Source: a virus
IMG/VR virus record: IMGVR_UViG_3300045988_105534
DNA: 64,000 nt
Strand: one strand, 5' to 3'
Below the pieces are notes generated by a model. The model ran no database searches. It had not been told where the DNA came from and saw nothing but the letters and a program-made list of their open reading frames with translations. Shown here in pieces: positions 1 through 64,000 of the stretch. Positions within the stretch are counted from its first letter, which is position 1. Each line of letters begins with the position of its first letter. A program made the translations under genes and the position numbers.

Positions 1-153
1 ATCAAAACTTAACGACTTTTTGTTTTTTAGGATATTAGATAAATTAGCCGGGGAGATACCAATAGCCGTTGCAAGTTGTTTTTGTGTATAATTCTTTCTT
101 AATTGCAATTCTTTAATGGTTGCGATTAATTGAGTATTATCTATATATATCAT
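1..153 (-). CDS. XRE-family helix-turn-helix transcriptional regulator; N-terminal part only, the gene runs off the window start
   Basis: Minus-strand ATG at 153 preceded by AAGGAAGG. Translation MIYIDNTQLIATIKELQLRKNYTQKQLATAIGISPANLSNILKNKKS shows an HTH_XRE pattern. Confidence 0.7.
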   Translation of the reverse strand, partial: MIYIDNTQLIATIKELQLRKNYTQKQLATAIGISPANLSNILKNKKSLSFD

Positions 154-228
154 ATATGTTTTACCTTCCTTTACTTTTTATATTATTAAGTGTATAAAAA
201 TAATTTTAAAAAAAGATCAAATAAATAC

Positions 229-258
229 TTGACAAATCAAGTAAAAACTTGATATAAT
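229..258 (+). promoter_or_regulatory. Consensus sigma70 promoter P1: TTGACA, 18-nt spacer, extended -10 TGATATAAT
   Basis: TTGACA at 229-234 and TGaTATAAT at 250-258. Spacer contains the palindrome ATCAAGT-N5-ACTTGAT. Confidence 0.7.
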
Positions 259-358
259 AATAACTGTCAAAAGGATACAAGATATAAATCAAGTATCTAA
301 TTGATATTATATCATAATTTGATTTTAAAACAAATCAAAAAATAAATCAAATAAATGC

Positions 359-388
359 TTGACAAATCAAGTAAATACATGATATAAT
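359..388 (+). promoter_or_regulatory. Consensus sigma70 promoter P2, a tandem copy of P1
   Basis: TTGACA at 359-364 and TGaTATAAT at 380-388. About 50 bp is near-identical to the P1 region. Confidence 0.7.
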
Positions 389-1252
389 ATAAACAAGTTA
401 AGAGAGAGACATAAAAAACAAACCACATTGAGTTGTCGGTAGTTTTCAAAAGTCAATCAATTAGCAACAACTTATAAACAGTCTTAAAAAGGAGAGTCAA
501 ACAAAAGTAAATCTTAAAAATTAAAATGGTTGTACATGATGAAATGTACATAAGGATAATGAAAAAGGCTTTCAAATGCTGGTAACATTCAAAAGCCCAT
601 AGATAAGTATAAATTATACTTAGCCCTAAACAATCTAAGTATAACATATCTTAAAAAGTTTTGTCAATTCTGATAAAACAAATTTCATTTTTTGAACGGC
701 AGACAACTAAATAGTTTGTCTTGCATGATGATATATGATAAACCCTAGATAATAGCAAGGTGGTGCTTGCGGGGTTTTGATAAGGCAATAGCCAACGTGG
801 TAAGTAATAGACAAGTGTCAGAGTAGGGAATAAACCGTGACCATAGGGAACACTTGCAAGGAACAACAAACAAAACTTATATATTTATAATATATAAGGG
901 ATAACTTAACAATGAACGGATCTAAACTTAAGGGTGTCAATTTTTGATACTCTGTTTTTTTGTAACAAATTGTAGCAACTCTTTTCTTGCTTTAGAGTAA
1001 AAAAAGCATGGTTGGAACTTAAACCATTTAATGGTTGTTAGTGCTGATTATAGCACCATGGCAAGTATATCATCTAGTAGGATATTTGTCTTTATAACCG
1101 AACGCAAACGGCTTGTACCTTAGTAGTTAGTAGGTTATATACAAATTATATGAACAGTGATCACTGTCTTGCATACCGCTTTAATCGGCATTATAGAACT
1201 ATTAAAAAATCCAGCCTTGAAAGCTGGTCGTAGTGATAGGAGGTAAACAACT

Positions 1253-1438
1253 ATGAAAAGAATGAGATACTATATTGACTATGTCGATAAAAAAACAAAT
1301 ATGGAACATTCAACTAGTTTTGAAACAAAAATTGAATGTTGGGCTTTTATTCGAAAGAATGAAAAAGACATTCACTTGACGAAAAAACCATATACAAGTG
1401 ATTTTCTTGATTGGTTTTTTAGTGAAGGAATAGCGTAA
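1253..1438 (+). CDS. Hypothetical protein (61 aa)
   Basis: ORF with GGAGGT Shine-Dalgarno 8 nt upstream. Confidence 0.6.
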   Translation: MKRMRYYIDYVDKKTNMEHSTSFETKIECWAFIRKNEKDIHLTKKPYTSDFLDWFFSEGIA

Positions 1439-1448
1439 ATCATAAAGG

Positions 1449-1479
1449 CACGATCTAAAAAAAGATTGTGTCTTTTTTA
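1449..1479 (+). terminator. Rho-independent terminator candidate
   Basis: Hairpin CACGATC/GATTGTG followed by TCTTTTTT. Confidence 0.45.
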
Positions 1480-1541
1480 TTGCAAGCAAACAAAATCCCG
1501 CTTTTATAAGTCGGGTAACTAAAGAAAGAAGGTATATTATT

Positions 1542-1940
1542 ATGACAGCAACAAAAAAATATTTTACAAGAGAAGAAGCAATGAACGATATTATTGAGTG
1601 TTTAGAAAGTGGTTACGACGGTTATTACTGCGACTTACACGATGAAGTATTTAACACTGATTATTATATTATCGGTACTTATGAAGCAAAAGAAGCACTT
1701 AACCAGTACGACGTATTTAAAGCGATCGAAAAGGTTAAAGATTACGAAGAATTAAACTTCGGAGAAGTAACAACTGATATCTCAGATCCTGAAAAACTTG
1801 CCAATATGCTTTACTATATCGTCGGAGAAGATGTAATTTCCGATATGTATGAAATTGAAGAATACAATGATAATTGGAATTACTTAGCAACTGAAGAAAC
1901 GAACGCAATTATAGTTGCACAGTTAAAAGAAATGTTATAA
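1542..1940 (+). CDS. Hypothetical acidic protein (132 aa)
   Basis: ORF with AGAAAGAAGG Shine-Dalgarno. Confidence 0.65.
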   Translation: MTATKKYFTREEAMNDIIECLESGYDGYYCDLHDEVFNTDYYIIGTYEAKEALNQYDVFKAIEKVKDYEELNFGEVTTDISDPEKLANMLYYIVGEDVISDMYEIEEYNDNWNYLATEETNAIIVAQLKEML

Positions 1941-1955
1941 AAGGAGTGTTTTAAA

Positions 1956-2318
1956 ATGGAACAATATTTATATGCTGATGAATATGATGATAATGAGATT
2001 AAAATTCTAACGGTTGGGCAACTGTTGGAATTTTTTAATAAATCGGATGATAAAAAGAACGGTTCAGACTTAGAAAGTTACATTCAAGACAATATCAAAA
2101 TGGATCTTATTGAACCGTTTTGCCCACATAAAGAAGCAGAAACGATTGTTTGTGATTTACAGCCATTAGCAAAACAGTATATCTTGCAAGAAGCTGAGAA
2201 GGTTTTTAATGATATGTCGTGGGTAGATACTCAAGAAGAACTGGATAACGTGTATCATGAGAAAATCAAGAACTTATATGATACGGTTGATTTTTCAGAG
2301 TTTGTAGCGTATTTATAA
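1956..2318 (+). CDS. Hypothetical protein (120 aa)
   Basis: ORF with AAGGAG Shine-Dalgarno. Confidence 0.65.
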   Translation: MEQYLYADEYDDNEIKILTVGQLLEFFNKSDDKKNGSDLESYIQDNIKMDLIEPFCPHKEAETIVCDLQPLAKQYILQEAEKVFNDMSWVDTQEELDNVYHEKIKNLYDTVDFSEFVAYL

Positions 2319-2330
2319 GTCGAGCATTAT

Positions 2331-2363
2331 AGACAAGTCAAAACACGGCTTGTCTATTTTGTT
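2331..2363 (+). terminator. Rho-independent terminator candidate
   Basis: AGACAAG / CTTGTCT stem followed by ATTTTGTT. Confidence 0.5.
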
Positions 2364-2492
2364 GAACCTATAAAAAAGAAAGTCCCGTAAAGGGCAGAAA
2401 GAAGGAAAGATATGACAAAATACAGAGTGATTTATAGTTATTTTAGCGAACTTGTAACAGTTGACGAATAAAGAAACCAGGAGGAAAGCATA

Positions 2493-2684
2493 ATGGAAAA
2501 TAAGACACAATTACATAAACCAGCTATAACAGAAATAGCCGTTGCACTTGTAGGAATTGCAATGGCTATTATTACATTTATCAAGATACCGCAAGCCTTT
2601 ATATTAGAAGCGTTATTGGTAATGATTACCGCTGTCTATATGCTTGCTTGCGTTGGATTTTTTGATGATACAGATACAGAATAA
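2493..2684 (+). CDS. Small hydrophobic membrane protein (63 aa)
   Basis: AGGAGGA Shine-Dalgarno; two predicted transmembrane helices. Confidence 0.6.
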   Translation: MENKTQLHKPAITEIAVALVGIAMAIITFIKIPQAFILEALLVMITAVYMLACVGFFDDTDTE

Positions 2685-2709
2685 GAAAATAGAAAGAAGG
2701 TAAACGATT

Positions 2710-3318
2710 ATGAAAACAAAACAGAACAAAACAATCAAGATCCTATTAGCTGTAGCACTCATGTTTACGGCTTTTTTAATCTTTGGAAATACTGTACACG
2801 CAAAGACAAAAAGAAGCACGTACAGAACGATAAACGGCATTTATAACAGTGACGGCACAATTGACACGGCAGATGGTTATTGCTGGAAAGTTCGCAAGGA
2901 ATCATATGCCTATCCAGGGACTACCGTTGTCACTGTAAAATTTAACACACACGGCACTAGAAACAAGCTTGATGATTCTATTGTAAAGATCACGGCAAAG
3001 AATAAGAATATCCAACTTGTAAACGATTATATACGCAGAAATTATGACTTAAATGCCTATAAGGTAAAGTATATCAGCACTGGAAAACTAACGGATAAAA
3101 TGATCCGTGAACGTGCCACACGACATACAATTTATGTGGAAATTATTAAAAGTGTTTCTGCTGGAGGTAGACATGGAACGTATGGAAAAAACTACTATAT
3201 TGCCTATAACAAACGTGTACGCAAGGGAAAACACATAACAAGCTATTGTGTATGGAATCCTTGCAATAGTTATTGTGATGATGTAGAAGTCGTGGCAGAT
3301 AATGGAAAAATCAGATAA
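2710..3318 (+). CDS. Secreted protein with N-terminal signal peptide (202 aa)
   Basis: MKTKQNKTIKILLAVALMFTAFLIFGNTVHA looks like a signal peptide; AGAAAGAAGG Shine-Dalgarno. Confidence 0.7.
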   Translation: MKTKQNKTIKILLAVALMFTAFLIFGNTVHAKTKRSTYRTINGIYNSDGTIDTADGYCWKVRKESYAYPGTTVVTVKFNTHGTRNKLDDSIVKITAKNKNIQLVNDYIRRNYDLNAYKVKYISTGKLTDKMIRERATRHTIYVEIIKSVSAGGRHGTYGKNYYIAYNKRVRKGKHITSYCVWNPCNSYCDDVEVVADNGKIR

Positions 3319-3335
3319 AAAGAAGGTTGGAAATT

Positions 3336-3530
3336 ATGACAACTGTTACTATTTACAGAAACAAAAGAAACGAGAACAAATATATAGAAGTCCATAACGA
3401 TGGATATTATCACAACTCAGTAAAACAGTTTATGCAATGGAAGAAAGATCACAATGGGAATCAGCTTGCTAAACCTATCAGAAATGAAATGGGCGATCGA
3501 GTCTTACATAGATGGAAAAAGCAAACTTGA
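3336..3530 (+). CDS. Hypothetical protein (64 aa)
   Basis: ATG six nt after the GTG used by the ORF track; AAGAAGG Shine-Dalgarno. Confidence 0.55.
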   Translation: MTTVTIYRNKRNENKYIEVHNDGYYHNSVKQFMQWKKDHNGNQLAKPIRNEMGDRVLHRWKKQT

Positions 3531-3585
3531 TGGAGCTACTGGAAGATTATGAACTGATTACAGCATAGAAAGAAGGTATAGAATC

Positions 3586-3834
3586 ATGGAAAAGAAAATA
3601 ATTAATATTAATATCAAGGCATTTTTGGAAAAATTCAATGAAGCATACGACTTCTTATATGATAACTATGATCGAGTAGCTGGTTATACAGAAGCACTTG
3701 AAGCTGGTGATTCTTTTATAGAAAGTCATTTAGATTTTGTTAAAGAGTTTAATAATTATAGGGGAGATATTCTTTCTAGTGATAGAGAAGTTGTAGCATT
3801 TATGTTTGCATTAGAATCCATGGAGGTGGCATAG
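3586..3834 (+). CDS. Hypothetical protein (82 aa)
   Basis: AGAAAGAAGG Shine-Dalgarno. Confidence 0.6.
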   Translation: MEKKIININIKAFLEKFNEAYDFLYDNYDRVAGYTEALEAGDSFIESHLDFVKEFNNYRGDILSSDREVVAFMFALESMEVA

Positions 3835-3835
3835 A

Positions 3836-4147
3836 ATGAAAGATTATAGAACGATTATTTCTAGCGGTACAGTGGAAAATATCTGCGATGCTTTAGCGGA
3901 TTTCCTTGACGAATATTTTGTAGGATGTTTACAAGATAATTATTTCTTCAGTGTTGGAAATAACAATCTAAAGTTAGGCAGAATCAAACTAAGAAAGTAC
4001 GTGATGATCTTAGAAAAAGGCTTGAATGAATGGTCTAGTGTCAACGAATTGTACATGACAGACAGTGAAAAGAAGTATAGAGAACTGTTAGATATGTATT
4101 ATAAGGATCGTGAAGAGTACGAAAAAGAAGAACTAGAAACGGCATAG
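3836..4147 (+). CDS. Hypothetical protein (103 aa)
   Basis: GGAGGTGG Shine-Dalgarno; tight coupling to the upstream gene. Confidence 0.6.
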   Translation: MKDYRTIISSGTVENICDALADFLDEYFVGCLQDNYFFSVGNNNLKLGRIKLRKYVMILEKGLNEWSSVNELYMTDSEKKYRELLDMYYKDREEYEKEELETA

Positions 4148-4165
4148 AATAGGAGGAACGATAGA

Positions 4166-4471
4166 ATGGAAAAGAACTTCAAAGATTTATACTTTGTATC
4201 TGTTTATTACAGTTTTGATTGTGATTCACCGCTTTATGTTTTTAGTACAGAAGAAGAAGCGGCTGCATTTATTAGAAAACAATATAAGCATGAATTAAAC
4301 ATAGAATGTAGAGAATTGGAAATTGATATGAGTGTTTCTGAAAAGGATTATAGTGATTATGGATTATTTGTCAATATATCCGATGATGGAAACTTTGCAC
4401 GTATAGAACAAGTAAATGACGAACCATCATTTATTGAATGGAACCTAACAACATTAAGAAATGATTTGTAA
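4166..4471 (+). CDS. Hypothetical protein (101 aa)
   Basis: TAGGAGGAA Shine-Dalgarno. Confidence 0.6.
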   Translation: MEKNFKDLYFVSVYYSFDCDSPLYVFSTEEEAAAFIRKQYKHELNIECRELEIDMSVSEKDYSDYGLFVNISDDGNFARIEQVNDEPSFIEWNLTTLRNDL

Positions 4472-4489
4472 TAAAGGAAGGTACATAGA

Positions 4490-4762
4490 ATGGAAATTTT
4501 AAAGATGACAGAACGCAAAACAGTAGTGATTCAGACAGTAGAAAATGAAGAACGTAACACTTTTGACATTGGAAAAATCAGAGTCGCAGCCTTGCCACCG
4601 ATCGCAAAGAAAGATCTTATCGCAGAACTTAAAAGTAAAGGATTCTGTGATGGAATGATTCATATAGCTTTACAATGTAAGTTAGAAGATCTGAACGAAT
4701 ATGTGAACGTATGGAAGTATGTAGCATATATCCTTGCTGTAGAACTGATGGAAAGATTATAG
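4490..4762 (+). CDS. Hypothetical protein (90 aa)
   Basis: AAGGAAGG Shine-Dalgarno. Confidence 0.55.
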   Translation: MEILKMTERKTVVIQTVENEERNTFDIGKIRVAALPPIAKKDLIAELKSKGFCDGMIHIALQCKLEDLNEYVNVWKYVAYILAVELMERL

Positions 4763-4778
4763 AAGGAAGGTGGAAATT

Positions 4779-4955
4779 ATGATAGTAAAAAATACTTATC
4801 CCGATGGAAGAACAGAAATTTTTTGTGATACGCCCGATGAATACAATGACTTATGCTGTGAGTACGATCTTGAAGATTGCGGCAGGAGTGGAAAATACGT
4901 TGGATCTAGTTGGAGCCACGATGATAAGAACAACGTAGATGTTTATTATAAATAG
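4779..4955 (+). CDS. Hypothetical Cys-containing small protein (58 aa)
   Basis: GGTGGAAATTATG initiation cassette. Confidence 0.5.
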   Translation: MIVKNTYPDGRTEIFCDTPDEYNDLCCEYDLEDCGRSGKYVGSSWSHDDKNNVDVYYK

Positions 4956-4971
4956 AAAGTAGGTGGAAATT

Positions 4972-5130
4972 ATGTGGTACTCATTAGAAAACGGAAAAGA
5001 TTGTTGCTTAGGTGTGAAATACACATTGAATGATGCAGAACTAGAAGCACGGAATAATCCAATGATAAAAGAAATTTTTGAATATGATAATAACGATGAA
5101 TTAATTGGTTGTGTATGGTCAAGAAAGTAG
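4972..5130 (+). CDS. Hypothetical small protein (52 aa), not in the ORF track
   Basis: AGGTGGAAATTATG cassette; ORF reads MWYSLENGKDCCLGVKYTLNDAELEARNNPMIKEIFEYDNNDELIGCVWSRK. Confidence 0.45.
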   Translation: MWYSLENGKDCCLGVKYTLNDAELEARNNPMIKEIFEYDNNDELIGCVWSRK

Positions 5131-5139
5131 GTGGAAAGA

Positions 5140-5394
5140 ATGAGTCGCAGAACAACTATGGAAGCATTAGCGTGTCACATTGAACGAAAGTACAACACAC
5201 TGTACTTCACAGAAAATCCTCCGAACGCTGGAATTAACAATGATTTGTTTGGTTACAAATACTTCTTGCTATTCAAGAATACGTTCGGAATTTTTCGTAA
5301 ATACAGAACGCAAGAAGAAGCAATTAACGGCATGACGGAAATTTTAAAAGAAGATCCAGCTAATCTATTCAACTTCTCTATATGCCGTACATAG
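5140..5394 (+). CDS. Hypothetical protein (84 aa)
   Basis: AGGTGGAAAGAATG cassette. Confidence 0.55.
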   Translation: MSRRTTMEALACHIERKYNTLYFTENPPNAGINNDLFGYKYFLLFKNTFGIFRKYRTQEEAINGMTEILKEDPANLFNFSICRT

Positions 5395-5690
5395 TTTATT
5401 ACATAGCCAATTAAAGGCTTTTACTGTCTGTAATGAAGCAGACTACACCCTAACGGAAAGACTCGACTATTGAAGCTAATAGTTACTTTATATGAACGGA
5501 AATACTGTACTACTGGTTGATGGTAGTGACGTACTGGAACGGAAAAACGGTGGCGTATGGCAGATAAAAGAGTGCTTTTATTGGGCGGTTCAATTCCGCC
5601 CTCGCTACTTCACACGATGGAAATTATCGTGTATAATATAAGAGAACTGTTAATATTTTAAAGTCCTAAATAGGCAGAAAGAAGGAAATT

Positions 5691-6152
5691 ATGTACGAGT
5701 TTAAAGAACTGATCTTGCCCGAACATTTTAGACACGCCTCCTACGGTGGATTTTGTGTGAAACCTGGAATGTTTTATGGCGTAGAGAAAGAAACTGGAAA
5801 ATTGGTTGCCACAACTGGCTGGAACGTAAACGGATTAACAAATATCTATATCCAGCACGAGCCAAAGTCACAATGGAACAACGACTTGTGGGAAGATCTT
5901 TACGATGATTACGGAAAACCTTTAATCACGATTGAAGAGAACGACTTGCAACGGATTAGTGATAAGGTTAAAGATTTTCAGAAAACGGCAATGGATTTTG
6001 AAACGTGGGCAGACGAAAATGGATATGATGACGAAAGCTGGGATGAAGATCAGATAGAATCAGCATACGAGAGTTATTACTTTATGGAATATCCTGAGTT
6101 TGTTATCCAGCTTTTAAAAGAACATTGGGATTTAGAAAATTATGAAAGATAG
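5691..6152 (+). CDS. Hypothetical acidic protein (153 aa)
   Basis: AGAAAGAAGGAAATTATG; TGTATAAT promoter-like element upstream. Confidence 0.65.
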   Translation: MYEFKELILPEHFRHASYGGFCVKPGMFYGVEKETGKLVATTGWNVNGLTNIYIQHEPKSQWNNDLWEDLYDDYGKPLITIEENDLQRISDKVKDFQKTAMDFETWADENGYDDESWDEDQIESAYESYYFMEYPEFVIQLLKEHWDLENYER

Positions 6153-6165
6153 GATGGTGGAAATT

Positions 6166-6504
6166 ATGAAATCATATAAAGAATACGAAAGAGAATTTAT
6201 CGGAGATAGTGACATTGCAGCTTTAATTTTTGTAGGAACGACAAAGAACGGACTAGAAGCAAATATCTTAGATTTTGGTTGCGATGGAAGATACGATGCT
6301 TATATCGTTGACGAGAACGCAAAGATCGGAGATCACTATACATTAGAGATGGAGTTTGAAACGTCATCAGGTTTTAAGGCATGGCTTAAAATTTATGATG
6401 ATGAAGGATTGACAGCAGATTATAGGGCAGACAAAATTAGAGTATATCGTGCTGGAGATTTTGGTTGCATTATTCAGCTTATCGGAAAGAAAGAATGTGA
6501 ATAA
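6166..6504 (+). CDS. Hypothetical protein (112 aa)
   Basis: GATGGTGGAAATTATG cassette. Confidence 0.6.
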   Translation: MKSYKEYEREFIGDSDIAALIFVGTTKNGLEANILDFGCDGRYDAYIVDENAKIGDHYTLEMEFETSSGFKAWLKIYDDEGLTADYRADKIRVYRAGDFGCIIQLIGKKECE

Positions 6505-6518
6505 GGATGGTGGAAAAT

Positions 6519-6962
6519 ATGCTTAGATATAAAGATTATTACCATACAATTACAAAAACAGATCACGGATTAGATATTGACGTAAACAAATGTAATAATA
6601 CTTGTAATCATCATTCTTATATAGATTGTAGTAGTTGCGATTGCAAAGATGGATGCTTTGGAAAATCGTTTGCCAAAGACACTTTAAATGAATTCAAGAA
6701 ACATCATTTTACATGGAAAGATATCGTACAAGTCAATGGAAAATTATATGAAGAAGAGTTCATGATTAGTGGTTTGATGGATGATAAAAATACATATCAG
6801 ATTGATGATTTTTTAGAAGCTGTAGCAAAGAAGTATGATGTTAGTCCGAAGGATATTAAGACATATACAATGGATAATATACCATTAAATCCAACGGAAA
6901 TTATTCTTGCCGGAGATTGTGGTTGCTATATTGACGGAACGCCTGAATGGTGTATAGACTAG
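6519..6962 (+). CDS. Cys-rich hypothetical protein (147 aa)
   Basis: GATGGTGGAAAATATG cassette; cluster of CxxC and CxC motifs. Confidence 0.6.
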   Translation: MLRYKDYYHTITKTDHGLDIDVNKCNNTCNHHSYIDCSSCDCKDGCFGKSFAKDTLNEFKKHHFTWKDIVQVNGKLYEEEFMISGLMDDKNTYQIDDFLEAVAKKYDVSPKDIKTYTMDNIPLNPTEIILAGDCGCYIDGTPEWCID

Positions 6963-6992
6963 CGGAAAATTAAATAAGAACAAAGTAATCTA

Positions 6993-7023
6993 GGAAGATG
7001 CAGAAATGTATCTTCCTTTTTTA
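6993..7023 (+). terminator. Rho-independent terminator
   Basis: AGGAAGAT ... ATCTTCCT perfect 8-bp stem followed by TTTTTT. Confidence 0.7.
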
Positions 7024-7048
7024 ATGGAAAGAAACGAGGTAAGAACGA

Positions 7049-7336
7049 ATGAAAGTTAGCAGAGAAGAGTATGAAAGATTAGACTTTGAAGATTTTGTGG
7101 AAAAATTAAAACCACAATACAGCACATTATGTAGTTTAGAAGATATGAAGAACGCTTGCGTTCAGGCGGTAAACGTAATGGAAGTTAGTCTTGCGATCCA
7201 TATATTGGAACCGATTGAAGAATACGGTGTATGGTATTACGACTACGATCGAGAAAAGGGTATGCAGTATGTACCGCAGCCATTATCACAAAAAGAGGAT
7301 CTTGTGAAGGCTGGATACTTAGAATTAGTCGGATAA
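7049..7336 (+). CDS. Hypothetical protein (95 aa)
   Basis: GAGGT Shine-Dalgarno. Confidence 0.6.
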   Translation: MKVSREEYERLDFEDFVEKLKPQYSTLCSLEDMKNACVQAVNVMEVSLAIHILEPIEEYGVWYYDYDREKGMQYVPQPLSQKEDLVKAGYLELVG

Positions 7337-7377
7337 TAAAATGCAGATTTGAAAGAAAGATATGAGGTATACAGATT

Positions 7378-8526
7378 ATGAAATTTACATTAAATACAAA
7401 GGATTTTAAAGAAGTAGTAAGCAAGTTGGAAAAAACAATCAAGTATAGCGTAACAGATGATTGCATTGTATTTATGGGTGGAAATGTTGTGACATTTATT
7501 GCAAATACAGCAGATGCACGAATGATTATCGTAAAAGACAGTGTTTGTGATGATATCGGAAAATTCGTTGTGCCATTTGCTAAATTAAAACAAATATCTA
7601 AATTGAAAGCAAAAGATTTTACTTTTGATTTTCACAAACATGATGGAAAACTTATCGTAAAAGCCGATAAGAAAGTGCAGAGTATTATAGGATCAGAAGT
7701 CAATGTAATCTACAATGGACTGAAAAAATTACAACACGTTGCCATTATTCCAGGGAATGATCTTTTTGAGATGATGGAAAAACTTTCATTATTTAATAAA
7801 GAGTTAGACAAAAATAAACCGATGATGAATTGCTTTAATTTAAACATTATGAATAAAACAATAACTGTACTTGATGGGTACAGAATTATTCAGAAAGATT
7901 TATCTGAGTATATGTTTGGCGATACAGCACTGACGGAAATTAACATTCCATTAAGGGCATATATAATGCTTAAAAATTGCTTAAAAGGAAATAAAGGTAA
8001 CGTAGAGATTCAAGCCAATCAAGATTATGTACAGTTTACTGGAAATGATTTTACTTTCTTTATTGAAATGGTAGGTGGAAAATATTTTGATGTAGATGGA
8101 ATTTTAAAAGGGATTGAACCGACTGGATCAGTAGAGCTTGCAACAAAAGAATTAATAGAAATTACAAAGTATAATGTAAATCATGTTAAAGGTTCAAGAT
8201 TTCCAATGCTTCTACATAATAAAGAAAACAAATTAGTATCTTATTGTGAGAACAAACATAATGAGTCATCAATGGACTTTCTCGACACAAAGAACAATGA
8301 ATTATCAGAAAATTTTGCGATTGGATTCGATCCGAACTTTGTATTAGATGCTTTAAAAGTTATTCAAAATGATACGTTTACACTGGAAGTTATGAGTGAT
8401 AAAGCACCATGTAAAATTATTGATAATGGATATACGATTGTACTTCTTCCAGTAAATATTAACATGATTGACAAATTTAATGAGGTGTTAGAAAACATCA
8501 AAACTTTAAAACAGTCAATGGAATAA
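7378..8526 (+). CDS. dnaN: DNA polymerase III beta-subunit-like sliding clamp
   Basis: 382 aa. N-terminus MKFTLNTKDFKEVVSKLEKTIKY...FIANTADARMII resembles the DnaN N-terminal signature. Size fits a three-domain clamp. Confidence 0.65.
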   Translation: MKFTLNTKDFKEVVSKLEKTIKYSVTDDCIVFMGGNVVTFIANTADARMIIVKDSVCDDIGKFVVPFAKLKQISKLKAKDFTFDFHKHDGKLIVKADKKVQSIIGSEVNVIYNGLKKLQHVAIIPGNDLFEMMEKLSLFNKELDKNKPMMNCFNLNIMNKTITVLDGYRIIQKDLSEYMFGDTALTEINIPLRAYIMLKNCLKGNKGNVEIQANQDYVQFTGNDFTFFIEMVGGKYFDVDGILKGIEPTGSVELATKELIEITKYNVNHVKGSRFPMLLHNKENKLVSYCENKHNESSMDFLDTKNNELSENFAIGFDPNFVLDALKVIQNDTFTLEVMSDKAPCKIIDNGYTIVLLPVNINMIDKFNEVLENIKTLKQSME

Positions 8527-8535
8527 ATTAGTGTA

Positions 8536-8565
8536 AAGCGGCATCTATATCGGTGCTGCTTTTTG
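8536..8565 (+). terminator. Terminator candidate after the clamp gene
   Basis: AGCGGCA / TGCTGCT imperfect stem followed by TTTTT. Confidence 0.45.
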
Positions 8566-8604
8566 AGTTAAAAGAAAGTTTTATTACAGATAGGAGTGGA
8601 AATT

Positions 8605-8880
8605 ATGAAAGAAAATTATATTGTAGTTACATCAGGTGGAACAATACGTACGACATTAACAAGTAAGGTAAAAGAAATCTTAACTGAATTCAAGCCAAAA
8701 GGATGTCCGTTTGGAAATTATTCGATGTTAAATTTATTACAAGATTGGCTTGGTATGTATGCATGGCAGTTGCCAAAGAATAAGCCTATGTCAATAGTTA
8801 AATGTATTGAACGATTGGACGTGGATGGAACATCTATCTACAAAGAATCAATGATTCGATTGATTGAAGTAGTAGCATAA
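8605..8880 (+). CDS. Hypothetical protein (91 aa)
   Basis: Conserved cassette AGTTTTATTACAGATAGGAGTGGAAATTATG. Confidence 0.6.
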   Translation: MKENYIVVTSGGTIRTTLTSKVKEILTEFKPKGCPFGNYSMLNLLQDWLGMYAWQLPKNKPMSIVKCIERLDVDGTSIYKESMIRLIEVVA

Positions 8881-8914
8881 AAGAAAAGTTTTATCACAGA
8901 TAGGGGTGGAAATT

Positions 8915-9628
8915 ATGGATATCGAACTTACAAAAATGGATTATGTAAACTTTCCTATGGATGAACAATGTTATTCTAATGGAATGTATAATTTTTGGTT
9001 CATTAATAAAGACGTTGCACAAACATTGATCGGTAGATCGATTACCGATAACGAATTTATGTATGAATGTTGTAACAATGTTCGTCATTTAACAAGCAAT
9101 TGTGAATGCATGAATGTTTACGGAGAAGGCGTCTTATGTAATGGAAATACAGGGTTTTTAGACCGTGAATCATTAGGTTTGATTATATGTAGATTAAAAA
9201 ATATTTATGATAATTATTATAAATATTTTGAAAAATTCATGAATCAACAGTTCGATATATTTGTTCACAATTGTCGGAAATTTGAAGCAGAGCATGATTC
9301 GAATACGGTAAGACCTATAACTAAAAAGACACCAGCAGTTGCGAAAAATCCAAAAGGATATATCTATGTTATGAAATGCTGTGGATATTATAAAATAGGT
9401 CGAGCACAAATAGGCAGCACACGATTTGGTGAATATACAAAATTACCAGAAGAACCTGAGTATATTATTAAGCAAATTGTATGTAATTACCAAAAAGTAG
9501 AAATAGCATTACATGAAAGATACAAAGATAAACGGCAAAGAGAAGGAATGTGTGAATGGTTTGAATTGGAAGATTCAAACATAGAAGAAATTAGAGATTT
9601 TGTTAATCAATATGCAGTAGAGGAGTGA
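8915..9628 (+). CDS. T5orf172 / GIY-YIG-like domain protein with Cys-rich N-terminal region
   Basis: C-terminal YIYVMKCCGYYKIGRAQ...EWFELEDSNIEE resembles the T5orf172 (MUG113) domain motif. Confidence 0.5.
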   Translation: MDIELTKMDYVNFPMDEQCYSNGMYNFWFINKDVAQTLIGRSITDNEFMYECCNNVRHLTSNCECMNVYGEGVLCNGNTGFLDRESLGLIICRLKNIYDNYYKYFEKFMNQQFDIFVHNCRKFEAEHDSNTVRPITKKTPAVAKNPKGYIYVMKCCGYYKIGRAQIGSTRFGEYTKLPEEPEYIIKQIVCNYQKVEIALHERYKDKRQREGMCEWFELEDSNIEEIRDFVNQYAVEE

Positions 9629-9634
9629 TTAGTT

Positions 9635-9886
9635 ATGGAAAATAACGAAGTAAAAAGAATTGCAAACATCTTATTCAATATGTCTTTGGGAATGGACTAT
9701 GACACGTTCGTAGATGATTGTAAAGAAGATATGAAAATGCTGACTGAAAGCATTGGAAAATTATCTAAGGCAATCGGGAAATTGTCTAAAGCGGATGATT
9801 CTCTGTTTTATGTATTGCAGAATATTGCAGATAACAACGCAGATATGGAAAATAGATTGGTCAATGCAGATGGATCTATTAATTAA
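9635..9886 (+). CDS. Hypothetical protein (83 aa)
   Basis: GAGGAG Shine-Dalgarno; internal repeat SIGKLSKAIGKLSKA. Confidence 0.55.
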   Translation: MENNEVKRIANILFNMSLGMDYDTFVDDCKEDMKMLTESIGKLSKAIGKLSKADDSLFYVLQNIADNNADMENRLVNADGSIN

Positions 9887-9925
9887 TAGAATGTCAATTT
9901 TATTGTAGGAAGGATAGAAATAATC

Positions 9926-10267
9926 ATGAGAGTTTTAGTAGAATCAAATTATGGAACAACGACCAAACCAGATGGTCTTGGTGTAGTATGTAAATTGGTA
10001 TGCAGCCCAGACTCAAAAAGAAATTTTTATTGGTATGGAAATGATATGGAATTAAATAGTAGCTTAGGTCCCGACATCCGACAATGTGGAACACGAGAAG
10101 AATTGTTGGAAAAATTAAATAGACGAAAGAAAAATTATGAAATACGATTACAAAATCTTTCTTCTGATTTATTTCTTAATCAAAAAGGCAAAGTGGTCTT
10201 TGAGAACTGTCTTAAGCAAGATATTCTTATGTATAAGACTTTTATTGAAGCACTAGAAAAACAATAG
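9926..10267 (+). CDS. Hypothetical protein (113 aa)
   Basis: AGGAAGGA Shine-Dalgarno. Confidence 0.6.
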   Translation: MRVLVESNYGTTTKPDGLGVVCKLVCSPDSKRNFYWYGNDMELNSSLGPDIRQCGTREELLEKLNRRKKNYEIRLQNLSSDLFLNQKGKVVFENCLKQDILMYKTFIEALEKQ

Positions 10268-10284
10268 GAAGGATGGAAATTTAC

Positions 10285-10479
10285 ATGAAAAAATATATAA
10301 TAGATGTTGTAGAAACATATAAGAGATCAGTTGAAATTAAAGCAGAAACAGAGGATGAAGCAAGAAATATTGTAGCGGAAAAGATTAATACAGGAGATAT
10401 TGATATTCCTTGTGATGGCGGTGGTTACGACTATGAGTACGAGTTATTTGCAAGTGAGGTAGAGGAAAGCGAAGTGTAA
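10285..10479 (+). CDS. Hypothetical acidic protein (64 aa)
   Basis: AGGAAGGATGG Shine-Dalgarno. Confidence 0.55.
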   Translation: MKKYIIDVVETYKRSVEIKAETEDEARNIVAEKINTGDIDIPCDGGGYDYEYELFASEVEESEV

Positions 10480-10586
10480 TTTTTATGGACTGTTTACTAC
10501 AGTCAGAGAAGATGATGATATATACATATTAGTTGAGATACAAGACAAACAAAAAACTTAAAGAACAGAGCAAAGGAGAGTAAATT

Positions 10587-10757
10587 ATGCCATTGGTTTT
10601 ATTATTAATAATTATATTTATCGTTCCAGATGACACTTTGGAATATATGTTAGGAGCTATTTTAGGTGGTGGTTATGGAATTTTAATGGTTATAGCATTT
10701 GTTGCTATTCTGTATGGGATTTATAAGTTCTTTTCCGATCTTTGGAATGGAAGATAG
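10587..10757 (+). CDS. Small membrane protein (56 aa), not in the ORF track
   Basis: AAAGGAGAG Shine-Dalgarno; MPLVLLLIIIFIVPDD...ILMVIAFVAILYGIY shows two transmembrane helices. Confidence 0.5.
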   Translation: MPLVLLLIIIFIVPDDTLEYMLGAILGGGYGILMVIAFVAILYGIYKFFSDLWNGR

Positions 10758-10809
10758 AATGGAAAATATTATTTGATAAAGCAGATTATATATGGAAGGA
10801 GTTATGAAT

Positions 10810-11331
10810 ATGAATAAATTCAAGCATTATGGGAAAGATGTATGGGTTCAGACATTTACAGAAACAAACTGGGTAGATGGACTAAAGAAAAACGGATTAG
10901 AATATGTAGCACTTCCAGATCTTGAACATGAAGTATATAAATATGTTAAGAATGGAAAAGAGAGGTATGCTCTAATTCATTATCCTGATGTACCTGAAGA
11001 AGCATTACAAGAAGTATATATAATAGAAAAGATTCCTGATGATCTTAGTTGGGATAACATAATAGAAGATTACAGACAGCAGAGTAGAGGATATGAACCG
11101 ATGAAACTGCCAACACGAGCAAGGCTATTGTATGATAAAGCCGATCACATAGCATATGAATTGGAAAAAGAAGATCCCAATTTTGCTAAAAATTTTTGGC
11201 ATAGACCTACAGGATATATTGATCCTAAACGATTTAAGTCGGCTCTTACTTTGCTTGGAACAAGTATCGAAGAACTAAGGGAAATGGATCATTCCGATAC
11301 GCCAGAAATTGATGAACTAGAATTAGAATGA
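10810..11331 (+). CDS. Hypothetical protein (173 aa)
   Basis: TGGAAGGAG Shine-Dalgarno; third in-frame ATG chosen for spacing. Confidence 0.55.
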   Translation: MNKFKHYGKDVWVQTFTETNWVDGLKKNGLEYVALPDLEHEVYKYVKNGKERYALIHYPDVPEEALQEVYIIEKIPDDLSWDNIIEDYRQQSRGYEPMKLPTRARLLYDKADHIAYELEKEDPNFAKNFWHRPTGYIDPKRFKSALTLLGTSIEELREMDHSDTPEIDELELE

Positions 11332-11424
11332 ATACAAATTAATATAGGTAACTAGGACACTTATGGAAAATTCCAGAGTGTCTTTTTTAATACAAATTTT
11401 TACATAAGAAAGGTGGAATTAATT

Positions 11425-12777
11425 ATGAATCTAAACGAAATGGAAATCCCTTGCGATCCAATTTTGGACAAAGCAAAGAGGGATGAGTTGGTGCAGAACA
11501 CAGAACTTTTAAAACAGGTTACAATCAAGCCGATCCCGTGGCTTCCTGGACGAGATTATATTACTACAGAACAGGTAGCACGATTCTTTGATGGAAATGT
11601 TGACGAGGTTAAGAGGTTGTGTACGAAGTATCGCAAAGAGTTTTTAGACGATGGAATGGAAGTTAAGACAGTACAAGAGATCATTGACGGTCAGGACGCA
11701 ACAACGGAAAAACAGAAGGGAAGAATCATGGTAACGTATCCGAACGGATTGAATATCTCATTCGGCTATAAGGGTGCTAAGGTGTTTACTCTTAAATGTT
11801 TGATCAGGTTATCTTTACTAATGGAAACTTCAAAACTTGCCGAGAGCGTGAGGTATTATGTTTTCATTAATGATTATATCACGATAGAAGAGCAGAGAGA
11901 ACAAGAGCAGGTAGAGGCAGGTGTGCAGCTTGTAGACACAACGGAAATTTTAGGTAGAAGAATTGACTTATACAGAAGCATTGAAGATCCGTTATTCTTG
12001 GCAAGAGATGTTGCAGAATGGATTGATTATAGTAAACGTCCTGATGGAAGTTATAAAACAGATATGATGTTACAGGTGATTGATTCAGAGGAAAAATATA
12101 AGACCAAAATCTTAACCGCCAATAATGTTGGCGGGTCAAATTTAGGTCAGATTGATTCTACGGGAAAGACTATTAATCCATTTTGGTTTCTGACAGAAGA
12201 TGGACTCTATGAAGTGTGTATGCAGTCACGCAAGCCGATTGCAAAACAGATGAAGAAACAGATCAAAGAATACCTTAGAAACATCCGTAAGACAGGCGGT
12301 GCAGTTGACTTTGGAAAAGAATCACAGTTTATTGAACACTATTTTCCATCATTCTCTGAAGATGTCAAGCTTGCAATGGTAACGGATCTGAGAACACAAA
12401 ACAAGGAACTCAAAGAAGAAAATCAGAAGCTACAGAATGATAATAAGCTATTAGCAGCGGAAATTTTGACGTGGGATGATCGCAATAAGATGAACGCTGG
12501 TATTAGGAAATTAGCTGCGGTTACAGGAACACAGTTCTCTGTTATGTGGAACGAGCTGTATAAGAACTTACAGTATAAATATCAGATTGATGTTAAGAAA
12601 CGTGGAAAGAAACCATTTCTACAGTGGATTCAAGAACATGAATGGGATAAGGTACTGAAAGTCTTTTGTGCAATGTGTGAAGCTAGAAACCTATCTCCAA
12701 CAGATATGTTCCAACAGACGGCACCTGTGGAAAATTTATATGATAATGAAGATGAGGATGATGAAGTATGGAATTAG
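11425..12777 (+). CDS. Phage antirepressor-like protein (ORF6N/KilA-N-like N-terminal, ORF6C-like C-terminal)
   Basis: 450 aa. The central RRIDLYRSIEDPLFLARDVAEWIDYS...NPFWFLTEDGLYEVCMQSRKPIAKQ segment resembles ORF6N / Bro-N-type domains. Confidence 0.5.
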   Translation: MNLNEMEIPCDPILDKAKRDELVQNTELLKQVTIKPIPWLPGRDYITTEQVARFFDGNVDEVKRLCTKYRKEFLDDGMEVKTVQEIIDGQDATTEKQKGRIMVTYPNGLNISFGYKGAKVFTLKCLIRLSLLMETSKLAESVRYYVFINDYITIEEQREQEQVEAGVQLVDTTEILGRRIDLYRSIEDPLFLARDVAEWIDYSKRPDGSYKTDMMLQVIDSEEKYKTKILTANNVGGSNLGQIDSTGKTINPFWFLTEDGLYEVCMQSRKPIAKQMKKQIKEYLRNIRKTGGAVDFGKESQFIEHYFPSFSEDVKLAMVTDLRTQNKELKEENQKLQNDNKLLAAEILTWDDRNKMNAGIRKLAAVTGTQFSVMWNELYKNLQYKYQIDVKKRGKKPFLQWIQEHEWDKVLKVFCAMCEARNLSPTDMFQQTAPVENLYDNEDEDDEVWN

Positions 12778-13013
12778 AACAGATTATTCATGTCTTTGAA
12801 CAGTTCTGCGGAATATCTTTTGTGTTATATGTGATTGTTTTCCTAGCTTGGTTATCGCTAAGAAAAATTGATCGTGAACATAATAAGGTATATTTAAGCA
12901 AATATATAGACGTATTAGAGGAAATATTAGAAGCTATTATGAAGCCTATGAAAGTAATTACGACATTATGGGTTATCGTAGCTTTCGGAATGCTTATTTA
13001 TCAGCTGATTTAA
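12768..13013 (+). CDS. Small membrane protein (81 aa)
   Basis: Overlaps upstream stop; two hydrophobic helices. Confidence 0.55.
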   Translation: MELEQIIHVFEQFCGISFVLYVIVFLAWLSLRKIDREHNKVYLSKYIDVLEEILEAIMKPMKVITTLWVIVAFGMLIYQLI

Positions 13014-13033
13014 TTCCATATAATAATTTTGGC

Positions 13034-13066
13034 AAAGAACCGAGTGGAAGGTTCTTTTTATTTTAC
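13034..13066 (+). terminator. Rho-independent terminator
   Basis: AAAGAACC-gagtggaa-GGTTCTTT followed by a T-run. Confidence 0.7.
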
Positions 13067-13082
13067 GGGAATATTTGACGAG

Positions 13083-13108
13083 AACCGATTTGGCAGGTCG
13101 GTTTTTTG
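13083..13108 (+). terminator. Second tandem rho-independent terminator
   Basis: AACCGA-tttggcagg-TCGGTT followed by TTTTTT. Confidence 0.65.
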
Positions 13109-13335
13109 TCAAATTTATTATACACAAACTAATGATTCACTAAGCATATAATTGTTAATGGAAAGGGTGTTGATTACATAGAGAGCTAATAGGAATAGAA
13201 TAGGTTTCGATTAGGATTGGCACACTAATAGTTGGAATTAAATGTTGATTTTATTCCTATTGGTTTACGGAATACAGTTATACAAAAATAATGAGTGTAG
13301 AGAAAAATAAGACAGTTTAGAAAGGAAGATGAAGA

Positions 13336-14430
13336 ATGAACCTACAGTTAGTAAAAACGGAAAATTTTAATGATATAGCGTGTGATTTTTATAGTGCCGA
13401 GGACGATATTTGGATGACAAGAAAGCAGATCGGAGAGGCACTGGAATATGGAGATCCACAGAAAGCAATTGATAATTTGCACAATAGATATAGAGATAGA
13501 CTGAATAAATATTCAGTTACCCTCAAACTGGGGGCTACTGATAACAAGAAGTATGACACTACACTCTATAATGAACGTGGCGTGATGGAAATTTGTAGAT
13601 GGAGCAGACAGCCAAAGGCAAACGCCTTCATGGATTGGGTTTGGGACGTGATTTCCTCTTATCGTCATGGAAATTTAAGAACAGGAACTCCCGTAACAAC
13701 AGTGGAGCAATTTCTTACAGAACAGACAGAACTTATGAGGCAGATGGAAAGAAACAATGAACGCTTATACAATGTTACTATCAAAGGTTTCAATCAGTTG
13801 GCAGACATTGTAAAAGAGATGAAAGCCGAACGGAAAGAATTATATAAGCAGATTGGCAAGTCTACGAAAGATATTCCAGTAATGGATACGGAAAATGTTA
13901 TTGCAGAATACAAACTTAATGAATGGAAATCCAAGGTGTATTCTATCATTAATGATATTCTAAAAGAATCTGATGAACTAGGAACAACTACTAGAGATAT
14001 TCTTAAAGAAACATACAGGTATCTTACCAACACATATGGAATTGTGTGGGAACAGGATCGGAAAGAATATAAAGAGAAGTATAATATTAGCGAAAGAGGT
14101 AATGTACCAACGATTGATCTTTGCTATGACAAGTACCCTGATCTGCTAATCAATTCATTGGAAAAACTTCTGCGACAGTTCCGCAAAGAAAATGCACAGC
14201 CTGATTGGGAAGAAATGAAAATTAAGATTACTAATTATGCTAATCATATTGGAAATAAATCTAAAGGCGGAACGTCTGTGTATCGGAAAATCTACACTAA
14301 GATGACAGAGAATGGAGTTAACTGGGATGAATATGCTCATGGGCTATCTAAATCCCAGCTTATTAAAACAAATGCAACTTTGTACAACAGATTTTACGAA
14401 GCAGCGGTGGAAATTATTTCAGAAGAATAG
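13336..14430 (+). CDS. Bro-N domain antirepressor-like protein
   Basis: N-terminus LQLVKTENFNDIACDFYSAEDDIWMTRKQIGEALEYGDPQKAI...ERGVMEICRWSRQPKANAFMDWVWD matches the Bro-N pattern. Confidence 0.7.
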   Translation: MNLQLVKTENFNDIACDFYSAEDDIWMTRKQIGEALEYGDPQKAIDNLHNRYRDRLNKYSVTLKLGATDNKKYDTTLYNERGVMEICRWSRQPKANAFMDWVWDVISSYRHGNLRTGTPVTTVEQFLTEQTELMRQMERNNERLYNVTIKGFNQLADIVKEMKAERKELYKQIGKSTKDIPVMDTENVIAEYKLNEWKSKVYSIINDILKESDELGTTTRDILKETYRYLTNTYGIVWEQDRKEYKEKYNISERGNVPTIDLCYDKYPDLLINSLEKLLRQFRKENAQPDWEEMKIKITNYANHIGNKSKGGTSVYRKIYTKMTENGVNWDEYAHGLSKSQLIKTNATLYNRFYEAAVEIISEE

Positions 14431-14479
14431 AGAGTTGTGATATAATTATGACACAAAACGAAAAAGGAGTTGTCTCAAA

Positions 14480-14749
14480 ATGAATAAATTGGAAAACCGA
14501 AAAGAAGAAGCTAAAGAATATAGGAAATTAGTTGATAAATGTTTAGCTTTAATGGATAAATACGTTGGAGTAACATTTGGAATTCCTGTATGGATTAATC
14601 GCATAAATAGAAAATTACAATTTAAGAATGATAAAACTGGCGAATGGCGACTTTTGACTAAAGAAGAAGTGTTGTACATTATTGATAAATATGAGAAATT
14701 GGACAACTTTGTAGCAGAATTAGAAAAGGAAACGAATATTGGATACTAG
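14480..14749 (+). CDS. Hypothetical protein (89 aa)
   Basis: AAAGGAG Shine-Dalgarno. Confidence 0.6.
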   Translation: MNKLENRKEEAKEYRKLVDKCLALMDKYVGVTFGIPVWINRINRKLQFKNDKTGEWRLLTKEEVLYIIDKYEKLDNFVAELEKETNIGY

Positions 14750-14786
14750 AATAAAACAAATATTTGATCATAAGGAATGAGAGTAA

Positions 14787-15371
14787 ATGGAAGATAGATA
14801 TATGTATGAAGATATGAGCAAAATTTTAAAAGATAGACAGATTGGAGATTTTAAATTGTCTCATTTTACAATAAGCAACCATAATGGATACGCCATGTGT
14901 CATGGAATTGCACCAGGAGATTATGTGAGATTAGAACATAGAGGAAGTGTCTTAATGTCTAATACACCAATGGAAAAAAGAACAAATGAAGATTTTGTAA
15001 CAAATGCTCATGGGAAAGTTCTTATTGGTGGACTTGGAATTGGCTTGATTTTACTTGCGATTCAAGATGATCCAATGGTAGATAAGATAACTGTAGTAGA
15101 AAAGAATCAGGAAGTTATTGATTTGGTAGCAAGTCAGTTGCCATTGAGTAATAAGGTAGAAATCATCTGTTCAGATGTATATGATTATATCCCAGAAGAT
15201 TGGTATAATACAATTTACATGGACATTTGGAGTTTTATCAACGAAGATATTTGTTATAACGAAATGTATCCACTGATGGATAAGTACGAACAATATTTAG
15301 ATATTAATGATGAAGATAGATATCTTGATTGTTGGTGTAGATATGAGGCAGAACATGGTATTAGAATTTAG
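14787..15371 (+). CDS. Putative Rossmann-fold SAM-dependent methyltransferase (spermidine-synthase-like)
   Basis: GKVLIGGLGIGLILLAI is a glycine-rich motif I; an acidic VVEKN motif II follows. Weak assignment. Confidence 0.4.
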   Translation: MEDRYMYEDMSKILKDRQIGDFKLSHFTISNHNGYAMCHGIAPGDYVRLEHRGSVLMSNTPMEKRTNEDFVTNAHGKVLIGGLGIGLILLAIQDDPMVDKITVVEKNQEVIDLVASQLPLSNKVEIICSDVYDYIPEDWYNTIYMDIWSFINEDICYNEMYPLMDKYEQYLDINDEDRYLDCWCRYEAEHGIRI

Positions 15372-15547
15372 AAATTGAGGTGATAAAAATGGAAATATTA
15401 ACATTAAAGGGTATTGGAAAGTTCAAATTGTTAACACGATTATTAATGCAATGCCCACCAGAAAATTGTTTGATTACAGTTATCCAACTTGCATTGTAAT
15501 CTGCAAAGAATAAAATGAAACTTTGATGGAAAGGAAAGGGGATAAGT

Positions 15548-16537
15548 ATGGCTAAATATGAAGGCACTTACGCTTGTGGGCATGATGGAGTAGTAAATGT
15601 TATTGGAAAAATGAGTGAAAGACAGAGAAAGGTTGACTATGCTTTTTCTCATCTATGTCCACAATGTGAAAAAAAAGAAAGAGAAAAACAGATTACAGAA
15701 GAAAACAAAAACTCTGAGGCACTATCAAAAGAATATGGATTTCCAGAATTGACAGGAACAGAAAAACAAGTAGCGTGGGCTAATACAATTCGATTGGATG
15801 TTTATAATGAGTTTGAAAACGACAGAACAGTACAGGAAATTATAGAAAATGAAACGACAGCCTCTTTTTGGTTAGACTTAGATCGATTTATTAGTAAACA
15901 AGATTTTCTGCGAAAATATAAACGAACTAAGAGGGAGAAAGAGCGTCGAGAAAGAATCATTAGTATTGATGCTGTGGCACCAGAAAGACTAGAACATGAA
16001 GGTGTTGTGGAAATTGTTAAAAAACTTGATAAAATATGCTTGTTTTACCTGAAAGATCAGGATTTCATTAATTTGGTTAAATCAAAAGATTATAGATGGA
16101 ATGAAGATGATTGTTGTTGGTGTCGTTGTCTGACCGAGAAAAGCGGAAATTATGCTGACAGAGCAGCAGAAATTGGACACAGTTTATTACAAAATGGGTT
16201 TGCTATTTGTATTCATGATAGCGAAATCACAGAAATGGCAATCAGCGGTAACTATAAAAAAGAAAACACTCGTTGGATTAATTACGATTCAAAAGATAAA
16301 GTTCTAACATTGCGTTGGAGTGCAAGGAGTAATGAAATTTACAACGCTTCAAGGAAAATTGTGAATAATCGATATAATCGAGACAAAGGGTGCGTGGAAG
16401 TACCTATAGTCAATTACAGGTCTGTAAATAACTTTGCGAAAAAGTATGATTTTTGTTATACTGAAAATGCACTTGATGCTATCGAACAGTATAAAAAAGA
16501 AGTCAGAGAAATGAGAAGGGTTAAGGTGGACAAGTAA
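15548..16537 (+). CDS. Hypothetical protein (329 aa) with N-terminal Cys cluster
   Basis: GGAAAGGGG Shine-Dalgarno; CGHDG...CPQCEKK zinc-ribbon-like motif. Confidence 0.6.
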   Translation: MAKYEGTYACGHDGVVNVIGKMSERQRKVDYAFSHLCPQCEKKEREKQITEENKNSEALSKEYGFPELTGTEKQVAWANTIRLDVYNEFENDRTVQEIIENETTASFWLDLDRFISKQDFLRKYKRTKREKERRERIISIDAVAPERLEHEGVVEIVKKLDKICLFYLKDQDFINLVKSKDYRWNEDDCCWCRCLTEKSGNYADRAAEIGHSLLQNGFAICIHDSEITEMAISGNYKKENTRWINYDSKDKVLTLRWSARSNEIYNASRKIVNNRYNRDKGCVEVPIVNYRSVNNFAKKYDFCYTENALDAIEQYKKEVREMRRVKVDK

Positions 16538-17322
16538 TGGAATATATTAATCATTATACTCTGTTGACAGGGCATATGAGAAAATCTTATTCAGAGGAAA
16601 TCAGTAGTGAAATAAGAACTAGAATGAGAGAGCTTATCGAATTTGATAGGAATGTATCATCTAATTACACAGTACCGTTTATGGATGGAACTAAATTGCA
16701 TATTACTGCGGATAGATCTTTCTATTGTGCAGAAGTTATATTAGAAGCTGAAGGCGAAAATATTGTATTGCTGACAACAGTAGGATGCAAAGATAGAAGC
16801 GGATTATCCCTTGCAATGAAATCAATAGAGTGTGCTTACAAAGATTTGTTTGGAAAATCCTTGGGCGAATATCATCCAGAATTGCCATTCATTGTAGATA
16901 TTCCAACGCCATTTTGTACCATAATCTCAAACTGGTCAGGAGATTTTTGTAGAACATTAGCATGGTCGATCTTTGATGATAAAGATGATCAACCGACAGA
17001 AGAAAACGTAGAAACAAATACAATTCGTAGAAGTGTAGCAGATCTTCATGGAGTAAAGAAAGATAATTACGAAGGACTTCCAGAGGAATTAAAAGAATTC
17101 AATTATTACTTCGTGGATTGTGGACATTCTATTCTTGCAATTCCAGAATGTAAGTTAGACGAAGCAATTAAAGATGTAGATTTGGATATGTTTGAATGTC
17201 CATTTCCTGTTAAATATGTACTTGAAAAAGGATATAGAATGTATAAAGATCATGTAGTTTGCGAGGCAGAATATCATCCTGCATTTGGGTTAATAATTGA
17301 TGAAGAATGGGATGAATTTTAG
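16537..17322 (+). CDS. Hypothetical protein (261 aa)
   Basis: Translationally coupled with the upstream gene (overlapping TAATG). Confidence 0.6.
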   Translation: MEYINHYTLLTGHMRKSYSEEISSEIRTRMRELIEFDRNVSSNYTVPFMDGTKLHITADRSFYCAEVILEAEGENIVLLTTVGCKDRSGLSLAMKSIECAYKDLFGKSLGEYHPELPFIVDIPTPFCTIISNWSGDFCRTLAWSIFDDKDDQPTEENVETNTIRRSVADLHGVKKDNYEGLPEELKEFNYYFVDCGHSILAIPECKLDEAIKDVDLDMFECPFPVKYVLEKGYRMYKDHVVCEAEYHPAFGLIIDEEWDEF

Positions 17323-17413
17323 AGTAACTTAATAAGATGAAATAAATTAAAGCATATCATTTTTTGGTATGCTTTAAAAATACAAATAAAAATATAGAAA
17401 GGAAGTTGGATAA

Positions 17414-18142
17414 ATGAGAGAAAATGCTAGGAAAGAAGGAGATTATATAATATCAGAAGATGTTCTTGGAACATCATATAAACACCCATCATTTGGAATG
17501 TTATCATTCAATCGTACTCATGGTGGGCATAGCAATTTATTTGGCAGTAGCATTCAGCATAACGATACAATCCATATGGTATTAAAGGAAGGTGTGGTTA
17601 TAAGGGGACTCAATGATGATAGGTATGTTGGAGAAGATGAGATTCTGGAAGTAGAAATGTCGCAATCACAATTTGCGGAATTAATTACGTCTATGAATGT
17701 TGGAACAGGTATTCCATGTACTATTAAATATTTACGTGGTAAAGGACGTATTAACGAAGCGGATTTTATCAATAAAAGACAGCAGATAACAAATGAATTT
17801 AAAGAGTCTATGAACGAGCGTATGAGCGATGCAAAAGAATTTTATGATGAAGTCAAGGAGCTTTTTACTACGAAGAAATCTATTGGAAAAGGCGATCGAG
17901 AAATGATTCTGAGAAGACTTGCCAACGTGACTCAAGGTATGGAATCTAGTTCAAAATTTATCTTTGATCAATTCCAAAATCAGATAGACAAAACAATTAC
18001 AGAAGCTAAAGGAGAAATCGAGGCTTTTGCACAGAATAAAATTAATGCAATAGCTCAACAAGCTCTTGTAGAACAGAAAGAAGATATTTTAAAATTAGAG
18101 AATCCTGTTGATGTAAATCATATGGAACTTGATGAAGAATAA
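17414..18142 (+). CDS. Hypothetical protein (242 aa)
   Basis: GAAAGGAAG Shine-Dalgarno. Confidence 0.6.
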   Translation: MRENARKEGDYIISEDVLGTSYKHPSFGMLSFNRTHGGHSNLFGSSIQHNDTIHMVLKEGVVIRGLNDDRYVGEDEILEVEMSQSQFAELITSMNVGTGIPCTIKYLRGKGRINEADFINKRQQITNEFKESMNERMSDAKEFYDEVKELFTTKKSIGKGDREMILRRLANVTQGMESSSKFIFDQFQNQIDKTITEAKGEIEAFAQNKINAIAQQALVEQKEDILKLENPVDVNHMELDEE

Positions 18143-18170
18143 AACGAAAATTTGATAGGTGGTGGTACGA

Positions 18171-18545
18171 ATGGTGGATTTGAATGATCACAAATGTACG
18201 TTTGAATATACAGATGATGAACTGTTGGAGCAGGGAAAGTTAGACATTCAGGTAAGATCACATGGAATAAGAGACGATAGAACTTTTTTAGAACAATATA
18301 TAGTCTTGGAAGAAATCGGCAAGCGATGGATTCGAGAACATGAAAATATGAAGAAAGAAAATATCGTGAGTAATCAGTTCAAAAGCTGGAGCGATGATAA
18401 GTTGTTGAAATTTTATAAGGAACGAAAAGAAATTTATAATGGAAATTTCCCTATCTCGTATATTAATATGTTAGCGGAAATTTCTGATCGTTGGATTAAA
18501 CAAAATGAAATTAAAGAGATAGAATTAGAAGAAGGTGCTAAATGA
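18171..18545 (+). CDS. Hypothetical protein (124 aa)
   Basis: AGGTGGTGG Shine-Dalgarno; ATG four codons after the track GTG. Confidence 0.55.
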   Translation: MVDLNDHKCTFEYTDDELLEQGKLDIQVRSHGIRDDRTFLEQYIVLEEIGKRWIREHENMKKENIVSNQFKSWSDDKLLKFYKERKEIYNGNFPISYINMLAEISDRWIKQNEIKEIELEEGAK

Positions 18546-18787
18546 GAAAACCAATAACAAAATGTCCGCACTGCGGAAGTGATCGTGGAATGGCTGTTAG
18601 GTTTAAAGCTACTGGAACCGATATATATAGTTTTGATGGACATTTTCAAGATGAAGAAATTATTGAATGCTGTACATATAATAAATGTATGACATGCTGT
18701 GACTGTGGTAAACGTATAATGAGTTATGATGAATTTATGACACATTATGCAATTGATGAATTAACTGGTAAGCATTTAAAACAGTGA
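18542..18787 (+). CDS. Zinc-ribbon small protein (81 aa)
   Basis: CPHCGS ... CCDCGK four-Cys motif; overlaps upstream stop. Confidence 0.6.
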   Translation: MRKPITKCPHCGSDRGMAVRFKATGTDIYSFDGHFQDEEIIECCTYNKCMTCCDCGKRIMSYDEFMTHYAIDELTGKHLKQ

Positions 18788-18827
18788 AAGGAGAATTTTA
18801 TCTCCACATATAGAGGGGAGCGATGCC

Positions 18828-19553
18828 ATGAGTAACACAGGATGGATTAAACTCCATCGGAAAATTACAGATCATTGGCTATGGGAAGACAAACCATTTG
18901 CCAGAGGACAAGCAATGATTGACTTACTGATTCTCGCAGGTTATAATGATCAACCTAAGTATGTTGATGGAAACTTAGAAACAGTCGAGCGAGGATCGGT
19001 AGTTACTTCGATCAGAAGATTGTGTGATCGATGGGGGTGGAGCAATTCAAAAGTTGTCAAATTTTTAAAAATACTAGAAAACGACAGTATTATATATGTA
19101 AAAAGCGACACTAGAAAGACAGTCATAACTATAGTAAATTACAGTGTTTATCAAGGTTTTGTAGATGAAAAAACTACACAGAAACGACACCAAAACGACG
19201 CAGAAGCGACACATAAAAAGAAAGTAAAGAATAATAATAAATATAATAATAATAATAATATAAAGCGATTCACACCGCCTGATTGCGAGCAAGTCTCCAG
19301 ATATTGTCAACAAAGAAACAATGGGATTGATCCAGAAGAGTTTGTGGATTATTACACAGCCAAAGATTGGATGATGGGCAATAGCAAGATGCAAGACTGG
19401 AAGGCAGCAGTACGAAACTGGGAACGAAATCAGGCTAAGAAGAACGCTAAACAAAAGCCAAAGGTAACGAACCTTGCACACTTGGAATGTGATCGTGATT
19501 ATGATTTTGGTGCGTTGGAAAGACAGTTGTTTGAGAAGCAGATGACAGGATAA
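18828..19553 (+). CDS. DnaD-like / phage replisome organiser N-terminal domain protein
   Basis: WIKLHRKITDHWLWEDKPFARGQAMIDLLILAGYND matches Phage_rep_org_N-type motifs; the C-terminal part resembles a DnaD-like domain. Confidence 0.55.
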   Translation: MSNTGWIKLHRKITDHWLWEDKPFARGQAMIDLLILAGYNDQPKYVDGNLETVERGSVVTSIRRLCDRWGWSNSKVVKFLKILENDSIIYVKSDTRKTVITIVNYSVYQGFVDEKTTQKRHQNDAEATHKKKVKNNNKYNNNNNIKRFTPPDCEQVSRYCQQRNNGIDPEEFVDYYTAKDWMMGNSKMQDWKAAVRNWERNQAKKNAKQKPKVTNLAHLECDRDYDFGALERQLFEKQMTG

Positions 19554-19731
19554 ACCTGTATGACGAATGATGATAATTGCAAATTGAATAATGGCAATTT
19601 TGAGAAGCTTATGGGCTTCTTTTTATTTTACCTAAATTTAGAGAATGGGAGTGAGAATTATGGAATTAATCGAAGTAGAAATTAGACCAGAAGTACGTGA
19701 ACAGTGCAATAATTAGAGAGGAGAGATTATC

Positions 19732-20682
19732 ATGGCAGCAACACAGTTTGAAGTTATTGAAACAGTAAACAATAATAACGCAGAAGAATCTGAAACAAAG
19801 ATTAAAAGACGCAAGGACGGAAGTCCTAAATGGACTCGATCTAACAAACGGAAAGGCGTATCATCTTTAGTGTATCCGATTAAGAACAGAGAAAAATTTG
19901 CAGCCTTTAATGCATATTTTAGAGATCAGATTGATAAATCATATACAGAGTACAAACGATATGTAGCTGCTAGAAATAATCTTTTGGTTGCAGTTGGAAA
20001 TAATACAGCGTATCGTATTTCTGATATTGTTAGACTTAAATGGGGTGATTTATTAGACGATAAGACTCGTAAGCAGGAAAAGAAAACAAAGAAATTCAGA
20101 ACTGTATACTTTAACGATTTGGTAACTGAAGCAGTGGATATTTTCTTTGAAGCTGTTGCAGGAACTAAATATGATGTCAAGATTGATGGCAAAGTGCCAA
20201 TGGATGATTATGTTTTCGGAACATGTAAGTCTGGATCAGGGCATATGACTGAAGCAAATGCTTTGGATTTTGTTAAAAAAGGTGCTAAGGCAGTTGGAAT
20301 TGAGGATAACATTGGTACACATACATTGCGAAAAAACTTTGTATACTGGACACTTGTTGATCATAAGGATGATCAGAATGTATTGTATACACTTATGAGA
20401 TTACTGAATCATAGTAGTCCTGCAATGACGTTTTTATATGCTACAATTACAGAAGAGGAAACACATGTATTGTTCGATGATATTGCTCAGACGTATAAGG
20501 ATATTATCAGCGGAGTATTTAACGGATTAAAGGAAAATGTTATTAATGTGAGTTATGATAGAGTAATAGAGATTATCAAGTGTGCTTATGAGACAGGGAA
20601 AGATGATGCAGATAAAGATGATGGAGTACATGAGGATAATATGCAAGCATTAAAAGAATTACTGGAAGGAGTTATTTTATGA
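19732..20682 (+). CDS. Tyrosine site-specific recombinase (small integrase/Xer-like)
   Basis: Arg box AYRISDIVRLKWGDL; HxxR in GTHTLRKNFVYW; His-Tyr box LLNHSSPAMTFLYAT. Confidence 0.7.
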   Translation: MAATQFEVIETVNNNNAEESETKIKRRKDGSPKWTRSNKRKGVSSLVYPIKNREKFAAFNAYFRDQIDKSYTEYKRYVAARNNLLVAVGNNTAYRISDIVRLKWGDLLDDKTRKQEKKTKKFRTVYFNDLVTEAVDIFFEAVAGTKYDVKIDGKVPMDDYVFGTCKSGSGHMTEANALDFVKKGAKAVGIEDNIGTHTLRKNFVYWTLVDHKDDQNVLYTLMRLLNHSSPAMTFLYATITEEETHVLFDDIAQTYKDIISGVFNGLKENVINVSYDRVIEIIKCAYETGKDDADKDDGVHEDNMQALKELLEGVIL

Positions 20683-21425
20683 TATTTGTAACAGGAGATA
20701 CGCATGGGGATTGGATGACTCGATTAAACAGTCATTCTTTTCCTGAAGGCGTAGGGTTGACTAAAGATGATTATGTAATCATTTGTGGAGATTTTGGATT
20801 ATGGCATGACACAAAAGAAGAACGACATAATCTGAAATGGTTGGACAACAAACCATTTACTACTTTGTTTGTATGTGGGAACCATGAGAATTATGATAGG
20901 CTGTACGAATATCCTGTAGAGAAATGGTGTGGAGGAAAGATTCATAAGATTTGTAGCTCTGTTTTTCATCTCATGCGAGGACAGGTATTTGATGTCCATG
21001 GAAAGAGATTCTTTACGTTTGGTGGAGCTAGTTCTCACGATGTTCAGGATGGGATTTTAGAGCAAGACGATCCAAGAATTAATGAGTGGTATCGTGATTA
21101 TGACAAAATGTTTAGGATCAATCATACGTCATGGTGGAAAGAGGAGTTGCCTTCAGAAGAAGAAATGACAGAAGGTATGATGAATCTGGAGCAGAATGGA
21201 TCGCAAGTGGATTATATAATTACACATAGTCCATACACATCTGCATTACGTCAAATGGATCAAGGATCAGGAGTGTACAAAACAGATATATTGACGGATT
21301 ATTTGCAAGAGATTAAAGAATCTGTCGAATATAAAAAGTGGTTCTTTGGGCATATGCATGTTAATCAGAACTTTCCAGAAGATAACGCAATTGCAATTTA
21401 CGAACAGATCATTAGGATTTTATAG
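20679..21425 (+). CDS. Calcineurin-like metallophosphoesterase (lambda-phosphatase-like)
   Basis: GDTHGD, CGDFGLWH and GNHEN motifs in canonical order. Confidence 0.75.
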   Translation: MIFVTGDTHGDWMTRLNSHSFPEGVGLTKDDYVIICGDFGLWHDTKEERHNLKWLDNKPFTTLFVCGNHENYDRLYEYPVEKWCGGKIHKICSSVFHLMRGQVFDVHGKRFFTFGGASSHDVQDGILEQDDPRINEWYRDYDKMFRINHTSWWKEELPSEEEMTEGMMNLEQNGSQVDYIITHSPYTSALRQMDQGSGVYKTDILTDYLQEIKESVEYKKWFFGHMHVNQNFPEDNAIAIYEQIIRIL

Positions 21426-21436
21426 GAGAATTTTGT

Positions 21437-21757
21437 ATGAAGATAAATACGATTAGACAAAATAAGGAAGAAAAGAAAGCAAACCAGAATCTTATGTGGA
21501 TTTCAGCAGAGATTCCACCGCTAAAACCAGATAATGCATCACGTTATATGAGATATAAAACATATCCTGTTATCGTGGATTACCAATATAATGATGGATG
21601 TGTGGGCGAAGTGCTTGATTTCTGTGACTATGATTTTGAAGAAAAGAAATGGAAACTGGATAATCCGCATAAAGTTAGACAGTATTTCCCACTTCCAAGT
21701 AAGCACAAAGTAAAGTGTTCGAACAAAAAGAGAACACTTGTTCGAAAAATATCTTGA
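21437..21757 (+). CDS. Hypothetical protein (106 aa)
   Basis: TAGGAGAA Shine-Dalgarno. Confidence 0.55.
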   Translation: MKINTIRQNKEEKKANQNLMWISAEIPPLKPDNASRYMRYKTYPVIVDYQYNDGCVGEVLDFCDYDFEEKKWKLDNPHKVRQYFPLPSKHKVKCSNKKRTLVRKIS

Positions 21758-21829
21758 TTTTGTTCTATGGTAGCATTATAATAAGAAATGTAGAGATTCT
21801 TTGTTCACAATAAAAATTAACTTTCTTTC

Positions 21830-21867
21830 TTGCACCTATTGACAGGGTGCAAAAAGTATGGTATATT
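21830..21867 (+). promoter_or_regulatory. Operator-flanked sigma70 promoter (copy 1): TTGCACC-N-TTGACA-GGGTGCAA ... TATATT
   Basis: TTGACA at 21839-44, 17-nt spacer, TATATT at 21862-67. A 7-bp inverted repeat TTGCACC/GGTGCAA brackets the -35. Near-identical to 63789-63826. Confidence 0.6.
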
Positions 21868-21917
21868 TAATTCATGAAAATAAAAAATACAACTGGGGAA
21901 AGTTGAGGGACGTAAAA

Positions 21918-22367
21918 ATGAACGGATATACTAACAAAGAAAGAAAAGGAAACGATAACAGAAAAAGAAAAGAATATGTATATGGCAAATATCAAAATCC
22001 TCAAGTTTGGGGAATATATTTTGCAGATTTGCCGAAAATTGAAGGTAGTCACATCTTGCATGGGAAAAGACCAGTCATCGTATATTCTAATAATATTTGT
22101 AATAATACGAGCACAGAGATCAACGTGTATCCAATTACAAAAAAATTAAGGAACTGGATACCGACACATGTAACCATTTATCCAAATACCAGTAATGGAT
22201 TAAAAATGGTATCACAGGTGTATTTAGAGCAAGGAAGAACAATTCCAAAGAATAATCTTTTAGAGTATTGGGGAAGAATATCTGATCTATCTTTAATGTT
22301 AAAAATAGGACATGGCATTTTAATACAAAACGGCATGTTATCGTACATGAATGCAATGGCATCCTAG
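21918..22367 (+). CDS. MazF/PemK-like endoribonuclease toxin-fold protein with a basic N-terminal extension
   Basis: GIYFADLPKIEGSHILHGKRPVIVYSN and VYPITKK...TSNGL...LEQGRTI match PemK motifs. Start moved to the ATG with a GAGGGA Shine-Dalgarno, downstream of the promoter. Confidence 0.55.
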   Translation: MNGYTNKERKGNDNRKRKEYVYGKYQNPQVWGIYFADLPKIEGSHILHGKRPVIVYSNNICNNTSTEINVYPITKKLRNWIPTHVTIYPNTSNGLKMVSQVYLEQGRTIPKNNLLEYWGRISDLSLMLKIGHGILIQNGMLSYMNAMAS

Positions 22368-22381
22368 AAATGGAGAATATT

Positions 22382-23398
22382 ATGAATAATAAAGAATTGA
22401 TACAAAATTATATAGATTCTTACGTATCAGAATCACGTCGCCCAACATGGAATTGGTTATTAGATTCTGATATTGCGGACGACAATGAATCTGGGTTAAC
22501 GTATGCACCAGGTACAATCCAAGAGGCTATATTATCAGATACTAGAGGTAAAAAAACCAAAAGTATGAATTCTATTAAAAAAAGATATGACCAGCTTGTT
22601 AAACTATATACTTATGCATATGAACAAAATTACATTAAATATAATCCATTTGTTAATGATAAATTTATAAACTTGCAATTAGCAGTTGATATATATTTTT
22701 CAAATAGAGTTAACGTTAATTATGTTACACCAGATAAAATAAATGCGTTTATTTCGAATCTGATGTCGTGCAATGCATCAGCCGATACCAAATTGAATAC
22801 TAGATTTCACATTGTGAGTTTATATAATGGGATAAATGGAAAGGAGTTAAGAAATCTAAAATTCTCAGATATTAATCAAAATGATTTGACAATTTTTGGG
22901 AAACCAGTCTCCAAAGATTTTATCGAGACATTGAATGAATATAAATTGAAAATGGGAGATACGAATATATATGATGATTTTGTATTAATACCACGAAAAA
23001 AATGTAATAATATAGAAGAATATCAAGCAGAGCAAAAGAGGATATATAATAATGTGCAGTCTCAATTAGAATTAACTGGTAACACTTTATCTTATGAGAA
23101 ATTGACAACCATTGATGTTATTAATTCTGGTTTTATACAATATTTAAAATCTAAAATGGATATCAAGGCAATTGCAGATTTATATTATATTAAATCAAAA
23201 GAAGGAATCGCACGATCTTTAATCGCACGTCAATTTAGTGAAATTGCAATTGAATTTTATTATAATTATTATATATCATATAGATTAAAAAAGAAACAAT
23301 TTAGTGATCGTCAAACTGTAATTGGTAAAACTATTGGTTATCTATATAAAGATGAGGACTATAAGAATTATCGTGTACATCAAATTATGACAGAATAA
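22382..23398 (+). CDS. Hypothetical protein (338 aa)
   Basis: Long ORF with a weak Shine-Dalgarno (GGAGAA); no motif recognised. Confidence 0.5.
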   Translation: MNNKELIQNYIDSYVSESRRPTWNWLLDSDIADDNESGLTYAPGTIQEAILSDTRGKKTKSMNSIKKRYDQLVKLYTYAYEQNYIKYNPFVNDKFINLQLAVDIYFSNRVNVNYVTPDKINAFISNLMSCNASADTKLNTRFHIVSLYNGINGKELRNLKFSDINQNDLTIFGKPVSKDFIETLNEYKLKMGDTNIYDDFVLIPRKKCNNIEEYQAEQKRIYNNVQSQLELTGNTLSYEKLTTIDVINSGFIQYLKSKMDIKAIADLYYIKSKEGIARSLIARQFSEIAIEFYYNYYISYRLKKKQFSDRQTVIGKTIGYLYKDEDYKNYRVHQIMTE

Positions 23399-23412
23399 AG
23401 GAAGGTATATGT

Positions 23413-23778
23413 ATGGACAATCAAATATTAAAAACATTGGTAGCGAATCAATCAAATCAAATGCATATTGATGTACTTGATTTACACTCATCAGAAATGT
23501 CATCATGGTTTCTGAGTGAATATAAGATTCGAGCAGATGATAGAAAGATAAAGATCTATGGCAAAGATAAAGATCTTTCATATCATTGGATCGAATTTAT
23601 TCAAGATGAGAATTTGTTTTCTCATATTAAGCAGGACGACATATTTGACATAATCAAATGCCTGCAATTTACATACAAAGAGAGATACAATGTTGGCATA
23701 AAAATACAGACAATAAAAAAGAAAGCAGAAGTCTTTGATAAAACTTCTACTTTCACACAAACTAAAAATTTCAACTAA
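23413..23778 (+). CDS. Hypothetical protein (121 aa)
   Basis: AAGGAAGG Shine-Dalgarno. Confidence 0.6.
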   Translation: MDNQILKTLVANQSNQMHIDVLDLHSSEMSSWFLSEYKIRADDRKIKIYGKDKDLSYHWIEFIQDENLFSHIKQDDIFDIIKCLQFTYKERYNVGIKIQTIKKKAEVFDKTSTFTQTKNFN

Positions 23779-23852
23779 ACAAATCATAGATAACAAAAAA
23801 AGATTTTTTGAATCTACCGTGTTGGCAGCACGATAGAAAATCGAATTTGATA

Positions 23853-23929
23853 TTTAGAATTGTTTAATCTGAAAGGATAATAATATCCTTAAAATCATTA
23901 TAACAATTCTAAACATGTTCGTCAACATG
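23853..23929. repeat. Nested palindromes in an intergenic region
   Basis: 12-bp perfect inverted repeat TTTAGAATTGTT / AACAATTCTAAA encloses the hairpin AAGGATA-ataat-TATCCTT. A CATGTT-cgtc-AACATG palindrome follows immediately. Confidence 0.6.
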
Positions 23930-23971
23930 AAAATTTTTCCAAAAAACTACAATTAAATATAGGAGTGATGT

Positions 23972-24622
23972 ATGAAATACATAATTACGAATGAAGAGTT
24001 CTATGTAAAAAGAGATCATGCAAGAAATAGATACGTTCGTGATAATCGTAAGTCTGAAGCTACTCAGTTTACCTCCAAGCAAGCAAAGCACATTTTAGGT
24101 TTGAAGCATAAATATACGTGGATGAAAGACGGATTTCATGCCAGAGAAATTGAGCTAGGTAAAGTTGGAAAACCTATGGAATCTAGTGAAATAATGCGTA
24201 AAGGTAATGGAAATTGCTTTATGGATTGGAAATGTGATAATACATTGATCGACAATATAGAGACTGAGGAAAGAGCTATAGTAGGACTTCTAGCATATGA
24301 CTCAGATCAATTAGGAGAAAAGAAGTTTGAATTAGAGCAGGCATTATCATATGCCGATTCTGCTAGAAGTGATATTCTTCATGCGATTGAGTTTAAAAAG
24401 ATTGATGCTGCGAAACGTGCAGTGATTGTTGGGTATCTTAAAACCTTACAGGAATTACACAGAAAGATCAAGAATTGTATTCGATACATAGAAGTGATGC
24501 AGAATTGCATGGATAATCAGAAAGATATATGCACTTTGAAGAAAGAATTAAAAGATTCAGAACATAAGTCGTATGTCGGTAGAACAAAGTATTATGAGCT
24601 GATCCAGAATATAATCGGGTAG
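23972..24622 (+). CDS. Hypothetical protein (216 aa)
   Basis: TAGGAGTGA Shine-Dalgarno. Confidence 0.6.
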   Translation: MKYIITNEEFYVKRDHARNRYVRDNRKSEATQFTSKQAKHILGLKHKYTWMKDGFHAREIELGKVGKPMESSEIMRKGNGNCFMDWKCDNTLIDNIETEERAIVGLLAYDSDQLGEKKFELEQALSYADSARSDILHAIEFKKIDAAKRAVIVGYLKTLQELHRKIKNCIRYIEVMQNCMDNQKDICTLKKELKDSEHKSYVGRTKYYELIQNIIG

Positions 24623-24705
24623 AGTTTCTTCCTTATTATATATGATGACTCGCACAGGCATTTGTGCAAAATTAAAATGTAAAATTATAACTTAGGAGGT
24701 ATTTA

Positions 24706-25530
24706 ATGACAGAAGAAAAGGATATTGTAAATGAAGGATTAAACACATTAGTATTTAGCAATGATAAATTTGGGAATATCCGCACAGCGGTCTTAGATAA
24801 TAATCCGTGGTTTGTTGGCAAAGATGTTGCTGAATGTTTAGAGTACAAAAATACAAAAGACGCTCTTGCAAGACATGTAGATGCCGAAGACAAACAATTA
24901 ATCCTAAGGTCGCAAATCACGACCTTAGAAAATGTACCAAACAGAGGACTCACATTTATTAATGAGTCAGGACTTTATGCATTAATCTTTGGAAGTAAGC
25001 TTGATAAGGCAAAAGAATTCAAGCATTGGGTAACATCAGAAGTTCTTCCGCAGATTCGTAAGACGGGCGGATATATTCCAATTGAAAAAGATGATGATGA
25101 TTTAACTATCATGGCGAAAGCATTGAATATTATGCAAAACACTTTGGAGCAAAAGGATGAACTATTAGCCCAGAAAGAAGAAGTTATCAGTAAACAGAAG
25201 CCACTTGTTGATTTTGCTAATACGGTCAGTGCCACACCAACAATGGTTGATATGAAAACAATGGCAAAGCTTCTTGAGAAAGAGAATCAAGATATTCATA
25301 TGGGCAGAAACAAATTATTTGCGTGGTTAAGAAAAGAAGGGTATCTCATGTCAGATAATACCCCATATGAAAGATATGTTAAGCAGGGCATTTTCAAATT
25401 AACAGAAAGTGAAGTTGAAACTAAGAATGGAAACAAGTTGATTACCAAAACATATGTGACTGGCAAAGGGCAATTATACTTGGCAAAGAAATTAGCACAA
25501 TACTTTGCCTCACAGAGTGCATCAGCTTAG
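24706..25530 (+). CDS. Phage antirepressor (Bro-N N-terminal domain, KilA-C-like C-terminal domain)
   Basis: LVFSNDKFGNIRTAVLDNNPWFVGKDVAECLEYKNTKDALARHVD...GLYALIF is a canonical Bro-N domain; TAGGAGGT Shine-Dalgarno. Confidence 0.8.
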   Translation: MTEEKDIVNEGLNTLVFSNDKFGNIRTAVLDNNPWFVGKDVAECLEYKNTKDALARHVDAEDKQLILRSQITTLENVPNRGLTFINESGLYALIFGSKLDKAKEFKHWVTSEVLPQIRKTGGYIPIEKDDDDLTIMAKALNIMQNTLEQKDELLAQKEEVISKQKPLVDFANTVSATPTMVDMKTMAKLLEKENQDIHMGRNKLFAWLRKEGYLMSDNTPYERYVKQGIFKLTESEVETKNGNKLITKTYVTGKGQLYLAKKLAQYFASQSASA

Positions 25531-25544
25531 AGAGGAGACAAAGA

Positions 25545-26849
25545 ATGGAAGAAAATAAAACGGGCGTTTGGGTGCAGACTAAAGGCAGATATAGGAAGAG
25601 ACTTGATAGTGATGATGAAATTCGTTTGAGCATTGGAGATTATATACAAGTATTTTCCGATGTTGATAATGTACTTTTCAAGGTAGTAAGTGTCGAATAT
25701 AACAGAAGTAGAGGATCGAGCTTTCAAAAACTTTTGCCTGTATGTAGTGTATTTGGGGAAGATGATAAAGCCATTGATCCAACAGCTACAGGGTTACATC
25801 GTTTAATATATACGAAAATAAATAGTAATAATAAGATGTGGTTTGATGGTGATTTATATAGGTATATTAATTGTGTTGTTCGAACTTCAGATGAACTACA
25901 GGTTGTGCTTATTCGTAAAACAATGAATGAAGATATTGAGATTCAGACAGGTACGATTTTAGCTGACGAAATAAAAATTGGCACATTAGCCCCACCACCA
26001 CTTTCAGAAAGAAGAGGTTCTTTCCTGCCATACTATCAGCAAAAACCAATTACTGCAACGTCAGAAGCAGCAAAGAATTTTAAAAAAGAATATTATGGAA
26101 CATTTGGAGCTGAACGTGAATTAAAGTCACAGATACCGACAACAGAACTGGGTCAGACGTTAAAAAAGATTTCTGACAGAATGGGCGACATAACGATTAG
26201 CGATTTAGGAGAAAGTCACATCGAATTTAAGGAGAAAGAAATGTATACAAAAAATCTAAAAGAAATGATTAAGAAACCGATTTATGTTGATAAGGAAATT
26301 ACTGTGAAGGAACCAATGTTAGATAACAATGGTAAACAAATCGAAAAAGATGGTAAGCCAGTGTTTAAAGTAAAACATTATCATGGAATGGTTAAAATTT
26401 TATGGGTTAGTGGAGCAGAAACTGTTGCGTATGTAGAAGGAAATGATGTATATGACAGAGAAAATGGCTTCAAAACCTGTGTATTAAAATACCTTTGCGG
26501 CAACGCAGGTGCTCATGATGCAGTTGACTTCTGGACAAATAAATATGTGAAATATCCAAGCAGCTGCATTGAAGTGACAGAAAACTTATGTAAATTAGAG
26601 AAGATTCTTGAAAAGGATAAGTATAGAAAAGATGATCAGAAAGGTTTACCTCATGCGAAGTTCTTAAGAAGAATAGCTGTAAATTGTATTGCTGAATTTT
26701 CAAGCGATAAATTGCACTATATGCCAAATGATTCCAAGCTTGCAAGTGAATTCAAAAAACTTGCTAAGAAATATTTTCCAGAACTTAAAGGTACAGAAAT
26801 TTATATCAATAATAATAAACAGGATGAAGTTTTTGTAGCAATTAAATAA
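25545..26849 (+). CDS. Hypothetical protein (434 aa)
   Basis: GAGAGGAGA Shine-Dalgarno. Confidence 0.6.
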   Translation: MEENKTGVWVQTKGRYRKRLDSDDEIRLSIGDYIQVFSDVDNVLFKVVSVEYNRSRGSSFQKLLPVCSVFGEDDKAIDPTATGLHRLIYTKINSNNKMWFDGDLYRYINCVVRTSDELQVVLIRKTMNEDIEIQTGTILADEIKIGTLAPPPLSERRGSFLPYYQQKPITATSEAAKNFKKEYYGTFGAERELKSQIPTTELGQTLKKISDRMGDITISDLGESHIEFKEKEMYTKNLKEMIKKPIYVDKEITVKEPMLDNNGKQIEKDGKPVFKVKHYHGMVKILWVSGAETVAYVEGNDVYDRENGFKTCVLKYLCGNAGAHDAVDFWTNKYVKYPSSCIEVTENLCKLEKILEKDKYRKDDQKGLPHAKFLRRIAVNCIAEFSSDKLHYMPNDSKLASEFKKLAKKYFPELKGTEIYINNNKQDEVFVAIK

Positions 26850-26870
26850 TACATGAAAAGGAGATAAATT

Positions 26871-28940
26871 ATGTGTACACCAATGAATGAAAACTGGAGT
26901 AACTTTTTAAGCAAATTGTCAGAGCATTTAAATAAAATGCTCGACTATGTAGAGAAAAACAATTCTACATTGTATGAAACCGACATTGATAAGGATGAAC
27001 TTTGGGAAGTATATCTGAGTAGTTTTCCTGAAGGAACCAATAAGATGTATCGCAAGCGACGAGAATATGATTGTGGGCATTGCCGAAACTTCATTAAAAC
27101 AATCGGTGGAGCTGTGGCAATTGTTGATGGCAAGATTCATACGATCTGGGAGATTGATACCGATGACGTAGTATTTCAGCCAGTAGTTGATGCTTTACGA
27201 ACATATGTAGAATCAAAACCGATCAAAGACATTTGGAGACATTTTACAAATACAGTTGGTACAAAAACGACAAATGAGTATACAGAAGATAAGCAGATTA
27301 TCAAATGGACTCATATGTATACACCGATTCCAGAGAGATTACTGGAAAAGAAATCTGATATTCCTACAGCGAAAGCAAAAGTGAGGGATCGAAAGAATGT
27401 GTTCAAAAGATCACTTGATGAAATCACAGAAGAAGCTGTTGATACAGTGTTAGAGCTGATCGCTTCAAATACTCTTTACAGAGGACAGGAATGGGAAAGA
27501 GTATTAAAAGATTTTAGAAAATATCAGCGAGAATACAACGGTTTGTCTGATGTAGAAAAAGATACATACACATGGACAAAAGCCATGACGATCGGAGATG
27601 TAATTGGTCGTATTAGAAACCATAGTATCGGTACATTACTTGTGAATATCAGCGAAGGTATGGATTTAGATAATGCAGTAAAAGCTTATGAAAATGTTGT
27701 AGCTCCTGCAAATTACAAACGACCAAAGGCAATTTTTACAAAGAAAATGCTTGAGGATGCAAAGAAAACTGTAACCGATTTAGGATATATGGATTCATTA
27801 CAGCGTAGATTTGCAAGACTTGATGATATTACAGTAAACAATATTCTGTTTTGTAATCGTGATGCAGCACCACGTATTCAGGGTGGCTTAGATATTTTTG
27901 ACGAGATGAGCAAGGAAGTCGCTGTAAATCCTAAGAAATTTTCTAAAGTAGAAGAGATCAGTGCAGAGAAATTTGTATCAGATGTTCTACCAACAGCAAA
28001 AGAATTAGAAGTTCTGTTTGAAAATCGTCACAAGAAGAACATGGTCTCACTGATCGCACCTGTAAACAAAGATGCTAAGAATATGATGAAGTGGAGCAAT
28101 CCTTTCAGTTGGGTGTACTCAGGAAATATGACAGATAGTGAAATGAAAGAACGAGTTAAGAACGCAGGCGGAGCAGTTGATGGAGTCTTAAGATTTTCAA
28201 TTCAGTGGAACGCAGGAAAAGATTGGAATAGGGATGATTTTGATGCACATTGTAAAACACCTTGTCACCATATTTTCTTTGGACAGATGCTTGATCATAA
28301 AACACGAGGCAGACTTGATGTTGATGTGATTAATCCAGTAAAAGGCGAACCTGCCGTAGAGAATATCACATGGGCAGACAAAACCCAGATGGTTGATGGA
28401 GATTATGAATTTTTCGTACGCAATTATTGCCATAACAACGGTACATCAGGATTTACAGCAGAGATTGAGTTTGATGGTCAGATTTATGAATTTGAATACG
28501 ACAAACCTTTAAAACAGGGACAGAACGTACCAGTGGCTACAGTTACATTAAAAGATGGAGTGTTCACAATCAAAGAGAAACTTCCATCAACAACATCTTC
28601 AAGAGAAATCTGGGGCATCAATACAAATCAGTTTGTGCCAGTAACAGTAATGTGTTATTCCCCTAACTATTGGGACGAACAGACAGGTATTGGACATAAA
28701 CATTATCTGTTTATGTTAAACGGATGTGTAAATGATGATACTCCAAATGGATTTTTCAATGAGTTTTTGAAGCAGGAATTAGTACAGCACAAGAGAGTAT
28801 TCGAGGCTTTAGGAAGTAAGATGCATGTCGCAGATGATCCAAACCAGTTATCAGGAATTGGTTTCAGTTCTACAAAACGAGATGGTGTGATCGTCAAAGT
28901 CAAAGGTGCAACAGAAAGAGTTCTTAAAATTAAATTTTAA
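26871..28940 (+). CDS. Hypothetical large protein (689 aa)
   Basis: AAAGGAGA Shine-Dalgarno; YDCGHCRNF Cys motif; no confident family. Confidence 0.6.
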   Translation: MCTPMNENWSNFLSKLSEHLNKMLDYVEKNNSTLYETDIDKDELWEVYLSSFPEGTNKMYRKRREYDCGHCRNFIKTIGGAVAIVDGKIHTIWEIDTDDVVFQPVVDALRTYVESKPIKDIWRHFTNTVGTKTTNEYTEDKQIIKWTHMYTPIPERLLEKKSDIPTAKAKVRDRKNVFKRSLDEITEEAVDTVLELIASNTLYRGQEWERVLKDFRKYQREYNGLSDVEKDTYTWTKAMTIGDVIGRIRNHSIGTLLVNISEGMDLDNAVKAYENVVAPANYKRPKAIFTKKMLEDAKKTVTDLGYMDSLQRRFARLDDITVNNILFCNRDAAPRIQGGLDIFDEMSKEVAVNPKKFSKVEEISAEKFVSDVLPTAKELEVLFENRHKKNMVSLIAPVNKDAKNMMKWSNPFSWVYSGNMTDSEMKERVKNAGGAVDGVLRFSIQWNAGKDWNRDDFDAHCKTPCHHIFFGQMLDHKTRGRLDVDVINPVKGEPAVENITWADKTQMVDGDYEFFVRNYCHNNGTSGFTAEIEFDGQIYEFEYDKPLKQGQNVPVATVTLKDGVFTIKEKLPSTTSSREIWGINTNQFVPVTVMCYSPNYWDEQTGIGHKHYLFMLNGCVNDDTPNGFFNEFLKQELVQHKRVFEALGSKMHVADDPNQLSGIGFSSTKRDGVIVKVKGATERVLKIKF

Positions 28941-28959
28941 TATAAAAGGAGATTAAATT

Positions 28960-29349
28960 ATGACAACAGAAAATTTATTCGAAATGGCTACTAGAAACAA
29001 AATGAGATTCCCATCTACAAAAGGCGAATTATCTGTAGAAGATTTATGGGATTTATCTGATAAAGATTTAGACGTGGTTTACAAAAATCTGAAAGATCAG
29101 GAAGTTAAATCTTCAGAAGAAAGCCTGTTGGATGATGCAAATGTTGATTCAAAATTAACGGTTGCGATTGGTATTGTGAAGTATATCTTTACAACAAAAC
29201 GTAATGAGAGACTTGCTGAGAAGGAACGTATTAATAAGAAACTGACACAGAGAAAATATATTGATGCTCTTTCCAAGAAACAGGATGAGGCTATTGAGAA
29301 GATGTCAGAAGCAGAATTACGTGCGATGATTGATTCTTTAGAAGATTAA
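28960..29349 (+). CDS. Hypothetical protein (129 aa)
   Basis: AAAGGAGA Shine-Dalgarno. Confidence 0.6.
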   Translation: MTTENLFEMATRNKMRFPSTKGELSVEDLWDLSDKDLDVVYKNLKDQEVKSSEESLLDDANVDSKLTVAIGIVKYIFTTKRNERLAEKERINKKLTQRKYIDALSKKQDEAIEKMSEAELRAMIDSLED

Positions 29350-29406
29350 GACAATATGCCTGAGCGTCCGTTTGGACGTTCGGGTGCTTAAAGAAAGGAG
29401 ATTACG

Positions 29407-29874
29407 ATGATTTATAAATTAGAATTAGGTGATTGGTCGGGAGACGGACATAAAATATCAGAAAGTTTTTTATTTGATTGTAACTATGATATTCATAAAA
29501 TTCGACAAGCGTATAAAGACAGTTGTAAAAAGCTAGGAGTAGCTTTTAATTACAATGAAGATTATACGGGTCTAGGTCTTGGTTATAGAAGTGAGAGATT
29601 GATTTGGACAGAGTATCAAGAATCAGAAATGAGCGAAACAGCATTTGAAATTTTAAATAATTCTGGGTGTTTTAAAGAGGTTGATTTCTATAAAGAAGAT
29701 GGCGTGTATTATATCGAAGAAAGGAAAGACTGTGCAAAACTTATTATGAATTTTATTGCACTGTCTATGCCTAAAGATTTTCGATATAAGCTTGTCCAAG
29801 AGCCAAAAGTTGAATCGATTAATAGTTGGAATGATGAACTGAGACAGCACTTTGGGTATGGATTATTTGATTAA
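29407..29874 (+). CDS. Hypothetical protein (155 aa)
   Basis: AAAGGAGA Shine-Dalgarno. Confidence 0.6.
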   Translation: MIYKLELGDWSGDGHKISESFLFDCNYDIHKIRQAYKDSCKKLGVAFNYNEDYTGLGLGYRSERLIWTEYQESEMSETAFEILNNSGCFKEVDFYKEDGVYYIEERKDCAKLIMNFIALSMPKDFRYKLVQEPKVESINSWNDELRQHFGYGLFD

Positions 29875-29904
29875 TCAAACAGTAATTTAAAGGAAGGAGA
29901 GAAA

Positions 29905-30867
29905 ATGAGACAGATTACAGACACACATACAGGAGAAATTATCTCCGATACAGATTTAACATTAGAATACTTATTCGTTGGTGATTATGGCAAGAAAAAC
30001 AACATTAAGGCAGATTTTCTTGGGTATGATAAACGAATTGAAAAAGTTGAACATAAACCAGTTGATATTAGAGAAAAATTAGTTGTGACTGTTTCGTCAC
30101 AGAAAGGTTGCCCGATGCATTGCAATTTCTGTGATTGCCCTAAACTTGGATTTAAAGGAAACGCATCGTTGCCAGAGTTAATGATGGAGATCACTTCTGG
30201 AATTGCTTTATCAGGAATCAGACATGGAGAACGATTAAATGTACATTATGCAAGAATGGGAGAGCCTACATTTAATCAAAATGTAATTGCTTCGGCTAAA
30301 CAGATTGCACATATGTTAGCAGATCCAGACAGTGATATACATTTCAACACATATCATCCAGTAATTTCTACAATGATGCCAAAGGCAAATAATAATTTAA
30401 AAGAATTTTTACATAAATGGGTTAAAACTGGATTTGAATATGGTGAAGAAGATGGCTTTGGTCTTCAGTTCTCTATCAATACTCTTAATGAAGAACAAAG
30501 AAATGAAATGTTTCGAGGATGTTCATTATCTTTAACAGAGATCGGAGGCATTATTGATTGGTTACCAATGCCAAAGAAGCGTAAGTATACATTGAATTTT
30601 GCTGTTACATCCAAAAGTAATTTAGACGTAGATTTGATGAACAAGTATTTCGATAAGGAAAAATGCATTGTCAAGATTACTCCTATCCATGAAACAGTTG
30701 AAGCAGTTGACGAAGGATATGAGATTGTAACAGATTTTGATGTATATGAAAAATTTGAACAACCACTTGTAAAAGACGGTTGGGATGTAATTGTATTTGT
30801 TCCATCGAAAGAAGAAGACGCAGATAGAATTACATGTGGAAATTCATTAATTGCATTAGGAAATTAA
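29905..30867 (+). CDS. Radical SAM enzyme, RlmN/Cfr-like (putative RNA or DNA C-methylating enzyme)
   Basis: VSSQKGCPMHCNFCDC is a CX3CX2C cluster in RlmN-style VSSQ.GC context. RMGEPT is a glycine-rich SAM motif. C-terminal ITCGNSL resembles the RlmN AACGQL catalytic Cys motif. Confidence 0.6.
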   Translation: MRQITDTHTGEIISDTDLTLEYLFVGDYGKKNNIKADFLGYDKRIEKVEHKPVDIREKLVVTVSSQKGCPMHCNFCDCPKLGFKGNASLPELMMEITSGIALSGIRHGERLNVHYARMGEPTFNQNVIASAKQIAHMLADPDSDIHFNTYHPVISTMMPKANNNLKEFLHKWVKTGFEYGEEDGFGLQFSINTLNEEQRNEMFRGCSLSLTEIGGIIDWLPMPKKRKYTLNFAVTSKSNLDVDLMNKYFDKEKCIVKITPIHETVEAVDEGYEIVTDFDVYEKFEQPLVKDGWDVIVFVPSKEEDADRITCGNSLIALGN

Positions 30868-30887
30868 ATTGAAGAGGATGATTAAAC

Positions 30888-31220
30888 ATGGAAATTAAAG
30901 CAAAATGGACAGGTCGTGGTTTTGCACATTGCGTTGGAGAATGGAAGCTTTATGTTGATGGCAAAGATGTTACAGATAAGATTCCAGAAGACTTACGCAC
31001 AGAATCTATGAATACGTATAAGAGATATGAACGATGGTACTTTAAGGGTTGGGACGTAGAATGGGAATCATATTATGACGGACTAAAGCAAGATGAATGG
31101 ATTGAGTCTAATAAGTATTGGTTAGATGAAATTACAACAGACATTGATGTCCAGCGTCAGATCTTCAAAGCAATCAATGAAGAGGATTTTCGCACTAATT
31201 CTTGTGGCGGATGTATTTAG
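30888..31220 (+). CDS. Hypothetical protein (110 aa)
   Basis: GAAGAGGA Shine-Dalgarno. Confidence 0.55.
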   Translation: MEIKAKWTGRGFAHCVGEWKLYVDGKDVTDKIPEDLRTESMNTYKRYERWYFKGWDVEWESYYDGLKQDEWIESNKYWLDEITTDIDVQRQIFKAINEEDFRTNSCGGCI

Positions 31221-31285
31221 TAACAAGATTATGACATCTATATATGGTGTTGTGATAAATAAATTTTATAACAAAGGAGATATTT

Positions 31286-32746
31286 ATGATTGAAGTAATT
31301 GGAACAGTGGTACCAGTGGTTATTGCGGTAGGTGGCGTAGGAGCTATTATCGGTAGCGGTTATGTCAAAGCAAGTCCAGATAAAGCTTATATTATTTCTG
31401 GACTTAGAAAGACACCTAAGACATTAATTGGTAAGGCAGGGTTAAAAATCCCATTCTTTGAAAAAGCAGATCATCTTAATCTTGAGTTAATTCCAATTGA
31501 TGTTAAGACATCAAGTTCTGTGCCTACAGCAGATTATATCAATATCAATGTAGATGCAGCGGTCAATGTAAAGGTTAGCAGTAATCCAGAAAGATTAAAA
31601 CTTGCAGCAGAAAACTTCTTAAATAAGCCAGTAGGCGATATTGGACAGGTCGCAAGAGAAGTCCTTGAAGGTAATATGCGAGAGATCGTTGGAAAGATGA
31701 GCCTCGAAGAAATGGTTTCTGATCGTCAGAAATTTGCACAGCTTGTTACAGAAAATGCGAAGCCAGACCTTGCTGCAATGGGACTAGATATCATCAGTTT
31801 TAATGTGCAGAATTTTATGGATGATAATGATGTTATTGAAAATCTTGGTGTAGATAATGTTGTTAAAATTCAGAAGAAGGCTGCAATTTCCAGAGCTGAA
31901 AGCGAAAGAGATATTGAAAAAGCAAAAGCAATGGCTGAAAAAGAAGCGAATGATGCAAGGGTTGAGTCAGAAACAGCGATCGCAGAAAAGAATAACAATC
32001 TGGAAATTAAAAAATCTGAACTTGAGAAGATTTCAAAAGCAAAGAAGGCTGAGGCAGATGCAGCATACAAGATCCAGGAAGAAAAATCACGTAAAGAAAT
32101 TGAAATTGTAACTGCGGATGCTAATATTATGCGGCAGGAAAAAGAAATTGAACTGAAACGTAAAGACGTTGAGGTAACAGAGCAGACATTAGATGCACAG
32201 ATCAAGAAACAGGCAGAGGCTGAAAGATATGCCTCTCAGCAGAAAGCAGATGCAGATTTATATAAGAGACAGAAAGAGTCAGAAGCTAATAAATATGCTA
32301 AAGAAAAAGAAGCTGAATCTACAAAATATGCTATGGAGCAGGAAGCTGAAGGTATTCGTGCAAAGGGTGTAGCAGAAGCCGAGGCAATCAAAGCTAAAGG
32401 TATTGCTGAAGCAGAAGCAATCGAAAAGAAAGCAGAAGCCATGAAACAGATGGGTAAAGCATCTATTGTAGAAATGATGTGTCAGATGTTCCCAGAGGCA
32501 GTTAAAAATGCAGCCGCACCATTAGGAAATGTAGGAAGTATCACTATGTATGGAGAAGGAAACACAACAAAATTAACAAAAGATATTATGAATGTTGTGA
32601 ATCAGGTATCAGATGGTGTTAAAGGATCTACAGGTGTTGATCTTGCAAAGATGTTAAAAGATTTTGTTTCTGAAGATAACGAAGTAGAATCTACAGATAA
32701 TGTTGGTCAGCCAGAAGTATATTCAGACGATTATCGTGAGTTCTAA
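31286..32746 (+). CDS. Flotillin-like SPFH/Band-7 family membrane protein
   Basis: N-terminal transmembrane helix, then an SPFH domain, then a long E/A-rich coiled coil (AEAEAIKAKGIAEAEAIEKKAEA) and a C-terminal flotillin tail. 486 aa. Confidence 0.85.
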   Translation: MIEVIGTVVPVVIAVGGVGAIIGSGYVKASPDKAYIISGLRKTPKTLIGKAGLKIPFFEKADHLNLELIPIDVKTSSSVPTADYININVDAAVNVKVSSNPERLKLAAENFLNKPVGDIGQVAREVLEGNMREIVGKMSLEEMVSDRQKFAQLVTENAKPDLAAMGLDIISFNVQNFMDDNDVIENLGVDNVVKIQKKAAISRAESERDIEKAKAMAEKEANDARVESETAIAEKNNNLEIKKSELEKISKAKKAEADAAYKIQEEKSRKEIEIVTADANIMRQEKEIELKRKDVEVTEQTLDAQIKKQAEAERYASQQKADADLYKRQKESEANKYAKEKEAESTKYAMEQEAEGIRAKGVAEAEAIKAKGIAEAEAIEKKAEAMKQMGKASIVEMMCQMFPEAVKNAAAPLGNVGSITMYGEGNTTKLTKDIMNVVNQVSDGVKGSTGVDLAKMLKDFVSEDNEVESTDNVGQPEVYSDDYREF

Positions 32747-32760
32747 TAGGAGAAATTATT

Positions 32761-33495
32761 ATGACAATTATTATTATTTGTGTAATTATAGCGATTATCG
32801 CATATTTGCAATTTACTAAAAATGGAAAACAGATTAAAAATGTGGCATCTGGAACAGTTACAGAGAAAATCAAAGAAAATGCAATGACTCCAGAGGGAGC
32901 AAGAGCCAGATATAATACTGCAATTAAAGACAAGCAGGACTTCTACCAGAAAACAATGGGTACATACACAATGGTAGCTGGTCGATTGGCAACAATGGAA
33001 GATGACCTCAAAGAAACAAAAGAAGAAATTTCTAAAACCGAGGTAATGATCAACCAGTATCTTGATAACAATGATGATAAAAAAGCAATGTATTATGCTC
33101 AAAAATTAGCCACGTTAAAGGCACAAAAATCAGTGTACGAAAAGAAGATCCCAGAGTTGCAAGCAACAAAAGATAAGCAAGAAGAAATTAAAAACCAAGC
33201 ATATGATCAGCTTATTAAACTAAAAGGCGAAAAAGACACTGTAGTTCTCCAGATGGATGCAGATCAGCAGATTGCAGAATTGCAGAAAAATTTAGATCAA
33301 TACAATAGTTCAAATGCTGCTCAGGAAGGTTTGGAAGAGGTTCGAGAAGGAGCAAAGAAACTTAGCGAACAAGCCAAAGGCGTTGCTATTGCGTATGAAT
33401 CTAGTGCAGAAACATTGGATTATCATATGGAACAAGAAGAGCGACAGCAAGAAGCTAAAGCCATATTAGATCAGATGAAAAATGCTCGCAAATAA
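32761..33495 (+). CDS. Membrane-anchored coiled-coil protein, PspA/IM30-like (tentative)
   Basis: N-terminal transmembrane helix followed by about 200 aa of heptad-rich coiled coil. Adjacent to the flotillin gene, as in PspA-SPFH operons. Weak assignment. Confidence 0.35.
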   Translation: MTIIIICVIIAIIAYLQFTKNGKQIKNVASGTVTEKIKENAMTPEGARARYNTAIKDKQDFYQKTMGTYTMVAGRLATMEDDLKETKEEISKTEVMINQYLDNNDDKKAMYYAQKLATLKAQKSVYEKKIPELQATKDKQEEIKNQAYDQLIKLKGEKDTVVLQMDADQQIAELQKNLDQYNSSNAAQEGLEEVREGAKKLSEQAKGVAIAYESSAETLDYHMEQEERQQEAKAILDQMKNARK

Positions 33496-33536
33496 CGGAT
33501 AAATTCATCTACAAAAATTAATTTCACAAACATAAA

Positions 33537-33622
33537 ACTGGCATTTTATGACTCTATAAAACACAATATATAGTGATTATCCAATTATTGAACCACTATA
33601 TATAGTTGTATAAAGTGCCAGT
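33537..33622. repeat. Long imperfect inverted repeat abutting the tRNA 5' end
   Basis: ACTGGCATTTTAT...CACAATATATAGTG pairs with CACTATATATAGTTG...ATAAAGTGCCAGT. Confidence 0.55.
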
Positions 33623-33625
33623 CAT

Positions 33626-33763
33626 GGAAACATAGCTCAGTTGGTAGAGCAGGCAATACATAAACATTCATTTTTCTACCTCCATATAAGTATTTTTATT
33701 TATTTACATTTAATTTTCATCACATATAAATTGCCGACACAGGTTCGATTCCTGTTGTTTCCA
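33626..33763 (+). tRNA. tRNA gene (anticodon loop reads UACAUAA, so CAU-like for Met or Ile2) interrupted by a ~67-nt AT-rich insertion next to the anticodon loop
   Basis: Acceptor GGAAACA/TGTTTCC is perfect. D-arm GCTC-AGTTGGTA-GAGC. Anticodon stem GGCAA/TTGCC. T-arm ACAGG-TTCGATT-CCTGT. Discriminator A. 74 nt lie between the anticodon stem halves. Confidence 0.6.
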
Positions 33764-33765
33764 CT

Positions 33766-33802
33766 AAAAAAGACCTCAACCTAAATGGTTAAAGTCTTTT
33801 TG
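33766..33802. terminator. Bidirectional rho-independent terminator
   Basis: AAAAGAC ... GTCTTTTT hairpin with A-run and T-run on the two sides, between convergent transcription units. Confidence 0.6.
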
Positions 33803-33803
33803 G

Positions 33804-34007
33804 TTAATCGTTTGGTATGACCTCGATAACATCTTCAACTTTGCAATCAAGATATAAGCAAATTTTGTCAATGTTTTCGAGACTGATATACTGATTCTTT
33901 GCCATCTTGGCAATTGTACCAGACCCCATATTTAAAGCGGTTCGTAAATCAGATTTTGTCATACCCTTTTTCGCTAAAGTTACGAAAAGCGGTTTATAAC
34001 TTATCAT
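33804..34007 (-). CDS. XRE-family HTH transcriptional regulator (67 aa)
   Basis: MISYKPLFVTLAKKGMTKSDLRTALNMGSGTIAKMAKNQYISLENIDKICLYLDCKVEDV. GGAGGT Shine-Dalgarno 7 nt before the ATG at 34007. The track ORF was extended upstream. Confidence 0.8.
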   Translation of the reverse strand: MISYKPLFVTLAKKGMTKSDLRTALNMGSGTIAKMAKNQYISLENIDKICLYLDCKVEDVIEVIPND

Positions 34008-34028
34008 ATGATATACCTCCACATCTAT

Positions 34029-34057
34029 ATTGTAACATATTATATACAGGATGTAAA
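34029..34057 (-). promoter_or_regulatory. Leftward promoter for the XRE regulator (TTTACA-17-TACAAT on the minus strand)
   Basis: Read from the reverse complement of 34029-34057. Confidence 0.5.
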
Positions 34058-34088
34058 ATAAAATATTCAATAAGTTGAAGATTTTGTA

Positions 34089-34117
34089 TTGACACTATGT
34101 GCAATAAGTGGTATATT
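34089..34117 (+). promoter_or_regulatory. Rightward consensus promoter TTGACA-17-TATATT, divergent from the XRE gene
   Basis: TTGACA at 34089-94 and TATATT at 34112-17. Confidence 0.65.
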
Positions 34118-34173
34118 ATATTCAACAAATGAAAGATAAACTTCAAGAAAATGAAATATGAAGGAGTGAGAAA

Positions 34174-34581
34174 ATGTCAAATAAAATTTACAGATATTAT
34201 CAACCAAACGATAAAGATACAAAAGACAATCATTCAGATTGCGTGATCAGAGCATTAACAAAAGTGCTTGATAAAGAATGGTTAACAACATTTGATGATT
34301 TGTTACCATACGCAAGGGATATGCAGTGTATGCCATCAGAGCGAAAATGTTACGAAGAATATTTATTCGATAATGGGTTTGCTTATCAAGGTATTAGCAA
34401 CCGAAAAGGATCTAAACGACCAACAGTTGAAAGTTTTGCAAAAGATCATAAACAAGGCAATTACTTGGTAAATGTTGCGAATCATGTAGTTGCAATTTCA
34501 GACGGTTGTTATTACGACACATGGGATTCTGGAGATTGTTGCTTGTATGGATATTACTATAAGGAAGAAGGAGAGAAATAA
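34174..34581 (+). CDS. Hypothetical protein with conserved Cys/His pair (possible papain-like amidase or peptidase fold)
   Basis: NHSDCVIRAL ... NHVVAISDGCYYDTWDSG; GAAGGAGTGAG Shine-Dalgarno. Confidence 0.55.
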   Translation: MSNKIYRYYQPNDKDTKDNHSDCVIRALTKVLDKEWLTTFDDLLPYARDMQCMPSERKCYEEYLFDNGFAYQGISNRKGSKRPTVESFAKDHKQGNYLVNVANHVVAISDGCYYDTWDSGDCCLYGYYYKEEGEK

Positions 34582-34869
34582 ATGAGAAAGAAAATTTTGG
34601 CAACGGTTCTAGGAACAACGATTTGCTTAGGATCAATGACAGGATGTACCGCAGGATTCAAAAGAGGAGTTGTTGATATGAAAAGCAATTGGAATGGTGG
34701 TATGAATAGAGTCATTACAGTATACACGGCAGACGGTAAGAAGATTGCTGAATATAAAGGAAAAATTGATATTGATACAAATGATGGTGGATATGTCAAG
34801 TTTGACTACAAAGGTAAGAGATATATTTATTATAACTGTTTTGTAGAGAGTATCGCAGATATTGATTAG
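34582..34869 (+). CDS. Lipoprotein (95 aa)
   Basis: MRKKILATVLGTTICLGSMTGC shows a lipobox. Confidence 0.7.
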   Translation: MRKKILATVLGTTICLGSMTGCTAGFKRGVVDMKSNWNGGMNRVITVYTADGKKIAEYKGKIDIDTNDGGYVKFDYKGKRYIYYNCFVESIADID

Positions 34870-34884
34870 AGAGGAGAGAAACAA

Positions 34885-35277
34885 ATGAATTTAGAAGAAA
34901 CTATCAAATGCGCAAATGATATGACAACAAAGAAATACACAGAAGCCATGTTGTGTCATGCGAATCCAGACGATGAAGAACTTGATGGATTGATTGACTG
35001 TGCCTTAAATCATGAGCAACTTGCGAAGTGGCTGGGAGAATTGAAAGAGTTAAAAGAATATAAAGAAAAGTATAGATGGCATGACTTAAGAAAGAATCCT
35101 GATGATCTGCCAGAAGATATTAAGTACGTTTGGGTTTTTATAAAAGGTGAATGCACTCATAGGTCATGGCACGATTCTCATGGATGGAGAAGGCGTAACA
35201 GTAACATTTTATACTATAACGACGAAAGTGTTTTGGCGTGGAGAGAGATTGAAGAGTTTAAAAGTGAGGGGAAATAA
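34885..35277 (+). CDS. Hypothetical protein (130 aa)
   Basis: GAGAGGAGAG Shine-Dalgarno. Confidence 0.6.
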   Translation: MNLEETIKCANDMTTKKYTEAMLCHANPDDEELDGLIDCALNHEQLAKWLGELKELKEYKEKYRWHDLRKNPDDLPEDIKYVWVFIKGECTHRSWHDSHGWRRRNSNILYYNDESVLAWREIEEFKSEGK

Positions 35278-35790
35278 ATGAGTACAACAAAAACAATTGA
35301 TATTTCAGTGCTGCCAGAGGCAGAACAGGATCTAATAAAAGCATTATTTGATAAATGTTGTGAAAGAGCGAAACCAAAAGAAAAAACTAATTCAGGGTCT
35401 AAAGTTTGGAAACCAAAATACGGTGAAAGATATCATTACATTGATGGTAGCGGATCTATTTATAGTGCAATATGGTTTAATAGCATTGTCGATAACGGTA
35501 GATGGGTATTAGGCAACGTATTTAAAACACAAGAAGAAGCAGTATTTGCAAGAAAGAAAAGAAAAGTAGAAGTTGAACTTGAGCGGTATGCAAAGGAACA
35601 CAATGGCACAGAATTTGCCAATCGTTGTTATTGTATTCGATGTGAAGAAGACGGAAAAAGACTTCTTTGCGATACATGGGCTACAACAAAAATACAGGGT
35701 ACAGTTATGTTTACATCAAAAGATGTTTTAGTTGATGCAATTGAAGCAATCGGAAGAGACAGAATCATTAAATACATCTTTGGAGCATAA
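35278..35790 (+). CDS. Hypothetical protein, tandem paralog A (170 aa)
   Basis: Shares KTIDIS..L.EA.Q.L.K.LF...CER......NS ... LGNVFKT.....FA ... RIIKYIF with the next gene. Confidence 0.6.
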   Translation: MSTTKTIDISVLPEAEQDLIKALFDKCCERAKPKEKTNSGSKVWKPKYGERYHYIDGSGSIYSAIWFNSIVDNGRWVLGNVFKTQEEAVFARKKRKVEVELERYAKEHNGTEFANRCYCIRCEEDGKRLLCDTWATTKIQGTVMFTSKDVLVDAIEAIGRDRIIKYIFGA

Positions 35791-35806
35791 AGTGAGGTGA
35801 AAGAAA

Positions 35807-36340
35807 ATGGGTACAGAAAAGACAATTGATATTTCAAAATTATCTGAAGCACAACAGAATTTATTCAAATCATTATTTGAGCAATTTTGTGAAAGATCAG
35901 AAAAAGAAGAAAAAGCTAATTCATGTGGTTTAAAGAATGGGGATACGTATTATTTCATCACTGATGATGGGCATATCTGTATGGCAAAATGGCAAGGTAG
36001 AGCATCAGATTTTAGAAGATTAGCTTTAGGTAATGTATTTAAGACTGAAAAGGATACAGAGTTTGCTATTGAAAAGCAGAAGGTTAGGGTTGAATTGCAA
36101 ATATATGCTGATGAACATAATGATCCTGATCAAGAAGAATGGGATGGAGCGAATTTTCATTATTATATTGGATATGATGTGACTGAGGATGATTTGGCAA
36201 AAATCCCTGCCGTACAACTTAGACGCCTAAATGAGGTATATTTTTCTTCTAAAGAAATCGCTGAGGATGCCGCCAACAAGGTTGGAGCAAAACGCATCAT
36301 AAAATATCTATTTGATGTTGATTGTGGGGTGGATGAATGA
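35807..36340 (+). CDS. Hypothetical protein, tandem paralog B (177 aa)
   Basis: Paralog of 35278-35790. Confidence 0.6.
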   Translation: MGTEKTIDISKLSEAQQNLFKSLFEQFCERSEKEEKANSCGLKNGDTYYFITDDGHICMAKWQGRASDFRRLALGNVFKTEKDTEFAIEKQKVRVELQIYADEHNDPDQEEWDGANFHYYIGYDVTEDDLAKIPAVQLRRLNEVYFSSKEIAEDAANKVGAKRIIKYLFDVDCGVDE

Positions 36341-36660
36341 GTACATATAAAATCGGAGAAATCTTAGTATCACAAAGAGAAACAGAAGTTGAAACAATTT
36401 TTGGAAGAAAAGAGATAATTCCTAAAGGAAACAAAATTATTATTACCGCTCATAGGCTTGGGTATCATATTAGGAACGGCATGAAACAGCCTTTGCAAAA
36501 GGATGATGTTGTAAAAGGCTATGACACAGAAGGACTTGCAGAGTATTTGTTTACGTGTATGAAAAGTCATCTTCCGATGGATGATATGATGTGTGATTAT
36601 GATTTGACACAAACAGATGTTCAAGAAGTTATTGAAGAAGCATTGGATGAGATTTTTTAG
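36337..36660 (+). CDS. Hypothetical protein (107 aa)
   Basis: Overlapping start and stop with the upstream gene. Confidence 0.55.
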   Translation: MSTYKIGEILVSQRETEVETIFGRKEIIPKGNKIIITAHRLGYHIRNGMKQPLQKDDVVKGYDTEGLAEYLFTCMKSHLPMDDMMCDYDLTQTDVQEVIEEALDEIF

Positions 36661-36676
36661 AAGAGGAGGATGAATA

Positions 36677-37141
36677 GTGCTGATAACAATACTTGTAATT
36701 ACTATAATTGCTTCAATAACCTATTATCATCATGCTAAAAACAAGGATTACTCCTCTGGTGATCTTGATATTCTTAGTGTTGTATTAATTCTGATTAACT
36801 TTGCCATTATCGTACTTTTATGTTCACTACTGAGTAATCTATATGAAAATCAAGGTGTCAATCAGAAAATCAAAATGTATGAAACACAAAATCGGCAGCT
36901 TGAGAGAAAGATTGATGTGACTGTTAAGAGTTACATGAATCATGAAAAGGATACATACAAAGAATTTAAAGCTGGTGATGGAATGGCATTGATCACAACA
37001 TATCCTGAATTAAGAAGCAATGAACTTGTTAAAAAACAGATGGATACATACCAAAGCAATAATCGTAAGATTGCAAAATTAAAAGAAAAAGAAATTGATT
37101 GCAATGTTACCAAGTGGTGGATTTATTTTGGAGGAGAATAA
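36677..37141 (+). CDS. Membrane protein (154 aa), GTG start
   Basis: AGAGGAGGA Shine-Dalgarno before GTG; two N-terminal transmembrane helices. Confidence 0.55.
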   Translation: MLITILVITIIASITYYHHAKNKDYSSGDLDILSVVLILINFAIIVLLCSLLSNLYENQGVNQKIKMYETQNRQLERKIDVTVKSYMNHEKDTYKEFKAGDGMALITTYPELRSNELVKKQMDTYQSNNRKIAKLKEKEIDCNVTKWWIYFGGE

Positions 37142-37143
37142 TT

Positions 37144-37332
37144 ATGAAAGTTTTATATAAAGGTAAGAAGTACAAAGTGTATGGAGTAAGCCCTAGCCCA
37201 TACACACAAGGTTATTACTATGAAAAGGGTGCAGATTTCTTAATCTATATAAAAAATAGTTGGGTATGGGTATCTTCTGATTATTGTATACCATATAAAA
37301 AGAAAAAACATAAGAAGGAAGAGGGTAAATGA
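37144..37332 (+). CDS. Hypothetical small basic protein (62 aa)
   Basis: TTGGAGGAGAA Shine-Dalgarno before the ATG at 37144. Confidence 0.5.
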   Translation: MKVLYKGKKYKVYGVSPSPYTQGYYYEKGADFLIYIKNSWVWVSSDYCIPYKKKKHKKEEGK

Positions 37333-37432
37333 TATTAGATACGCACTTAGAGATGTTTCGCTATTTGCGCTTACTGACGATACAACCGATGAAGAAAAAA
37401 TAATATTTACAGTTCAAGGGAGTAAGGCTGAT

Positions 37433-37753
37433 ATGAATTATAATCTAACATTTCCTGTCGTAGTTCTAAAAGATGAGAATGACTCAGTTCCATATATGGC
37501 ATATATCCCATATTTTGACGTAATGACACAGGGATATGATGAAGAAGAATTGCAGATGATGGTCAAAGATTTGTTGAATCTCTGCTTAGAAGATAAAGAA
37601 TCTTATACAATTCCTGCATGGGCATATAGTTATTTCAATGAAGACGATGTCAAGGAACGAGGCAGAAAATATTTCACAGAACTTGATGATGGAGACGATA
37701 CATATTTTCAGAAGAATTTTTACACAGTATGGTGGTTTGATTTTAGGAAATAG
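37433..37753 (+). CDS. Hypothetical protein (106 aa)
   Basis: AAGGGAG Shine-Dalgarno. Confidence 0.6.
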   Translation: MNYNLTFPVVVLKDENDSVPYMAYIPYFDVMTQGYDEEELQMMVKDLLNLCLEDKESYTIPAWAYSYFNEDDVKERGRKYFTELDDGDDTYFQKNFYTVWWFDFRK

Positions 37754-37776
37754 TCGTAGAAAAGGAGAAAGATAAA

Positions 37777-37959
37777 ATGGACGTTTTGTTTTACATAATT
37801 TGGGTATTGGCGTTTATTGTAATCGTAGCAATTGGTGTTGGAGTACCGTATATGACATATTATAACTACAAAAGAATCAAGGCAATGGACAAGAAACTTA
37901 CAGGAATGTGTACGGGTCTTGGCATTATGTTAAGACCAGAAGAAGGTGATAATGAATGA
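37777..37959 (+). CDS. Small membrane protein (60 aa)
   Basis: AAAAGGAGAAAG Shine-Dalgarno; one transmembrane helix. Confidence 0.55.
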   Translation: MDVLFYIIWVLAFIVIVAIGVGVPYMTYYNYKRIKAMDKKLTGMCTGLGIMLRPEEGDNE

Positions 37960-38264
37960 AAGATATGAGAAATAATCCCATTGAAAATGGAAATCTGTGT
38001 TTTAGATCAAGAATGGTAAATGGAGAAACATTGATGGGATATGCATTAGTTATCTCAAACAAGCTGTTTTGGAAAGACGGATGGAATAACTATATTTCTA
38101 GCCACGACAAACTTAATTCTAAGCAATTAATTGTCATCGAACACCTAAATGATGATGAAAAGAAAATGAGAAAAGAATGGTTAAAGTTCATGGCAACAAC
38201 AAAATCAAAAAAGGTTAAAGATGCAGACCGAGTAATTGTGAAAGACTTATTGAGTGAAATATGA
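37956..38264 (+). CDS. Hypothetical protein (102 aa)
   Basis: Overlapping start and stop with the upstream gene. Confidence 0.55.
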   Translation: MKDMRNNPIENGNLCFRSRMVNGETLMGYALVISNKLFWKDGWNNYISSHDKLNSKQLIVIEHLNDDEKKMRKEWLKFMATTKSKKVKDADRVIVKDLLSEI

Positions 38265-38279
38265 GGTGCAAGGTATTAA

Positions 38280-38447
38280 ATGAGAAAATTAATTTGGTAT
38301 ATAAGATCTTGTTTCTGTAAGCATGATTGGGAACAGATATTTGATTCAGATATATACTGGAGTGAGAAATCAACTAGACCTTATAAGTGTGAAAAGGTTT
38401 ATCGCTGTAAGAAATGTGGCTGTGAGAAAAGATATGTAATAGAGTAA
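38280..38447 (+). CDS. Small Cys-rich protein (55 aa), not in the ORF track
   Basis: GAGGTGCAAGG Shine-Dalgarno; CxC...CxxC pairs suggest a zinc ribbon. Confidence 0.4.
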   Translation: MRKLIWYIRSCFCKHDWEQIFDSDIYWSEKSTRPYKCEKVYRCKKCGCEKRYVIE

Positions 38448-38480
38448 AATCTGAGTTTTATGTAAAGGGAGGTGATTAAT

Positions 38481-38780
38481 ATGGGAGCTAATATTGAGTT
38501 TGCCATTGGGTTTTGTATCGTTGGAGTGATTGTATTTCTAAGATATGAAAGAAAGTTAGATCGGATGAGACAGACAAATGTAAATCTGATCTTAGATAAA
38601 ATGTCATTCATGGCTGATGCGAACGACAAAGAAAATGGTACATATAATAAGGAAGAAACTCGTTCAGATGTTAAGGATGCAGTGAAGTATGCAATGAAGA
38701 AAAGTCATCCAGACAATGGTGGTAGTGCGGATGATTTTAGAAAATTTAGAGAGCTTTATGAAGAAATGGAAGGTAAGTAA
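38481..38780 (+). CDS. Membrane-anchored J-domain-like protein (99 aa)
   Basis: N-terminal transmembrane helix; C-terminal AVKYAMKKSHPDNGGSADDFRKFRELYEEM carries the J-domain HPD signature; AAAGGGAGGTGA Shine-Dalgarno. Confidence 0.5.
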   Translation: MGANIEFAIGFCIVGVIVFLRYERKLDRMRQTNVNLILDKMSFMADANDKENGTYNKEETRSDVKDAVKYAMKKSHPDNGGSADDFRKFRELYEEMEGK

Positions 38781-39062
38781 ATGCTAAAGGTCGGAGATAG
38801 AGTTTATATTTATAGAATGAAGCCAGCGGCTAAAGGAGGTTTGGTTAGAAATAACGACAAAGGTACAATTACTCGCATCGGAACAGATGAGATTGGTCGT
38901 AGATATGGGTATAGATATATGACCGTTAAATTTGACAAACCAGTAAACATCTCTAATCGTGATATTTACTCTTTAGAATTTTTTGAAAACAAGGATGATC
39001 GTAAGATAGGTAGAATACGAGATCTTGGATTCTTACTATATGGTAGAAAATGTGAGGAATAA
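38781..39062 (+). CDS. Hypothetical protein (93 aa)
   Basis: Translationally coupled (TAAATG). Confidence 0.55.
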   Translation: MLKVGDRVYIYRMKPAAKGGLVRNNDKGTITRIGTDEIGRRYGYRYMTVKFDKPVNISNRDIYSLEFFENKDDRKIGRIRDLGFLLYGRKCEE

Positions 39063-39067
39063 GACTC

Positions 39068-39253
39068 ATGAGTAAACAAGAATCATTGAAGTTTTTGCAA
39101 GGTTTGATTGACGAAGTAGAAAATTGGACAAAAGAAGATATTGAACGAGCGCAGAAGTTGATGGAGAAAATAGATAAAGAAGAGCCAAAAGAAGTTGAAA
39201 ATAGTGATGGGTATTGGGAATTTATAATGCCAGATGGTAAGGTAGTGAAGTAG
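39068..39253 (+). CDS. Hypothetical protein (61 aa)
   Basis: GTGAGGAA Shine-Dalgarno. Confidence 0.5.
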   Translation: MSKQESLKFLQGLIDEVENWTKEDIERAQKLMEKIDKEEPKEVENSDGYWEFIMPDGKVVK

Positions 39254-39255
39254 AT

Positions 39256-39471
39256 ATGGCTAAGAAACAAAATAAAAATTTTAAAATACTTGGTGTGTTT
39301 TGGGAATATATAAAATATTCTGCTCAAATAATATTGAGTACGCCAAAAGTGAGGCTTACTATAGCACTCACTAAAATCTATGTTATATTGTCGGATTTAT
39401 GTTATTTGGGGTTTGACAACTATAAAAATAACATAGGTACAAAACTAGATTGCTGGATCAGATGCTTATGA
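39256..39471 (+). CDS. Small membrane protein (71 aa)
   Basis: ORF; hydrophobic. Confidence 0.45.
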   Translation: MAKKQNKNFKILGVFWEYIKYSAQIILSTPKVRLTIALTKIYVILSDLCYLGFDNYKNNIGTKLDCWIRCL

Positions 39472-39493
39472 ATTGGTTTGACAACTATAAAAA
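39410..39493 (+). repeat. 19-bp direct repeat GGTTTGACAACTATAAAAA, two copies 65 bp apart
   Basis: Copies at 39410-39428 and 39475-39493; each contains TTGACA. Confidence 0.6.
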
Positions 39494-39506
39494 ATAAAGG
39501 AAAATT

Positions 39507-39674
39507 ATGAAAACAAGACAAGAACGTAAACAGGAAATAAAACGATTCTTTGATCGGTTGAGTCCGCAGGAATTGGACGCACTGTTAGAAAGAAATGGAA
39601 TCAATGATAAAGAGTCAAAAGAGGCTCTTTCATATAGAATTATTAAAGAAGAAATTGAGAAAGGAGAGATATAA
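39507..39674 (+). CDS. Small basic protein (55 aa), not in the ORF track
   Basis: MKTRQERKQEIKRFFDRLSPQELDALLERNG...; stop overlaps the next ATG. Confidence 0.4.
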   Translation: MKTRQERKQEIKRFFDRLSPQELDALLERNGINDKESKEALSYRIIKEEIEKGEI

Positions 39675-40021
39675 TGAACCACTTCTTATATATTGAATCA
39701 CGGGAAGAAGAGAATACATCCCTCGATTCTAAACGTGTTTTATTAAATGAAGAAAATTACAAACATATTATTTCATCATTAGATCATTATCCACCGACGG
39801 CAGATGAAGTTAAGAGAGCAATTTGTATTTTGATAGGACGATTGATCTATAGAAGCGTTTGGAATATGGAATCTGATATTGATAGTTTAAATATGAGTTT
39901 ATCCCCGCCAAAAGAAATGACGGTTGCAGAAATCGAAAAAGAACTCGGTCATAAAGTAAAAATTGTAGAGGAGAAAGAATGCCAATGGCAAAAAAGAAAC
40001 AAGGAATGTCGTTTGAAATGA
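39674..40021 (+). CDS. Hypothetical protein (115 aa)
   Basis: GAGAAAGGAGAG Shine-Dalgarno. Confidence 0.6.
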   Translation: MNHFLYIESREEENTSLDSKRVLLNEENYKHIISSLDHYPPTADEVKRAICILIGRLIYRSVWNMESDIDSLNMSLSPPKEMTVAEIEKELGHKVKIVEEKECQWQKRNKECRLK

Positions 40022-40290
40022 TGATGCAAAATATGGAAATTAATCCAAGACAATTGTATCGTCGTAGTTCGTGGAAGAAGACACGAACAACTTATGATTA
40101 TGTGTTTATGATGTGCGAAGAAGAATTAAATGAGATTATTCCATTTGATAAAAAATATAAAATGAAACCACTCTTATGTAGAGACCAAAATGGAGTTATA
40201 ACATTGGGATGGTTGCCTACACAAGAGGATATTTTCGCAAATGATTGGGTTGAGCAAGGATGGGATTTTAACAGTAAAAGGAAGAGGTGA
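40006..40290 (+). CDS. DUF2829 (Tad2-like) protein, copy 1; alternative start 39979
   Basis: N-terminus MSFEMMMQ...YRRSSW and C-terminus GWLPTQEDIFANDWV match the conserved ends of DUF2829 proteins. Confidence 0.5.
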   Translation: MSFEMMMQNMEINPRQLYRRSSWKKTRTTYDYVFMMCEEELNEIIPFDKKYKMKPLLCRDQNGVITLGWLPTQEDIFANDWVEQGWDFNSKRKR

Positions 40291-40298
40291 GTAATTAA

Positions 40299-40583
40299 TT
40301 GAATTTTATAAAAGCAATGACTGCAATAAAAAAAGACAAAACGACTATAAGAAGAGGCATTTGGGGAAAGGAAAAGTATTTGAAAATTTATTCGTCAGAA
40401 TTAACTAATGTTTATTTTGAGTGTAATGATATGGGTGAATATAAGCCAGATTCAATTATTTTTTTATTTGATAAAGAAAACGCAGAAGTTTGGATACCTC
40501 TTGCGGAAGATGTATATGCAGATGACTGGGAAATATATGTTGAGTCAATTAATAAAGGTGAGCAGATAAAGGAGGAAAAATAA
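40299..40583 (+). CDS. DUF2829 (Tad2-like) protein, copy 2; TTG start
   Basis: MNFIKAMTAIKKDKTTIRRGIWGKEKYL ... VWIPLAEDVYADDWEIY; AGGAAGAGGTGAG Shine-Dalgarno before TTG. Confidence 0.55.
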   Translation: MNFIKAMTAIKKDKTTIRRGIWGKEKYLKIYSSELTNVYFECNDMGEYKPDSIIFLFDKENAEVWIPLAEDVYADDWEIYVESINKGEQIKEEK

Positions 40584-41536
40584 TGAAGTGTTTTTATCAT
40601 GTTGATCAAGACGGAATCGTGTCTGGATTCTACGTCAGAAAAGCTTGTGAACAGCGAGGTTTAGCATTTGAACCAGAGGACTTCCGAAAAATTAATTACG
40701 GTATGAAATTCCCGTTTCATGACATTAAACAGGATGAATTTGTATTCATTGTAGACTACAGCATTGAGCCAGAAGAAATGTGGCAGTTGTTTAGTATTAC
40801 AAAGAATGTATTTTGGATCGACCATCATCAATCTACGATTGAAACGTATAAAGATTTTAAGTGTGATGTGAAAGGAATTCGAATCACTGGAGAAGGTATT
40901 TCAGGAGCGAATTTGACATGGTTATATTTTAAAGAAATGTGTGACGAAGATTGGGAACAAATTGAGAGGACGGATGAGAAAAATGTAAAAAGATTACTCA
41001 ATATATATAAATATAAAGAAGATTATCCAAAACTGGCAGAATATACAGCCATGTGGGATACATTTTATTTTGGTGCAACGTCAAAAAAATTCATAAAAGC
41101 ATTTCACTATGCATTTGAATCGTATGATTTTGATGCGTTAAGTCCATTGCTAAACACGTTAAATGAAGATCAAGGAATTTATGAAGCAGCAAAAATTATT
41201 GGTGATATGATAACAGATGGCTTATCAATTATTGAGTATTTAGCAGCAAATGCAGAACAGTATCTTAGAGCATATGGTTTTGAAACCACATTTGAGGGAC
41301 ATAAAGTCTATGCTATCAACCGAGCATTAATCAATTCTGATTTCTTTGAATCTATTGATGCTTCTAAATATGATATGTTCATTGGTTTTTCGTTCAATGG
41401 TAGTATGTGGGAATATCAGTTACGATCAGCAGAACAGGATAAAGTAAATGTGTATGAGCTTGCTGTGAAATATGGTGGTGGCGGTCATCCAAATGCAGCT
41501 GGATTTAGAAGTGAGAAATACATGTTAGGAGTGTGA
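40583..41536 (+). CDS. DHH-DHHA1 family phosphoesterase (NrnA/GdpP-like nanoRNase / pAp / cyclic-nucleotide phosphodiesterase)
   Basis: HVDQDGIVSG and IDHHQST are DHH motifs; GGGHPNAAG is a DHHA1 motif. 317 aa, the size of stand-alone NrnA. Confidence 0.8.
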   Translation: MKCFYHVDQDGIVSGFYVRKACEQRGLAFEPEDFRKINYGMKFPFHDIKQDEFVFIVDYSIEPEEMWQLFSITKNVFWIDHHQSTIETYKDFKCDVKGIRITGEGISGANLTWLYFKEMCDEDWEQIERTDEKNVKRLLNIYKYKEDYPKLAEYTAMWDTFYFGATSKKFIKAFHYAFESYDFDALSPLLNTLNEDQGIYEAAKIIGDMITDGLSIIEYLAANAEQYLRAYGFETTFEGHKVYAINRALINSDFFESIDASKYDMFIGFSFNGSMWEYQLRSAEQDKVNVYELAVKYGGGGHPNAAGFRSEKYMLGV

Positions 41537-41539
41537 TGT

Positions 41540-42301
41540 ATGGATAAAGGTATAACTATAGAATTTTATAGGAATTATGAATTTGATATTGTGCGAGGTA
41601 TTTGTCTTGGAGATGAATCAACAAAAATTGACTTCCCTATAAATGATGAAACTTTAAACATAATGGCTTCAGATTTTCAATATAATGAACAAACTATACA
41701 GTTAGATTATGGTTATAAATATAGAAGAAAAAATTATGTAAAAATCGACGAAATGCAAGCTACATCAACAAATATATTGTCATGTAACGGAATTATATTA
41801 AAAGATGGCATTAAGTTTTTTATTGGTGAAGCAGTAATGGATGTTTCTAGTGGAAAAGAAATATATAAATTATATGACAAAGATGTATATAAAGATAAAA
41901 CTTATTATAATCAAACGAAAGAAATGGTATTTGAATGGGCAAAGAAAGATATATATAAAGTTGTAATGATGATGGACAGGATTGCAGGAGAGGCAATTAA
42001 TCGAGCGATGACCGAATATGCTAATCACGGATCTTTGTATCGTATGTTCTTTCCACCTAATATTCCTGAGCCACAATATAGTTATTCTATGCATGATTTA
42101 TACTTGATGACTGATCCTAATATAATGAAGGGTGACATTCGTAGGCGTATATGCTGCAAGGTACCTAATTTTGATAGGAGGGTGAGGAAATGGGATTATA
42201 GTGCAGATCGTTATGAACATTACTTAGTGTTGGATTACAGTAAGGAAATCAATAAATTCATTAAAGAACAGGAGGATAAAAAATGTGAAGAAATTAAATG
42301 A
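41540..42301 (+). CDS. Hypothetical protein (253 aa)
   Basis: TAGGAGTG Shine-Dalgarno. Confidence 0.6.
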   Translation: MDKGITIEFYRNYEFDIVRGICLGDESTKIDFPINDETLNIMASDFQYNEQTIQLDYGYKYRRKNYVKIDEMQATSTNILSCNGIILKDGIKFFIGEAVMDVSSGKEIYKLYDKDVYKDKTYYNQTKEMVFEWAKKDIYKVVMMMDRIAGEAINRAMTEYANHGSLYRMFFPPNIPEPQYSYSMHDLYLMTDPNIMKGDIRRRICCKVPNFDRRVRKWDYSADRYEHYLVLDYSKEINKFIKEQEDKKCEEIK

Positions 42302-42818
42302 TGAACAGCGAAAGCTGATTGAAGATAACTATTCTTTGATTTGGCATTTGCATGAAAAGTATTTTACAAAATTTACAGATTTTGATACATATATGGATCT
42401 TGGGCGTATGGCAATTTGTAAAGCAGCATTAAAATGGGACGAGTCTAAAGGAACTTTTGGTACATATCTCTTCTGGGTATTACGTTCAGAAGTGAATCAA
42501 TATTATACAAAATGGCACAGACCAACAGAAAAAATGAATAGGAATGCTGAATCGTTAGATACGCCATTGGCAGGATATGAACCAGAAGATGATATTACAA
42601 TCGGAACAACACTGATGAGTGGGGATAACGTAGAAGATGAGGTACTTACAAAGGTACATTTTCAAAATGAGTTTGATAAATTGGCACCGAGAAATAAAAA
42701 GATTATTGTTTTAAAGCAGAAAGGTTTAACACAAAGACAAATTGCAAGTCAGCTTGGAATCACTCATCAGTGGGTTAGTCAAAATATTGTACAGTTTAAG
42801 AAAGCATTATGTGGATAA
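42285..42818 (+). CDS. Sigma-70 family RNA polymerase sigma factor (phage-encoded), paralog 1
   Basis: Region 2-like FGTYLFWVLRSEV and region 4 HTH LTQRQIASQLGITHQWVSQNI. GTG start with AGGAGGA Shine-Dalgarno. N-terminus parallels 48538. Confidence 0.8.
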   Translation: MKKLNDEQRKLIEDNYSLIWHLHEKYFTKFTDFDTYMDLGRMAICKAALKWDESKGTFGTYLFWVLRSEVNQYYTKWHRPTEKMNRNAESLDTPLAGYEPEDDITIGTTLMSGDNVEDEVLTKVHFQNEFDKLAPRNKKIIVLKQKGLTQRQIASQLGITHQWVSQNIVQFKKALCG

Positions 42819-42831
42819 AAGAGGTGAGATC

Positions 42832-43665
42832 ATGACAATTGAAGAAGTAAAGGATTACATAAACTCGTCTACAGAGTATGATTTTTTGCGAGATTATCCG
42901 CATAAAATTGCTTTTCTAACATTAGGTGGAAGTTATGCCTATGGAACAAATACAGAGGATTCTGACATTGATTTACGTGGCGTTTTCCTTAGTGATAAAA
43001 GAGAGATTTTGTTGAACAATAATCAAAACAATCTTGAGAAGACCGATGATCGTAAAGACGTTGATACTGTGATACATTCGCATATTAAGATGATCAACAT
43101 GCTTGCTAAGGGTAATCCTACGTTTTTAGAGTTGCTATACTTTGCACCAGATCGCTATTTGTATGTATCCGATATTGGTATGGAGTTGATCAAAAATAGA
43201 GATATGTTCTTATCTAAGAGAGTTTATCATGCATATAAAGGATATATATGTGATTGCCTGACTCGAACGAGTTTTAAGTATTATAAAAATAAAGATTCAG
43301 AGAAAGAAAAGCAAAAGGCGGAACGATACGCTAATAAATCAATGATGCACGCAGTTCGATTATTGTTACAGGGCATTGAATTATTGCATAACGGAACAAT
43401 GTTAGGATCTATGGATGACATAGGAAAAGATCTTGTAAAGATCAAAGAAGGATATAATAGTACGCATAAAACATATAGATTTGGCAAACACAATGAGCAT
43501 ACAGAATATTTCCCAAATCAGTCATACGATGTTTTTATTGAAGGATTACTTTATCAATTTGATTATGATTATATGAATACTGATTTGCCAGACGAACCAG
43601 ACTGGGATCGTATCAATAACTTCTTGATGACAACAAATGAACGAATTGTGAGAGGAATGGTGTAA
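42832..43665 (+). CDS. Pol-beta superfamily nucleotidyltransferase
   Basis: IAFLTLGGSYAYGTNTEDSDIDLRGVF matches the GS-x(9-10)-DxD nucleotidyltransferase motif; AAGAGGTGAG Shine-Dalgarno. Confidence 0.65.
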   Translation: MTIEEVKDYINSSTEYDFLRDYPHKIAFLTLGGSYAYGTNTEDSDIDLRGVFLSDKREILLNNNQNNLEKTDDRKDVDTVIHSHIKMINMLAKGNPTFLELLYFAPDRYLYVSDIGMELIKNRDMFLSKRVYHAYKGYICDCLTRTSFKYYKNKDSEKEKQKAERYANKSMMHAVRLLLQGIELLHNGTMLGSMDDIGKDLVKIKEGYNSTHKTYRFGKHNEHTEYFPNQSYDVFIEGLLYQFDYDYMNTDLPDEPDWDRINNFLMTTNERIVRGMV

Positions 43666-43667
43666 AA

Positions 43668-43937
43668 ATGTATGTAAAGATTGGAGACGAAATTGCTTTT
43701 CATCCTGGCGAATGCTTAGAAGAATTTGTTGAATCTTGCAGGATGACTCCTTATCAGCTTGCGAGTAAAATTGGCATGGATGTTGATTATGTTCAAGGGT
43801 TGATTGACGGATTACAAAGTATTACAAAAGAATTTGCAAAAGCAATGGCGGATCATTATGGGTTCGCTGACGATGGGCAGTTCTGGTTAAATTTACAAGA
43901 GACATTTGATAAGAAAGTAGGTGATAGAGATGTTTAA
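43668..43937 (+). CDS. Hypothetical protein (89 aa)
   Basis: Translationally coupled with the upstream gene. Confidence 0.55.
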   Translation: MYVKIGDEIAFHPGECLEEFVESCRMTPYQLASKIGMDVDYVQGLIDGLQSITKEFAKAMADHYGFADDGQFWLNLQETFDKKVGDRDV

Positions 43938-44463
43938 ATTAATAAAACAACCACGTTCTGATAACGATAAATATACTAAATATGATGTTGTGCTTGATAA
44001 AGAGTATACTGTAGAAGAATTTATTGATGCGATTGCAGATGGAAGAAATGGAACGCATGGTCAAATTACAATAAAAAATGATAAAGAAGCCATTGAATCA
44101 TTGGTCTATAATATCGAGAGTATTGATTATAGACATTCTATACTTCAAAATGCTGAAGAAAAAATTAAACAAGTATGGGCAGATGGTAGCTGGTTAAAAA
44201 TTAATTATACTATCTTACTTGAAAACAAAAAGGAAGCACAAAAAGGTTCGCTCAGGTTCATTGTTAAGAAGCCGAATGAGGAAGAATCAGTGGTGGTTAT
44301 TTTTAAGAACAAATCCGATGGCACATATTCATTTGTTAATTTGACAAAAGAGCATATTTGTTCATGTAAATTTAAAACAATTGAGGAAGCCATCCAGGAT
44401 ATGAATGATCGCTTAAGAAAAGGATTGATTGAGTCCTATATTGTGAAAGGAGAAAGAAAATAA
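43921..44463 (+). CDS. Hypothetical protein (180 aa)
   Basis: GTAGGTGA Shine-Dalgarno; overlaps the upstream gene end. Confidence 0.55.
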   Translation: MIEMFKLIKQPRSDNDKYTKYDVVLDKEYTVEEFIDAIADGRNGTHGQITIKNDKEAIESLVYNIESIDYRHSILQNAEEKIKQVWADGSWLKINYTILLENKKEAQKGSLRFIVKKPNEEESVVVIFKNKSDGTYSFVNLTKEHICSCKFKTIEEAIQDMNDRLRKGLIESYIVKGERK

Positions 44464-44801
44464 TGGATATACATATTGGAGATTTTTGGCAGAGTAAATG
44501 TAATCCAAAAGTAATTCAACATGTAGTTAATTTTTCATTTAGAATGGGTGGAGTCCCAAGTAGTAAAGATATGCTACTGGTCTGTGAAGAATTTCATTAT
44601 ACAAAGATAGGTGAGAATCCTGCCTCTGTCAAAGAAGATTCCAGATTCTTTTCACATATTACAGTGGATAATTTTAAAAAGATGAATCAATGTATTCTAA
44701 GTGCTGAGAGGATTATGAAAGATACTCAGGCATTTAAAACAGATAAAGATATTTTGGATTATTTAACGAAGAAAGTGGAGGAGAAATTAAATGCAAAATA
44801 A
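44463..44801 (+). CDS. Hypothetical protein (112 aa)
   Basis: AAAGGAGAAAG Shine-Dalgarno. Confidence 0.55.
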   Translation: MDIHIGDFWQSKCNPKVIQHVVNFSFRMGGVPSSKDMLLVCEEFHYTKIGENPASVKEDSRFFSHITVDNFKKMNQCILSAERIMKDTQAFKTDKDILDYLTKKVEEKLNAK

Positions 44802-45264
44802 TATATTTCAGATTTATTTGGCTGGCGGTATGCAGGATTTATCATTTGAAGAGCAGAATACTTGGAGAGAAAGAATTTGCAATCAAATTATTGCTATGCG
44901 TAGAATACTTAATGTTAATATGAAAGAAGTCAACATTATTAACCCCGTTGATTATTACAATTTTCAAACAGAGTTACATGATACAGAAAAAGAAGTAATG
45001 AGATTTGATACAAATTTTGTTAGAAATAGTGATCTTGTTGTGGTAAATGCGAATGATCCGAAGAGCATTGGTACATCTATGGAGATTGCAATTGCATATG
45101 AACGTCATATTCCTGTACTGATTTTGAATACAGAAAAGAAAAGATTGCATGCTTGGTGGGTGCAAATGTCTGACAAGATATTTGACGATGAGAAAAAATT
45201 ATGTACATATATATATGACTTTTATCTCAGGATGAATCATAGTAGTATTCGAGCATGGGTGTAA
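44791..45264 (+). CDS. Nucleoside 2-deoxyribosyltransferase-fold protein (NDT / dNMP N-hydrolase-like)
   Basis: IYLAGGM near the N-terminus; SDLVVVN ... GTSMEIAIAYERHIPVL carries the catalytic Glu in a GT-x-x-E context typical of the NDT/Rcl fold. Confidence 0.55.
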   Translation: MQNNIFQIYLAGGMQDLSFEEQNTWRERICNQIIAMRRILNVNMKEVNIINPVDYYNFQTELHDTEKEVMRFDTNFVRNSDLVVVNANDPKSIGTSMEIAIAYERHIPVLILNTEKKRLHAWWVQMSDKIFDDEKKLCTYIYDFYLRMNHSSIRAWV

Positions 45265-45425
45265 ATGCAATGATATAAAATAGGAATTTGAGGCAAAATG
45301 AAAGGAGTTGAAGTACTATCACAGCAGAAAAACAAGGCAAGTTTATTATTTTCCATCTGGATGATGGTAAAACTTGTAAATATGATTTATCAAATGGTGA
45401 TTGCTATGGCAAGAGCGGCAAGAAA

Positions 45426-46460
45426 GTGAAAGCTTTGAACAATATTCTGTCTGGACATTCAGCTGATGAATTGGATAAATTGTTTGTGTCCGATCCACAT
45501 TATGCAGAGTTTCTAAAATATGTAAATTGGCGAAGAAATTGTGAAATGGGAAGAACTACATGGGGCTTCATTGATTATAATTTAGGAACTTTGTTTGAAT
45601 ATGCAAATAAGTATTCTATGTGCGAGCAGTTCTTTGCTATAGGTTTTACACACAAACAAGTCACAGAAGATTTTAAATATTCAATTAATGAAGTACCAAA
45701 ATGGTTGAGAAATTATTGTCTTGGTGTGAAGAATAGACGATTGTTAAGTAATGATTTTGTTGATTTTTATAAGATGTATCCAGATTATGTACAAACGATT
45801 TTACAGACAGAGTATATGACATTAACTAAAGAATATTTAATAAATTTCTTTGAGGATAATCATAGATATCGTTTTACGAAAATTTTGGAGGCTTTAAATC
45901 AGGATTATGGCTATAATCTTGTAGATGTGTTTGTTTATATAGATAGAATAATTACATTTGAAGCTGCTACCAATAGTATAAATTGGTTACTCGGAGAATT
46001 GCGTGATTATGCCCGTATGATGGACGCAATCAGTCATAAATTTGATAGATATCCAAGACATTTCAAAACAACAATGGATATTGTCACAAGAAATTACAAA
46101 AGATTACAAAAAGAATTTTCGGAAGAAGTCTTTAAGAGCCGTATTAATAAAGAATACGAATTTACATATAAAGGACTGAGATTCTTTTATCCAGACTCCA
46201 CTCAAGACATTAAAGACGAAGCGGTGCAGCAAAATAATTGTGTGGCAAGTTACATAGATCGAGTCATTGATGGCGAATGCCATATCATGTTTTTGAGAAA
46301 CGCAAAAGAACCAAACAAATCCTTAGTGACGATTGAAATACAAAATGGACGAATCGTACAAGCACTGCAAAGATTCAATGATCCTCTAACTGCCGATCAA
46401 CAAGAAGCGGTCGATGCATGGAATGAACATTTTAGTAAGAAAGGTAAGGTGGCAGCATGA
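45426..46460 (+). CDS. Hypothetical protein (344 aa; GTG start)
   Basis: Long ORF with a weak Shine-Dalgarno; start uncertain. Confidence 0.5.
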   Translation: MKALNNILSGHSADELDKLFVSDPHYAEFLKYVNWRRNCEMGRTTWGFIDYNLGTLFEYANKYSMCEQFFAIGFTHKQVTEDFKYSINEVPKWLRNYCLGVKNRRLLSNDFVDFYKMYPDYVQTILQTEYMTLTKEYLINFFEDNHRYRFTKILEALNQDYGYNLVDVFVYIDRIITFEAATNSINWLLGELRDYARMMDAISHKFDRYPRHFKTTMDIVTRNYKRLQKEFSEEVFKSRINKEYEFTYKGLRFFYPDSTQDIKDEAVQQNNCVASYIDRVIDGECHIMFLRNAKEPNKSLVTIEIQNGRIVQALQRFNDPLTADQQEAVDAWNEHFSKKGKVAA

Positions 46461-46993
46461 TTAATATTAATGAATTGACTATAGATCATAAGATTAAATT
46501 AAAGAAGCCAATGGGATGCTTTGATAATCTTGGAGAGGTATGCGAGATTGTTAAGATTGATATAGATGAAAATGTTATTAATTTTAGATTTGGTGTAGAT
46601 GGAGTACATCTTGGCGTGATGTCAGGAGATGAATTGGAAAAATATTTTGATGTCATTGAACCAGCTGTTGTACCAGATGATTATGATTGGCATCCATATG
46701 GGTTTATTGACGGATATCAGGTTGAATATCGGGCGGATGTCAATGGAGGAATTCATATGAGCATTGGTTATAATGGATCAATTATTTCAGTTTCATATAA
46801 CCATCCAGAAATTGGATATCGTACAATTCAAAATGGACAGCAGGGTAAATTTTATGAAAATGATTTAAAGGTTGCATTTTTCAAATTACAGAAATCATAT
46901 TATGAGCAATTATATAAAGATGTTCGCTATGAAGTTGAATCTGAGTATTTTGCTAAGAGAGACGAATGTGGTCTTGAGCTTAATGAATGGTAG
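46457..46993 (+). CDS. Hypothetical protein (178 aa)
   Basis: AAAGGTAAGGTGG Shine-Dalgarno; coupled to the upstream gene. Confidence 0.6.
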   Translation: MININELTIDHKIKLKKPMGCFDNLGEVCEIVKIDIDENVINFRFGVDGVHLGVMSGDELEKYFDVIEPAVVPDDYDWHPYGFIDGYQVEYRADVNGGIHMSIGYNGSIISVSYNHPEIGYRTIQNGQQGKFYENDLKVAFFKLQKSYYEQLYKDVRYEVESEYFAKRDECGLELNEW

Positions 46994-47001
46994 AAGTAAC
47001 T

Positions 47002-47220
47002 ATGAAGGATGTAAAATTGATAATCCAATTAGCAAGTATTCTCATAGCATGTGTCGTTTATGTTGGAATATGGTGCTGGATTTATGACAATCGAGATGAA
47101 TACTTATATATATCATATCCAAAATGGATTCCTGGAAGATTCTTGAGTATGTTCTCTCAAATATGGTGTGTTATACATATTGTTGGTGCTATAGGTGTAA
47201 TTATATGGGCTTGGTGTTAG
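47002..47220 (+). CDS. Small membrane protein (72 aa)
   Basis: Two transmembrane helices; ATG five codons after the track GTG. Confidence 0.5.
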   Translation: MKDVKLIIQLASILIACVVYVGIWCWIYDNRDEYLYISYPKWIPGRFLSMFSQIWCVIHIVGAIGVIIWAWC

Positions 47221-47236
47221 AAAAAGGTGATGTAAA

Positions 47237-47635
47237 ATGTGCGATTTTAAGGTTGGAGATAAGGTGTATTTTGCTTGGTATGATGAACCATATACTGTTA
47301 AGTCTGGAATCATTACGGAGATTAAATGTCTTGGCAATCTAATATATATAATGATACAAGACAGTATAACGCATGGTTTATATATGGTTCTTTTAGAAGA
47401 GATATATCGCACTGAATCAGACATAAAAGCGGTTCTAAAACGAGAGTTTTATGGCAAGGTAAATGAGGTTAAAAAAGACATTCATACCTTAGAAGATTTG
47501 CTGAAATTTATGTATGACAATGATCTCACAAATTGGTCATCACCACATATAAATGGTTGGCAGACAGATTGGGTAAGTCGTGTTGCAGCACGAGAACTGG
47601 CAAAAGAAATTTGCGGTATTGAGTTAGGAGAGTAA
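47237..47635 (+). CDS. Hypothetical protein (132 aa)
   Basis: AAAAGGTGATG Shine-Dalgarno. Confidence 0.6.
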   Translation: MCDFKVGDKVYFAWYDEPYTVKSGIITEIKCLGNLIYIMIQDSITHGLYMVLLEEIYRTESDIKAVLKREFYGKVNEVKKDIHTLEDLLKFMYDNDLTNWSSPHINGWQTDWVSRVAARELAKEICGIELGE

Positions 47636-47641
47636 ATTCTT

Positions 47642-48046
47642 ATGAATAAACTTTATCAAGACAATGGAATGTATTGTCGAGCACAAAACCAATGTGATAA
47701 TAAATGGTTTGTCGGAACATATATCGGCAATGAGTGGTTGTTATTCCCAAGAACAGATAATACTGCTGTGTACGGATGTCAAATTAATCCAGAGTCTATC
47801 TGTAGATCAACAGGCAGAGAAAATGAGTTTGAATATGATGTAGTACAGTTGGTCGACGATGACGAAGACGTATATTTGATTATTTATAATGATGAAGATT
47901 TGGCGTGGCAGATGTTATCTGTTTATGGTTCTGATATGATTGACTTAGGAGAAATCAAGCCCAGTCAATATGTTAAACTTGGCAATATCAAAGAAGATGA
48001 TTATTGGAGAAAGGAATGGGAAAGACAGAGTGAAGAAAGAAAATAA
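47642..48046 (+). CDS. Hypothetical protein (134 aa)
   Basis: TAGGAGAG Shine-Dalgarno. Confidence 0.6.
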   Translation: MNKLYQDNGMYCRAQNQCDNKWFVGTYIGNEWLLFPRTDNTAVYGCQINPESICRSTGRENEFEYDVVQLVDDDEDVYLIIYNDEDLAWQMLSVYGSDMIDLGEIKPSQYVKLGNIKEDDYWRKEWERQSEERK

Positions 48047-48257
48047 GCAATATACACCTGAAGAAATTTTAAATGCATTGCATGTAATTCAGGATACATG
48101 TGAGTATTATCTTCATGGCAATGATGAAGATTGCAAAAAATGCCCATTATGTACAATGACAGGGAGAGCGCCAAGTTGCACAATTAGAGATTCTGATCCT
48201 TATGTTTGGGAGATTGATGACAATCCAGATACTACGTGGCGAGCATTTAAGAAGTAG
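47997..48257 (+). CDS. Cys-rich small protein, tandem paralog A (start uncertain)
   Basis: YTPEEILNALHVIQDTCEYY...C..C parallels the next gene; overlaps the upstream ORF end. Confidence 0.4.
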   Translation: MIIGERNGKDRVKKENKQYTPEEILNALHVIQDTCEYYLHGNDEDCKKCPLCTMTGRAPSCTIRDSDPYVWEIDDNPDTTWRAFKK

Positions 48258-48270
48258 GAGATGAAGATTT

Positions 48271-48507
48271 ATGGATGAGAAAAATTATGGAGAGTATACA
48301 AAGGAAGAAGTGGCTGTTGCACTAAAAACAATTCAAGATATTTGTGATTTTAATGGAGATAGTTGTGGTTGTAATATCACATGTCCATTTTTAGAATTAC
48401 TGGATGGAGGAACTAGGCAAATATGTCATATCTCCTATAATTATCCTGATAACTGGAAATTAAACAAATTTCCATCTGAGCAATGGGAGCCTTTCTACAA
48501 GGGATAA
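48271..48507 (+). CDS. Cys-rich small protein, tandem paralog B (78 aa)
   Basis: YTKEEVAVALKTIQDICDFNGDSCGCNITCPF; GTAGGAGATGA Shine-Dalgarno. Confidence 0.55.
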   Translation: MDEKNYGEYTKEEVAVALKTIQDICDFNGDSCGCNITCPFLELLDGGTRQICHISYNYPDNWKLNKFPSEQWEPFYKG

Positions 48508-48537
48508 TTACATAAACACAAGTAAATAAAGGAGTAA

Positions 48538-49080
48538 ATGTCGTTGAAATTAAATGACGAACAGAGAAAATTAGTAGAACAAAATCATAATTTGATTTAC
48601 TCTGCTATGACAAAATGCGGTATCCGCAGACAAGATTTTGATGACTATTATGGATTCGCTGCTATTGGGTTGTGTAAGGCAGCAATTGATTATGATAAAA
48701 CACGATCTAAATCATTTTCGACATATGCGTATTTATGTATACAAAATGAAATAACGGTATATAACAAATACAGATTTCGGCAGAGAAGAAAGGGTGATAT
48801 GAATACTATTTCATATAATCATATGTTAGATGATTGGGATGAAGACAAAAATGAAAATTCATTTCTTTTAAAGGATGAAGAAAATTTTGAAAAAAATATT
48901 ATTTTTAAGTTGAATTTTCAAGATAAATGTTACACACTAAATAATAAGGACAGAATGATTGTTGATTTAAAATCAAAAGGTTATACATATCAAGAAATTG
49001 CAAAAATGTTTGGTACATCATTTCAAGCGATACAACAAAAGATTAAAAAAATGCGATCAACAACATTTTCCAGATTATAA
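48538..49080 (+). CDS. Sigma-70 family RNA polymerase sigma factor (phage-encoded), paralog 2
   Basis: MSLKLNDEQRKLVEQNHNLIY; region 2-like FSTYAYLCIQNEI; C-terminal HTH YTYQEIAKMFGTSFQAIQQKI. Confidence 0.8.
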   Translation: MSLKLNDEQRKLVEQNHNLIYSAMTKCGIRRQDFDDYYGFAAIGLCKAAIDYDKTRSKSFSTYAYLCIQNEITVYNKYRFRQRRKGDMNTISYNHMLDDWDEDKNENSFLLKDEENFEKNIIFKLNFQDKCYTLNNKDRMIVDLKSKGYTYQEIAKMFGTSFQAIQQKIKKMRSTTFSRL

Positions 49081-49116
49081 AAGTTGAATAACGCAAACAA
49101 CTTTTATTATTTTTTT
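49081..49116 (+). terminator. Rho-independent terminator after the sigma gene
   Basis: AAGTTG-aataacgcaaa-CAACTT followed by TTATTATTTTTTT. Confidence 0.65.
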
Positions 49117-49291
49117 GACGCATTTGTTATAAACGTAATAGAACGATTATAACAATATAAGCCGATCAGATAAAATTATTTTTTGTTCCTGTTGACTTTG
49201 GCAGAGTTGACAGTGGATATAAATTGATGACTTATTTACAAACTAAAAACTAACTAAACAAATTTAATAACAAGAGGAGGAATTCTATTTA

Positions 49292-50536
49292 ATGAATTTT
49301 GAAATGACAGGGAAACTCAGCATTAGCAAGGACACAGAAAAATTTCACCCTTACAGTGAGACAAAATATGAAAAGTCAGGCTGGGTACGAAGAAGACTGT
49401 TATTTAATGTGACATGCGGTGACAGTAGACATATGTTAACTGTTGATGCAGGAAGTTTCGAAGATGGACACGGTGATGTCTATACATATTCCAAACCAGA
49501 ATACGACCCAAGTGGTAAGAAAATCAAAGATGGAGAAAAAATTCAGATTCCTTTTAAAGACAGATTAACATCTCCAAAACTGGAAGAAGTATCAGATTTC
49601 AGAAAATTTGTTTTTGATTTAGAAAAACCAGGAAGAAGATACAAATTAAAAAATGCTTTAGAAAAAATCAAAGAAGGTAAAGATCTTACAGATAAAGATC
49701 TTGCAGAAGTTGGATTAACATCTGTAGACGAACTTGAAAAAGAGTATGAGAAGAGTAAGAAGAGACATCATGAATTTATTTCTGAATGGGATTACGTAGA
49801 ATTCATCAAAAAAGTCATTGATAGTGGCAAATATGATGACTGTAACTTCCATATTAGAGGACGTGGAGATTATTCATATTCTGATGACAAAGAAAGATTT
49901 TATGAGAATCTGATCCCTAACAGAATTTATCTCGCAGCAGATGATGATGAACCATATTCTACAGCAACAATGAGTTTTGTATTTGGAGTTGATAGCTTAG
50001 ACGAAACAAGTGTTGAGGAAGACGGTAAATATTACGTTAATGGATTTGTCTTTGAATACATCCAGAGCAGAAAGAAAAAATTAGCCGTTCCAACAACAGT
50101 TGTTATTCCAGTTCCTGATAAAGAAAAAGACGAAAGCGGATACAAGAAGGCTAATGGCTTAAAGAGAAAATTCATTGTCGACGATGAAGACAAATACATG
50201 GAATACGGCATTGTCGTAGATATGATCAATGGTTCTCAGCGTGTAGAACTTACAGAGGACATGCTCTCAGAAGAACAGAGAGATGATCTTGAATGTGGAA
50301 TCATTACTATGGAAGAGATTCAAAAAGCGATTGGTGGAAGTGCTTATGGAGATAAGGTCAAAGAGTATCAGTTAATTAAGCCATCACGCAACGGTATTAA
50401 AGAGGGCGTTCAGGACACGGTTTATACAGCAGAAGATATGGAAGTACCTGCATTAGAGATTGACGAGAACGAAGATTTATTCTCAGAAGAATCAATCGAT
50501 AATGATAATGATGACGATGATGACTTATTCGATTAG
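49292..50536 (+). CDS. Hypothetical protein (414 aa) with SSB-like acidic C-terminal tail
   Basis: AAGAGGAGGAA Shine-Dalgarno. C-terminus DNDNDDDDDLFD resembles the SSB DDDIPF tail. N-terminus MNFEMTGKLSI is weakly OB-fold-like. Confidence 0.6.
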   Translation: MNFEMTGKLSISKDTEKFHPYSETKYEKSGWVRRRLLFNVTCGDSRHMLTVDAGSFEDGHGDVYTYSKPEYDPSGKKIKDGEKIQIPFKDRLTSPKLEEVSDFRKFVFDLEKPGRRYKLKNALEKIKEGKDLTDKDLAEVGLTSVDELEKEYEKSKKRHHEFISEWDYVEFIKKVIDSGKYDDCNFHIRGRGDYSYSDDKERFYENLIPNRIYLAADDDEPYSTATMSFVFGVDSLDETSVEEDGKYYVNGFVFEYIQSRKKKLAVPTTVVIPVPDKEKDESGYKKANGLKRKFIVDDEDKYMEYGIVVDMINGSQRVELTEDMLSEEQRDDLECGIITMEEIQKAIGGSAYGDKVKEYQLIKPSRNGIKEGVQDTVYTAEDMEVPALEIDENEDLFSEESIDNDNDDDDDLFD

Positions 50537-50614
50537 AGTTTAGAGCTTTTAGCTCTTTACTCGCTTGATGATTTATAAAACAAAATACTGTCTTTAAAAG
50601 GAGAAATTATACAT

Positions 50615-51823
50615 ATGGAATTACCAGTAATTAACGAAATTAAACCAGATATTAAAAACCTGTCAATCTATCTTAGATCAATTAAAAAGTTCGGAAAAAC
50701 TACATTGTTCAGAGATGTAATTGTTGCAAAATATGGAGATCCGTCATATGGACTTCTCGTACAGTGCGGATTCGAAAAAGGAACAAGGATGTTAGATAAT
50801 ATTAACACTCTGCGTATTACTTCATATGAAGATGCGGTAGAGTTAAAAGAATACTTAATTAACAAAAGAGTATTCAAAAGAGATAAGTCTGGCAAAATTG
50901 TTCGCAATGAAAAGAGAAAACCAGAATATGTTCCAGTAAAACACAATATTCAGATGGTTTGTTTTGATACCGTTGATGAAATTTGTCCATTATTTGAAGA
51001 AGAGACAATCAGGATCAGCAATAAAGAAGGACAGAAAAAGTGCAAAACTATCAACGCTGCTATGGGTGGCTATCAGGCAGGACAGAGATATACAGCAGAC
51101 ATGATCAAAGCTTACATGAGTGATATCGAAGATGCTGGCATTGGTGTTTGGGGAATTGCTCATACAAAATTCAAAACTATCAGAGAAAAAGGTGGCTTAG
51201 AAGAAGACGGATACCAGCAGTTAACATCCAATCTTGTAAGTGCTTATGAATCTGCTTTTGGTGATATCTTTGATGTAACTTTCACTGGTGTAATTGACAG
51301 AAATGTTGAAGTCAGAGGTGAAGGTGATAAAGCTAAGAGATATGCTACAGATGAAATTAGAAAACTTTATTTCCGTGGAACAACATTAATTGACGCTGGT
51401 GGTAGATTTGCTTCTGATGCAGTTCCTGAATATATGGTATTTGACAAAGGAAATATGGGAGAAGATTTCATTGAAGTGGTAGAAGACGGAATGGAGAAAT
51501 CTAAAACAGTTCTTTCTAAAAAAACTAAAAAGCCAACTCCTCAGCCAGAGCCAGAAGATGAGATCGAGGAAGACATCGATGATGTTATTGAAGACGATAT
51601 TACAGAAGCTGACGAAGATTTAATGGAAGATATCGTTGATGATATTGATGAAGATACATCAGACGATTATCCAGAAGATTTAAGAGAACATGTAAAAGAG
51701 TTATGTAAAACTTGTGAAGACGCAGAATTAAAAACAAAAGTCAAAGGAATCATTAAGCAGTATGGAAAACTTAGTGAAGTCGACGATGATGGGTTAAAAG
51801 AAATGTATGATCTGCTGAAATAG
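50615..51823 (+). CDS. Hypothetical protein (402 aa) with degenerate P-loop-like motif and very acidic C-terminal region
   Basis: IKKFGKTTLF ... MVCFDTVDE could be deviant Walker A/B; 60-aa D/E-rich tail. Confidence 0.6.
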   Translation: MELPVINEIKPDIKNLSIYLRSIKKFGKTTLFRDVIVAKYGDPSYGLLVQCGFEKGTRMLDNINTLRITSYEDAVELKEYLINKRVFKRDKSGKIVRNEKRKPEYVPVKHNIQMVCFDTVDEICPLFEEETIRISNKEGQKKCKTINAAMGGYQAGQRYTADMIKAYMSDIEDAGIGVWGIAHTKFKTIREKGGLEEDGYQQLTSNLVSAYESAFGDIFDVTFTGVIDRNVEVRGEGDKAKRYATDEIRKLYFRGTTLIDAGGRFASDAVPEYMVFDKGNMGEDFIEVVEDGMEKSKTVLSKKTKKPTPQPEPEDEIEEDIDDVIEDDITEADEDLMEDIVDDIDEDTSDDYPEDLREHVKELCKTCEDAELKTKVKGIIKQYGKLSEVDDDGLKEMYDLLK

Positions 51824-51834
51824 GAGTCTGAGCA

Positions 51835-52371
51835 ATGCTTGTAAAATGTAGAATTTGCGGCAAAAAAGTAGACAGAAACGAAGCTTTTAAAGTAGCAGTA
51901 GAAGGTAAACCAAATGCCTACTACTGCTCAGAAGCTGAGTATAACAAAATGATGGAGAACCGCAAAAATAGAAATGATACATATTATTGTATTTATGATA
52001 TTTTCGGCTATACGGTAACGAACACTGTATTAAATAAGGAAGTAAATGCTCTTGGCAAGATTTACGGATTTAAGCTGATATTAGAATACTTGCATGACAA
52101 TCAAGAATATTTAACAAGAATTGTTGGGAGAGAATACAATAGCGAATTTGCTAAGATTAAATATTTTTCAGCAATTTTAAAAAATAGTCTGGTTGATTAT
52201 AGGGACTCAGACGATGGAGTTCCACAGAGACAACAGGCTATTGTTAAACATCATATTGTAAGCAAGCAGATCAATGAAAATATCGGAGCTGAAAAAACTA
52301 AATACAAGAAGAAAAAGAAATCTCGTAGATGTATTAACGATATTTTGACGGAAGTTGGTGAGAAAGAATAG
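51835..52371 (+). CDS. Hypothetical protein with N-terminal zinc ribbon (178 aa)
   Basis: CRICGKK...YYC; position upstream of the helicase suggests a loader-type accessory protein (inference only). Confidence 0.55.
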   Translation: MLVKCRICGKKVDRNEAFKVAVEGKPNAYYCSEAEYNKMMENRKNRNDTYYCIYDIFGYTVTNTVLNKEVNALGKIYGFKLILEYLHDNQEYLTRIVGREYNSEFAKIKYFSAILKNSLVDYRDSDDGVPQRQQAIVKHHIVSKQINENIGAEKTKYKKKKKSRRCINDILTEVGEKE

Positions 52372-52427
52372 CAGATTTTGTTGCAGGAGTTAAAGACAAA
52401 TATCCGTCAAAATTATTAAAAGGTCGT

Positions 52428-53918
52428 ATGGAGGCAGAGGGAAATGTAATTAGTTGTTTCTTTAAAGATATGTTGCTTTTGGATGACACTACATTCGAAC
52501 AACACGATTTCATTACAAAAGATGGACTTTTTTACTTTTCTATGCTCAAAAAATTACGTGAACAGGGCTTCTATTCTCTGGATGAAATCACGATTTTATC
52601 CAATCTGTCTAAGAACGCTATAAAAAGATACACTGACATGGGAGGATGGGATTCTATTCAACATCAGATAGATATTATCAACACACAGAATTTTGATGTG
52701 TATATCGACATTCTGTATAGAGAAAACACTATGCTGAAGATGTATGATGATGGATTTAACCTGTTCAAAGAGATAGACATTGACGGCAAGAAAATCGTAC
52801 CAGTAACACTTTTCAGAAGAATGACTGCCGAGGAAGTTACGGATTGGTATGATGCAAGACTAAGTACATATGGTACGGGATATTCCAGTAAGATTCTGGA
52901 AGAAGAAGAAATTGATTTTGATGATGATTTTATTGATTCCTGCGTGGAAGGTGAAGAAAATGGAGTTCCATTTGATGTGGCAGGGATTGATATTAATGGC
53001 GAAGAAATGAATTGCTTTCCGTTTCTATCCAGACAGATCATGGGTATTCTTGAGGGAACACTCACTATGATGGGCGGATTCAGTAGTGCAGGTAAGTCAA
53101 CATGGTTTATTACTTTGCTTATGGCGTTACTGAATTATGATAGGAAAGTGCTAATTATTTCAAATGAAGAAAAAGTAAAGAAATTTAAAGTCAAGTTTAT
53201 GATCTGGCTTTTAGCGAAGCATAATCGTTATTTTAAGCTGACAAAGAAGAAAATGATGTCTGGGCAGATTGATGATGCAAGCCGAAGAGAACTAAAAGAC
53301 GTGCAACAGTTATGGCGAGAACAGTATAAGGGTAGAGTGAAATTCTTACTTATCAATGATGCTGATATGACTGTTGTCAAGAAGAAAATCAGAGAGCATG
53401 TACTTCGCTATGGATATGACACAGTGTTGTATGACACTTTTAAGATTCAAGAAGGAGATTTTAAAGGCAATCGTACTGACTTATCTTTGGTTCATGACAG
53501 TCGAGAGTTAGATAAACTTGCGAAAAAATATAACATTATCATGTTGGCATCTGTGCAGTTAGCAGAGTATATGAGAGGAAGGCTATTTCTTGATAGTTCT
53601 GTTCTTTCAAACTCTAAACAGATCAAAGAAGTATTAGAGAATCTTTTCTTGATGAGGACTGTATATGATGAAGAACTTGATGAAAAGAGTAAATTCTATT
53701 GTCGTCCATTTAGGCTAAAAAAAGTTAATGATAAATGGATTGAGGAAGAATATCATCCTGATCGTACTGCGGTGTGGAGAGCTTTATTTGTTGAGAAATG
53801 TCGAAGCGGTTCAAACTCATCAGATACAGGAGTTGGTTATCTACTTAAATTCGATGGAGATCATTGTATCTTTAGAGAAGTTGCGCAGGCAAGATTTAAA
53901 CATGGAGAAATCAAATAA
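52428..53918 (+). CDS. dnaB: DnaB-like replicative DNA helicase
   Basis: Walker A GGFSSAGKSTW in a RecA-like C-terminal domain; DnaB-like N-terminal domain; 496 aa. Confidence 0.75.
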   Translation: MEAEGNVISCFFKDMLLLDDTTFEQHDFITKDGLFYFSMLKKLREQGFYSLDEITILSNLSKNAIKRYTDMGGWDSIQHQIDIINTQNFDVYIDILYRENTMLKMYDDGFNLFKEIDIDGKKIVPVTLFRRMTAEEVTDWYDARLSTYGTGYSSKILEEEEIDFDDDFIDSCVEGEENGVPFDVAGIDINGEEMNCFPFLSRQIMGILEGTLTMMGGFSSAGKSTWFITLLMALLNYDRKVLIISNEEKVKKFKVKFMIWLLAKHNRYFKLTKKKMMSGQIDDASRRELKDVQQLWREQYKGRVKFLLINDADMTVVKKKIREHVLRYGYDTVLYDTFKIQEGDFKGNRTDLSLVHDSRELDKLAKKYNIIMLASVQLAEYMRGRLFLDSSVLSNSKQIKEVLENLFLMRTVYDEELDEKSKFYCRPFRLKKVNDKWIEEEYHPDRTAVWRALFVEKCRSGSNSSDTGVGYLLKFDGDHCIFREVAQARFKHGEIK

Positions 53919-53939
53919 TTAAAATGTGCGGTGTGATAT

Positions 53940-54968
53940 ATGTTAGACAATATAAAAAAAGAACTATTGTCTAATCCTGAAAAAATAAGAGAAGTCTTGG
54001 AGCATTTTGATTATTATCATGTAGTGATCAGAAACACATATATGTCATTTGGTCGAGATGAGGTCTCTTCAAAGAAGTCCATAGTAATCAATCTGAAAAA
54101 TAACAAAGCGTTGTTTGTGCATGATTATGCTAGAGCAATCCAAAAAGATTTGTTCTCATATATTATGCAGCAACGTGGAGTTGATTTTGCAGAGGTTTTA
54201 GGAGTTGTTAAAAACATCTTAGGGATTACTGATTACTATGATTTCTTTGATAGACAAGGTATTTTTGGCGGATTTTATGAAAGGATTAGAAATCACAATG
54301 TAGTTCGAATCCAAACTTATGATGAATCTATATTAGATAAATACAATAATGTAGGGAATTTAAGATTCCTTAAAGATAATATATCACTTGAAGCACAAAG
54401 AACTTTTGGCATTCGGTTTGATACATCATCTCAAGGGATCGCAATTCCGATTAGAAATCAATTAGGACAACTAATTGGCGTAAAAGAAAGATTTAACTAT
54501 GACGTTGAAGATGGTGAAATGAAATATTTCTACGATGTTCCGTGTCAAATGTCTCAAACATTATATGGATATTCTCAGAATTATCAGTATTTAGCCAACG
54601 GTGTTGTGTTGATATTTGAGGCAGAGAAATCTGTAATGCAGTGTTTTACATATGGAATTAGAAACTGTGTGGCACTTGGTAGTGGAACAATCAGCAAGAA
54701 ACAGGTGCAATTATTATTGGAATTAAATCCTAAAAAAGTAATATTTATGCATGACGTTGGCTATGATATTAAGAATATCATGAGAAATATTGACATGGTA
54801 AAAGGATATTCAAGATTTGCTGAGATTGAGTTAGGATACTGGGACTTTAATTTAAGTGAGTATTCCAATAAGGTATCACCGTCCGATATGGGAAAAGAAA
54901 AGTTAAATTACATATTAGAAAACGAAATAAAAATGATAGGGGATGAAGACGTCGAAGAAGAAATATAA
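53940..54968 (+). CDS. Toprim-domain DNA primase (DnaG-like catalytic core)
   Basis: Toprim motifs IFEAEKSVM (Glu) and FMHDVGYD (DxD). Confidence 0.6.
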   Translation: MLDNIKKELLSNPEKIREVLEHFDYYHVVIRNTYMSFGRDEVSSKKSIVINLKNNKALFVHDYARAIQKDLFSYIMQQRGVDFAEVLGVVKNILGITDYYDFFDRQGIFGGFYERIRNHNVVRIQTYDESILDKYNNVGNLRFLKDNISLEAQRTFGIRFDTSSQGIAIPIRNQLGQLIGVKERFNYDVEDGEMKYFYDVPCQMSQTLYGYSQNYQYLANGVVLIFEAEKSVMQCFTYGIRNCVALGSGTISKKQVQLLLELNPKKVIFMHDVGYDIKNIMRNIDMVKGYSRFAEIELGYWDFNLSEYSNKVSPSDMGKEKLNYILENEIKMIGDEDVEEEI

Positions 54969-56562
54969 CATTTTGAACGATTGCAGAGGACTTTTTGAAG
55001 ATGAGGTATTTGAAATTATCATGCAGGAGCGTGGTATTGACGATCCAGAACATTTTCTAAATCCTACGGAAGATGATTTACTTTCTCTTGATGACTTAAA
55101 AAATATTGATAAAGCATACAGACTCGTGATGAGTGCGGTGAATGAAGATAAACGTATTGCAGTACATTTTGATACAGATACTGACGGCATCACATCTGGT
55201 GCCGTTATGACACGATATTTAAAAAACATGACAGAAAATCCAGTAGATGTATACATTAACCGAGGCAAACAGCATGGATTAGCAAATCAGGACATTGCTA
55301 AGTTTTATGGGTATGATTTACTGATTGTCGTTGATAGTTTGGATAAAGACGAGACTCAGTATAAGGATTTAAAAGAAACAGGAGTTGATGTGATTGTGTT
55401 AGACCACCATGCCATCGATCCAGATGTTCCTTATGACAACTATTGCACATTAGTTTCTTCTCAGAGAGAATATGAAAATCCACAGTTATCTGGTGCAGGT
55501 GTTGTCTGGAAGTTTTGCAAGTATATTGATGAGCAGAATGGTACAGATTATGCAGATAATTTGGTCGATCTAGCAGGCGTTGGGCTGATTGCAGATATGA
55601 TGGATATGAGAGTAATGGAGAATCGTTACATTGTATCCGAAGCTTTGAAAGAAATTAGAAATCCTGCGATTAAGAAGATTATTGGTGGATTTGAATTCAA
55701 CAGCACAGCAGTTGCTTTTAGTATTGCACCGTTGGTTAATGCTGCAAACAGAATGGATCAGAATGAAATTGCTCTAAATGCTTTCCTTGAAGATGACAAT
55801 AAAAAGTTACGAGGATATATTAAACAATTAAAGCAATGCAAAGAAGACCAAAATGAAGAGGTCGCACAGCTGATGCCAATGATTGCGGAACAGTGTGAAG
55901 CTCAGAGTGATAAAAAGATGATCACAACTTTTATCGACACTGATTATGGTATTTCTGGGTTAATTGGAAACAAATTGCTTGAAAAATACCAGAAGCCGAT
56001 TCTTGTGCTAAAGAAAAATGAAGATACATATGCAGGATCTATGAGAGCAGTTGGTGTAAAAGACTTCCGACAGATGTGTAATAACAGTCAGTTGGCTGAA
56101 GCAAATGGACATGAACTTGCCAGTGGTATTGAAATTCCTAGAAAGAACTTTGCTGAGTTCACCTCTTATATAGAAGAAACTCTTCCAGATAAGCCAGAAG
56201 ATACAACAGTTGATGTCGATATTATGCTTGATATTTCAGACATCACAAGAAAAATGGTTGACATGATTAAGAAAATTGATCGTATTTCTGGGCAAGGATT
56301 TAAACCTGTAAGAGTTTATATTGAAGAGATTGACGACTATGACATTGGTCAGATGAGCAATTATAAACATCTTGTCCTGAAACCATGTAACAATGATAAA
56401 TTGTGGATCATTAAATGGAACTATGATGGATCGTTTGAGGATATGGAAGACCATTCTATGATGAATGATGAGTTTTGTGCAGTTACTACACTTGATTGCG
56501 GATTCTTTGGAAGAAAGTTTGTGCTGAAAGCTGTGTGTGATTCACTTGAAGAGGTGGGATGA
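54943..56562 (+). CDS. RecJ-like DHH-family single-stranded DNA exonuclease (start uncertain; alternative ATG at 55021)
   Basis: AVHFDTDTDGITSGAV and VLDHHAID are DHH motifs; RecJ-like linker; 513-539 aa. Confidence 0.7.
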   Translation: MKTSKKKYNILNDCRGLFEDEVFEIIMQERGIDDPEHFLNPTEDDLLSLDDLKNIDKAYRLVMSAVNEDKRIAVHFDTDTDGITSGAVMTRYLKNMTENPVDVYINRGKQHGLANQDIAKFYGYDLLIVVDSLDKDETQYKDLKETGVDVIVLDHHAIDPDVPYDNYCTLVSSQREYENPQLSGAGVVWKFCKYIDEQNGTDYADNLVDLAGVGLIADMMDMRVMENRYIVSEALKEIRNPAIKKIIGGFEFNSTAVAFSIAPLVNAANRMDQNEIALNAFLEDDNKKLRGYIKQLKQCKEDQNEEVAQLMPMIAEQCEAQSDKKMITTFIDTDYGISGLIGNKLLEKYQKPILVLKKNEDTYAGSMRAVGVKDFRQMCNNSQLAEANGHELASGIEIPRKNFAEFTSYIEETLPDKPEDTTVDVDIMLDISDITRKMVDMIKKIDRISGQGFKPVRVYIEEIDDYDIGQMSNYKHLVLKPCNNDKLWIIKWNYDGSFEDMEDHSMMNDEFCAVTTLDCGFFGRKFVLKAVCDSLEEVG

Positions 56563-57824
56563 TTATGGCAGGAAAAGAAGTATTTTGTTCAGTCTGCGGT
56601 TTATCATCTACTTTGGACGGACATTTTTGGAAAGAAAAGAAGTTGTGCAACAGACACAATATGCAGTTAGAAAAACATGGAAAACTGTTAGATAAAGATA
56701 TAGTGATCCCTAAAAAGAGACATAGATGGACTCCAGAAGAAGAAGTCAGATTAGAAGAGTTGTATAAACAAGGAGTTTCTTTTGAAAAAATTAGTAAACA
56801 AATGAATCTATCCGTGGCAGCCATAGCGGCTCGAAGTCGTCATTTGAATCTTGGCAATAAGTATATGAGGTCTAATAATCCTAATTTTAAAGCCACATAT
56901 CAGGATTATGATTGGTGTTATGAAAGATATGTTGTTAAGGGAATGACTCATCAAGAAATGGCAGATGAATGTGGTGTCTCGTTAAGAGTTATTCAGAAAT
57001 GGTGTTCTGAAGTTCATAAATTAAATTGTTGGACTTTCAAAAACAATAAGACATTAACCGATAAACAGTATCAAATTATTTTATTTGGCACATTAGGGGA
57101 TGGGCATATTGATAAAAGAGAGACGCAACCTTTGTATATTGAATGTCATTCTATAGCAGAAAAGGATTACGTGTTTTGGAAATATGAAGAATTAAAAGAT
57201 TTATGTAACTCTGAGCCAAAGTATTATGAAGGTGGCTATAAAGATTTTGGTTCTGGTACAAAGTATTGGTGTAAACCACATTACAGATTTGAGACAAGAA
57301 TTATTAATCAATTGAAGGACATTCGAGACATGCCAAGAATCAATAAGATTTGGCAATTGAATGAATTTGGATTATCTCTTCATTGCTTAGACGATGGATG
57401 CAGAGGTAAATCAGCGTGGGAATTATGTTTGGCAGAATATACTCAGCAAGAAATTGATTTATATATCAAGCTGTGTAAAAAGAGATTTGGGTTATATGCT
57501 AAACAGCAGACAGATAAAAGATATATAAGATTTGATTCAGATTCAAGTAGAATTATTGATCAAATTATTTTAAACAATATTCCTAATTCGCTTGACATTA
57601 TCAAAAAGAAGATATTAGAAAACGATAAAATTTCTAAAAAAGTAAGATACATTTATGTTGTCATGCAGAACGGAGAACAGATTGGTTTATCTACATATTG
57701 TAGATCTCATGGTATTCCATATGAAAAGACAAGAAAATATGTCATTGAGCACAATATCTCTCGAATTCAAGAAGCTGATCTACTAAATAGATTAAAAGCT
57801 GGAGGATTAATGAATGCGGTATAA
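56559..57824 (+). CDS. Free-standing LAGLIDADG-family homing endonuclease with N-terminal zinc-ribbon/HTH region
   Basis: Two LAGLIDADG-like motifs, ILFGTLGDGHI and LHCLDDGCRGKS; N-terminal CSVCG...CNRH and an HTH-like RWTPEEEVRLEELYKQGVSFEKIS. Confidence 0.6.
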   Translation: MIMAGKEVFCSVCGLSSTLDGHFWKEKKLCNRHNMQLEKHGKLLDKDIVIPKKRHRWTPEEEVRLEELYKQGVSFEKISKQMNLSVAAIAARSRHLNLGNKYMRSNNPNFKATYQDYDWCYERYVVKGMTHQEMADECGVSLRVIQKWCSEVHKLNCWTFKNNKTLTDKQYQIILFGTLGDGHIDKRETQPLYIECHSIAEKDYVFWKYEELKDLCNSEPKYYEGGYKDFGSGTKYWCKPHYRFETRIINQLKDIRDMPRINKIWQLNEFGLSLHCLDDGCRGKSAWELCLAEYTQQEIDLYIKLCKKRFGLYAKQQTDKRYIRFDSDSSRIIDQIILNNIPNSLDIIKKKILENDKISKKVRYIYVVMQNGEQIGLSTYCRSHGIPYEKTRKYVIEHNISRIQEADLLNRLKAGGLMNAV

Positions 57825-60800
57825 CAATTATCATAAACACGATCATGTATCAAATATCTTTACCCCAGATACAAATACTAAACAAGAAGAGTATATTCTT
57901 AAAGCATTGGAGTATGGGCATACAAGTTATTATAGTACGAATCATGGCAGTTTTGGAGATATCTTTGAAGCCAGAACATTGTGTAATAAGTATGGATTGC
58001 GTTGTATTGCAGGCATCGAAGGATATATTGTCCCAAATGCGTCGCAAAAAGACAAAAGGAATTATCATATTATAGTGATCCCTAAAACCGATGAAGCCAG
58101 AAAGAAGATGAATTATGTATCAAGTATGGCAAACATCAAAGGGTTTTATTATAAACCAAGATTTTTTTTATCTGATTTATTAAAACTTGATCCCAATGAT
58201 GTTTATATTACAACTGCATGTGTAGCAGGATTATTACGAGATGAGGATTCAATTAATGAGATTTTTATGCCTCTATATAAGCATTTTAAAGAAAATGTAA
58301 TGCTAGAAGTTCAGACTCATGATGATCCGTTGCAAATTGAAATCAATAAAAAGGCAATATATCTGTCTGATCAATATGGGTTAAGCTTAATTGCTGCAAA
58401 TGATTCACACTATATTGACGAATCAGGCAAAGAAGAACGTCTGGAATTATTGCGAGGTAAACATATCAATTACGGCAGTGAAGACGATTTTATATTAGAT
58501 TATCCTACTGCTGAAACAATGATTGAAAGATTCAAAAAACAAGGCGTTTTGACAGATAGACAAATCTCAGATGCATTAAATAACACATTGTTGTTTGATG
58601 AATGTGAAGAAATACAACTCGATTATTCAATTAAAATGCCTACGATTTATCCTAACTTGACTCCCGAACAAAGAGTGGGTCTTCTAAAAAAAGAAGTAAA
58701 TAAACGGTTCAAGGAGATTCGAAAAGAAGAACATATTGAAGGAGAAGAGTTTAAAAAATATAAAGATGGAATTCGATATGAGATGAAAATCATCGAGGAT
58801 ACTAACGATGAAATACATACAGCGGACTATTTTTTGTTTAATGAGAAAAATGTAGATCTTGCAGTTAATAAATATGGTGGTGTATTGACTCGTGGTGGAA
58901 GAGGTAGTTGCGGTTCCTTCTATATAAATAGGATATTGGGAATGACACAACTAGATAGATTTAAAATTAATCTTCCGCTTTTCCCAGACAGATTTGCTTC
59001 TACTGCCAGATTGCTAGAGAATCGCTCATTGCCCGATATAGATTTTAACGTAAAATCCCAAGAACCATTTATTAAAGCTTCAAGGGAATTGCTTGGTGAA
59101 CACGGGTGTTATCCAATGTATGCACCAGGAACCATGCAAATATCTGAAGCATTTAGAAATGTATGTAGATCTAAGAATATGTCATTTGACGAATTTAATC
59201 ATGTGGCAAAAAATCTGGAAGAATATCAAGATGATCCGAAATGGAAACCGATTATCGAAGAGGCAAATCGCTATGTTGGAACAATTATATCTGGTTCTGT
59301 ACATCCTTGCGCCCATATTTTAAGCAACACTAATTTGCTTTATGAGTACGGTGTTACTCGTTTAGGTGAAAACGTATGTGTTTTAATTACTTCATCTGAA
59401 GCAGATGAATATAAGGTACTTAAAAACGATTATCTTATCGTCACGGTCTGGAAGCTTATTGACGAAACATTTAAAGAGATTGGAATTCCGATTATTAAGG
59501 CAAATGAATTATTGGATAAAATTAAAGATGATCAGAGAATATGGGATTTATTTAAAAATGGTATTACATGCACTTTAAATCAGGTTGATAGCGACAATGG
59601 ATGTAGACAAGCAAAACAGTATGGTATTTCGTCATTTGAGGATGGCGCCCATATTGCAGCAGCCATAAGACCGTCTTTTGATTCATGGAGAGAACAGTTT
59701 TTAGACAGAAAACCATATACAACTGGTTCAGATCAGCTTGACGATGTTTTGAAAGATACTCATGGATACATTTTATTTCAAGAATCATTAATGCAATATT
59801 TTGACTGGTTGGGGGTTAGTCCAGCTGAATCTATTGGTTTAATTAAGAAAATTTCCAAGAAAAAAATTAAACAATCGGATTTTGATAATCTTGAGGAAAG
59901 AATCAAAAAGCAATGGATTATTAATACTGGCTCAGAAGAAATGTTTTCCGAAACATGGCATTTGGTACAAAGTTGTATGAGTTACGGATTTTGTTCAGCC
60001 CATGCAGCAGCAACCTCATTGGACATGTGTTATGGAGCATATCTAAAGGTCAATTATCCTTACGAATACTACAGTGTTTGCTTCAATAATTACGTTGGAG
60101 ACAAAGAACGAACGAATAAACTAACAAATGAGTTAGAGTATTTTGGTATTAAATTAAGCGACATTAAGTTTAGACACTCTAACTCAAAATATTCTTATGA
60201 TAAAGAGGGTCATACAATATTCAAAGGCATGTCGTCCATTAAATTTGTTGGAGATAATGTTGGAGAAGAACTGTATGCATTACGAGATAATCAATATGAT
60301 TCTTTTATAGATTTGTTGCAAGACATATCTAATACATCTGTCAATTCTAAACAGTTAGATATTTTAATTAAATTAGATTTCTTTTCTGAATTTGGAGACA
60401 TTAATTATCTACTTAAACAGGTTGAGTGCTATGACAAATTCTATGGCAGAAAACAGTTTACAATTTCGAAGCTCCAAAAAGAAGGCGAAGATATTGAATT
60501 AATCAAAAAGTATTGTCAGAAACAGACAGAAAAAACATTGAAAGAATTTGATTATATTGGATTTTTGAAAGATATGACATCAAGTATGGCATATTCACTA
60601 GTTTCAATAACTGAACGGATGGATTATCAGAAAGAATATATTGGTTACATCAGTTACATTAACCCTAACATTGGCAAGCGATATTACTATGTCAAAGATT
60701 TATCTGTAACAAAATCCATCGTTAACATTCAGTTATATGAAATTTACTCTGGAAAAACACAGAAAGTAAAAATGTGGACAACCCAATATAAGAAGAACCC

Positions 60801-60978
60801 ATTCGATGAAGGAGATATTCTATATCTGAAATCAGTTGAGAAGAAACATAAAAAAGAACCAACTGGGGAGATCAATACAAAAACAGGAAAGAAAATCTAC
60901 AAAGATGTACCAGATAAATTTGAGTTTTGGCTTAAGAATTTCACTATTAAAAATGACGCAAAGGAGGAATTAGTATAA
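57814..60978 (+). CDS. dnaE: DNA polymerase III alpha subunit (DnaE-type) with N-terminal PHP domain
   Basis: 1054 aa. PHP motifs NYHKHDHVSN, YSTNHGS, IVPKTDEA; polymerase core follows. Confidence 0.8.
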   Translation: MRYNNYHKHDHVSNIFTPDTNTKQEEYILKALEYGHTSYYSTNHGSFGDIFEARTLCNKYGLRCIAGIEGYIVPNASQKDKRNYHIIVIPKTDEARKKMNYVSSMANIKGFYYKPRFFLSDLLKLDPNDVYITTACVAGLLRDEDSINEIFMPLYKHFKENVMLEVQTHDDPLQIEINKKAIYLSDQYGLSLIAANDSHYIDESGKEERLELLRGKHINYGSEDDFILDYPTAETMIERFKKQGVLTDRQISDALNNTLLFDECEEIQLDYSIKMPTIYPNLTPEQRVGLLKKEVNKRFKEIRKEEHIEGEEFKKYKDGIRYEMKIIEDTNDEIHTADYFLFNEKNVDLAVNKYGGVLTRGGRGSCGSFYINRILGMTQLDRFKINLPLFPDRFASTARLLENRSLPDIDFNVKSQEPFIKASRELLGEHGCYPMYAPGTMQISEAFRNVCRSKNMSFDEFNHVAKNLEEYQDDPKWKPIIEEANRYVGTIISGSVHPCAHILSNTNLLYEYGVTRLGENVCVLITSSEADEYKVLKNDYLIVTVWKLIDETFKEIGIPIIKANELLDKIKDDQRIWDLFKNGITCTLNQVDSDNGCRQAKQYGISSFEDGAHIAAAIRPSFDSWREQFLDRKPYTTGSDQLDDVLKDTHGYILFQESLMQYFDWLGVSPAESIGLIKKISKKKIKQSDFDNLEERIKKQWIINTGSEEMFSETWHLVQSCMSYGFCSAHAAATSLDMCYGAYLKVNYPYEYYSVCFNNYVGDKERTNKLTNELEYFGIKLSDIKFRHSNSKYSYDKEGHTIFKGMSSIKFVGDNVGEELYALRDNQYDSFIDLLQDISNTSVNSKQLDILIKLDFFSEFGDINYLLKQVECYDKFYGRKQFTISKLQKEGEDIELIKKYCQKQTEKTLKEFDYIGFLKDMTSSMAYSLVSITERMDYQKEYIGYISYINPNIGKRYYYVKDLSVTKSIVNIQLYEIYSGKTQKVKMWTTQYKKNPFDEGDILYLKSVEKKHKKEPTGEINTKTGKKIYKDVPDKFEFWLKNFTIKNDAKEELV

Positions 60979-61028
60979 TTCAATTTTACAAATATACCGA
61001 CAAGGAAATCAAAGAACTCATCAGCTCG

Positions 61029-61511
61029 ATGACAATCCTGGTCGACACAAGGGAGCAAAAGGCTGATCATATCATAGGTTACTTCGATAGAAAAAGCGTA
61101 AATCATAAAAAGAAAGCATTGAATTATGGAGACTACAGTTTCCTGATTCCTGCAAATGAGAAGCTTGGTATTCAGAGAGATATGTATTTTGACAGCAAAG
61201 TATGTGTTGAGCGCAAAGGAAGTCTTGAAGAAATCAGTGGCAATTTATCAAAAGATCGTGCCAGATTTGAAAAAGAGCTAAGTCTTGCACCAGAGACAAA
61301 AGTTATCTTACTTGAAAATGCCAATTATTCAGATATTGCAGATGGCAATTACAACACGCAGTATAACAAGAAATCATTCATTGGATCATTGCATAGCTTC
61401 TGGTTCAAATACGATGTGCCGATATTCTTCATGCCAGATAATAAATATTCTGGGCTGTTTATTAGATTATATTTCGAGTATTACTTTAAAAATTATTTAA
61501 AAGGGAAATGA
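61029..61511 (+). CDS. ERCC4-type (XPF/Mus81/Hef-like) nuclease domain protein
   Basis: ILVDTREQ ... GDYSF ... VCVERKGSLEE matches the ERCC4 signature. The ATG lacks a close Shine-Dalgarno; a strong AAGGAGGAA at 60961 might drive an upstream non-ATG start. Confidence 0.55.
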   Translation: MTILVDTREQKADHIIGYFDRKSVNHKKKALNYGDYSFLIPANEKLGIQRDMYFDSKVCVERKGSLEEISGNLSKDRARFEKELSLAPETKVILLENANYSDIADGNYNTQYNKKSFIGSLHSFWFKYDVPIFFMPDNKYSGLFIRLYFEYYFKNYLKGK

Positions 61512-61526
61512 GGTGTTGCCTAAATA

Positions 61527-63779
61527 ATGGAGAGTCAGACATGCGGAAAGGTATGCGAGTTTGAAATGATTCCTACATATCAGATATTTTATGATGAAGA
61601 ATCAATGTTTGGTATCTATGCGTTTTGTACAAAAGACCAGATACCACAATTCAGTCCATACAATGATAATAAATTTGATGACTCAGGAGATAAAGAATAT
61701 GTTGCAAGTAAACTTGTTGGAGAAGTTCAACAGTTATATATTGGGACAAAGTATAATGTAAAAGCGACATGTATTTATTCTCAAAAATATCATGAATATC
61801 AATATAAACCGATTTCGGTTGTTGCAGACGTTCCAAAAACACAGACTGATCAGTTAATGTTTTTAAAAACACAAGCGAAAGAATCAATTGCTGAAAGCTT
61901 GCTTGCTGAATATCCAAATATTATTGAGGATGTTATGGCAGGAAAATGTAAGACGATTGACACATCTATGATTAAAGGACTTGGCAACAAGACATGGGCG
62001 AAGCTCAGAGAGAAGATCATTAATAATTATGTGATTTCTGAGGTTGTAGTTATGCTACAGCCTCATGGCATTACTTTTAATATGATTAAGAAATTGGTAG
62101 AAGCTGAGCCAGATCCAGAAAAGTTAAAGTATAAAATCAACACAAATCCTTACATTTTAACTAAGATCAGAGGTCTTGGATTTAAGAAAGTTGATGATAT
62201 TGCTTTAAAGATCCGTCCAGAGTTGAGAGATTCTAAGTATCGACTTGATTATTTTATGACGTATTATTTAACGAATCTTGGCGAAAGTGACGGACATACA
62301 TATATGGCGATTGCCACATTGCGATCAGAAGTTAGTACAACAGTTGGAGAGTGTCTGCATATATTTGACGATTATGTTGAAAATGATTTTCCTCCAGACA
62401 TCTATGTTAGTGGCGAACTAATTGGTTTGAAAAAGTACCATGACACAGAAATGAATATACTGGCATTGTTGCAAGAACGCAGAGATACTAATTCTACCAA
62501 GAAGAAAGAGATAATCACTGTAAACGAAATTGGACAAGTTATTGCTGAAGTTGAAAAAGAAGAAGGATTTACTTTTAGTGAAGAACAAAACAAAGGTATT
62601 TATACTGCATTACAAACAAATGTTGTCTTGATCAGTGGTGAAGCTGGAACTGGTAAAACTACTTTATTAAAGCCGATCATCAGATGTTATAAGAAAAGAA
62701 ATTACAGCATTGCTGCATGTGCGTTATCTGCGAAAGCAGCACAGAGAATCCAAGAGGCAACAGGATTAGAAGCAAAAACTATTCATAGATTGCTTGAGGC
62801 ACAAGGCGTAGATTCATTTATGCACGATGCCAACAATCCGTTGCCAATAGATGTAGTTCTTTTAGATGAGGCAAGTATGGTTAATGCAGGATTGTTTTAT
62901 CAGTTGCTTTTAGCAATTCGTCCAGGTACAAAAATTATTATTAGCGGAGATCATATGCAGTTACCACCAATTGGATATGGTAACATTTTCTCTGATCTAC
63001 TCAAAATGGATGAGTTAGATTCAGTGCAATTAACGAAGCCAATGAGACAAGCAGAAAAGTCTGGTATTCTTAGTGATGCTAGAAAAGTGCGTAGAGCAAT
63101 TTCTCCAATTGAGGATTTTAGTGCTAAACAAGTTCATGGAGAGCTACATGATATGTTTTACATTTTCAGAAATAATCGTGAGAATATTTTTAATTTGGTT
63201 GTAAAGCAGTTCATGACGTGTGTTAAACAAGACGGTATGGATAATGTGGTTGTAATCTCTCCTCGTAAGTCAGGTTGCATAAACTCTACAGAAGAACTTA
63301 ATGTAGCAATTCAGAAAGAATTGTATAAAAATAAATCCAATGCAAGGTTTGTTACATATGGCAAAACAAAGAAGTTTTATGTGGGAGATAAAGTGCTTCA
63401 AACCAGTAATGACTATGAAAGAAACACATTTAATGGAGATATTGGATACATTACTGGCATTAATTATGATAAGAAAGTTGTTCATGCCATGATGAATCCA
63501 GACATGGATAAGAAGATGATTGAATATTCTTTTGCTCAGTTAGGACAACTTCAATTGGCATATGCATTAACAACGCATAAGCTTCAAGGATCGGCTGCTC
63601 AAACTGTAATTGGCATCATTGACAACACACATTACAAATTGCTTGATAACTGTATGCTATATACAATGTTAACACGAGCTAAGAAAAGATTTGCGCTCCT
63701 TGCAGAGCCAGAAGCGTTTAAGAGATGTATCGTGACAAATCATAATAAGAGGCGCACATGGTTAAGCTTAAAAAATTAA
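61527..63779 (+). CDS. recD: RecD-like (RecD2/TraA family) SF1 ATP-dependent DNA helicase
   Basis: Walker A VVLISGEAGTGKTT; Walker B VVLLDEASMV; C-terminal YALTTHKLQGSAAQTVI motif; 750 aa. Confidence 0.8.
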   Translation: MESQTCGKVCEFEMIPTYQIFYDEESMFGIYAFCTKDQIPQFSPYNDNKFDDSGDKEYVASKLVGEVQQLYIGTKYNVKATCIYSQKYHEYQYKPISVVADVPKTQTDQLMFLKTQAKESIAESLLAEYPNIIEDVMAGKCKTIDTSMIKGLGNKTWAKLREKIINNYVISEVVVMLQPHGITFNMIKKLVEAEPDPEKLKYKINTNPYILTKIRGLGFKKVDDIALKIRPELRDSKYRLDYFMTYYLTNLGESDGHTYMAIATLRSEVSTTVGECLHIFDDYVENDFPPDIYVSGELIGLKKYHDTEMNILALLQERRDTNSTKKKEIITVNEIGQVIAEVEKEEGFTFSEEQNKGIYTALQTNVVLISGEAGTGKTTLLKPIIRCYKKRNYSIAACALSAKAAQRIQEATGLEAKTIHRLLEAQGVDSFMHDANNPLPIDVVLLDEASMVNAGLFYQLLLAIRPGTKIIISGDHMQLPPIGYGNIFSDLLKMDELDSVQLTKPMRQAEKSGILSDARKVRRAISPIEDFSAKQVHGELHDMFYIFRNNRENIFNLVVKQFMTCVKQDGMDNVVVISPRKSGCINSTEELNVAIQKELYKNKSNARFVTYGKTKKFYVGDKVLQTSNDYERNTFNGDIGYITGINYDKKVVHAMMNPDMDKKMIEYSFAQLGQLQLAYALTTHKLQGSAAQTVIGIIDNTHYKLLDNCMLYTMLTRAKKRFALLAEPEAFKRCIVTNHNKRRTWLSLKN

Positions 63780-63788
63780 CTTTATTCT

Positions 63789-63826
63789 TTGCACCTATTG
63801 ACAGGGTGCAAGAAGTATGGTAAAAT
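63789..63826 (+). promoter_or_regulatory. Operator-flanked sigma70 promoter (copy 2), near-identical to 21830-21867
   Basis: TTGCACC-tat-TTGACA-GGGTGCAA-gaagtatgg-TAAAAT; 17-nt spacer. Confidence 0.6.
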
Positions 63827-63856
63827 ACCAATATGTTAAGGAAAGGAGATGCAAAA

Positions 63857-64000
63857 ATGAGAAAAAGATTTTTAATGAAAGTTGTTTCATTTAGCTTCTT
63901 AGCAATGTGTTCGGGCTTTATGACTCACACAGTTAAAGCAGAGGAGCGACCCTCGGTAGAGACTTCAACCTTATCAACAGAGACAACTGTTGCAGAAAAT
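63857..64000 (+). CDS. Secreted or cell-surface protein, N-terminal part (runs off window)
   Basis: AAGGAAAGGAGA Shine-Dalgarno; MRKRFLMKVVSFSFLAMCSGFMTHTVKA is a signal peptide, followed by a Ser/Thr-rich region. Confidence 0.6.
   Translation, partial: MRKRFLMKVVSFSFLAMCSGFMTHTVKAEERPSVETSTLSTETTVAEN

Follow-up and report, generated by a model that had tools for sequence, protein, structure and literature searches.

Two Tad2-like genes in a hypervariable slot and the neighbouring DHH-DHHA1 phosphoesterase gene of a phage lineage

In a 64,000-nucleotide stretch of viral DNA (IMG/VR record IMGVR_UViG_3300045988_105534; hereafter, the window), two small Tad2-like genes, designated TadA and TadB, are directly followed by a gene for a 317-aa protein with DHH and DHHA1 domains. 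This arrangement raises the question of whether the three genes form a single sequester-and-destroy module, as the initial annotation had proposed, in which the sponges would bind cyclic or linear oligonucleotide signals for hydrolysis by the DHH enzyme, or whether they are separate units that share a border. The features of the locus are listed in Table 1.

Table 1. Features of the locus and of the replication module, in window coordinates
Feature	Coordinates	Strand	Basis
Left junction 14-mer TAGAGGAGAAAGAA, RBS-like	39966..39979	+	Aligned to Tad-less relative L056
TadA, Tad2-like (DUF2829/PF11195) paralog 1, 103 aa	39979..40290	+	Pfam PF11195 match
Accessory cassette (indel) with the Tad2 pair, in hypervariable slot	39980..40566	.	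Comparison with Tad-less relatives
TadB, Tad2-like paralog 2, 94 aa, TTG start	40299..40583	+	Pfam PF11195 match
Right junction 14-mer TAAAGGAGGAAAAA, RBS of the DHH gene	40567..40580	+	Aligned to Tad-less relative L056
Stand-alone DHH-DHHA1 phosphoesterase, 317 aa, lineage core gene	40583..41536	+	Catalytic motifs, two-domain model
p253, lineage-specific protein	41540..42301	+	Synteny
Phage sigma-70-family factor	42285..42818	+	phrog_351 E=9e-27; Pfam Sigma70_r2 and r4
RlaP-family RNA 3'-end nucleotidyltransferase	42829..43665	+	Pfam PF10127 RlaP 87.2 bits (gathering threshold 23)
Genuine RecJ, 539 aa, replication module	54943..56562		phrog_2484 E=1e-111; TIGR00644 310 bits

The Tad2-like pair and its slot

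The assignment of both small proteins to DUF2829/Tad2, made initially from their motifs, holds: each scores above the PF11195 gathering threshold of 25 bits, TadA with 34.2 bits over residues 10-91 (profile positions 1-71 of 73) and TadB with 46.3 bits over the entire profile (positions 1-73 of 73). The family profile of TadA matches HgmTad2/AcrIIA7 (8kbi; E=2.6e-4) in the C-terminal ~33 residues only, and the Tad2 of phage SPO1, gp34.65 (8sme), aligns with TadB end to end (residues 1-79; E=2e-4). A homologue of TadB with 76% identity carries the NCBI name 'Thoeris anti-defense Tad2 family protein'. The two proteins are diverged paralogs with ~26% identity, and dN/dS values of 0.11-0.14 for TadA and 0.28-0.30 for TadB reveal purifying selection on both. 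The AF2 model of TadA, built on a shallow alignment of 13 sequences, has a pLDDT of 39.5 and is too low in confidence for use; the alignment is shallow because the word-indexed homologue searches gave close relatives only. TadA and TadB invariably occur together, including in homologues with as little as 68-78% identity, and no Tad2-like gene besides these two was found in the window. A second, unrelated tandem DUF2829 pair is present in the loci L174 and L131.

The residues through which SPO1 Tad2 contacts gcADPR (W25, N26, W73, T78 and D79) are kept only in part. Equivalents of W73 and D79 are present in both TadA and TadB, the first Trp is displaced by one column, Asn26 is replaced by Gly in TadB and by Lys in TadA, and Thr78 is replaced by Glu in both. 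Because of this partial conservation, the ligands of the pair are not readable from SPO1 Tad2 and may differ from its own. Judged from sequence, TadA and TadB probably act as sponges; they would most likely be small oligomeric proteins that bind the nucleotide signals of host immunity, each with its own specificity or both within a mixed oligomer.

A comparison with Tad-less relatives defines the pair as a cassette of 587 bp, with DNA homology that ends at position 39979 and restarts at 40567. The 14-mers at the two junctions are identical at 11 of 14 positions, and a single 14-nt segment in the Tad-less relative L056 aligns to both borders. The slot was found in five states: empty, with the Tad pair, with the Tad pair and a gene for an NDT-like protein of 137 aa, with the NDT-like gene alone, and with a gene for a 209-aa protein; the last gave a probability below 1% against the CCA/PolyA_pol head domain in hhalign. 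Among near-identical relatives, 28 of 54 loci anchored on the DHH gene contain the Tad pair, as do 28 of 52 loci fetched through RlaP, while none of these relatives lacks the DHH gene. No GenBank phage matched the region in a megablast search.

These results bear directly on the proposed module, since about half of the near-identical phages keep the DHH gene without the pair. The same separation is seen at greater distance, where no Tad2 gene lies within three genes of DHH in any of 28 distant viral clusters or 38 bacterial or archaeal genome loci. TadB and the DHH gene are directly adjacent, with a stop/start overlap of 1 nt and no terminator between them, and possible translational coupling had been suggested; however, in Tad-less relatives unrelated genes precede DHH and overlap its start by 4 nt. 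Co-transcription is likewise uninformative, because no terminators are predicted anywhere within 38.4-44 kb, a region in which promoter-like sites occur at chance level. The module would be consistent with the slot being a hot spot for accessory genes and with the ability of DHH-family enzymes to degrade c-di-AMP, pApA, cyclic oligoadenylates (Sulfolobus MAD) and SAM-AMP (NrN), but given the optional pair we consider it very unlikely. The adjacency of the Tad2 pair and the DHH gene is most likely a chance of insertion. The optional presence of the pair, the precise borders, the five slot states and the lack of distant adjacency argue strongly that the two are independent units, which we regard as highly probable. 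More generally, adjacency and coupling-like overlaps in tightly packed phage genomes constitute weak evidence for a module.

Identity of the DHH-DHHA1 enzyme

The 317-aa protein displays the complete catalytic motifs of a stand-alone DHH-DHHA1 enzyme, in agreement with the initial annotation. DHH motifs I-IV (DxD, D, DHH, D) and the GGGH motif of DHHA1 are all present; H6, D8/D10, D58, D80-H81-H82, D159 and G298-G301-H302 are fully or almost fully conserved in an alignment of 23 sequences, and a confident model has the two-domain DHH plus DHHA1 fold. The protein is nevertheless divergent, with Pfam scores below threshold for both domains (DHH, 19.8 bits versus 28.1; DHHA1, 21.7 versus 25.9), and it matches phrog_4771 with E=1e-34. 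Its best relatives in sequence and structure are NrnA-type proteins and an uncharacterised DHH protein from H. pylori, yet the NrnA equivalog NF053633 yields only 16 bits where its cut-off is 350, and among the arginines in the R-x-R-x-R segment of NrnA just one is retained (LRS). GdpP, in which transmembrane, PAS and degenerate GGDEF domains precede DHH-DHHA1, likewise differs in architecture from the 317-aa protein, which consists of DHH-DHHA1 only and has motif I at residues 6-10. Two family members (P0007 and P0071) bear the JGI automatic name 'oligoribonuclease NrnB/cAMP/cGMP phosphodiesterase', and another (P0113) is fused to a P-loop domain that has no Pfam match and whose PDB matches are spurious (designed repeat proteins).

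An identity as a RecJ paralog, an exonuclease that acts on ssDNA in recombination or replication, was dropped, as the window encodes a genuine RecJ elsewhere. The gene of the 317-aa protein lies outside the replication module that contains this RecJ, and the protein comprises the two core domains without the additional domains of RecJ and gives no match to TIGR00644. The protein is distinct from the phage's RecJ, and we regard a RecJ-like function as extremely improbable.

Gene neighbourhoods and the possible role of the DHH enzyme

The gene order in the window is DHH-p253-sigma-RlaP, which places RlaP two genes downstream of DHH. In the clade of the window, the p253 gene always separates the DHH gene from the sigma gene. 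The p253 protein has no match in Pfam, PHROG or NCBIfam, and its candidate identities as a divergent Thg1, u313, CCA or RlaP protein were rejected by hhalign (all probabilities <1%). In two clusters with 44-47% identity (L061 and L119), too, the gene immediately after DHH encodes a sigma factor. RlaP, the sole recognisable RNA-repair neighbour within the clade, is linked to DHH in 52 of 52 loci of the lineage, a set that was itself fetched through RlaP. Its alleles, with 98%, 77% and 54% identity, have been swapped, yet always lie beside a ~95%-identical DHH gene. No RNA ligase (Rnl or RtcB) and no Pnkp were found among the ~70 window ORFs scanned, the genome being ~160 kb in size.

Across the DHH family, RlaP lies at most three genes from DHH in 10 of 33 clusters (38-99% identity), although such counts do not represent independent events because the clusters are phylogenetically related. 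Other RNA-repair neighbours are the CCA-adding enzyme, Thg1 and RtcB. The observed gene orders include RlaP-u313-CCA-DHH-Thg1 (L059), RlaP-CCA-DHH (L137, L141 and L228), RlaP-x-DHH (L132) and RlaP-u313-CCA-RtcB-x-x-PurA-DHH::P-loop (L257). Besides its presence in L257, RtcB adjoins one other DHH family member, and the same RNA-repair block is found in three Lachnospiraceae/Eubacteriales genomes. In ~20 of the 33 clusters there is no RNA-repair neighbour and the surroundings are mixed, with one Tad3 and, in some clusters, nucleotide-metabolism genes (dCMP deaminase, dNMP kinase, NT5C, PurA). RNA-repair neighbours are commoner and more operon-like than the latter.

Because the partners kept across deep divergence are RlaP, the CCA-adding enzyme, a Thg1-like polymerase and RtcB, an action of the DHH enzyme on RNA ends is proposed. 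RlaP, whose family biochemistry has been described (PMC12776372), and the CCA-adding enzyme require a 3'-OH, and ribotoxins leave phosphorylated ends; a 3'-end-healing phosphoesterase would therefore be needed. DHH enzymes include 3'-phosphatases (NrnA on pAp) as well as 3'-5' exoribonucleases (NrnB, COG2404). The DHH enzyme is encoded by a fixed gene of a ~160-kb gut-phage lineage. In the proposed mechanism, it would work on the ends of tRNAs cut by host ribotoxins, either by taking off a 2',3'-cyclic phosphate or a 3'-phosphate or by trimming damaged nucleotides from the 3' end, after which the RNA 3' end would be rebuilt by RlaP or the CCA-adding enzyme. This role is put forward tentatively, with a likelihood somewhat below even. 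It is weakened by the lack of a ligase, Pnkp or RtcB among the scanned ORFs, by RlaP being the only such neighbour in the clade (neither p253 nor the 209-aa slot protein is detectably Thg1- or CCA-like), by the many clusters without an RNA-repair neighbour and by the phylogenetic relatedness of the clusters. Moreover, accessory genes gather directly upstream of DHH, which would also be compatible with an anti-signalling role.

Two other functions have to be weighed against RNA-end repair. As a nanoRNase (NrnA/NrnB-like) or pAp phosphatase, the enzyme would serve nucleotide salvage: short oligoribonucleotides left over when host RNA is degraded would be converted into mononucleotides that supply the replication of the phage. 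The JGI name on two family members, the NrnA-type nearest relatives, the nucleotide-metabolism neighbours and the P-loop fusion are consistent with this function, but the very low NrnA equivalog score, the loss of all but one Arg of the R-x-R-x-R segment, the lack of an identifiable family for the P-loop domain and the more frequent linkage to RNA repair make it unlikely. Alternatively, the enzyme could be a stand-alone phosphodiesterase that, independently of the Tad2 cassette, degrades the nucleotide signals of host immunity (cyclic oligoadenylates, cyclic dinucleotides or SAM-AMP). Iyer et al. 2021 (PMC7824862) predicted such an activity for the DHH phosphodiesterases of jumbo phages, and MAD and NrN are host precedents. 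It would agree with the intact catalytic motifs and with the accessory and anti-defence genes close by (the Tad2 slot, one Tad3, and the Tad2 pair located 10 genes upstream of DHH in L174); we nonetheless hold it to be quite improbable here.

Returning to RNA-end repair, the favoured reading of the locus combines a pair of Tad2 sponges with a DHH enzyme that acts on RNA ends, as counter-defence units independent of each other; taken as a whole, it may equally well prove right or wrong. The broadest form of the proposal is speculative and rather unlikely in its entirety: the phrog_4771 DHH branch would be an unrecognised end-healing or trimming enzyme of the RlaP/CCA-adding/Thg1/RtcB tRNA repair by which large phages would resist tRNA-cleaving defences, and TadA/TadB would separately constitute a hetero-oligomeric or dual-specificity sponge.

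Comparison with known systems

TadA and TadB resemble the characterised Tad2 proteins (SPO1 gp34.65, HgmTad2/AcrIIA7 and MoTad2) in being small phage proteins of ~90-100 aa that score above the Pfam threshold, and both keep the C-terminal W-x-P-x-x-x-D-x-x-A-x-D-W segment. The Tad2 fold consists of alpha1 and a five-stranded sheet, and Tad2 assembles into a homotetramer with pockets at its interfaces. TadA and TadB differ from the characterised proteins in that they are tandem, diverged paralogs that are always inherited together, and in that TadA is extended at its N terminus and contains an insertion. Two sponge units at one locus are also known from the stacked or fused sponges Tad2-Acb4 and Tad2-Sequestin, in which the fusion widens the range of signals blocked. 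By contrast, TadA and TadB belong to the same family and are encoded by separate genes. Sponges known to date form homo-oligomers. A tandem pair of Tad2 paralogs that are inherited together would extend "sponge stacking" from fusions to gene pairs, possibly with mixed oligomers. Owing to the slot, near-isogenic phages that differ in the presence of the pair exist in nature and offer a ready test system with gut Lachnospiraceae hosts.

The 317-aa protein shares the two-domain fold, the full DHH motifs with GGGH and the size of ~300-320 aa with NrnA/Pde2, Rv2837c, TM1595, DhhP, PggH and NrnB. Unlike these stand-alone enzymes, to which its identity is only 12-19%, it fails the NrnA equivalog and its DHHA1 GGGH segment is the only part detected by a sequence profile; it represents a separate, mostly phage-borne branch (phrog_4771). 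The statement of the initial annotation that the DHH-DHHA1 fold had never been described as a phage counter-defence enzyme has to be corrected. Iyer et al. 2021 (PMC7824862, section 3.4.8) predicted that jumbo-phage DHH phosphodiesterases counter the signals of SMODS/CBASS and type III CRISPR, and a phage DHH protein as a counter-signal enzyme is not new because it was proposed in that work. We found no experimental test of this prediction in the literature, and the DHH family members with documented activity on signalling nucleotides include the host enzymes MAD (cyclic oligoadenylates) and NrN (SAM-AMP). As in the jumbo phages, the DHH gene is phage-encoded and lies among counter-defence genes, whereas the conserved neighbours of the window family are RNA-repair genes, and RNA repair is treated as a separate system by Iyer et al. 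2021 (PMC7824862).

Among RNA-repair systems (T4 Pnkp-Rnl1; RtcB-RtcA-RlaP; the phage RlaP/CCA/Thg1 sets), the closest correspondence is with those containing RlaP, which lies two genes from DHH in the window and forms RlaP-CCA-DHH-Thg1 and RlaP-CCA-RtcB blocks in relatives. The window differs from them by the lack of a detectable ligase. In known systems, healing is carried out by a Pnkp of HAD type or metallophosphoesterase type, or else the CCA-adding enzyme does so through its HD domain; no DHH enzyme was found with a 3'-end-healing role in the RNA-repair literature examined. If the proposal is true, healing or trimming by a DHH enzyme would fill a gap named in the RlaP literature and would constitute a new enzyme class for phage tRNA repair.

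The Tad2 pair and its hypervariable slot

The two small ORFs that the initial annotation assigned to the DUF2829/Tad2 family and the DHH-DHHA1 gene behind them are real and correctly identified. ORF reading recovered all three at the positions tabulated below, together with the motifs quoted for them, and both small proteins, TadA and TadB, exceed the gathering threshold of the Pfam PF11195 Tad2-like family (34.2 and 46.3 bits, respectively; threshold 25). TadB aligns end-to-end with the crystallised SPO1 Tad2 (E=2e-4), and TadA, searched with a family profile, matches HgmTad2/AcrIIA7 in its C-terminal third only (E=2.6e-4). The paralogs share about 26% identity. Neither TadA nor TadB occurs without the other; purifying selection acts on both, and they have diverged in step, down to about 70-78% identity. 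Such diverged Tad2 paralogs inherited as a pair are of interest.

The surroundings of the pair were surveyed in 54 close relatives retrieved via the DHH gene. The block comprising DHH, the ORF p253, a sigma factor and the RNA 3'-end nucleotidyltransferase RlaP is constant across them, and the segment just upstream of DHH is hypervariable. This slot is empty in 6 relatives, and contains the Tad2 pair alone in 14, the pair plus a nucleoside-deoxyribosyltransferase (NDT)-like gene of ~137 aa in 14, the NDT-like gene alone in about 13, and a 209-aa gene without a family match in 7. The NDT-like and 209-aa genes may also act in counter-defence or nucleotide modification. DNA homology with Tad-less relatives ends at 39979 and restarts at 40567, so that the Tad2 pair corresponds to a cleanly bounded indel of 587 bp (39980-40566), and similar RBS-like 14-mers flank it. 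The insertion altered the C-terminus of the upstream ORF up115, which ends on the DHH start in Tad-less relatives and on the TadA start in the window. That a paired Tad2 cassette is naturally present in some phages and absent from others, within a hypervariable slot, is of interest. In one relative the DHH gene is split into two ORFs, either by a frameshift (pseudogene) or by an assembly error, and several related phages carry IS605 OrfB/TnpB (Cas12f-like) insertions a few kb from the locus.

The proposal that the pair and the DHH enzyme form a two-part module, which sequesters and destroys immune signals, fails the comparative test. When loci were refetched with RlaP as the anchor, removing the DHH-anchoring bias, the DHH gene was present in 52 of the 52 loci with enough upstream sequence, versus 28 for the Tad2 pair. 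The viral-contig DHH family was grouped at 90% identity into 33 clusters; Tad2 lies within three genes of DHH in only three of them, all from the clade of the window itself (at least 79% identity), and in none of 28 diverged viral clusters. The adjacency is likewise missing from all 38 bacterial or archaeal loci examined. All detectable TadB homologs, down to 68% identity, belong to the same lineage and the same slot. The tight TadB-DHH junction, taken initially as a sign of possible translational coupling, is a 1-nt stop/start overlap and nothing special, because Tad-less phages show a 4-nt overlap of the DHH start with the gene in front of it. No terminators are predicted within 38.4-44 kb. 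The apparent module arose by chance, through insertion of a cassette.

Coordinates and gene orders of the features discussed (window positions, or locus of a related phage)
Feature	Location	Strand	Remarks
Tyrosine recombinase	19732-20682	+	cluster 19732-23398
Calcineurin-like phosphoesterase	20679-21425	+	same cluster
MazF-like protein	21858-22367	+	same cluster
Second integrase-like gene	22370-23398	+	same cluster
SPFH/Band-7 plus flotillin protein	31286-32746	+	486 aa; phage-encoded
up115	39674-40021	+	overlaps TadA start by 43 nt
TadA	39979-40290	+	103 aa
TadB	40299-40583	+	94 aa
DHH-DHHA1 gene	40583-41536	+	317 aa
Sigma-70-family factors (two)	42285-42818, 48538-49080	+	6 kb apart
Nucleoside 2-deoxyribosyltransferase-like protein	44791-45264	+	157 aa; PF05014, 32 bits; conserved in relatives; paralog-like counterpart of NDT-like slot gene
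RecJ, genuine	54943-56562	+	TIGR00644, 310 bits
HNH/LAGLIDADG homing-endonuclease-like matches	56559-57824	+	421 aa; after RecJ
NDT-like slot protein	L010:5581-5994, L006:5603-6001		132-137 aa; PF15891, 26-28 bits, just under threshold
209-aa slot protein	L001:5321-5950		GGxxR...DIDVVID nucleotidyltransferase-like N-terminus
Split DHH gene	L035:6001-6831 (= L097)
IS605 OrfB/TnpB	L253:2643-4268, L254:2576-4201, L059:1073-2314
RlaP alleles	L258-L308, 6001-6834		= window 42829-43665
u313	L059:5701-6642; also L142, L174, L215, L216, L257		conserved; about 313-322 aa
P0113	L257:8001-9377		DHH-DHHA1 fused to ~150-aa C-terminal P-loop (FPGCGKTY) domain
Canonical third Tad2	L086:14010-14273		87 aa; Pfam 97 bits; one close relative
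Second tandem DUF2829 pair	L174:1570-1962 and 1982-2380 (also L131:1777-2178)		130 and 132 aa
DHH-p253-sigma-RlaP	window's clade		gene order
RlaP-u313-CCA-adding enzyme-DHH-Thg1	L059		gene order
RlaP-u313-CCA-DHH	L142, L174, L215, L216		gene order
RlaP-CCA-DHH	L137, L141, L228		gene order
RlaP-x-DHH	L132		gene order
RlaP-u313-CCA-RtcB-x-x-PurA-DHH::P-loop	L257		gene order

RNA-repair genes beside the DHH enzyme

The linkage of this phage DHH-DHHA1 branch to genes for RlaP, CCA-adding enzyme, Thg1 and RtcB is recurrent and of interest, and our literature search found it undescribed. RlaP (PF10127) lies within three genes of DHH in 10 of the 33 clusters, spanning 38-99% identity, and such counts overstate independence, as the clusters are related by descent. 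Besides the L257 arrangement, RtcB lies within three genes of DHH in one further family member. The RlaP alleles of the window's lineage are about 98%, 77% or 53-55% identical to the window's RlaP and are always kept beside a ~95%-identical DHH gene, a pattern of allelic replacement with strict gene retention. A sigma gene also lies near DHH, directly 3' of it, in the clusters at 44-47% identity (L061, L119). The protein u313, always encoded between RlaP and the CCA-adding enzyme, is likely another component of the RNA-repair block. The fusion protein P0113, whose P-loop domain has no Pfam or PDB match, is encoded beside adenylosuccinate synthase, and an RlaP-u313-CCA-RtcB block lies three genes upstream of it.

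Large phages are recognised to restore RNA ends with RlaP, CCA-adding enzyme and Thg1 (PMC7824862, section 3.4.9); RlaP has been shown to extend RNA 3'-OH ends by one or two nucleotides and to contribute to the restoration of damaged tRNA (PMC12776372). Ribotoxin cleavage products end in a 2',3'-cyclic or 3'-phosphate, so such a pathway would need a phosphoesterase ahead of RlaP-type enzymes, and DHH activities include a 3'-phosphatase (NrnA on pAp) and a 3'-5' exoribonuclease (NrnB). From the gene linkage, we infer that the DHH enzyme may serve to heal or trim the ends of RNA. A salvage nanoRNase and a stand-alone signal-degrading enzyme stay live as alternatives, because no RNA ligase or Pnkp was found among roughly 70 window ORFs scanned, about 20 of the 33 clusters have no RNA-repair neighbour of DHH, and the clusters are kin. 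The neighbours in those ~20 clusters include dCMP deaminase, dNMP kinase, NT5C, CTP_transf_like, metallophosphoesterases and one Tad3, and the nucleotide-metabolism genes among them would fit salvage. Neither p253 nor the 209-aa slot protein is detectably Thg1- or CCA-like. As to signal degradation, host-encoded DHH enzymes act in this way (MAD on cOA, NrN on SAM-AMP), and the idea of a DHH-DHHA1 counter-defence enzyme in phages, initially considered new, was already proposed for jumbo-phage DHH phosphodiesterases by Iyer et al. 2021 (PMC7824862); a literature search turned up no phage DHH enzyme that has been tested by experiment.

Phage and host

The window comes from a large phage; its genes are tightly packed, all on the + strand, and its GC content is ~33%. 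It encodes a PolIII-alpha-type DNA polymerase, DnaB, primase, a RecD/ExoV-like helicase and a genuine RecJ, as well as two sigma factors, recombinases and antirepressors. A 421-aa protein with HNH and LAGLIDADG homing-endonuclease-like matches is wedged between the RecJ and DNA polymerase genes. GC dips at the recombinase cluster (0.283 at 22-24 kb), which may thus be a mobile insert or a toxin module. A DNA similarity search found no close relative among GenBank phages; the lineage consists of viral contigs of roughly 150-170 kb that are abundant in metagenomes. One related contig stems from an Anaerostipes isolate assembly, and Lachnospiraceae and Eubacteriales genomes hold more distantly related versions of the DHH block; taken together, these findings point to gut Clostridia as the likely hosts.

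Ligand contacts of SPO1 Tad2 and their equivalents in the paralogs

In SPO1 Tad2, gcADPR is contacted by W25, N26, W73 and D79, with contributions of T78, S76 and H71. The equivalents of W73 and D79 are kept in TadA and TadB; both lack Asn26, have the first Trp one column off and carry Glu for Thr78. The canonical third Tad2 of one relative, encoded about 6.5 kb downstream of DHH, retains the SPO1 contact set, with GWNGK and W..SQTD intact. A Tad2 of this type was looked for in the window and is absent, so the lineage has another variable anti-defence site at that position. The second tandem DUF2829 pair, located ten genes upstream of DHH, is unrelated to TadA/TadB; each member combines a short Tad2-like N-terminal domain with a shared C-terminal extension of ~65 aa, and the W73 equivalent is missing from both.

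The most economical reading of TadA and TadB is that they may act as two sponges, each for a ligand of its own, or assemble into a mixed oligomer. Known Tad2 homologs have diversified towards cGAMP-type signals, His-ADPR, cUMP/cCMP and N7-cADPR, and the stacking of sponges by fusion is frequent.

Follow-up and report, generated by a model that had tools for sequence, protein, structure and literature searches.

A plausible counter-defence region with a conserved DHH–RlaP gene pair upstream of the replication module in a large gut phage lineage

Results

Gene content and genomic setting

The window analysed here (64,000 nucleotides) belongs to a large, roughly 160-kb phage of a human-gut Firmicutes lineage. 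ORF calls with Pfam and PHROGs place eleven genes at 39979-46460, all on the plus strand and tightly packed, directly upstream of an SPbeta-like (YorF...DnaE) replication module. An earlier sequence-only reading had the gene content and coordinates right, and the flanks are indeed small genes, as it described; its discrete ‘island’, in contrast, is not borne out, as GC content is 0.30-0.34 both within 39979-46460 and in the flanks, no promoter or terminator signals of the region rise above chance, and most of its genes are conserved among relatives to the same degree as the flanking genes. The region is best explained as the upstream portion of a dispensable backbone of early/middle genes, co-directional and tightly packed, the early/middle timing being assumed from position.

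The Tad2-like pair and the exchange hot spot upstream of DHH

Two Tad2-like (DUF2829) genes open the region: Tad2a (39979..40290; 103 aa) and Tad2b (40299..40583; 94 aa, TTG start), which match PF11195 with 34.2 and 46.3 bits, respectively (cut-off 25 bits). The nearest solved relative of Tad2a is HgmTad2/AcrIIA7 (PDB 8kbi; E=0.005, across the C-terminal GWLxxQxDxxANDW motif); equivalents of HgmTad2 W21, W87, L88 and D93 are kept, with K and E in place of N22 and T92. Tad2b is nearest to SPO1 Tad2 (Gp34.65; PDB 8sme; E=2e-4), with residues 1-79 aligned, and its TTG start is consistent with an alignment that begins at residue 1. It retains equivalents of SPO1 W73 and D79, with the first Trp displaced by one residue, and lacks N26, T65, H71, S76 and T78. 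Like the solved family members, both phage proteins are single-domain, about 90-100 aa long and above the Pfam cut-off, retain both Trp residues of the pocket as well as the conserved Asp and the xDW motif at the C terminus, and are encoded in a variable slot among early genes of a Firmicutes/gut phage. Unlike them, these putative sponges occur as two divergent tandem copies, and the ligand-contacting Asn (N26/N22) and Thr (T78/T92) are replaced. Only 13 residues of Tad2a and Tad2b can be aligned, which points to old paralogs. Tad2 family ligands are broad (gcADPR, His-ADPR, N7-cADPR, cCMP/cUMP and cyclic dinucleotides); since both proteins lack the Asn/Thr contacts of the solved gcADPR pockets, their ligand, and even binding, is uncertain.

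Among 57 close relatives, the slot upstream of DHH is found in five states: the Tad2 pair (16/57), the pair with a 137-aa NDT-like gene (14/57), that NDT-like gene alone (13/57), a 209-aa NTase-like gene (7/57), or empty (7/57). Tad2a is present in only 30 of the 59 DHH-centred loci. In 27 of 29 carriers its DNA shows at least 99% identity, a level that the DHH gene never reaches among those carriers (median 94.2%). The near-identity of the Tad2 cassette across genomes with flanks ~94% identical is best explained by recent spread within the phage population. Mosaicism extends to 26 allele haplotypes for seven genes in the 57 loci. The slot resembles known anti-defence hot spots, such as anti-CRISPR loci and the anti-Gabija locus of the SPbeta group, in that its place between conserved genes is fixed while close relatives carry differing small genes there, one of which belongs to a validated anti-defence family. 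It differs in that only about 0.3-1.4 kb out of 6.5 kb behaves in this way, and in that the alternative cargo consists of small genes, NDT-like or NTase-like, that are uncharacterised.

The DHH/DHHA1 phosphoesterase and the hypervariable ORFan

The start of the third gene (40583..41536; 317 aa) coincides with the Tad2b stop codon. It encodes a stand-alone DHH/DHHA1 phosphoesterase of NrnA/Pde2/DhhP architecture (phrog_4771, 1e-34), although its Pfam matches to DHH fall under the gathering score. Foldseek comparison of the AF2 model (pLDDT 90.7) with the PDB retrieves NrnA, DhhP, TM1595 and PggH with probability 1.0, with Pde2 also among the top folds. The catalytic motifs are intact: H6, D10, D58, D80-H81-H82, D159 and G298-GGG-H302 are invariant in 33 homologs, and D8 is nearly so. 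The two-domain fold, a length of ~300-320 aa, all DHH motifs and the GGGGH motif are common to the phage protein and characterised stand-alone enzymes (NrnA/Pde2, DhhP, TM1595, PggH, NrN); however, it is just 12-16% identical to the solved enzymes and groups structurally with uncharacterised jumbo-phage and giant-virus DHH phosphohydrolases (TM 0.64-0.74 against BFVD), with differing genomic partners.

Between DHH and the sigma factor gene there is exactly one ORF in every case, here encoding a 253-aa protein (41540..42301) for which no family was found, with no match in Pfam, PHROGs or PADLOC and just 12 cluster representatives in 1.84 billion proteins; its AF2 model is unusable (pLDDT 38.6). 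At least six allele classes (175-267 aa; 33-49% identity) occur between flanks ~95% identical, and conservation is restricted to a C-terminal tail, FIKEQExKKCEE(I/T)K, that overlaps the start of the sigma gene. Such different alleles between otherwise near-identical phages suggest diversifying selection.

Sigma factor, RlaP and the downstream genes

The sigma-70-family factor (sigma1; 42285..42818; 177 aa) contains regions 2 and 4 (PF04542, PF04545, PF08281; phrog_351, 9e-27), and is 32% identical to a paralog, sigma2, at 48538-49080. It is followed by a 277-aa Pol-beta enzyme (42832..43665), which likely starts at the ATG at 42832 rather than the TTG at 42742. The sequence-only reading listed this protein as a Pol-beta nucleotidyltransferase; it is an RlaP-family RNA 3′-end nucleotidyltransferase (PF10127, 87.2 bits, spanning profile positions 14-248 of 249; phrog_388, 2e-42) carrying the GS...DxD motif (LGGSYAYGTNTEDSDID). 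Biochemical work on the family shows RNA repair, not the making of nucleotide signals: one or two NMPs are added onto an RNA 3′-OH and tRNA function is restored (PMC12776372).

Two of the three proteins previously listed as unknowns between RlaP and the NDT-fold gene are ORFans: one of 177-180 aa (43921..44463; no match in Pfam, PHROGs or PADLOC), present in 52/59 loci as two allele classes (~57% and ~93% identity), and one of 112 aa (44463..44801; no family match in Pfam or PHROGs), variably present (32/59 loci). The third (43668..43937; 89 aa) is a small Xre/HigA-like HTH protein (HTH_31, 24 bits, below the cut-off; phrog_1381, 3e-10, annotated as ‘plasmid antitoxin with HTH domain’). The former 344-aa unknown at the downstream end (45426..46460) proves to be PcfJ-like (PF14284, 70.4 bits; phrog_9653, 3e-69); in three outgroup loci (L066, L147, L150) this gene is again found downstream of DHH, at a distance of 1.3-1.8 kb.

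The gene at 44791..45264 encodes a 157-aa nucleoside 2-deoxyribosyltransferase (NDT)/Rcl-fold enzyme (PF05014, 32.1 bits, cut-off 28.8; PF15891, 27.3 bits), which falls into two allele classes among close relatives. Two Asp residues and the nucleophile Glu are in register with NDT 7m5h, and 28 homologs share Y9, S92 and E98 without exception. One homolog is named as coming from Faecalibacillus intestinalis. The above-threshold PF05014 match and the retained Tyr, acidic pair and nucleophile Glu are as in the NDT/Rcl (DNPH1) family; in contrast, the enzyme has diverged strongly (the nearest solved NDT matches at E=0.013), and its sequence cannot tell nucleoside, dNMP or signal nucleotide as its substrate class. 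Supply or removal of a base or dNMP for modified phage DNA by this enzyme is a very improbable function. Aquatic-phage NDTs do co-occur with the 2,6-diaminopurine (dZ) pathway, and one prefers dA (10.1101/2025.10.22.683976); however, the link to DNA modification proposed earlier finds no PurZ, DatZ, hydroxymethylase, glucosyltransferase or other modification enzyme among the region and window ORFs scanned, and some natural variants have the NDT gene deleted.

Synteny and natural deletions

The order DHH-X-sigma-RlaP-...-NDT-PcfJ-...-sigma2-YorF is held even in relatives whose DHH is as little as 54% identical. Three such loci, L297, L299 (54%) and L300 (64%), keep DHH-X-sigma-RlaP-small-small-NDT-(PcfJ)-...-sigma2-YorF (or positional equivalent)-AAA-...-DnaB, and own-clade loci collected via an independent YorF-like anchor contain DHH, sigma and RlaP in 17/17 cases. 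This conserved order marks DHH-sigma-RlaP-NDT-PcfJ as a lineage backbone rather than cargo; the variable cargo anticipated earlier is thus limited to the slot upstream of DHH, and the conserved order also argues against a single pathway to ‘make, hydrolyse or sequester’ nucleotides. A sister clade repeats the domain set with divergent sequences (L275: RlaP-311 aa-DHH-NDT-like-...-Tad2-like-YorF). Sister clades with the same replication module showed no detectable homologs upstream of it for the Tad2 pair or for the sigma, HTH and NDT genes of the window, and DHH, RlaP and PcfJ were each found in at most 3/58.

Three relatives (L015, L017 and L024) lack the whole stretch from RlaP to the second sigma gene. 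L015 and L017 are sigma1/sigma2 recombinants with 42.8-48.5 kb missing; the first 30 residues of the fused L015 sigma factor match sigma1 at 29/30 positions and the remainder resembles sigma2: recombination between the two genes removed the intervening 6 kb. These natural deletions support the dispensability of the region, and the earlier claim of non-essential accessory content stands.

These observations bear on whether the genes serve nucleotide salvage for replication, with no direct defence link: DHH would be a nanoRNase/pAp phosphatase finishing host RNA breakdown, and NDT would balance dNTP precursors via base exchange or release. The position just upstream of the replication module, the gene order kept across the lineage, the DHH fold nearest to the NrnA/NrnB nanoRNases, a Bacillus phage AR9 structural homolog annotated as oligoribonuclease NrnB, and the classical salvage role of NDT all fit. 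We nonetheless regard salvage as unlikely, as the natural variants have lost the genes from RlaP to PcfJ, NDT included, yet keep the replication module, sister clades with that module mostly lack these genes, allele swapping and a neighbouring hot spot typify conflict rather than housekeeping genes, and the RlaP/CCA linkage described below is left unexplained. Conserved syntenic order, one half of what the sequence-only reading had set against a defence role, is found, without the housekeeping salvage that formed the other half.

Linkage of DHH with RlaP and CCA-adding enzyme

In the nearest outgroups (L058/L059, L062, L066, L071, L143, L146-148, L150-153) DHH lies in an operon RlaP-(313 aa)-CCA-adding enzyme-DHH, where the end of the CCA gene is at most a few bases away from the start of DHH; in L062 Thg1 immediately follows DHH, and in L064 RlaP adjoins DHH directly. 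RlaP occurs within 10 kb of DHH in 17/85 distant DHH-centred loci by tblastn (15/83 by profile search of a de-duplicated set), compared with 1/54 sister-clade loci without DHH in our tally (Fisher p=0.005 on tallied counts, indicative only, as the loci are phylogenetically non-independent). Against such a pairing, about 65 of the 85 distant loci have neither an RlaP nor a CCA gene nearby, CCA-adding enzyme and Thg1 were not found by tblastn in the 64 kb that represent the window lineage, and no RNA ligase domain was present among the ORFs scanned (most of those of at least 150 aa). Thg1 shows no enrichment (14/85 near DHH versus 9/58 elsewhere in these phages).

RlaP is defined through association with RNA ligases. 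As in T4 (NrdC.11) and jumbo phages the enzyme here is phage-encoded, and as in T4 and the Pseudomonas RtcB-RlaP-RtcA system it is a full-length PF10127 protein with GS/DxD; unlike in those systems, neither RNA ligase nor RtcA was detected nearby, the partners being the DHH/DHHA1 phosphoesterase and, in outgroups, the CCA-adding enzyme. These partners suggest ligase-independent repair of RNA 3′ ends. As RlaP requires a 3′-OH, a healing phosphoesterase is its logical partner, and the outgroup operon makes repair of RNA/tRNA ends a likelier role for DHH than the degradation of signals. It also counts against the nucleotide-signal mechanism that had been proposed for the locus.

Discussion

The region is plausibly a counter-defence region of known families rather than a single new system. 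Domain assignments, catalytic motifs that are intact, gene order, variability and dispensability are observed; the activities and targets discussed here are those we infer for its proteins. We give about even weight to the reading that it collects separate host-takeover and counter-defence functions, with RNA repair by DHH and RlaP and signal sequestration by Tad2 sponges, rather than forming one pathway.

The main alternative, a single locus acting against nucleotide immune signals, is possible, though we hold it to be distinctly less probable: Tad2 would sequester such signals, DHH would cleave those that are cyclic or linear oligonucleotides (cOA, cyclic dinucleotides, SAM-AMP-like) and NDT-fold enzymes would destroy the products at the N-glycosidic bond. 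The DHH start at the Tad2b stop codon and the small NDT-like gene adjoining DHH in 27 clade loci, L299 and L275 (order reversed in the last) agree with it, and taken by itself this adjacency fits a signal-degrading role equally well. In addition, DHH/DHHA1 enzymes among the top fold matches degrade c-di-AMP, pApA and pGpG, CRISPR-associated NrN cleaves SAM-AMP (PMC10600005), and a DHH-DHHA1 nuclease degrades cA4, with phage DHH phosphodiesterases predicted to counter such signals (PMC7824862). However, DHH stays where the slot is empty or holds other cargo, and so lies outside the Tad2 cassette; its conserved outgroup partners are RlaP and the CCA-adding enzyme, not sponges; Tad2 is near DHH in 1/83 distant loci; no PADLOC model matches significantly; and in the literature searched we found no phage DHH enzyme demonstrated to degrade an immune signal.

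Under the favoured reading of separate functions, DHH and RlaP, a conserved linked pair, probably mend damaged tRNA ends, as judged from known families and linkage. DHH would heal or trim damaged RNA ends, chiefly tRNA 3′ ends bearing a 3′-phosphate, 2′,3′-cyclic phosphate or pyrophosphate, and may also act on ends that short exonucleolytic trimming has shortened; the missing nucleotides would then be restored by RlaP. Such repair would counter ribotoxin-type host defences. Defences that block tRNA 3′ ends exist, one example being the reported pyrophosphorylation of the CCA end by CapRel/toxSAS (PMC9712102; 10.1101/2021.04.30.441581). We presume the sigma factor and small HTH protein to be phage regulators, and assign no role within this scheme to the NDT/Rcl-fold enzyme, the PcfJ-like protein or the ORFans.

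The Tad2-like pair most likely assembles sponges that would sequester immune signals derived from nucleotides, of the kind used in Thoeris, CBASS or Pycsar. With Tad2-like/DUF2829 a validated anti-defence family, the counter-defence part of the sequence-only reading is retained, but not its single nucleotide-pool pathway. RNA-end repair by DHH and RlaP would still be counter-defence, by a mechanism other than the one originally proposed.

Genome setting and gene content of the region

All genes of the window lie on the + strand, and the GC content over the 64 kb is ~33%. The right end carries a YorF-like gene, AAA_24, a DnaB-like helicase, a RecJ-like DHH protein, a DnaE-type polymerase and RecD2, which together form an SPbeta-like 'yor' replication module; positional counterparts of these genes in relatives belong to the Pfam families YorF and YorH, and the DnaE shares only ~42% identity with polymerases from phiCD211, c-st and further large phages of Firmicutes. 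An ORF resembling LAGLIDADG homing endonucleases, with N-terminal HTH motifs (56559–57824, + strand), lies between the RecJ-like (YorK-like) gene and that for DnaE. Megablast against 50,697 phage records returned no near-identical DNA for the region, so relatives were drawn from IMG/VR and metagenomes; dozens of 140–170-kb relatives are present in IMG/VR, and human-gut metagenome contigs carry exactly matching proteins. The source name on one homolog of the nucleoside 2-deoxyribosyltransferase (NDT), Faecalibacillus intestinalis, may be a weak hint to the host.

For the region itself (39979–46460), ORF calls, Pfam and PHROGs agree with the gene list of the earlier sequence-only reading, and runs of small genes are present on both sides, as it had described. 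Of the three consecutive genes that it left as unknowns, two remain ORFans and one encodes an HTH/HigA-like protein; the supposedly unknown 344-aa product is PcfJ-like (45426–46460). In several outgroups, too, a PcfJ-like gene lies downstream of DHH; a PDB sequence search with PcfJ was uninformative, and the literature matches were to C. elegans pCFJ plasmids only. Between 39674 and 45264 the genes overlap or are separated by gaps of ≤13 nt, the sole real gap being 45265–45425. Operon boundaries could not be called because a promoter/terminator scan gave counts no higher than in shuffled sequence. The sigma gene at 42285–42818 (sigma1) and its + strand paralog at 48538–49080 (sigma2; 32% identical) are predicted to encode ordinary phage regulators.

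The NDT/Rcl-fold gene (44791–45264) matches PF05014 with 32.1 bits against a cut-off of 28.8. D73, D81 and E98 of its product are in register with the NDT of PDB:7m5h, and across 28 homologs E98 (the nucleophile), Y9 and S92 do not vary; the enzyme is thus predicted to be catalytically intact, and it is conserved in the backbone of the lineage. The suggestion that it might feed a DNA-modification pathway is without support, because no DNA-modification genes were found among the scanned window ORFs; the dZ phages provide the sole literature link between NDT and DNA modification.

Elsewhere in the window, + strand genes in the left half (7378–8526, 8906–9628, 11413–14430 and 24706–25530) encode DNA polymerase III beta-clamp-like, T5orf172/GIY-YIG-like and three Bro-N proteins, one of the latter a KilAC/ANT fusion. 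A phage-encoded PemK/MazF-like endoribonuclease toxin domain (21858–22367, + strand; 57 bits) is located near a tyrosine recombinase (19732–20682) and a calcineurin-like phosphoesterase (20679–21425); in one compared locus (L060) a PemK gene stands beside an integrase, downstream of DHH. Consecutive + strand genes at 29905–33495 encode a weakly radical-SAM-like protein, an SPFH/flotillin protein (486 aa) and a weakly PspA/IM30-like protein, and may form a membrane-stress module; at the equivalent position, another relative (L299) has cation ATPase, vWA-TerF-like, TerD and PspA-like genes.

In an Rfam tRNA match (33626–33763, + strand; 46 bits) the acceptor, D and T arms are perfect and the CCA is encoded; its anticodon stem (GGCAAU/AUUGCC) encloses ~69 nt of A/U-rich sequence, compared with the usual 7-nt loop. 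ARAGORN reports no tRNA at this position; GC skew falls to ~0 there, and the match overlaps a mechanically called ORF (33641–33784) that is kept in 45 relatives. The sequence could represent an interrupted tRNA, or else a tRNA-like element.

A lineage backbone with a swap slot

The region had been described as an accessory island. It is not a compositional unit, its GC content being equal to that of the flanks, and it does not come and go as a unit. Amongst 57 close relatives retrieved through the DHH gene, supplemented by an independent anchor (the YorF-like gene, 49292–50536) and by more distant relatives reached by looking up exact protein matches, the backbone order DHH–X–sigma–RlaP–small–small–NDT–(PcfJ)–...–second sigma–YorF is retained down to 54% DHH identity, and DHH, sigma and RlaP are present in 17/17 own-clade loci reached through the YorF-like anchor. 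On both grounds, the greater part of the 6.5 kb belongs to the backbone of the lineage, and the expected variable cargo is confined mainly to a slot upstream of DHH: presence/absence variation in the region is limited to the Tad2 pair and the 112-aa ORF. In sister clades (anchor gene 55–62% identical) the entire 10 kb upstream differs, small flanking genes included, and each window gene is found in 0–3 of the 58 sister-clade loci reached through the same anchor; plasticity is therefore a trait of the whole pre-replication region and not of 39979–46460 in particular.

The proposal that nothing here is needed for replication or virion structure fared better: the backbone is dispensable, two relatives (L015 and L017) having lost all genes from RlaP through the second sigma gene. 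In both, a sigma1/sigma2 chimera stands in place of the two genes and the intervening 6 kb is absent; in L015 (11745–12281) the first 30 residues of the chimera match sigma1 at 29/30 positions and the remainder resembles sigma2. The loss is a natural deletion, produced by recombination between the sigma paralogs.

The slot lies between the upstream gene starting at 39674 and DHH, and behaves as an anti-defence hot spot, with five states across the 57 loci: the Tad2 pair (16 loci), the pair together with a 137-aa NDT-like gene (14), the NDT-like gene alone (13), a 209-aa protein (7), or no cargo (7). The 137-aa NDT-like protein matches PF15891 (28 bits) and the 209-aa protein carries a weak poly(A)-polymerase-head signature; a PDB sequence search with the latter NTase-like cargo yielded nothing informative, and neither the alternative slot cargo nor the flanking ORFans obtained an annotation from PHROGs. 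Tad2a DNA is ≥99% identical in 27/29 carriers and the DHH gene abutting the cassette never is (median 94.2%), so the Tad2 cassette has a more recent origin than the genes around it and was spread by recombination.

A second slot, located between DHH and sigma, is in every case occupied by a single ORF (in the window the 253-aa ORFan, 41540–42301), which falls into at least six allele classes of 33–49% identity and is conserved only in the tail that overlaps the sigma start. A profile search of 1.84 billion protein representatives gave 12 matches, all to its own family, and an AF2 model built from seven sequences was unusable (pLDDT 38.6). The sigma, RlaP, 180-aa ORF and NDT genes each have two or three allele classes, and the classes are freely combined (26 haplotypes in 57 loci). 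The region upstream of DHH draws mobile elements too: TnpB (OrfB_IS605/Cas12f-like) genes lie 1.6–2.4 kb upstream of DHH in the relatives L297 (2096–3703), L299 (7467–8375) and L300 (7542–9137), and several kb upstream of it, before an RlaP–CCA–DHH operon, in L062 (1073–2314).

The Tad2-like pair

Tad2a (39979–40290) and Tad2b (40299–40583) are small single-domain DUF2829 proteins (PF11195; 34.2 and 46.3 bits, respectively, against a gathering cut-off of 25), with PDB matches to SPO1 Tad2, ModTad2 and HgmTad2. Tad2b aligns with SPO1 Tad2 end to end; Tad2a matches HgmTad2/AcrIIA7 in its C-terminal half. In Tad2 proteins, two tryptophans and an aspartate sandwich and hold the ligand. Published pocket residues (W25, N26, W73, D79 and T78 of SPO1 Tad2; W21, N22, W87, S90, T92 and D93 of HgmTad2) were mapped by hand onto the alignments, and by this mapping both copies keep the two tryptophans and the aspartate at the core of the gcADPR pocket; the L12-loop asparagine is replaced by lysine or glycine, and the threonine beside the aspartate by glutamate, in both. 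Since the family binds very different signals, a role for Tad2a and Tad2b as putative signal sponges is plausible. Tad2a and Tad2b can hardly be aligned to one another, and so did not arise by recent duplication; each could serve for a different signal. The idea of a counter-defence locus has partial support, with several independent modules drawn from known families in place of a single one. PADLOC models gave no meaningful match in the region, which rules it out as a defence system.

The DHH phosphoesterase and RlaP

The DHH protein (40583–41536) scores below the Pfam gathering cut-offs. Its assignment is nonetheless secure, given a match to phrog_4771 (1e-34), the conservation of motifs I–IV and the DHHA1 motif in 33 sequences (H6, D10, D58, D80-H81-H82, D159 and GGGGH298–302 invariant, D8 nearly so), and a confident AF2 model (pLDDT 90.7) with a two-domain DHH plus DHHA1 fold. 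Foldseek matches the model to NrnA/Pde2, DhhP, TM1595 and PggH with probability 1.0, and it is even closer to the DHH phosphohydrolases that jumbo phages and giant viruses encode (TM 0.64–0.74). NrnA-type DHH enzymes have pAp 3′-phosphatase and short-RNA exonuclease activity.

The Pol-beta enzyme (42832–43665) is RlaP, matched over its full length (PF10127, 87.2 bits, profile positions 14–248 of 249) and with the catalytic motif GGSYAYG...DSDID evident in its sequence. This identity rules out a MNT/HEPN or AbiE/MenT-type toxin–antitoxin pair of NTase and HTH protein. No RNA ligase domain (RtcB or 5′-phosphate ligase) that would accompany RlaP was detected in the region or the scanned ORFs (most window ORFs of ≥150 aa), and tblastn found no CCA-adding enzyme or Thg1 in the 64 kb covered of a genome of ~160 kb.

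In the conserved backbone of this lineage DHH and RlaP are 1.3 kb apart. The closest outgroups (DHH 39–44% identical to the window protein) have the order RlaP–(313-aa ORFan)–CCA-adding enzyme–DHH, with DHH the last or second-to-last gene and the stop of the CCA gene lying at most a few bases from where DHH starts; Thg1 directly follows DHH in one outgroup locus, and RlaP abuts DHH in another. Amongst 85 distant DHH-centred IMG/VR loci, tblastn placed RlaP within 10 kb of DHH in 17 and a CCA-adding enzyme near it in 16. A profile search found RlaP in 15/83 such loci (de-duplicated set). In YorF-anchored sister loci lacking DHH, the tally for RlaP is 1/54 (Fisher p=0.005 on the counts entered, the loci not being independent). 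Thg1 was rejected as a specific partner, being near DHH in 14/85 loci versus 9/58 elsewhere. A conserved ORFan of ~313 aa, with no Pfam or PHROG match, always has RlaP on one side and the CCA-adding enzyme or DHH on the other (L062, 5701–6642; L059, L066 and L275); it may belong to the putative repair operon as an additional component. In another phage lineage (distant DHH-centred loci L158–L207), RT-like (YSDD), ThiF/E1-like and JAB/MPN-like ORFs were recognised by sequence reading alone in ~15–17 loci, 4–5 kb upstream of DHH.

Ribotoxins leave a 3′-phosphate or cyclic phosphate, and RlaP requires a 3′-OH. The blocked ends, the operon linkage and the activities of NrnA-type enzymes together suggest that DHH would heal or trim RNA ends as the partner of RlaP. 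RlaP adds one or two NMPs to an RNA 3′-OH and helps to restore tRNA function (PMC12776372), and an RNA-repair role in jumbo phages, alongside CCA-adding enzymes and Thg1, was predicted by Iyer et al. (PMC7824862). RNA-end repair, a mechanism other than that of the earlier reading, is the reading with most support for these, the two largest enzymes, albeit as a prediction.

It is also conceivable that signals are destroyed in two steps, with DHH cutting the phosphodiester and an NDT-like enzyme then cutting the glycosidic bond, given that DHH/DHHA1 enzymes degrade nucleotide messengers, the CRISPR-associated NrN cleaving SAM-AMP, and that DHH abuts the relevant genes: it starts at the Tad2b stop codon in the window, the small NDT-like gene adjoins it in 27 clade loci and in L299, and a sister-clade locus (L275) has an NDT-like gene beside DHH in the opposite order, plus RlaP and a Tad2-like gene. 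However, DHH is kept whatever the slot contains, and the partners conserved with it from lineage to lineage are enzymes of RNA ends, which ranks signal destruction below RNA-end repair. Homology, too, does not mark the DHH protein as an immune-signal phosphodiesterase: its likeness to NrN is that of the generic DHH fold only, PADLOC gave no match, and it is not known to be homologous to the validated phage signal-degrading enzymes (Acb1/Apyc1/AcrIII-1), which have different folds.

Implications

All components belong to known families, and the more novel possibility is a DHH–RlaP–CCA repair pathway. Defences of the toxSAS/CapRel type are reported to pyrophosphorylate the CCA end. We propose, tentatively and as a possibility that may well prove wrong, that the virus-wide stand-alone DHH/DHHA1 family is the missing end-healing/trimming part of a ligase-independent tRNA-end repair with RlaP, the CCA-adding enzyme and sometimes Thg1, by which large Firmicutes phages would undo the blocking or truncation of tRNA 3′ ends by host defences (toxSAS/CapRel pyrophosphorylation, HEPN-type trimming, MenT-type additions), with the slot (Tad2-like, small NDT-like, minimal NTase) and the hypervariable ORF as a reservoir of further counter-defence genes.

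If these inferences hold, an abundant human-gut phage lineage would have sponges and RNA-end repair side by side, as two distinct layers of counter-defence, and would offer a natural series of variants that have or lack each cassette. New anti-defence genes might well be sought in the swap slot and in the hypervariable ORF, and the DHH–RlaP–CCA linkage would give the DHH family, widespread among jumbo phages and giant viruses, a concrete, testable role.

Follow-up and report, generated by a model that had tools for sequence, protein, structure and literature searches.

A sigma-adjacent phage nucleotidyltransferase assigned to the RlaP family, a candidate RNA-end repair enzyme

The 64,000-nucleotide stretch of phage DNA analysed here (the window) carries, directly downstream of a sigma factor gene, a gene for a 277-aa nucleotidyltransferase that its profile matches identify as a full-length member of the RlaP family (RNA-ligase-associating Pol-beta, PF10127). 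We consider it likely that this protein is an RNA-end repair enzyme within a counter-defence-like block of genes, and that its linkage to the sigma factor is incidental and due to gene packing. An apparent enigma with the look of a signal synthase can be read in these terms as an ordinary member of a family that numbers over 10,000 sequences and has a recently reported activity, and correcting the signal-synthase-like reading is the main value of the analysis. It also places an RlaP in a Lachnospiraceae-type gut phage, in a block that contains recognised anti-defence genes and has no ligase nearby. The positions of the features are collected in Table 1.

Table 1. Positions of the features discussed, numbered from the first nucleotide of the window
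Feature	Position	Strand	Details
Co-directional, tightly packed gene block	39508..45264	+	About twelve genes with gaps of at most 13 nt; includes the sigma-RlaP pair
Two Tad2-like (Thoeris anti-defence 2-like) genes	39979..40583	+	PF11195, 34.2 and 46.3 bits (cutoff 25)
Stand-alone DHH-DHHA1 phosphoesterase	40583..41536	+	317 aa; phrog_4771, 9.6e-35; weak Pfam DHH and DHHA1
Phage sigma-70-family factor	42285..42818	+	177 aa; regions 2 and 4 only
Spacer with ribosome-binding site	42819..42831	+	13 nt; AGAGGTGA at 42820-42827, 4 nt before the RlaP ATG
RlaP-family (PF10127) Pol-beta-type nucleotidyltransferase	42832..43665	+	277 aa; ATG 42832, stop 43663-43665
Catalytic signature	42928..43065	+	G33-S34 (42928-42933), D45-I-D47 (42964-42972), D78 (43063-43065)
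Exchangeable cassette	43234..43581	+	Residues ~135-250: C-terminal helical domain and beta hairpin
HigA-like helix-turn-helix protein	43668..43937	+	89 aa; 2 nt downstream of RlaP; not HEPN
Second, paralogous phage sigma factor	48538..49080	+	180 aa; Sigma70_r2, 37.7 bits

The family assignment rests on the Pfam profile PF10127, which matched the protein at 87.2 bits (cutoff 23; E 1.9e-24) and aligned residues 20-266 with profile positions 14-248 of 249, nearly full-length; in PHROGs the gene matched phrog_388 (2e-42). Homology searches indicate that the gene is no orphan, with thousands of relatives that include NrdC.11 of phage T4: 4077 homologues were retrieved, with PF10127 in all among the matches listed, and tblastn returned 463 phage records. 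An Anaerostipes sp. assembly was the sole named source among the listed homologues, NrdC.11 was the sole named RlaP member aligned to the window protein (core identity just 28%), and the PcfJ gene of C. difficile phiCD211-type phages was all that a DNA search for annotated phage relatives brought up. The RlaP clade of the window is a short form (257-286 aa) without the insert of about 65 residues found in the 340-aa forms. One genome of the clade, IMGVR_UViG_3300045988_115054 (150,982 bp), encodes an RlaP 100% identical to that of the window.

Both ORFs of the pair are as a preliminary description of this DNA had given them (Table 1), and its call of a stand-alone Pol-beta-superfamily nucleotidyltransferase holds, with the signature intact. 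The peptide quoted there, LTLGGSYAYGTNTEDSDIDLRGVF, corresponds to residues 29-52, where G33-S34 is followed by ten residues and then by D45-x-D47, as read from the sequence; D78 is the third acidic residue. Absence of the catalytic acidic triad had been named as evidence that would count against the call. In an alignment of 39 homologue sequences the triad is conserved: D45 and D47 do not vary, and conservation is 90% or more at G33, S34 and D78.

An AlphaFold2 model of the protein (pLDDT 88.9, pTM 0.85) predicts with confidence a two-domain architecture, with the nucleotidyltransferase core at the N-terminus, then a helical C-terminal domain and one last helix. In the model the beta/alpha core extends to about residue 128, helices occupy residues 130-249 and the terminal helix residues 258-273, and this predicted order of secondary-structure elements agrees with what has been published on the crystal structure of PfRlaP. 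Searches of the PDB for an RlaP structure, by single sequence and by profile, gave no match. The nearest PDB folds in Foldseek were of the types of KNTase and HalB, two-domain proteins whose helical domain is HEPN-like, at TM < 0.4 and 11-16% identity, and structure matches in BFVD were phage nucleotidyltransferases at TM 0.6-0.7; CdnC was listed at a probability of 0.09 and TM 0.15, and poly(A) polymerase and TUTases at a probability of at most 0.16. The structural check proposed in the preliminary description therefore returned KNTase/HalB-like folds and phage nucleotidyltransferases, and not the CD-NTase or OAS types. The outcome it had set against its own reading, a generic aminoglycoside or MNT fold with a HEPN partner, was found in part, in that the nearest solved folds are KNTase and HalB; the HEPN partner is absent. 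Fold likeness alone cannot separate the window protein from small-molecule or oligonucleotide-forming nucleotidyltransferases.

The closeness to the OAS/CD-NTase active-site pattern, which had made a nucleotide-signal synthase seem plausible, amounts to a motif that runs through the whole superfamily. SMODS, CD-NTase and OAS1_C were absent from the matches of the 277-aa protein in Pfam (E <=0.01) and PADLOC. CD-NTase/OAS/cGAS identity was rejected because the cGAS/OAS-type fold, including its C-terminal lobe, was not matched, consistent with the low CdnC scores. For the same reasons it is highly unlikely that the enzyme makes a nucleotide signal or signal mimic with which the phage manipulates host defence, whether as a CD-NTase/OAS-like cyclase or as a HalB-like producer of oligo(deoxy)adenylates; identity to HalB is merely 14-16%, with scores not above those of KNTase, and the substrates of the RlaP-family members tested are RNA ends, not free NTPs by themselves (PMC12776372). 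Of the three roles offered in the preliminary description, the tRNA or RNA tailing enzyme survives, in the form of the RlaP family, and the signal synthase and the MNT antitoxin do not.

The MNT/MntA identity was rejected on size, score and gene neighbourhood. The NCBIfam model for MntA (NF047752) matched the motif region only, at 25.2 bits, far under its cutoff of 60, and the 277-aa protein has two domains, compared with the ~100-140 aa of MntA. No HEPN gene lies beside RlaP, its neighbours in Pfam, PHROGs and NCBIfam being the sigma factor and the HigA-like helix-turn-helix (HTH) protein. It is thus very unlikely that the enzyme neutralises a protein, for example by AMPylating a host HEPN ribonuclease toxin, and so modifies protein instead of repairing RNA; E. 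coli proteins were no substrates for the two RlaPs tested in the preprint (PMC12776372). Aminoglycoside nucleotidyltransferases of the KNTase/ANT(4') type were rejected as well, with neither a sequence-family match nor a close fold match. An accessory nucleotidyltransferase acting on small molecules, of the aminoglycoside or lincosamide type, is scarcely credible, given a TM of just 0.35-0.39, 11-15% identity and no match to resistance-enzyme families in Pfam; a role in antibiotic resistance is also implausible because hundreds of lytic phages, for which such resistance would make little sense, conserve the gene. A CCA-adding enzyme or poly(A) polymerase was rejected because the PolyA_pol head domain is missing among the Pfam matches.

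The identification of the upstream gene as a sigma factor was borne out by TIGR02937 (63.1 bits, cutoff 42.9; NCBIfam), by phrog_351 (9e-27) and by regions 2 and 4 in Pfam (Sigma70_r4 25.8 bits, cutoff 24.1; Sigma70_r2 23.0 bits, just below 24). Its GTG start at 42285 lies 9 nt after AGGAGG (42270-42275), its ORF overlaps the ORF upstream by 17 nt, and it ends with TAA at 42816-42818. The two sigma paralogues of the phage are 32% identical (E 8e-28) with their N-termini aligned. The preliminary description was right that the sigma and nucleotidyltransferase genes lie close together; their distance is 13 nt (42819-42831) and not 14. Of 41 related loci, 26 keep this spacer, which holds RlaP's own ribosome site (GAGGTGA). 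The remaining 15 have another sigma allele, whose TGA stop overlaps the RlaP ATG (ATGA) in the classical coupling layout. The two genes are very probably co-transcribed; that they are translationally coupled is an interpretation that possibly holds; the downstream gene has a ribosome site of its own. Their closeness is not special, as the 13-nt gap is typical of the window, where a crude gene call of the 64 kb gave a median intergenic distance of 18 nt, with 34% of neighbouring pairs at most 13 nt apart.

Across the gut-phage clade of the window the sigma gene adjoins RlaP in every locus (48/48), and replacement of the sigma body, where it has happened, has left the junction and the 5' end of RlaP conserved. 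These features, together with the ATGA overlap, would suit a functional pair in which RlaP tails or marks transcripts of the sigma holoenzyme, or modifies the polymerase, and coupling sets the stoichiometry. We regard such a pair as highly improbable, because the adjacency occurs in none of the 42 loci outside the clade (with a sigma gene 1-2 kb away in only two), a sigma neighbour is absent in Bcp1, Archie and T4, and in one locus (L006) RlaP directly follows a DHH homologue, without an intervening sigma gene. Moreover, each of the sigma alleles A, B and C is found with each of the RlaP alleles I, II and III, recombination breaks fall both between and within the two genes, and the spacing is the norm in the window. 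From these comparisons the linkage appears rare, confined to one clade and free of any functional tie. What had been called unusual, co-transcription with a sigma factor, is very probable, and the linkage is indeed rare. The two genes would share an operon because of gene packing in the phage lineage and not through joint function of their proteins, and the enzyme can be explained without any special sigma-enzyme module.

Within the block, a 55-aa ORF and a 115-aa ORF are followed by the two Tad2-like genes, the DHH phosphoesterase, a 253-aa unknown, sigma and RlaP, and then by the HigA-like HTH gene, ORFs of 180 and 112 aa and a nucleoside 2-deoxyribosyltransferase-like gene; no terminator-like site was found between 39508 and 45264. 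The sequence GGTTTGACAACTATAAAAA is duplicated at 39410 and 39475, just upstream of the block, and was rejected as a shared phage promoter, being merely a local duplicate. The phosphoesterase carries the motifs DxD, DHH and GGGH, as read from its sequence, and the HigA-like protein matched TIGR02607 at 39.9 bits, under the cutoff of 47.7, as well as phrog_1381 (3e-10) and HTH_31 in Pfam. From its gene content (two Tad2-like genes, DHH phosphoesterase, HigA-like HTH) the block looks like counter-defence. A general link between DHH and RlaP was rejected: NrdC.10 of T4 is no DHH protein, and a DHH gene lies within 3 kb of RlaP in only 4 of 42 non-clade loci, so the recurrent association is weak at best. 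A DHH homologue lies 0.9 kb upstream of RlaP in locus L008.

RNA ligase, RtcB, RtcA and Pnkp were sought in Pfam and PHROGs among the ORFs of at least 150 aa in the window (~50 proteins), and none was found; nor were RNA-repair partners found in the 10 kb beyond its right end (~74 kb in total, of a genome of ~150-165 kb), and a look-up beyond each end of the window returned nothing. Searches by phmmer with T4 Rnl1, T4 Rnl2, RtcB and RtcA likewise gave no match, either in the window or, out to 10 kb from RlaP, in 78 viral loci, with limited sensitivity for Rnl-type ligases. The RNA-repair neighbourhood of the family (RtcB, Rnl or other) was therefore not found within ~74 kb, and the association that gives the family its name is unseen locally. 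Adjacency to a ligase is not required of an RlaP, because T4 NrdC.11 sits apart from that phage's RNA ligases, and an RlaP in an anti-defence block without a near ligase is in favour of phage RlaPs working together with ligases of the host or with ones encoded at a distance.

Two bacterial RlaPs, PfRlaP and PaRlaP, were reported in a 2025 preprint to add one or two NMPs to RNA 3'-OH ends, with a preference for nicked tRNA, in a template-free reaction that accepts any NTP and uses two divalent ions, Mn2+ being preferred (PMC12776372). Activity was assayed for these two Pseudomonas enzymes only, the physiological role is a proposal, and T4 NrdC.11 is counted among the family (PMC12776372); the biochemistry and proposed role are drawn from PMC12776372 and PMC7824862. 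By analogy with the Pseudomonas enzymes, the phage RlaP would transfer one or two NMPs, without template and from any NTP, to an RNA 3'-OH, would use two divalent ions with Mn2+ preferred, and would favour the broken end of a nicked tRNA. Its gene context suggests that in the infected cell it may restore nucleotides that host ribotoxins have trimmed from tRNA or other RNA, after which a ligase, either RtcB of the host or one that the phage encodes outside the region examined, would reseal the RNA. Such a repair role would fit the two Tad2-like sponges, the DHH phosphoesterase and the HigA-like HTH protein nearby. The upstream sigma factor, one of two paralogues, would presumably retarget host RNA polymerase and would share the operon, possibly with translational coupling, through gene packing. 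The substrate of the phage enzyme could differ from that of the Pseudomonas RlaPs, because the putative substrate-binding helical domain is the most variable part of the protein.

DNA homology to sister phages is lost at 43233-43247 and picks up again at 43578-43585. RlaP identity among the sisters is 7-41% in this cassette, 87-100% over residues 1-60 and 72-97% over residues 249-277, the final helix (residues 251-277) staying conserved; dS is 1.3-2.0 in the cassette versus 0-1.1 in its flanks. Positive selection in the cassette was rejected, as dS is saturated and dN/dS < 1, which points to alleles that are old and have been moved around by recombination. That the helical domain is exchanged like a cassette offers a direct way to ask by experiment what determines the substrate choice of RlaP. 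Separately, a tRNA or tRNA-like gene of the phage, in the region 33626-33764, has a 67-nt insert in its anticodon loop, and a search of IMG/VR for an uninterrupted version found none. With this insert the transcript might need cutting, end-filling and rejoining. It is conceivable, if unlikely, that the helical domain is a swappable RNA-specificity cassette, that its ancient, highly diverged alleles, of which nearly identical gut phages carry at least three, are each fitted to another damaged RNA as part of an arms race against the anticodon nucleases of the host, and that one target is the phage's own insert-bearing tRNA-like gene.

Compared with known systems, what the protein has in common with CD-NTase, OAS and cGAS is confined to the superfamily motif, G[GS]-x9-13-DxD together with the third acidic residue, and it differs from them in lacking a family-level match of sequence or fold and effector or CBASS-type neighbours around RlaP. 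Kanamycin nucleotidyltransferase ANT(4') and Hailong HalB, the nearest solved structures, resemble it in combining a minimal Pol-beta core with a helical (HEPN-like) domain, but they belong to other sequence families (11-16% identity, TM < 0.4) and act on an antibiotic or convert dATP to oligo-dA. The sigma factor resembles the two-domain phage sigma factors of Bacillus phage vB_BmeM-Goe8, Bacillus phage G and Lysinibacillus phages, which likewise have ~180 aa, contain just regions 2 and 4 and occur as more than one paralogue per genome, although identity to the sigma genes of annotated phage records is only 23-28%. T4 NrdC.11 (335 aa) is longer than the window protein and has no sigma neighbour (gp55 is ~15 kb off), and T4 encodes Pnkp, Rnl1 and Rnl2 elsewhere in its genome, whereas such a partner was not found for the window phage. 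Both are phage-borne RlaP members that do not adjoin RNA ligases of their phage, with a core 28% identical (pairwise E 5e-12) and a K-x3-H-x2-R stretch common to their helical domains. The Pseudomonas rlaP genes lie between rtcB and rtcA, whereas the phage gene lies in an early-type block with no ligase in ~74 kb. With PfRlaP and PaRlaP of Pseudomonas fluorescens and P. aeruginosa (PMC12776372) the phage protein shares PF10127, the three conserved aspartates and, according to its model, the N-terminal nucleotidyltransferase domain, C-terminal helical domain and terminal helix, and probably also the addition of one or two NMPs to an RNA 3'-OH.

The nucleotidyltransferase gene belongs to the already known RlaP family. 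It is the second of two head-to-tail ORFs, preceded by a sigma factor gene, in phage DNA of 33% GC that carries nearly all of its genes on the plus strand. The GS-x10-DxD motif reported in the preliminary description was exact (G33-S34, D45 and D47; the quoted peptide spans residues 29-52), and the spacer between the genes, given there as 14 nt, measured 13 nt. Over profile positions 14-248 of 249 the 277-aa protein matched Pfam PF10127 (RlaP, 'RNA repair pathway DNA polymerase beta family'), scoring 87.2 bits where the cutoff is 23; Pfam NTP_transf_2 and Polbeta matches were confined to the motif region, and PHROGs placed the gene in phrog_388 ('nucleotidyltransferase', 2e-42). The protein database returned 4077 homologues, tblastn picked out relatives in 463 phage records, among them phages of Mycobacterium, Gordonia, Escherichia and Bacillus, and T4 NrdC.11, named as a family member in the RlaP preprint (PMC12776372), was alignable with the window protein (E 5e-12). 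Across a 39-sequence alignment D45, D47 and the helical-domain residue K169 were invariant, and G33, S34, D78 and the helical-domain residue R176 were at least 90% conserved.

An AlphaFold2 model built from the 39-sequence alignment was confident (pLDDT 88.9, pTM 0.85). In it, an alpha/beta core extends to about residue 128 and is followed by a helical domain that includes a beta hairpin (residues 130-249) and by a terminal helix (258-273), in agreement with how the PfRlaP crystal structure has been described. The resemblance to OAS/CD-NTase enzymes proposed from the motif did not extend beyond a superfamily signature: a fold search with the model returned CdnC at a probability of only 0.09, with no OAS or cGAS structure among the matches listed. 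The PDB copy searched held no RlaP structure; among predicted viral structures, many phage nucleotidyltransferases matched at TM 0.6-0.7, and baculovirus HE65 matched more weakly (TM ~0.5). Readings as an MNT antitoxin, also suggested earlier, or as an aminoglycoside nucleotidyltransferase were rejected on comparison with the defining features of those families. The PF10127 match and the biochemistry of the family instead single out the RNA tailing enzyme as the correct one of the functions initially offered.

The RlaP family takes its name from its linkage with RNA ligase genes. It has been described as the nucleotidyltransferase found most often in jumbo phages, with a predicted role in replacing nucleotides that RNA has lost on cleavage, ahead of ligation (PMC7824862). 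In a December 2025 preprint, two Pseudomonas RlaPs labelled RNA alone and not DNA or protein, added one or two NMPs to 3'-OH ends from any NTP as well as dATP, preferred Mn2+, favoured the 5' half of a nicked-tRNA mimic, and partly restored aminoacylation of a tRNA lacking one anticodon-loop nucleotide (PMC12776372). By homology, the window RlaP would share this mechanism, adding one or two NMPs at RNA 3'-OH ends and favouring nicked tRNA.

The upstream gene had been described as a phage sigma factor, and this identification held: it passed the NCBIfam sigma-70 superfamily model (63.1 bits, cutoff 42.9) and matched Pfam regions 2 and 4 and phrog_351 (9e-27). Among annotated genes, those closest to it encode sigma factors in large phages of Bacillus and Lysinibacillus (23-28% identity). 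The window encodes a paralogue with 32% identity, and the GTG start is supported because the N-termini of the two align.

Close RlaP homologues (53-100% identity) were found on contigs of 85-208 kb, metagenomic or viral and for the most part gut-derived; one is named from an Anaerostipes assembly. The sigma gene lay directly upstream of RlaP in 48/48 loci of this clade and in 0/42 loci with more distant RlaPs, two of which carry a sigma gene 1-2 kb downstream; the linkage was absent from Bcp1, Archie and T4. Gene gaps in the window have a median of 18 nt and 34% are no longer than 13 nt, so the sigma-RlaP gap is unremarkable. Where sigma belongs to class B (15 loci), its stop codon overlaps the start codon of RlaP as ATGA. 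DNA homology within the clade breaks at 41545-42264, 42350-42816 (sigma body) and 43234-43584 (inside RlaP), and sigma classes (A-C) and RlaP alleles (I-III) are mixed (17 A-I, 12 B-I, 6 A-III, 2 B-II, 2 A-II, 1 C-I, 1 B-III). Taken together, these data make the earlier proposal of co-transcription very likely and that of translational coupling plausible; nothing indicates a joint function of the two proteins.

Sequence comparison shows the RlaP helical domain (residues ~135-250) to be a cassette exchanged by recombination. Its alleles, deeply diverged and at least three in number, lie between the conserved nucleotidyltransferase core and the conserved last helix, with identities across alleles of 7-41% in the cassette compared to 87-100% for residues 1-60, 55-96% for 81-135 and 72-97% for the last 29 residues. 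Within the cassette synonymous divergence was saturated and dN/dS was below 1, and phages with swapped cassettes were 80-97% identical in flanking genes.

Both genes lie within a tightly packed block in which no terminator-like site was found. Its order is a 55-aa ORF, a 115-aa ORF, two tandem Tad2-like genes (Thoeris anti-defence 2-like; PF11195), a stand-alone DHH-DHHA1 phosphoesterase directly downstream of these, a hypervariable 253-aa protein, sigma, RlaP, a HigA-like HTH, 180-aa and 112-aa proteins, and a nucleoside 2-deoxyribosyltransferase-like gene. In sister phages the block shows gene decay or rearrangement: RlaP is broken into two ORFs of 61 and 230 aa (L007), sigma is shortened to 128 aa (L001, L002), and the HTH and 180-aa protein are fused (L003, L004). 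Just upstream of the block, an exact 19-nt duplicate, GGTTTGACAACTATAAAAA, includes a TTGACA -35-like hexamer; its two copies are 65 nt apart and the window holds no others.

Coordinates of the gene pair, its surroundings and related loci
Feature	Position	Strand	Detail
Metallophosphoesterase, calcineurin-like	20679-21425		phrog_1649
PemK/MazF-like endoribonuclease homologue	21858-22367		PF02452, 57 bits
Interrupted tRNA	33626-33764	+	
19-nt duplicate	39410-39428, 39475-39493		
Gene block	39508-45264	+	
Tad2-like genes	39979-40583	+	
DHH-DHHA1 phosphoesterase	40583-41536	+	
Sigma	GTG 42285 to TAA 42816-42818	+	177 aa; AGGAGG 9 nt 5' of start; 5' end shares 17 nt with 253-aa ORF
RlaP	ATG 42832 to stop 43663-43665	+	preceded by AGAGGTGA
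RlaP cassette	43234-43581	+	
Sigma paralogue	48538-49080	+	
LAGLIDADG gene	56559-57824		
Third Tad2-like gene	L091 17174-17437		stretch beyond right end
Shortened sigma	L001 5461-5847		
HTH fusion	L003 6840-7370		
Split RlaP	L007 5865-6693		
DHH-DHHA1 near RlaP	L006 4977-5930		directly adjacent
DHH-DHHA1 near RlaP	L008 4130-5074		

The DHH-DHHA1 gene also lies within 3 kb of RlaP in 4/42 non-clade loci, from unrelated phage lineages (L006, L008, L061, L067), a weak but repeated association; in L006, whose RlaP is 45% identical, the two abut without an intervening sigma gene.

Elsewhere the window carries replication genes, integrase-like genes and a LAGLIDADG homing-endonuclease gene inserted between a RecJ-like DHH gene and the DNA polymerase III alpha gene. 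The metallophosphoesterase gene lies ~430 nt upstream of the PemK/MazF-like gene, with a 106-aa ORF between them. Default ARAGORN found no tRNA in the window; ARAGORN -i and Rfam (46.4 bits, gathering score 29) detected a tRNA gene with a ~67-nt AU-rich anticodon-loop insert, which contains CCUCC. The insert falls short of group I intron length and shows no evident bulge-helix-bulge motif. This interrupted tRNA is conserved in 27 related loci (AU-rich inserts of 63-71 nt), and a search of IMG/VR yielded no uninterrupted copy.

Neither an RNA ligase nor RtcB nor Pnkp turned up among window ORFs of at least 150 aa or in the 10 kb past the right end of the window, a stretch with a LigA-type DNA ligase, an ADP-ribosylglycohydrolase and, ~5 kb out, a third Tad2-like gene. 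Searches by phmmer with T4 Rnl1, T4 Rnl2 and E. coli RtcB and RtcA gave no match within 10 kb of RlaP in any of 78 viral loci, with limited sensitivity for Rnl-type ligases. The ligase association that gave the family its name was thus not seen locally, an arrangement that is compatible with RlaP family membership, as the case of T4 illustrates.
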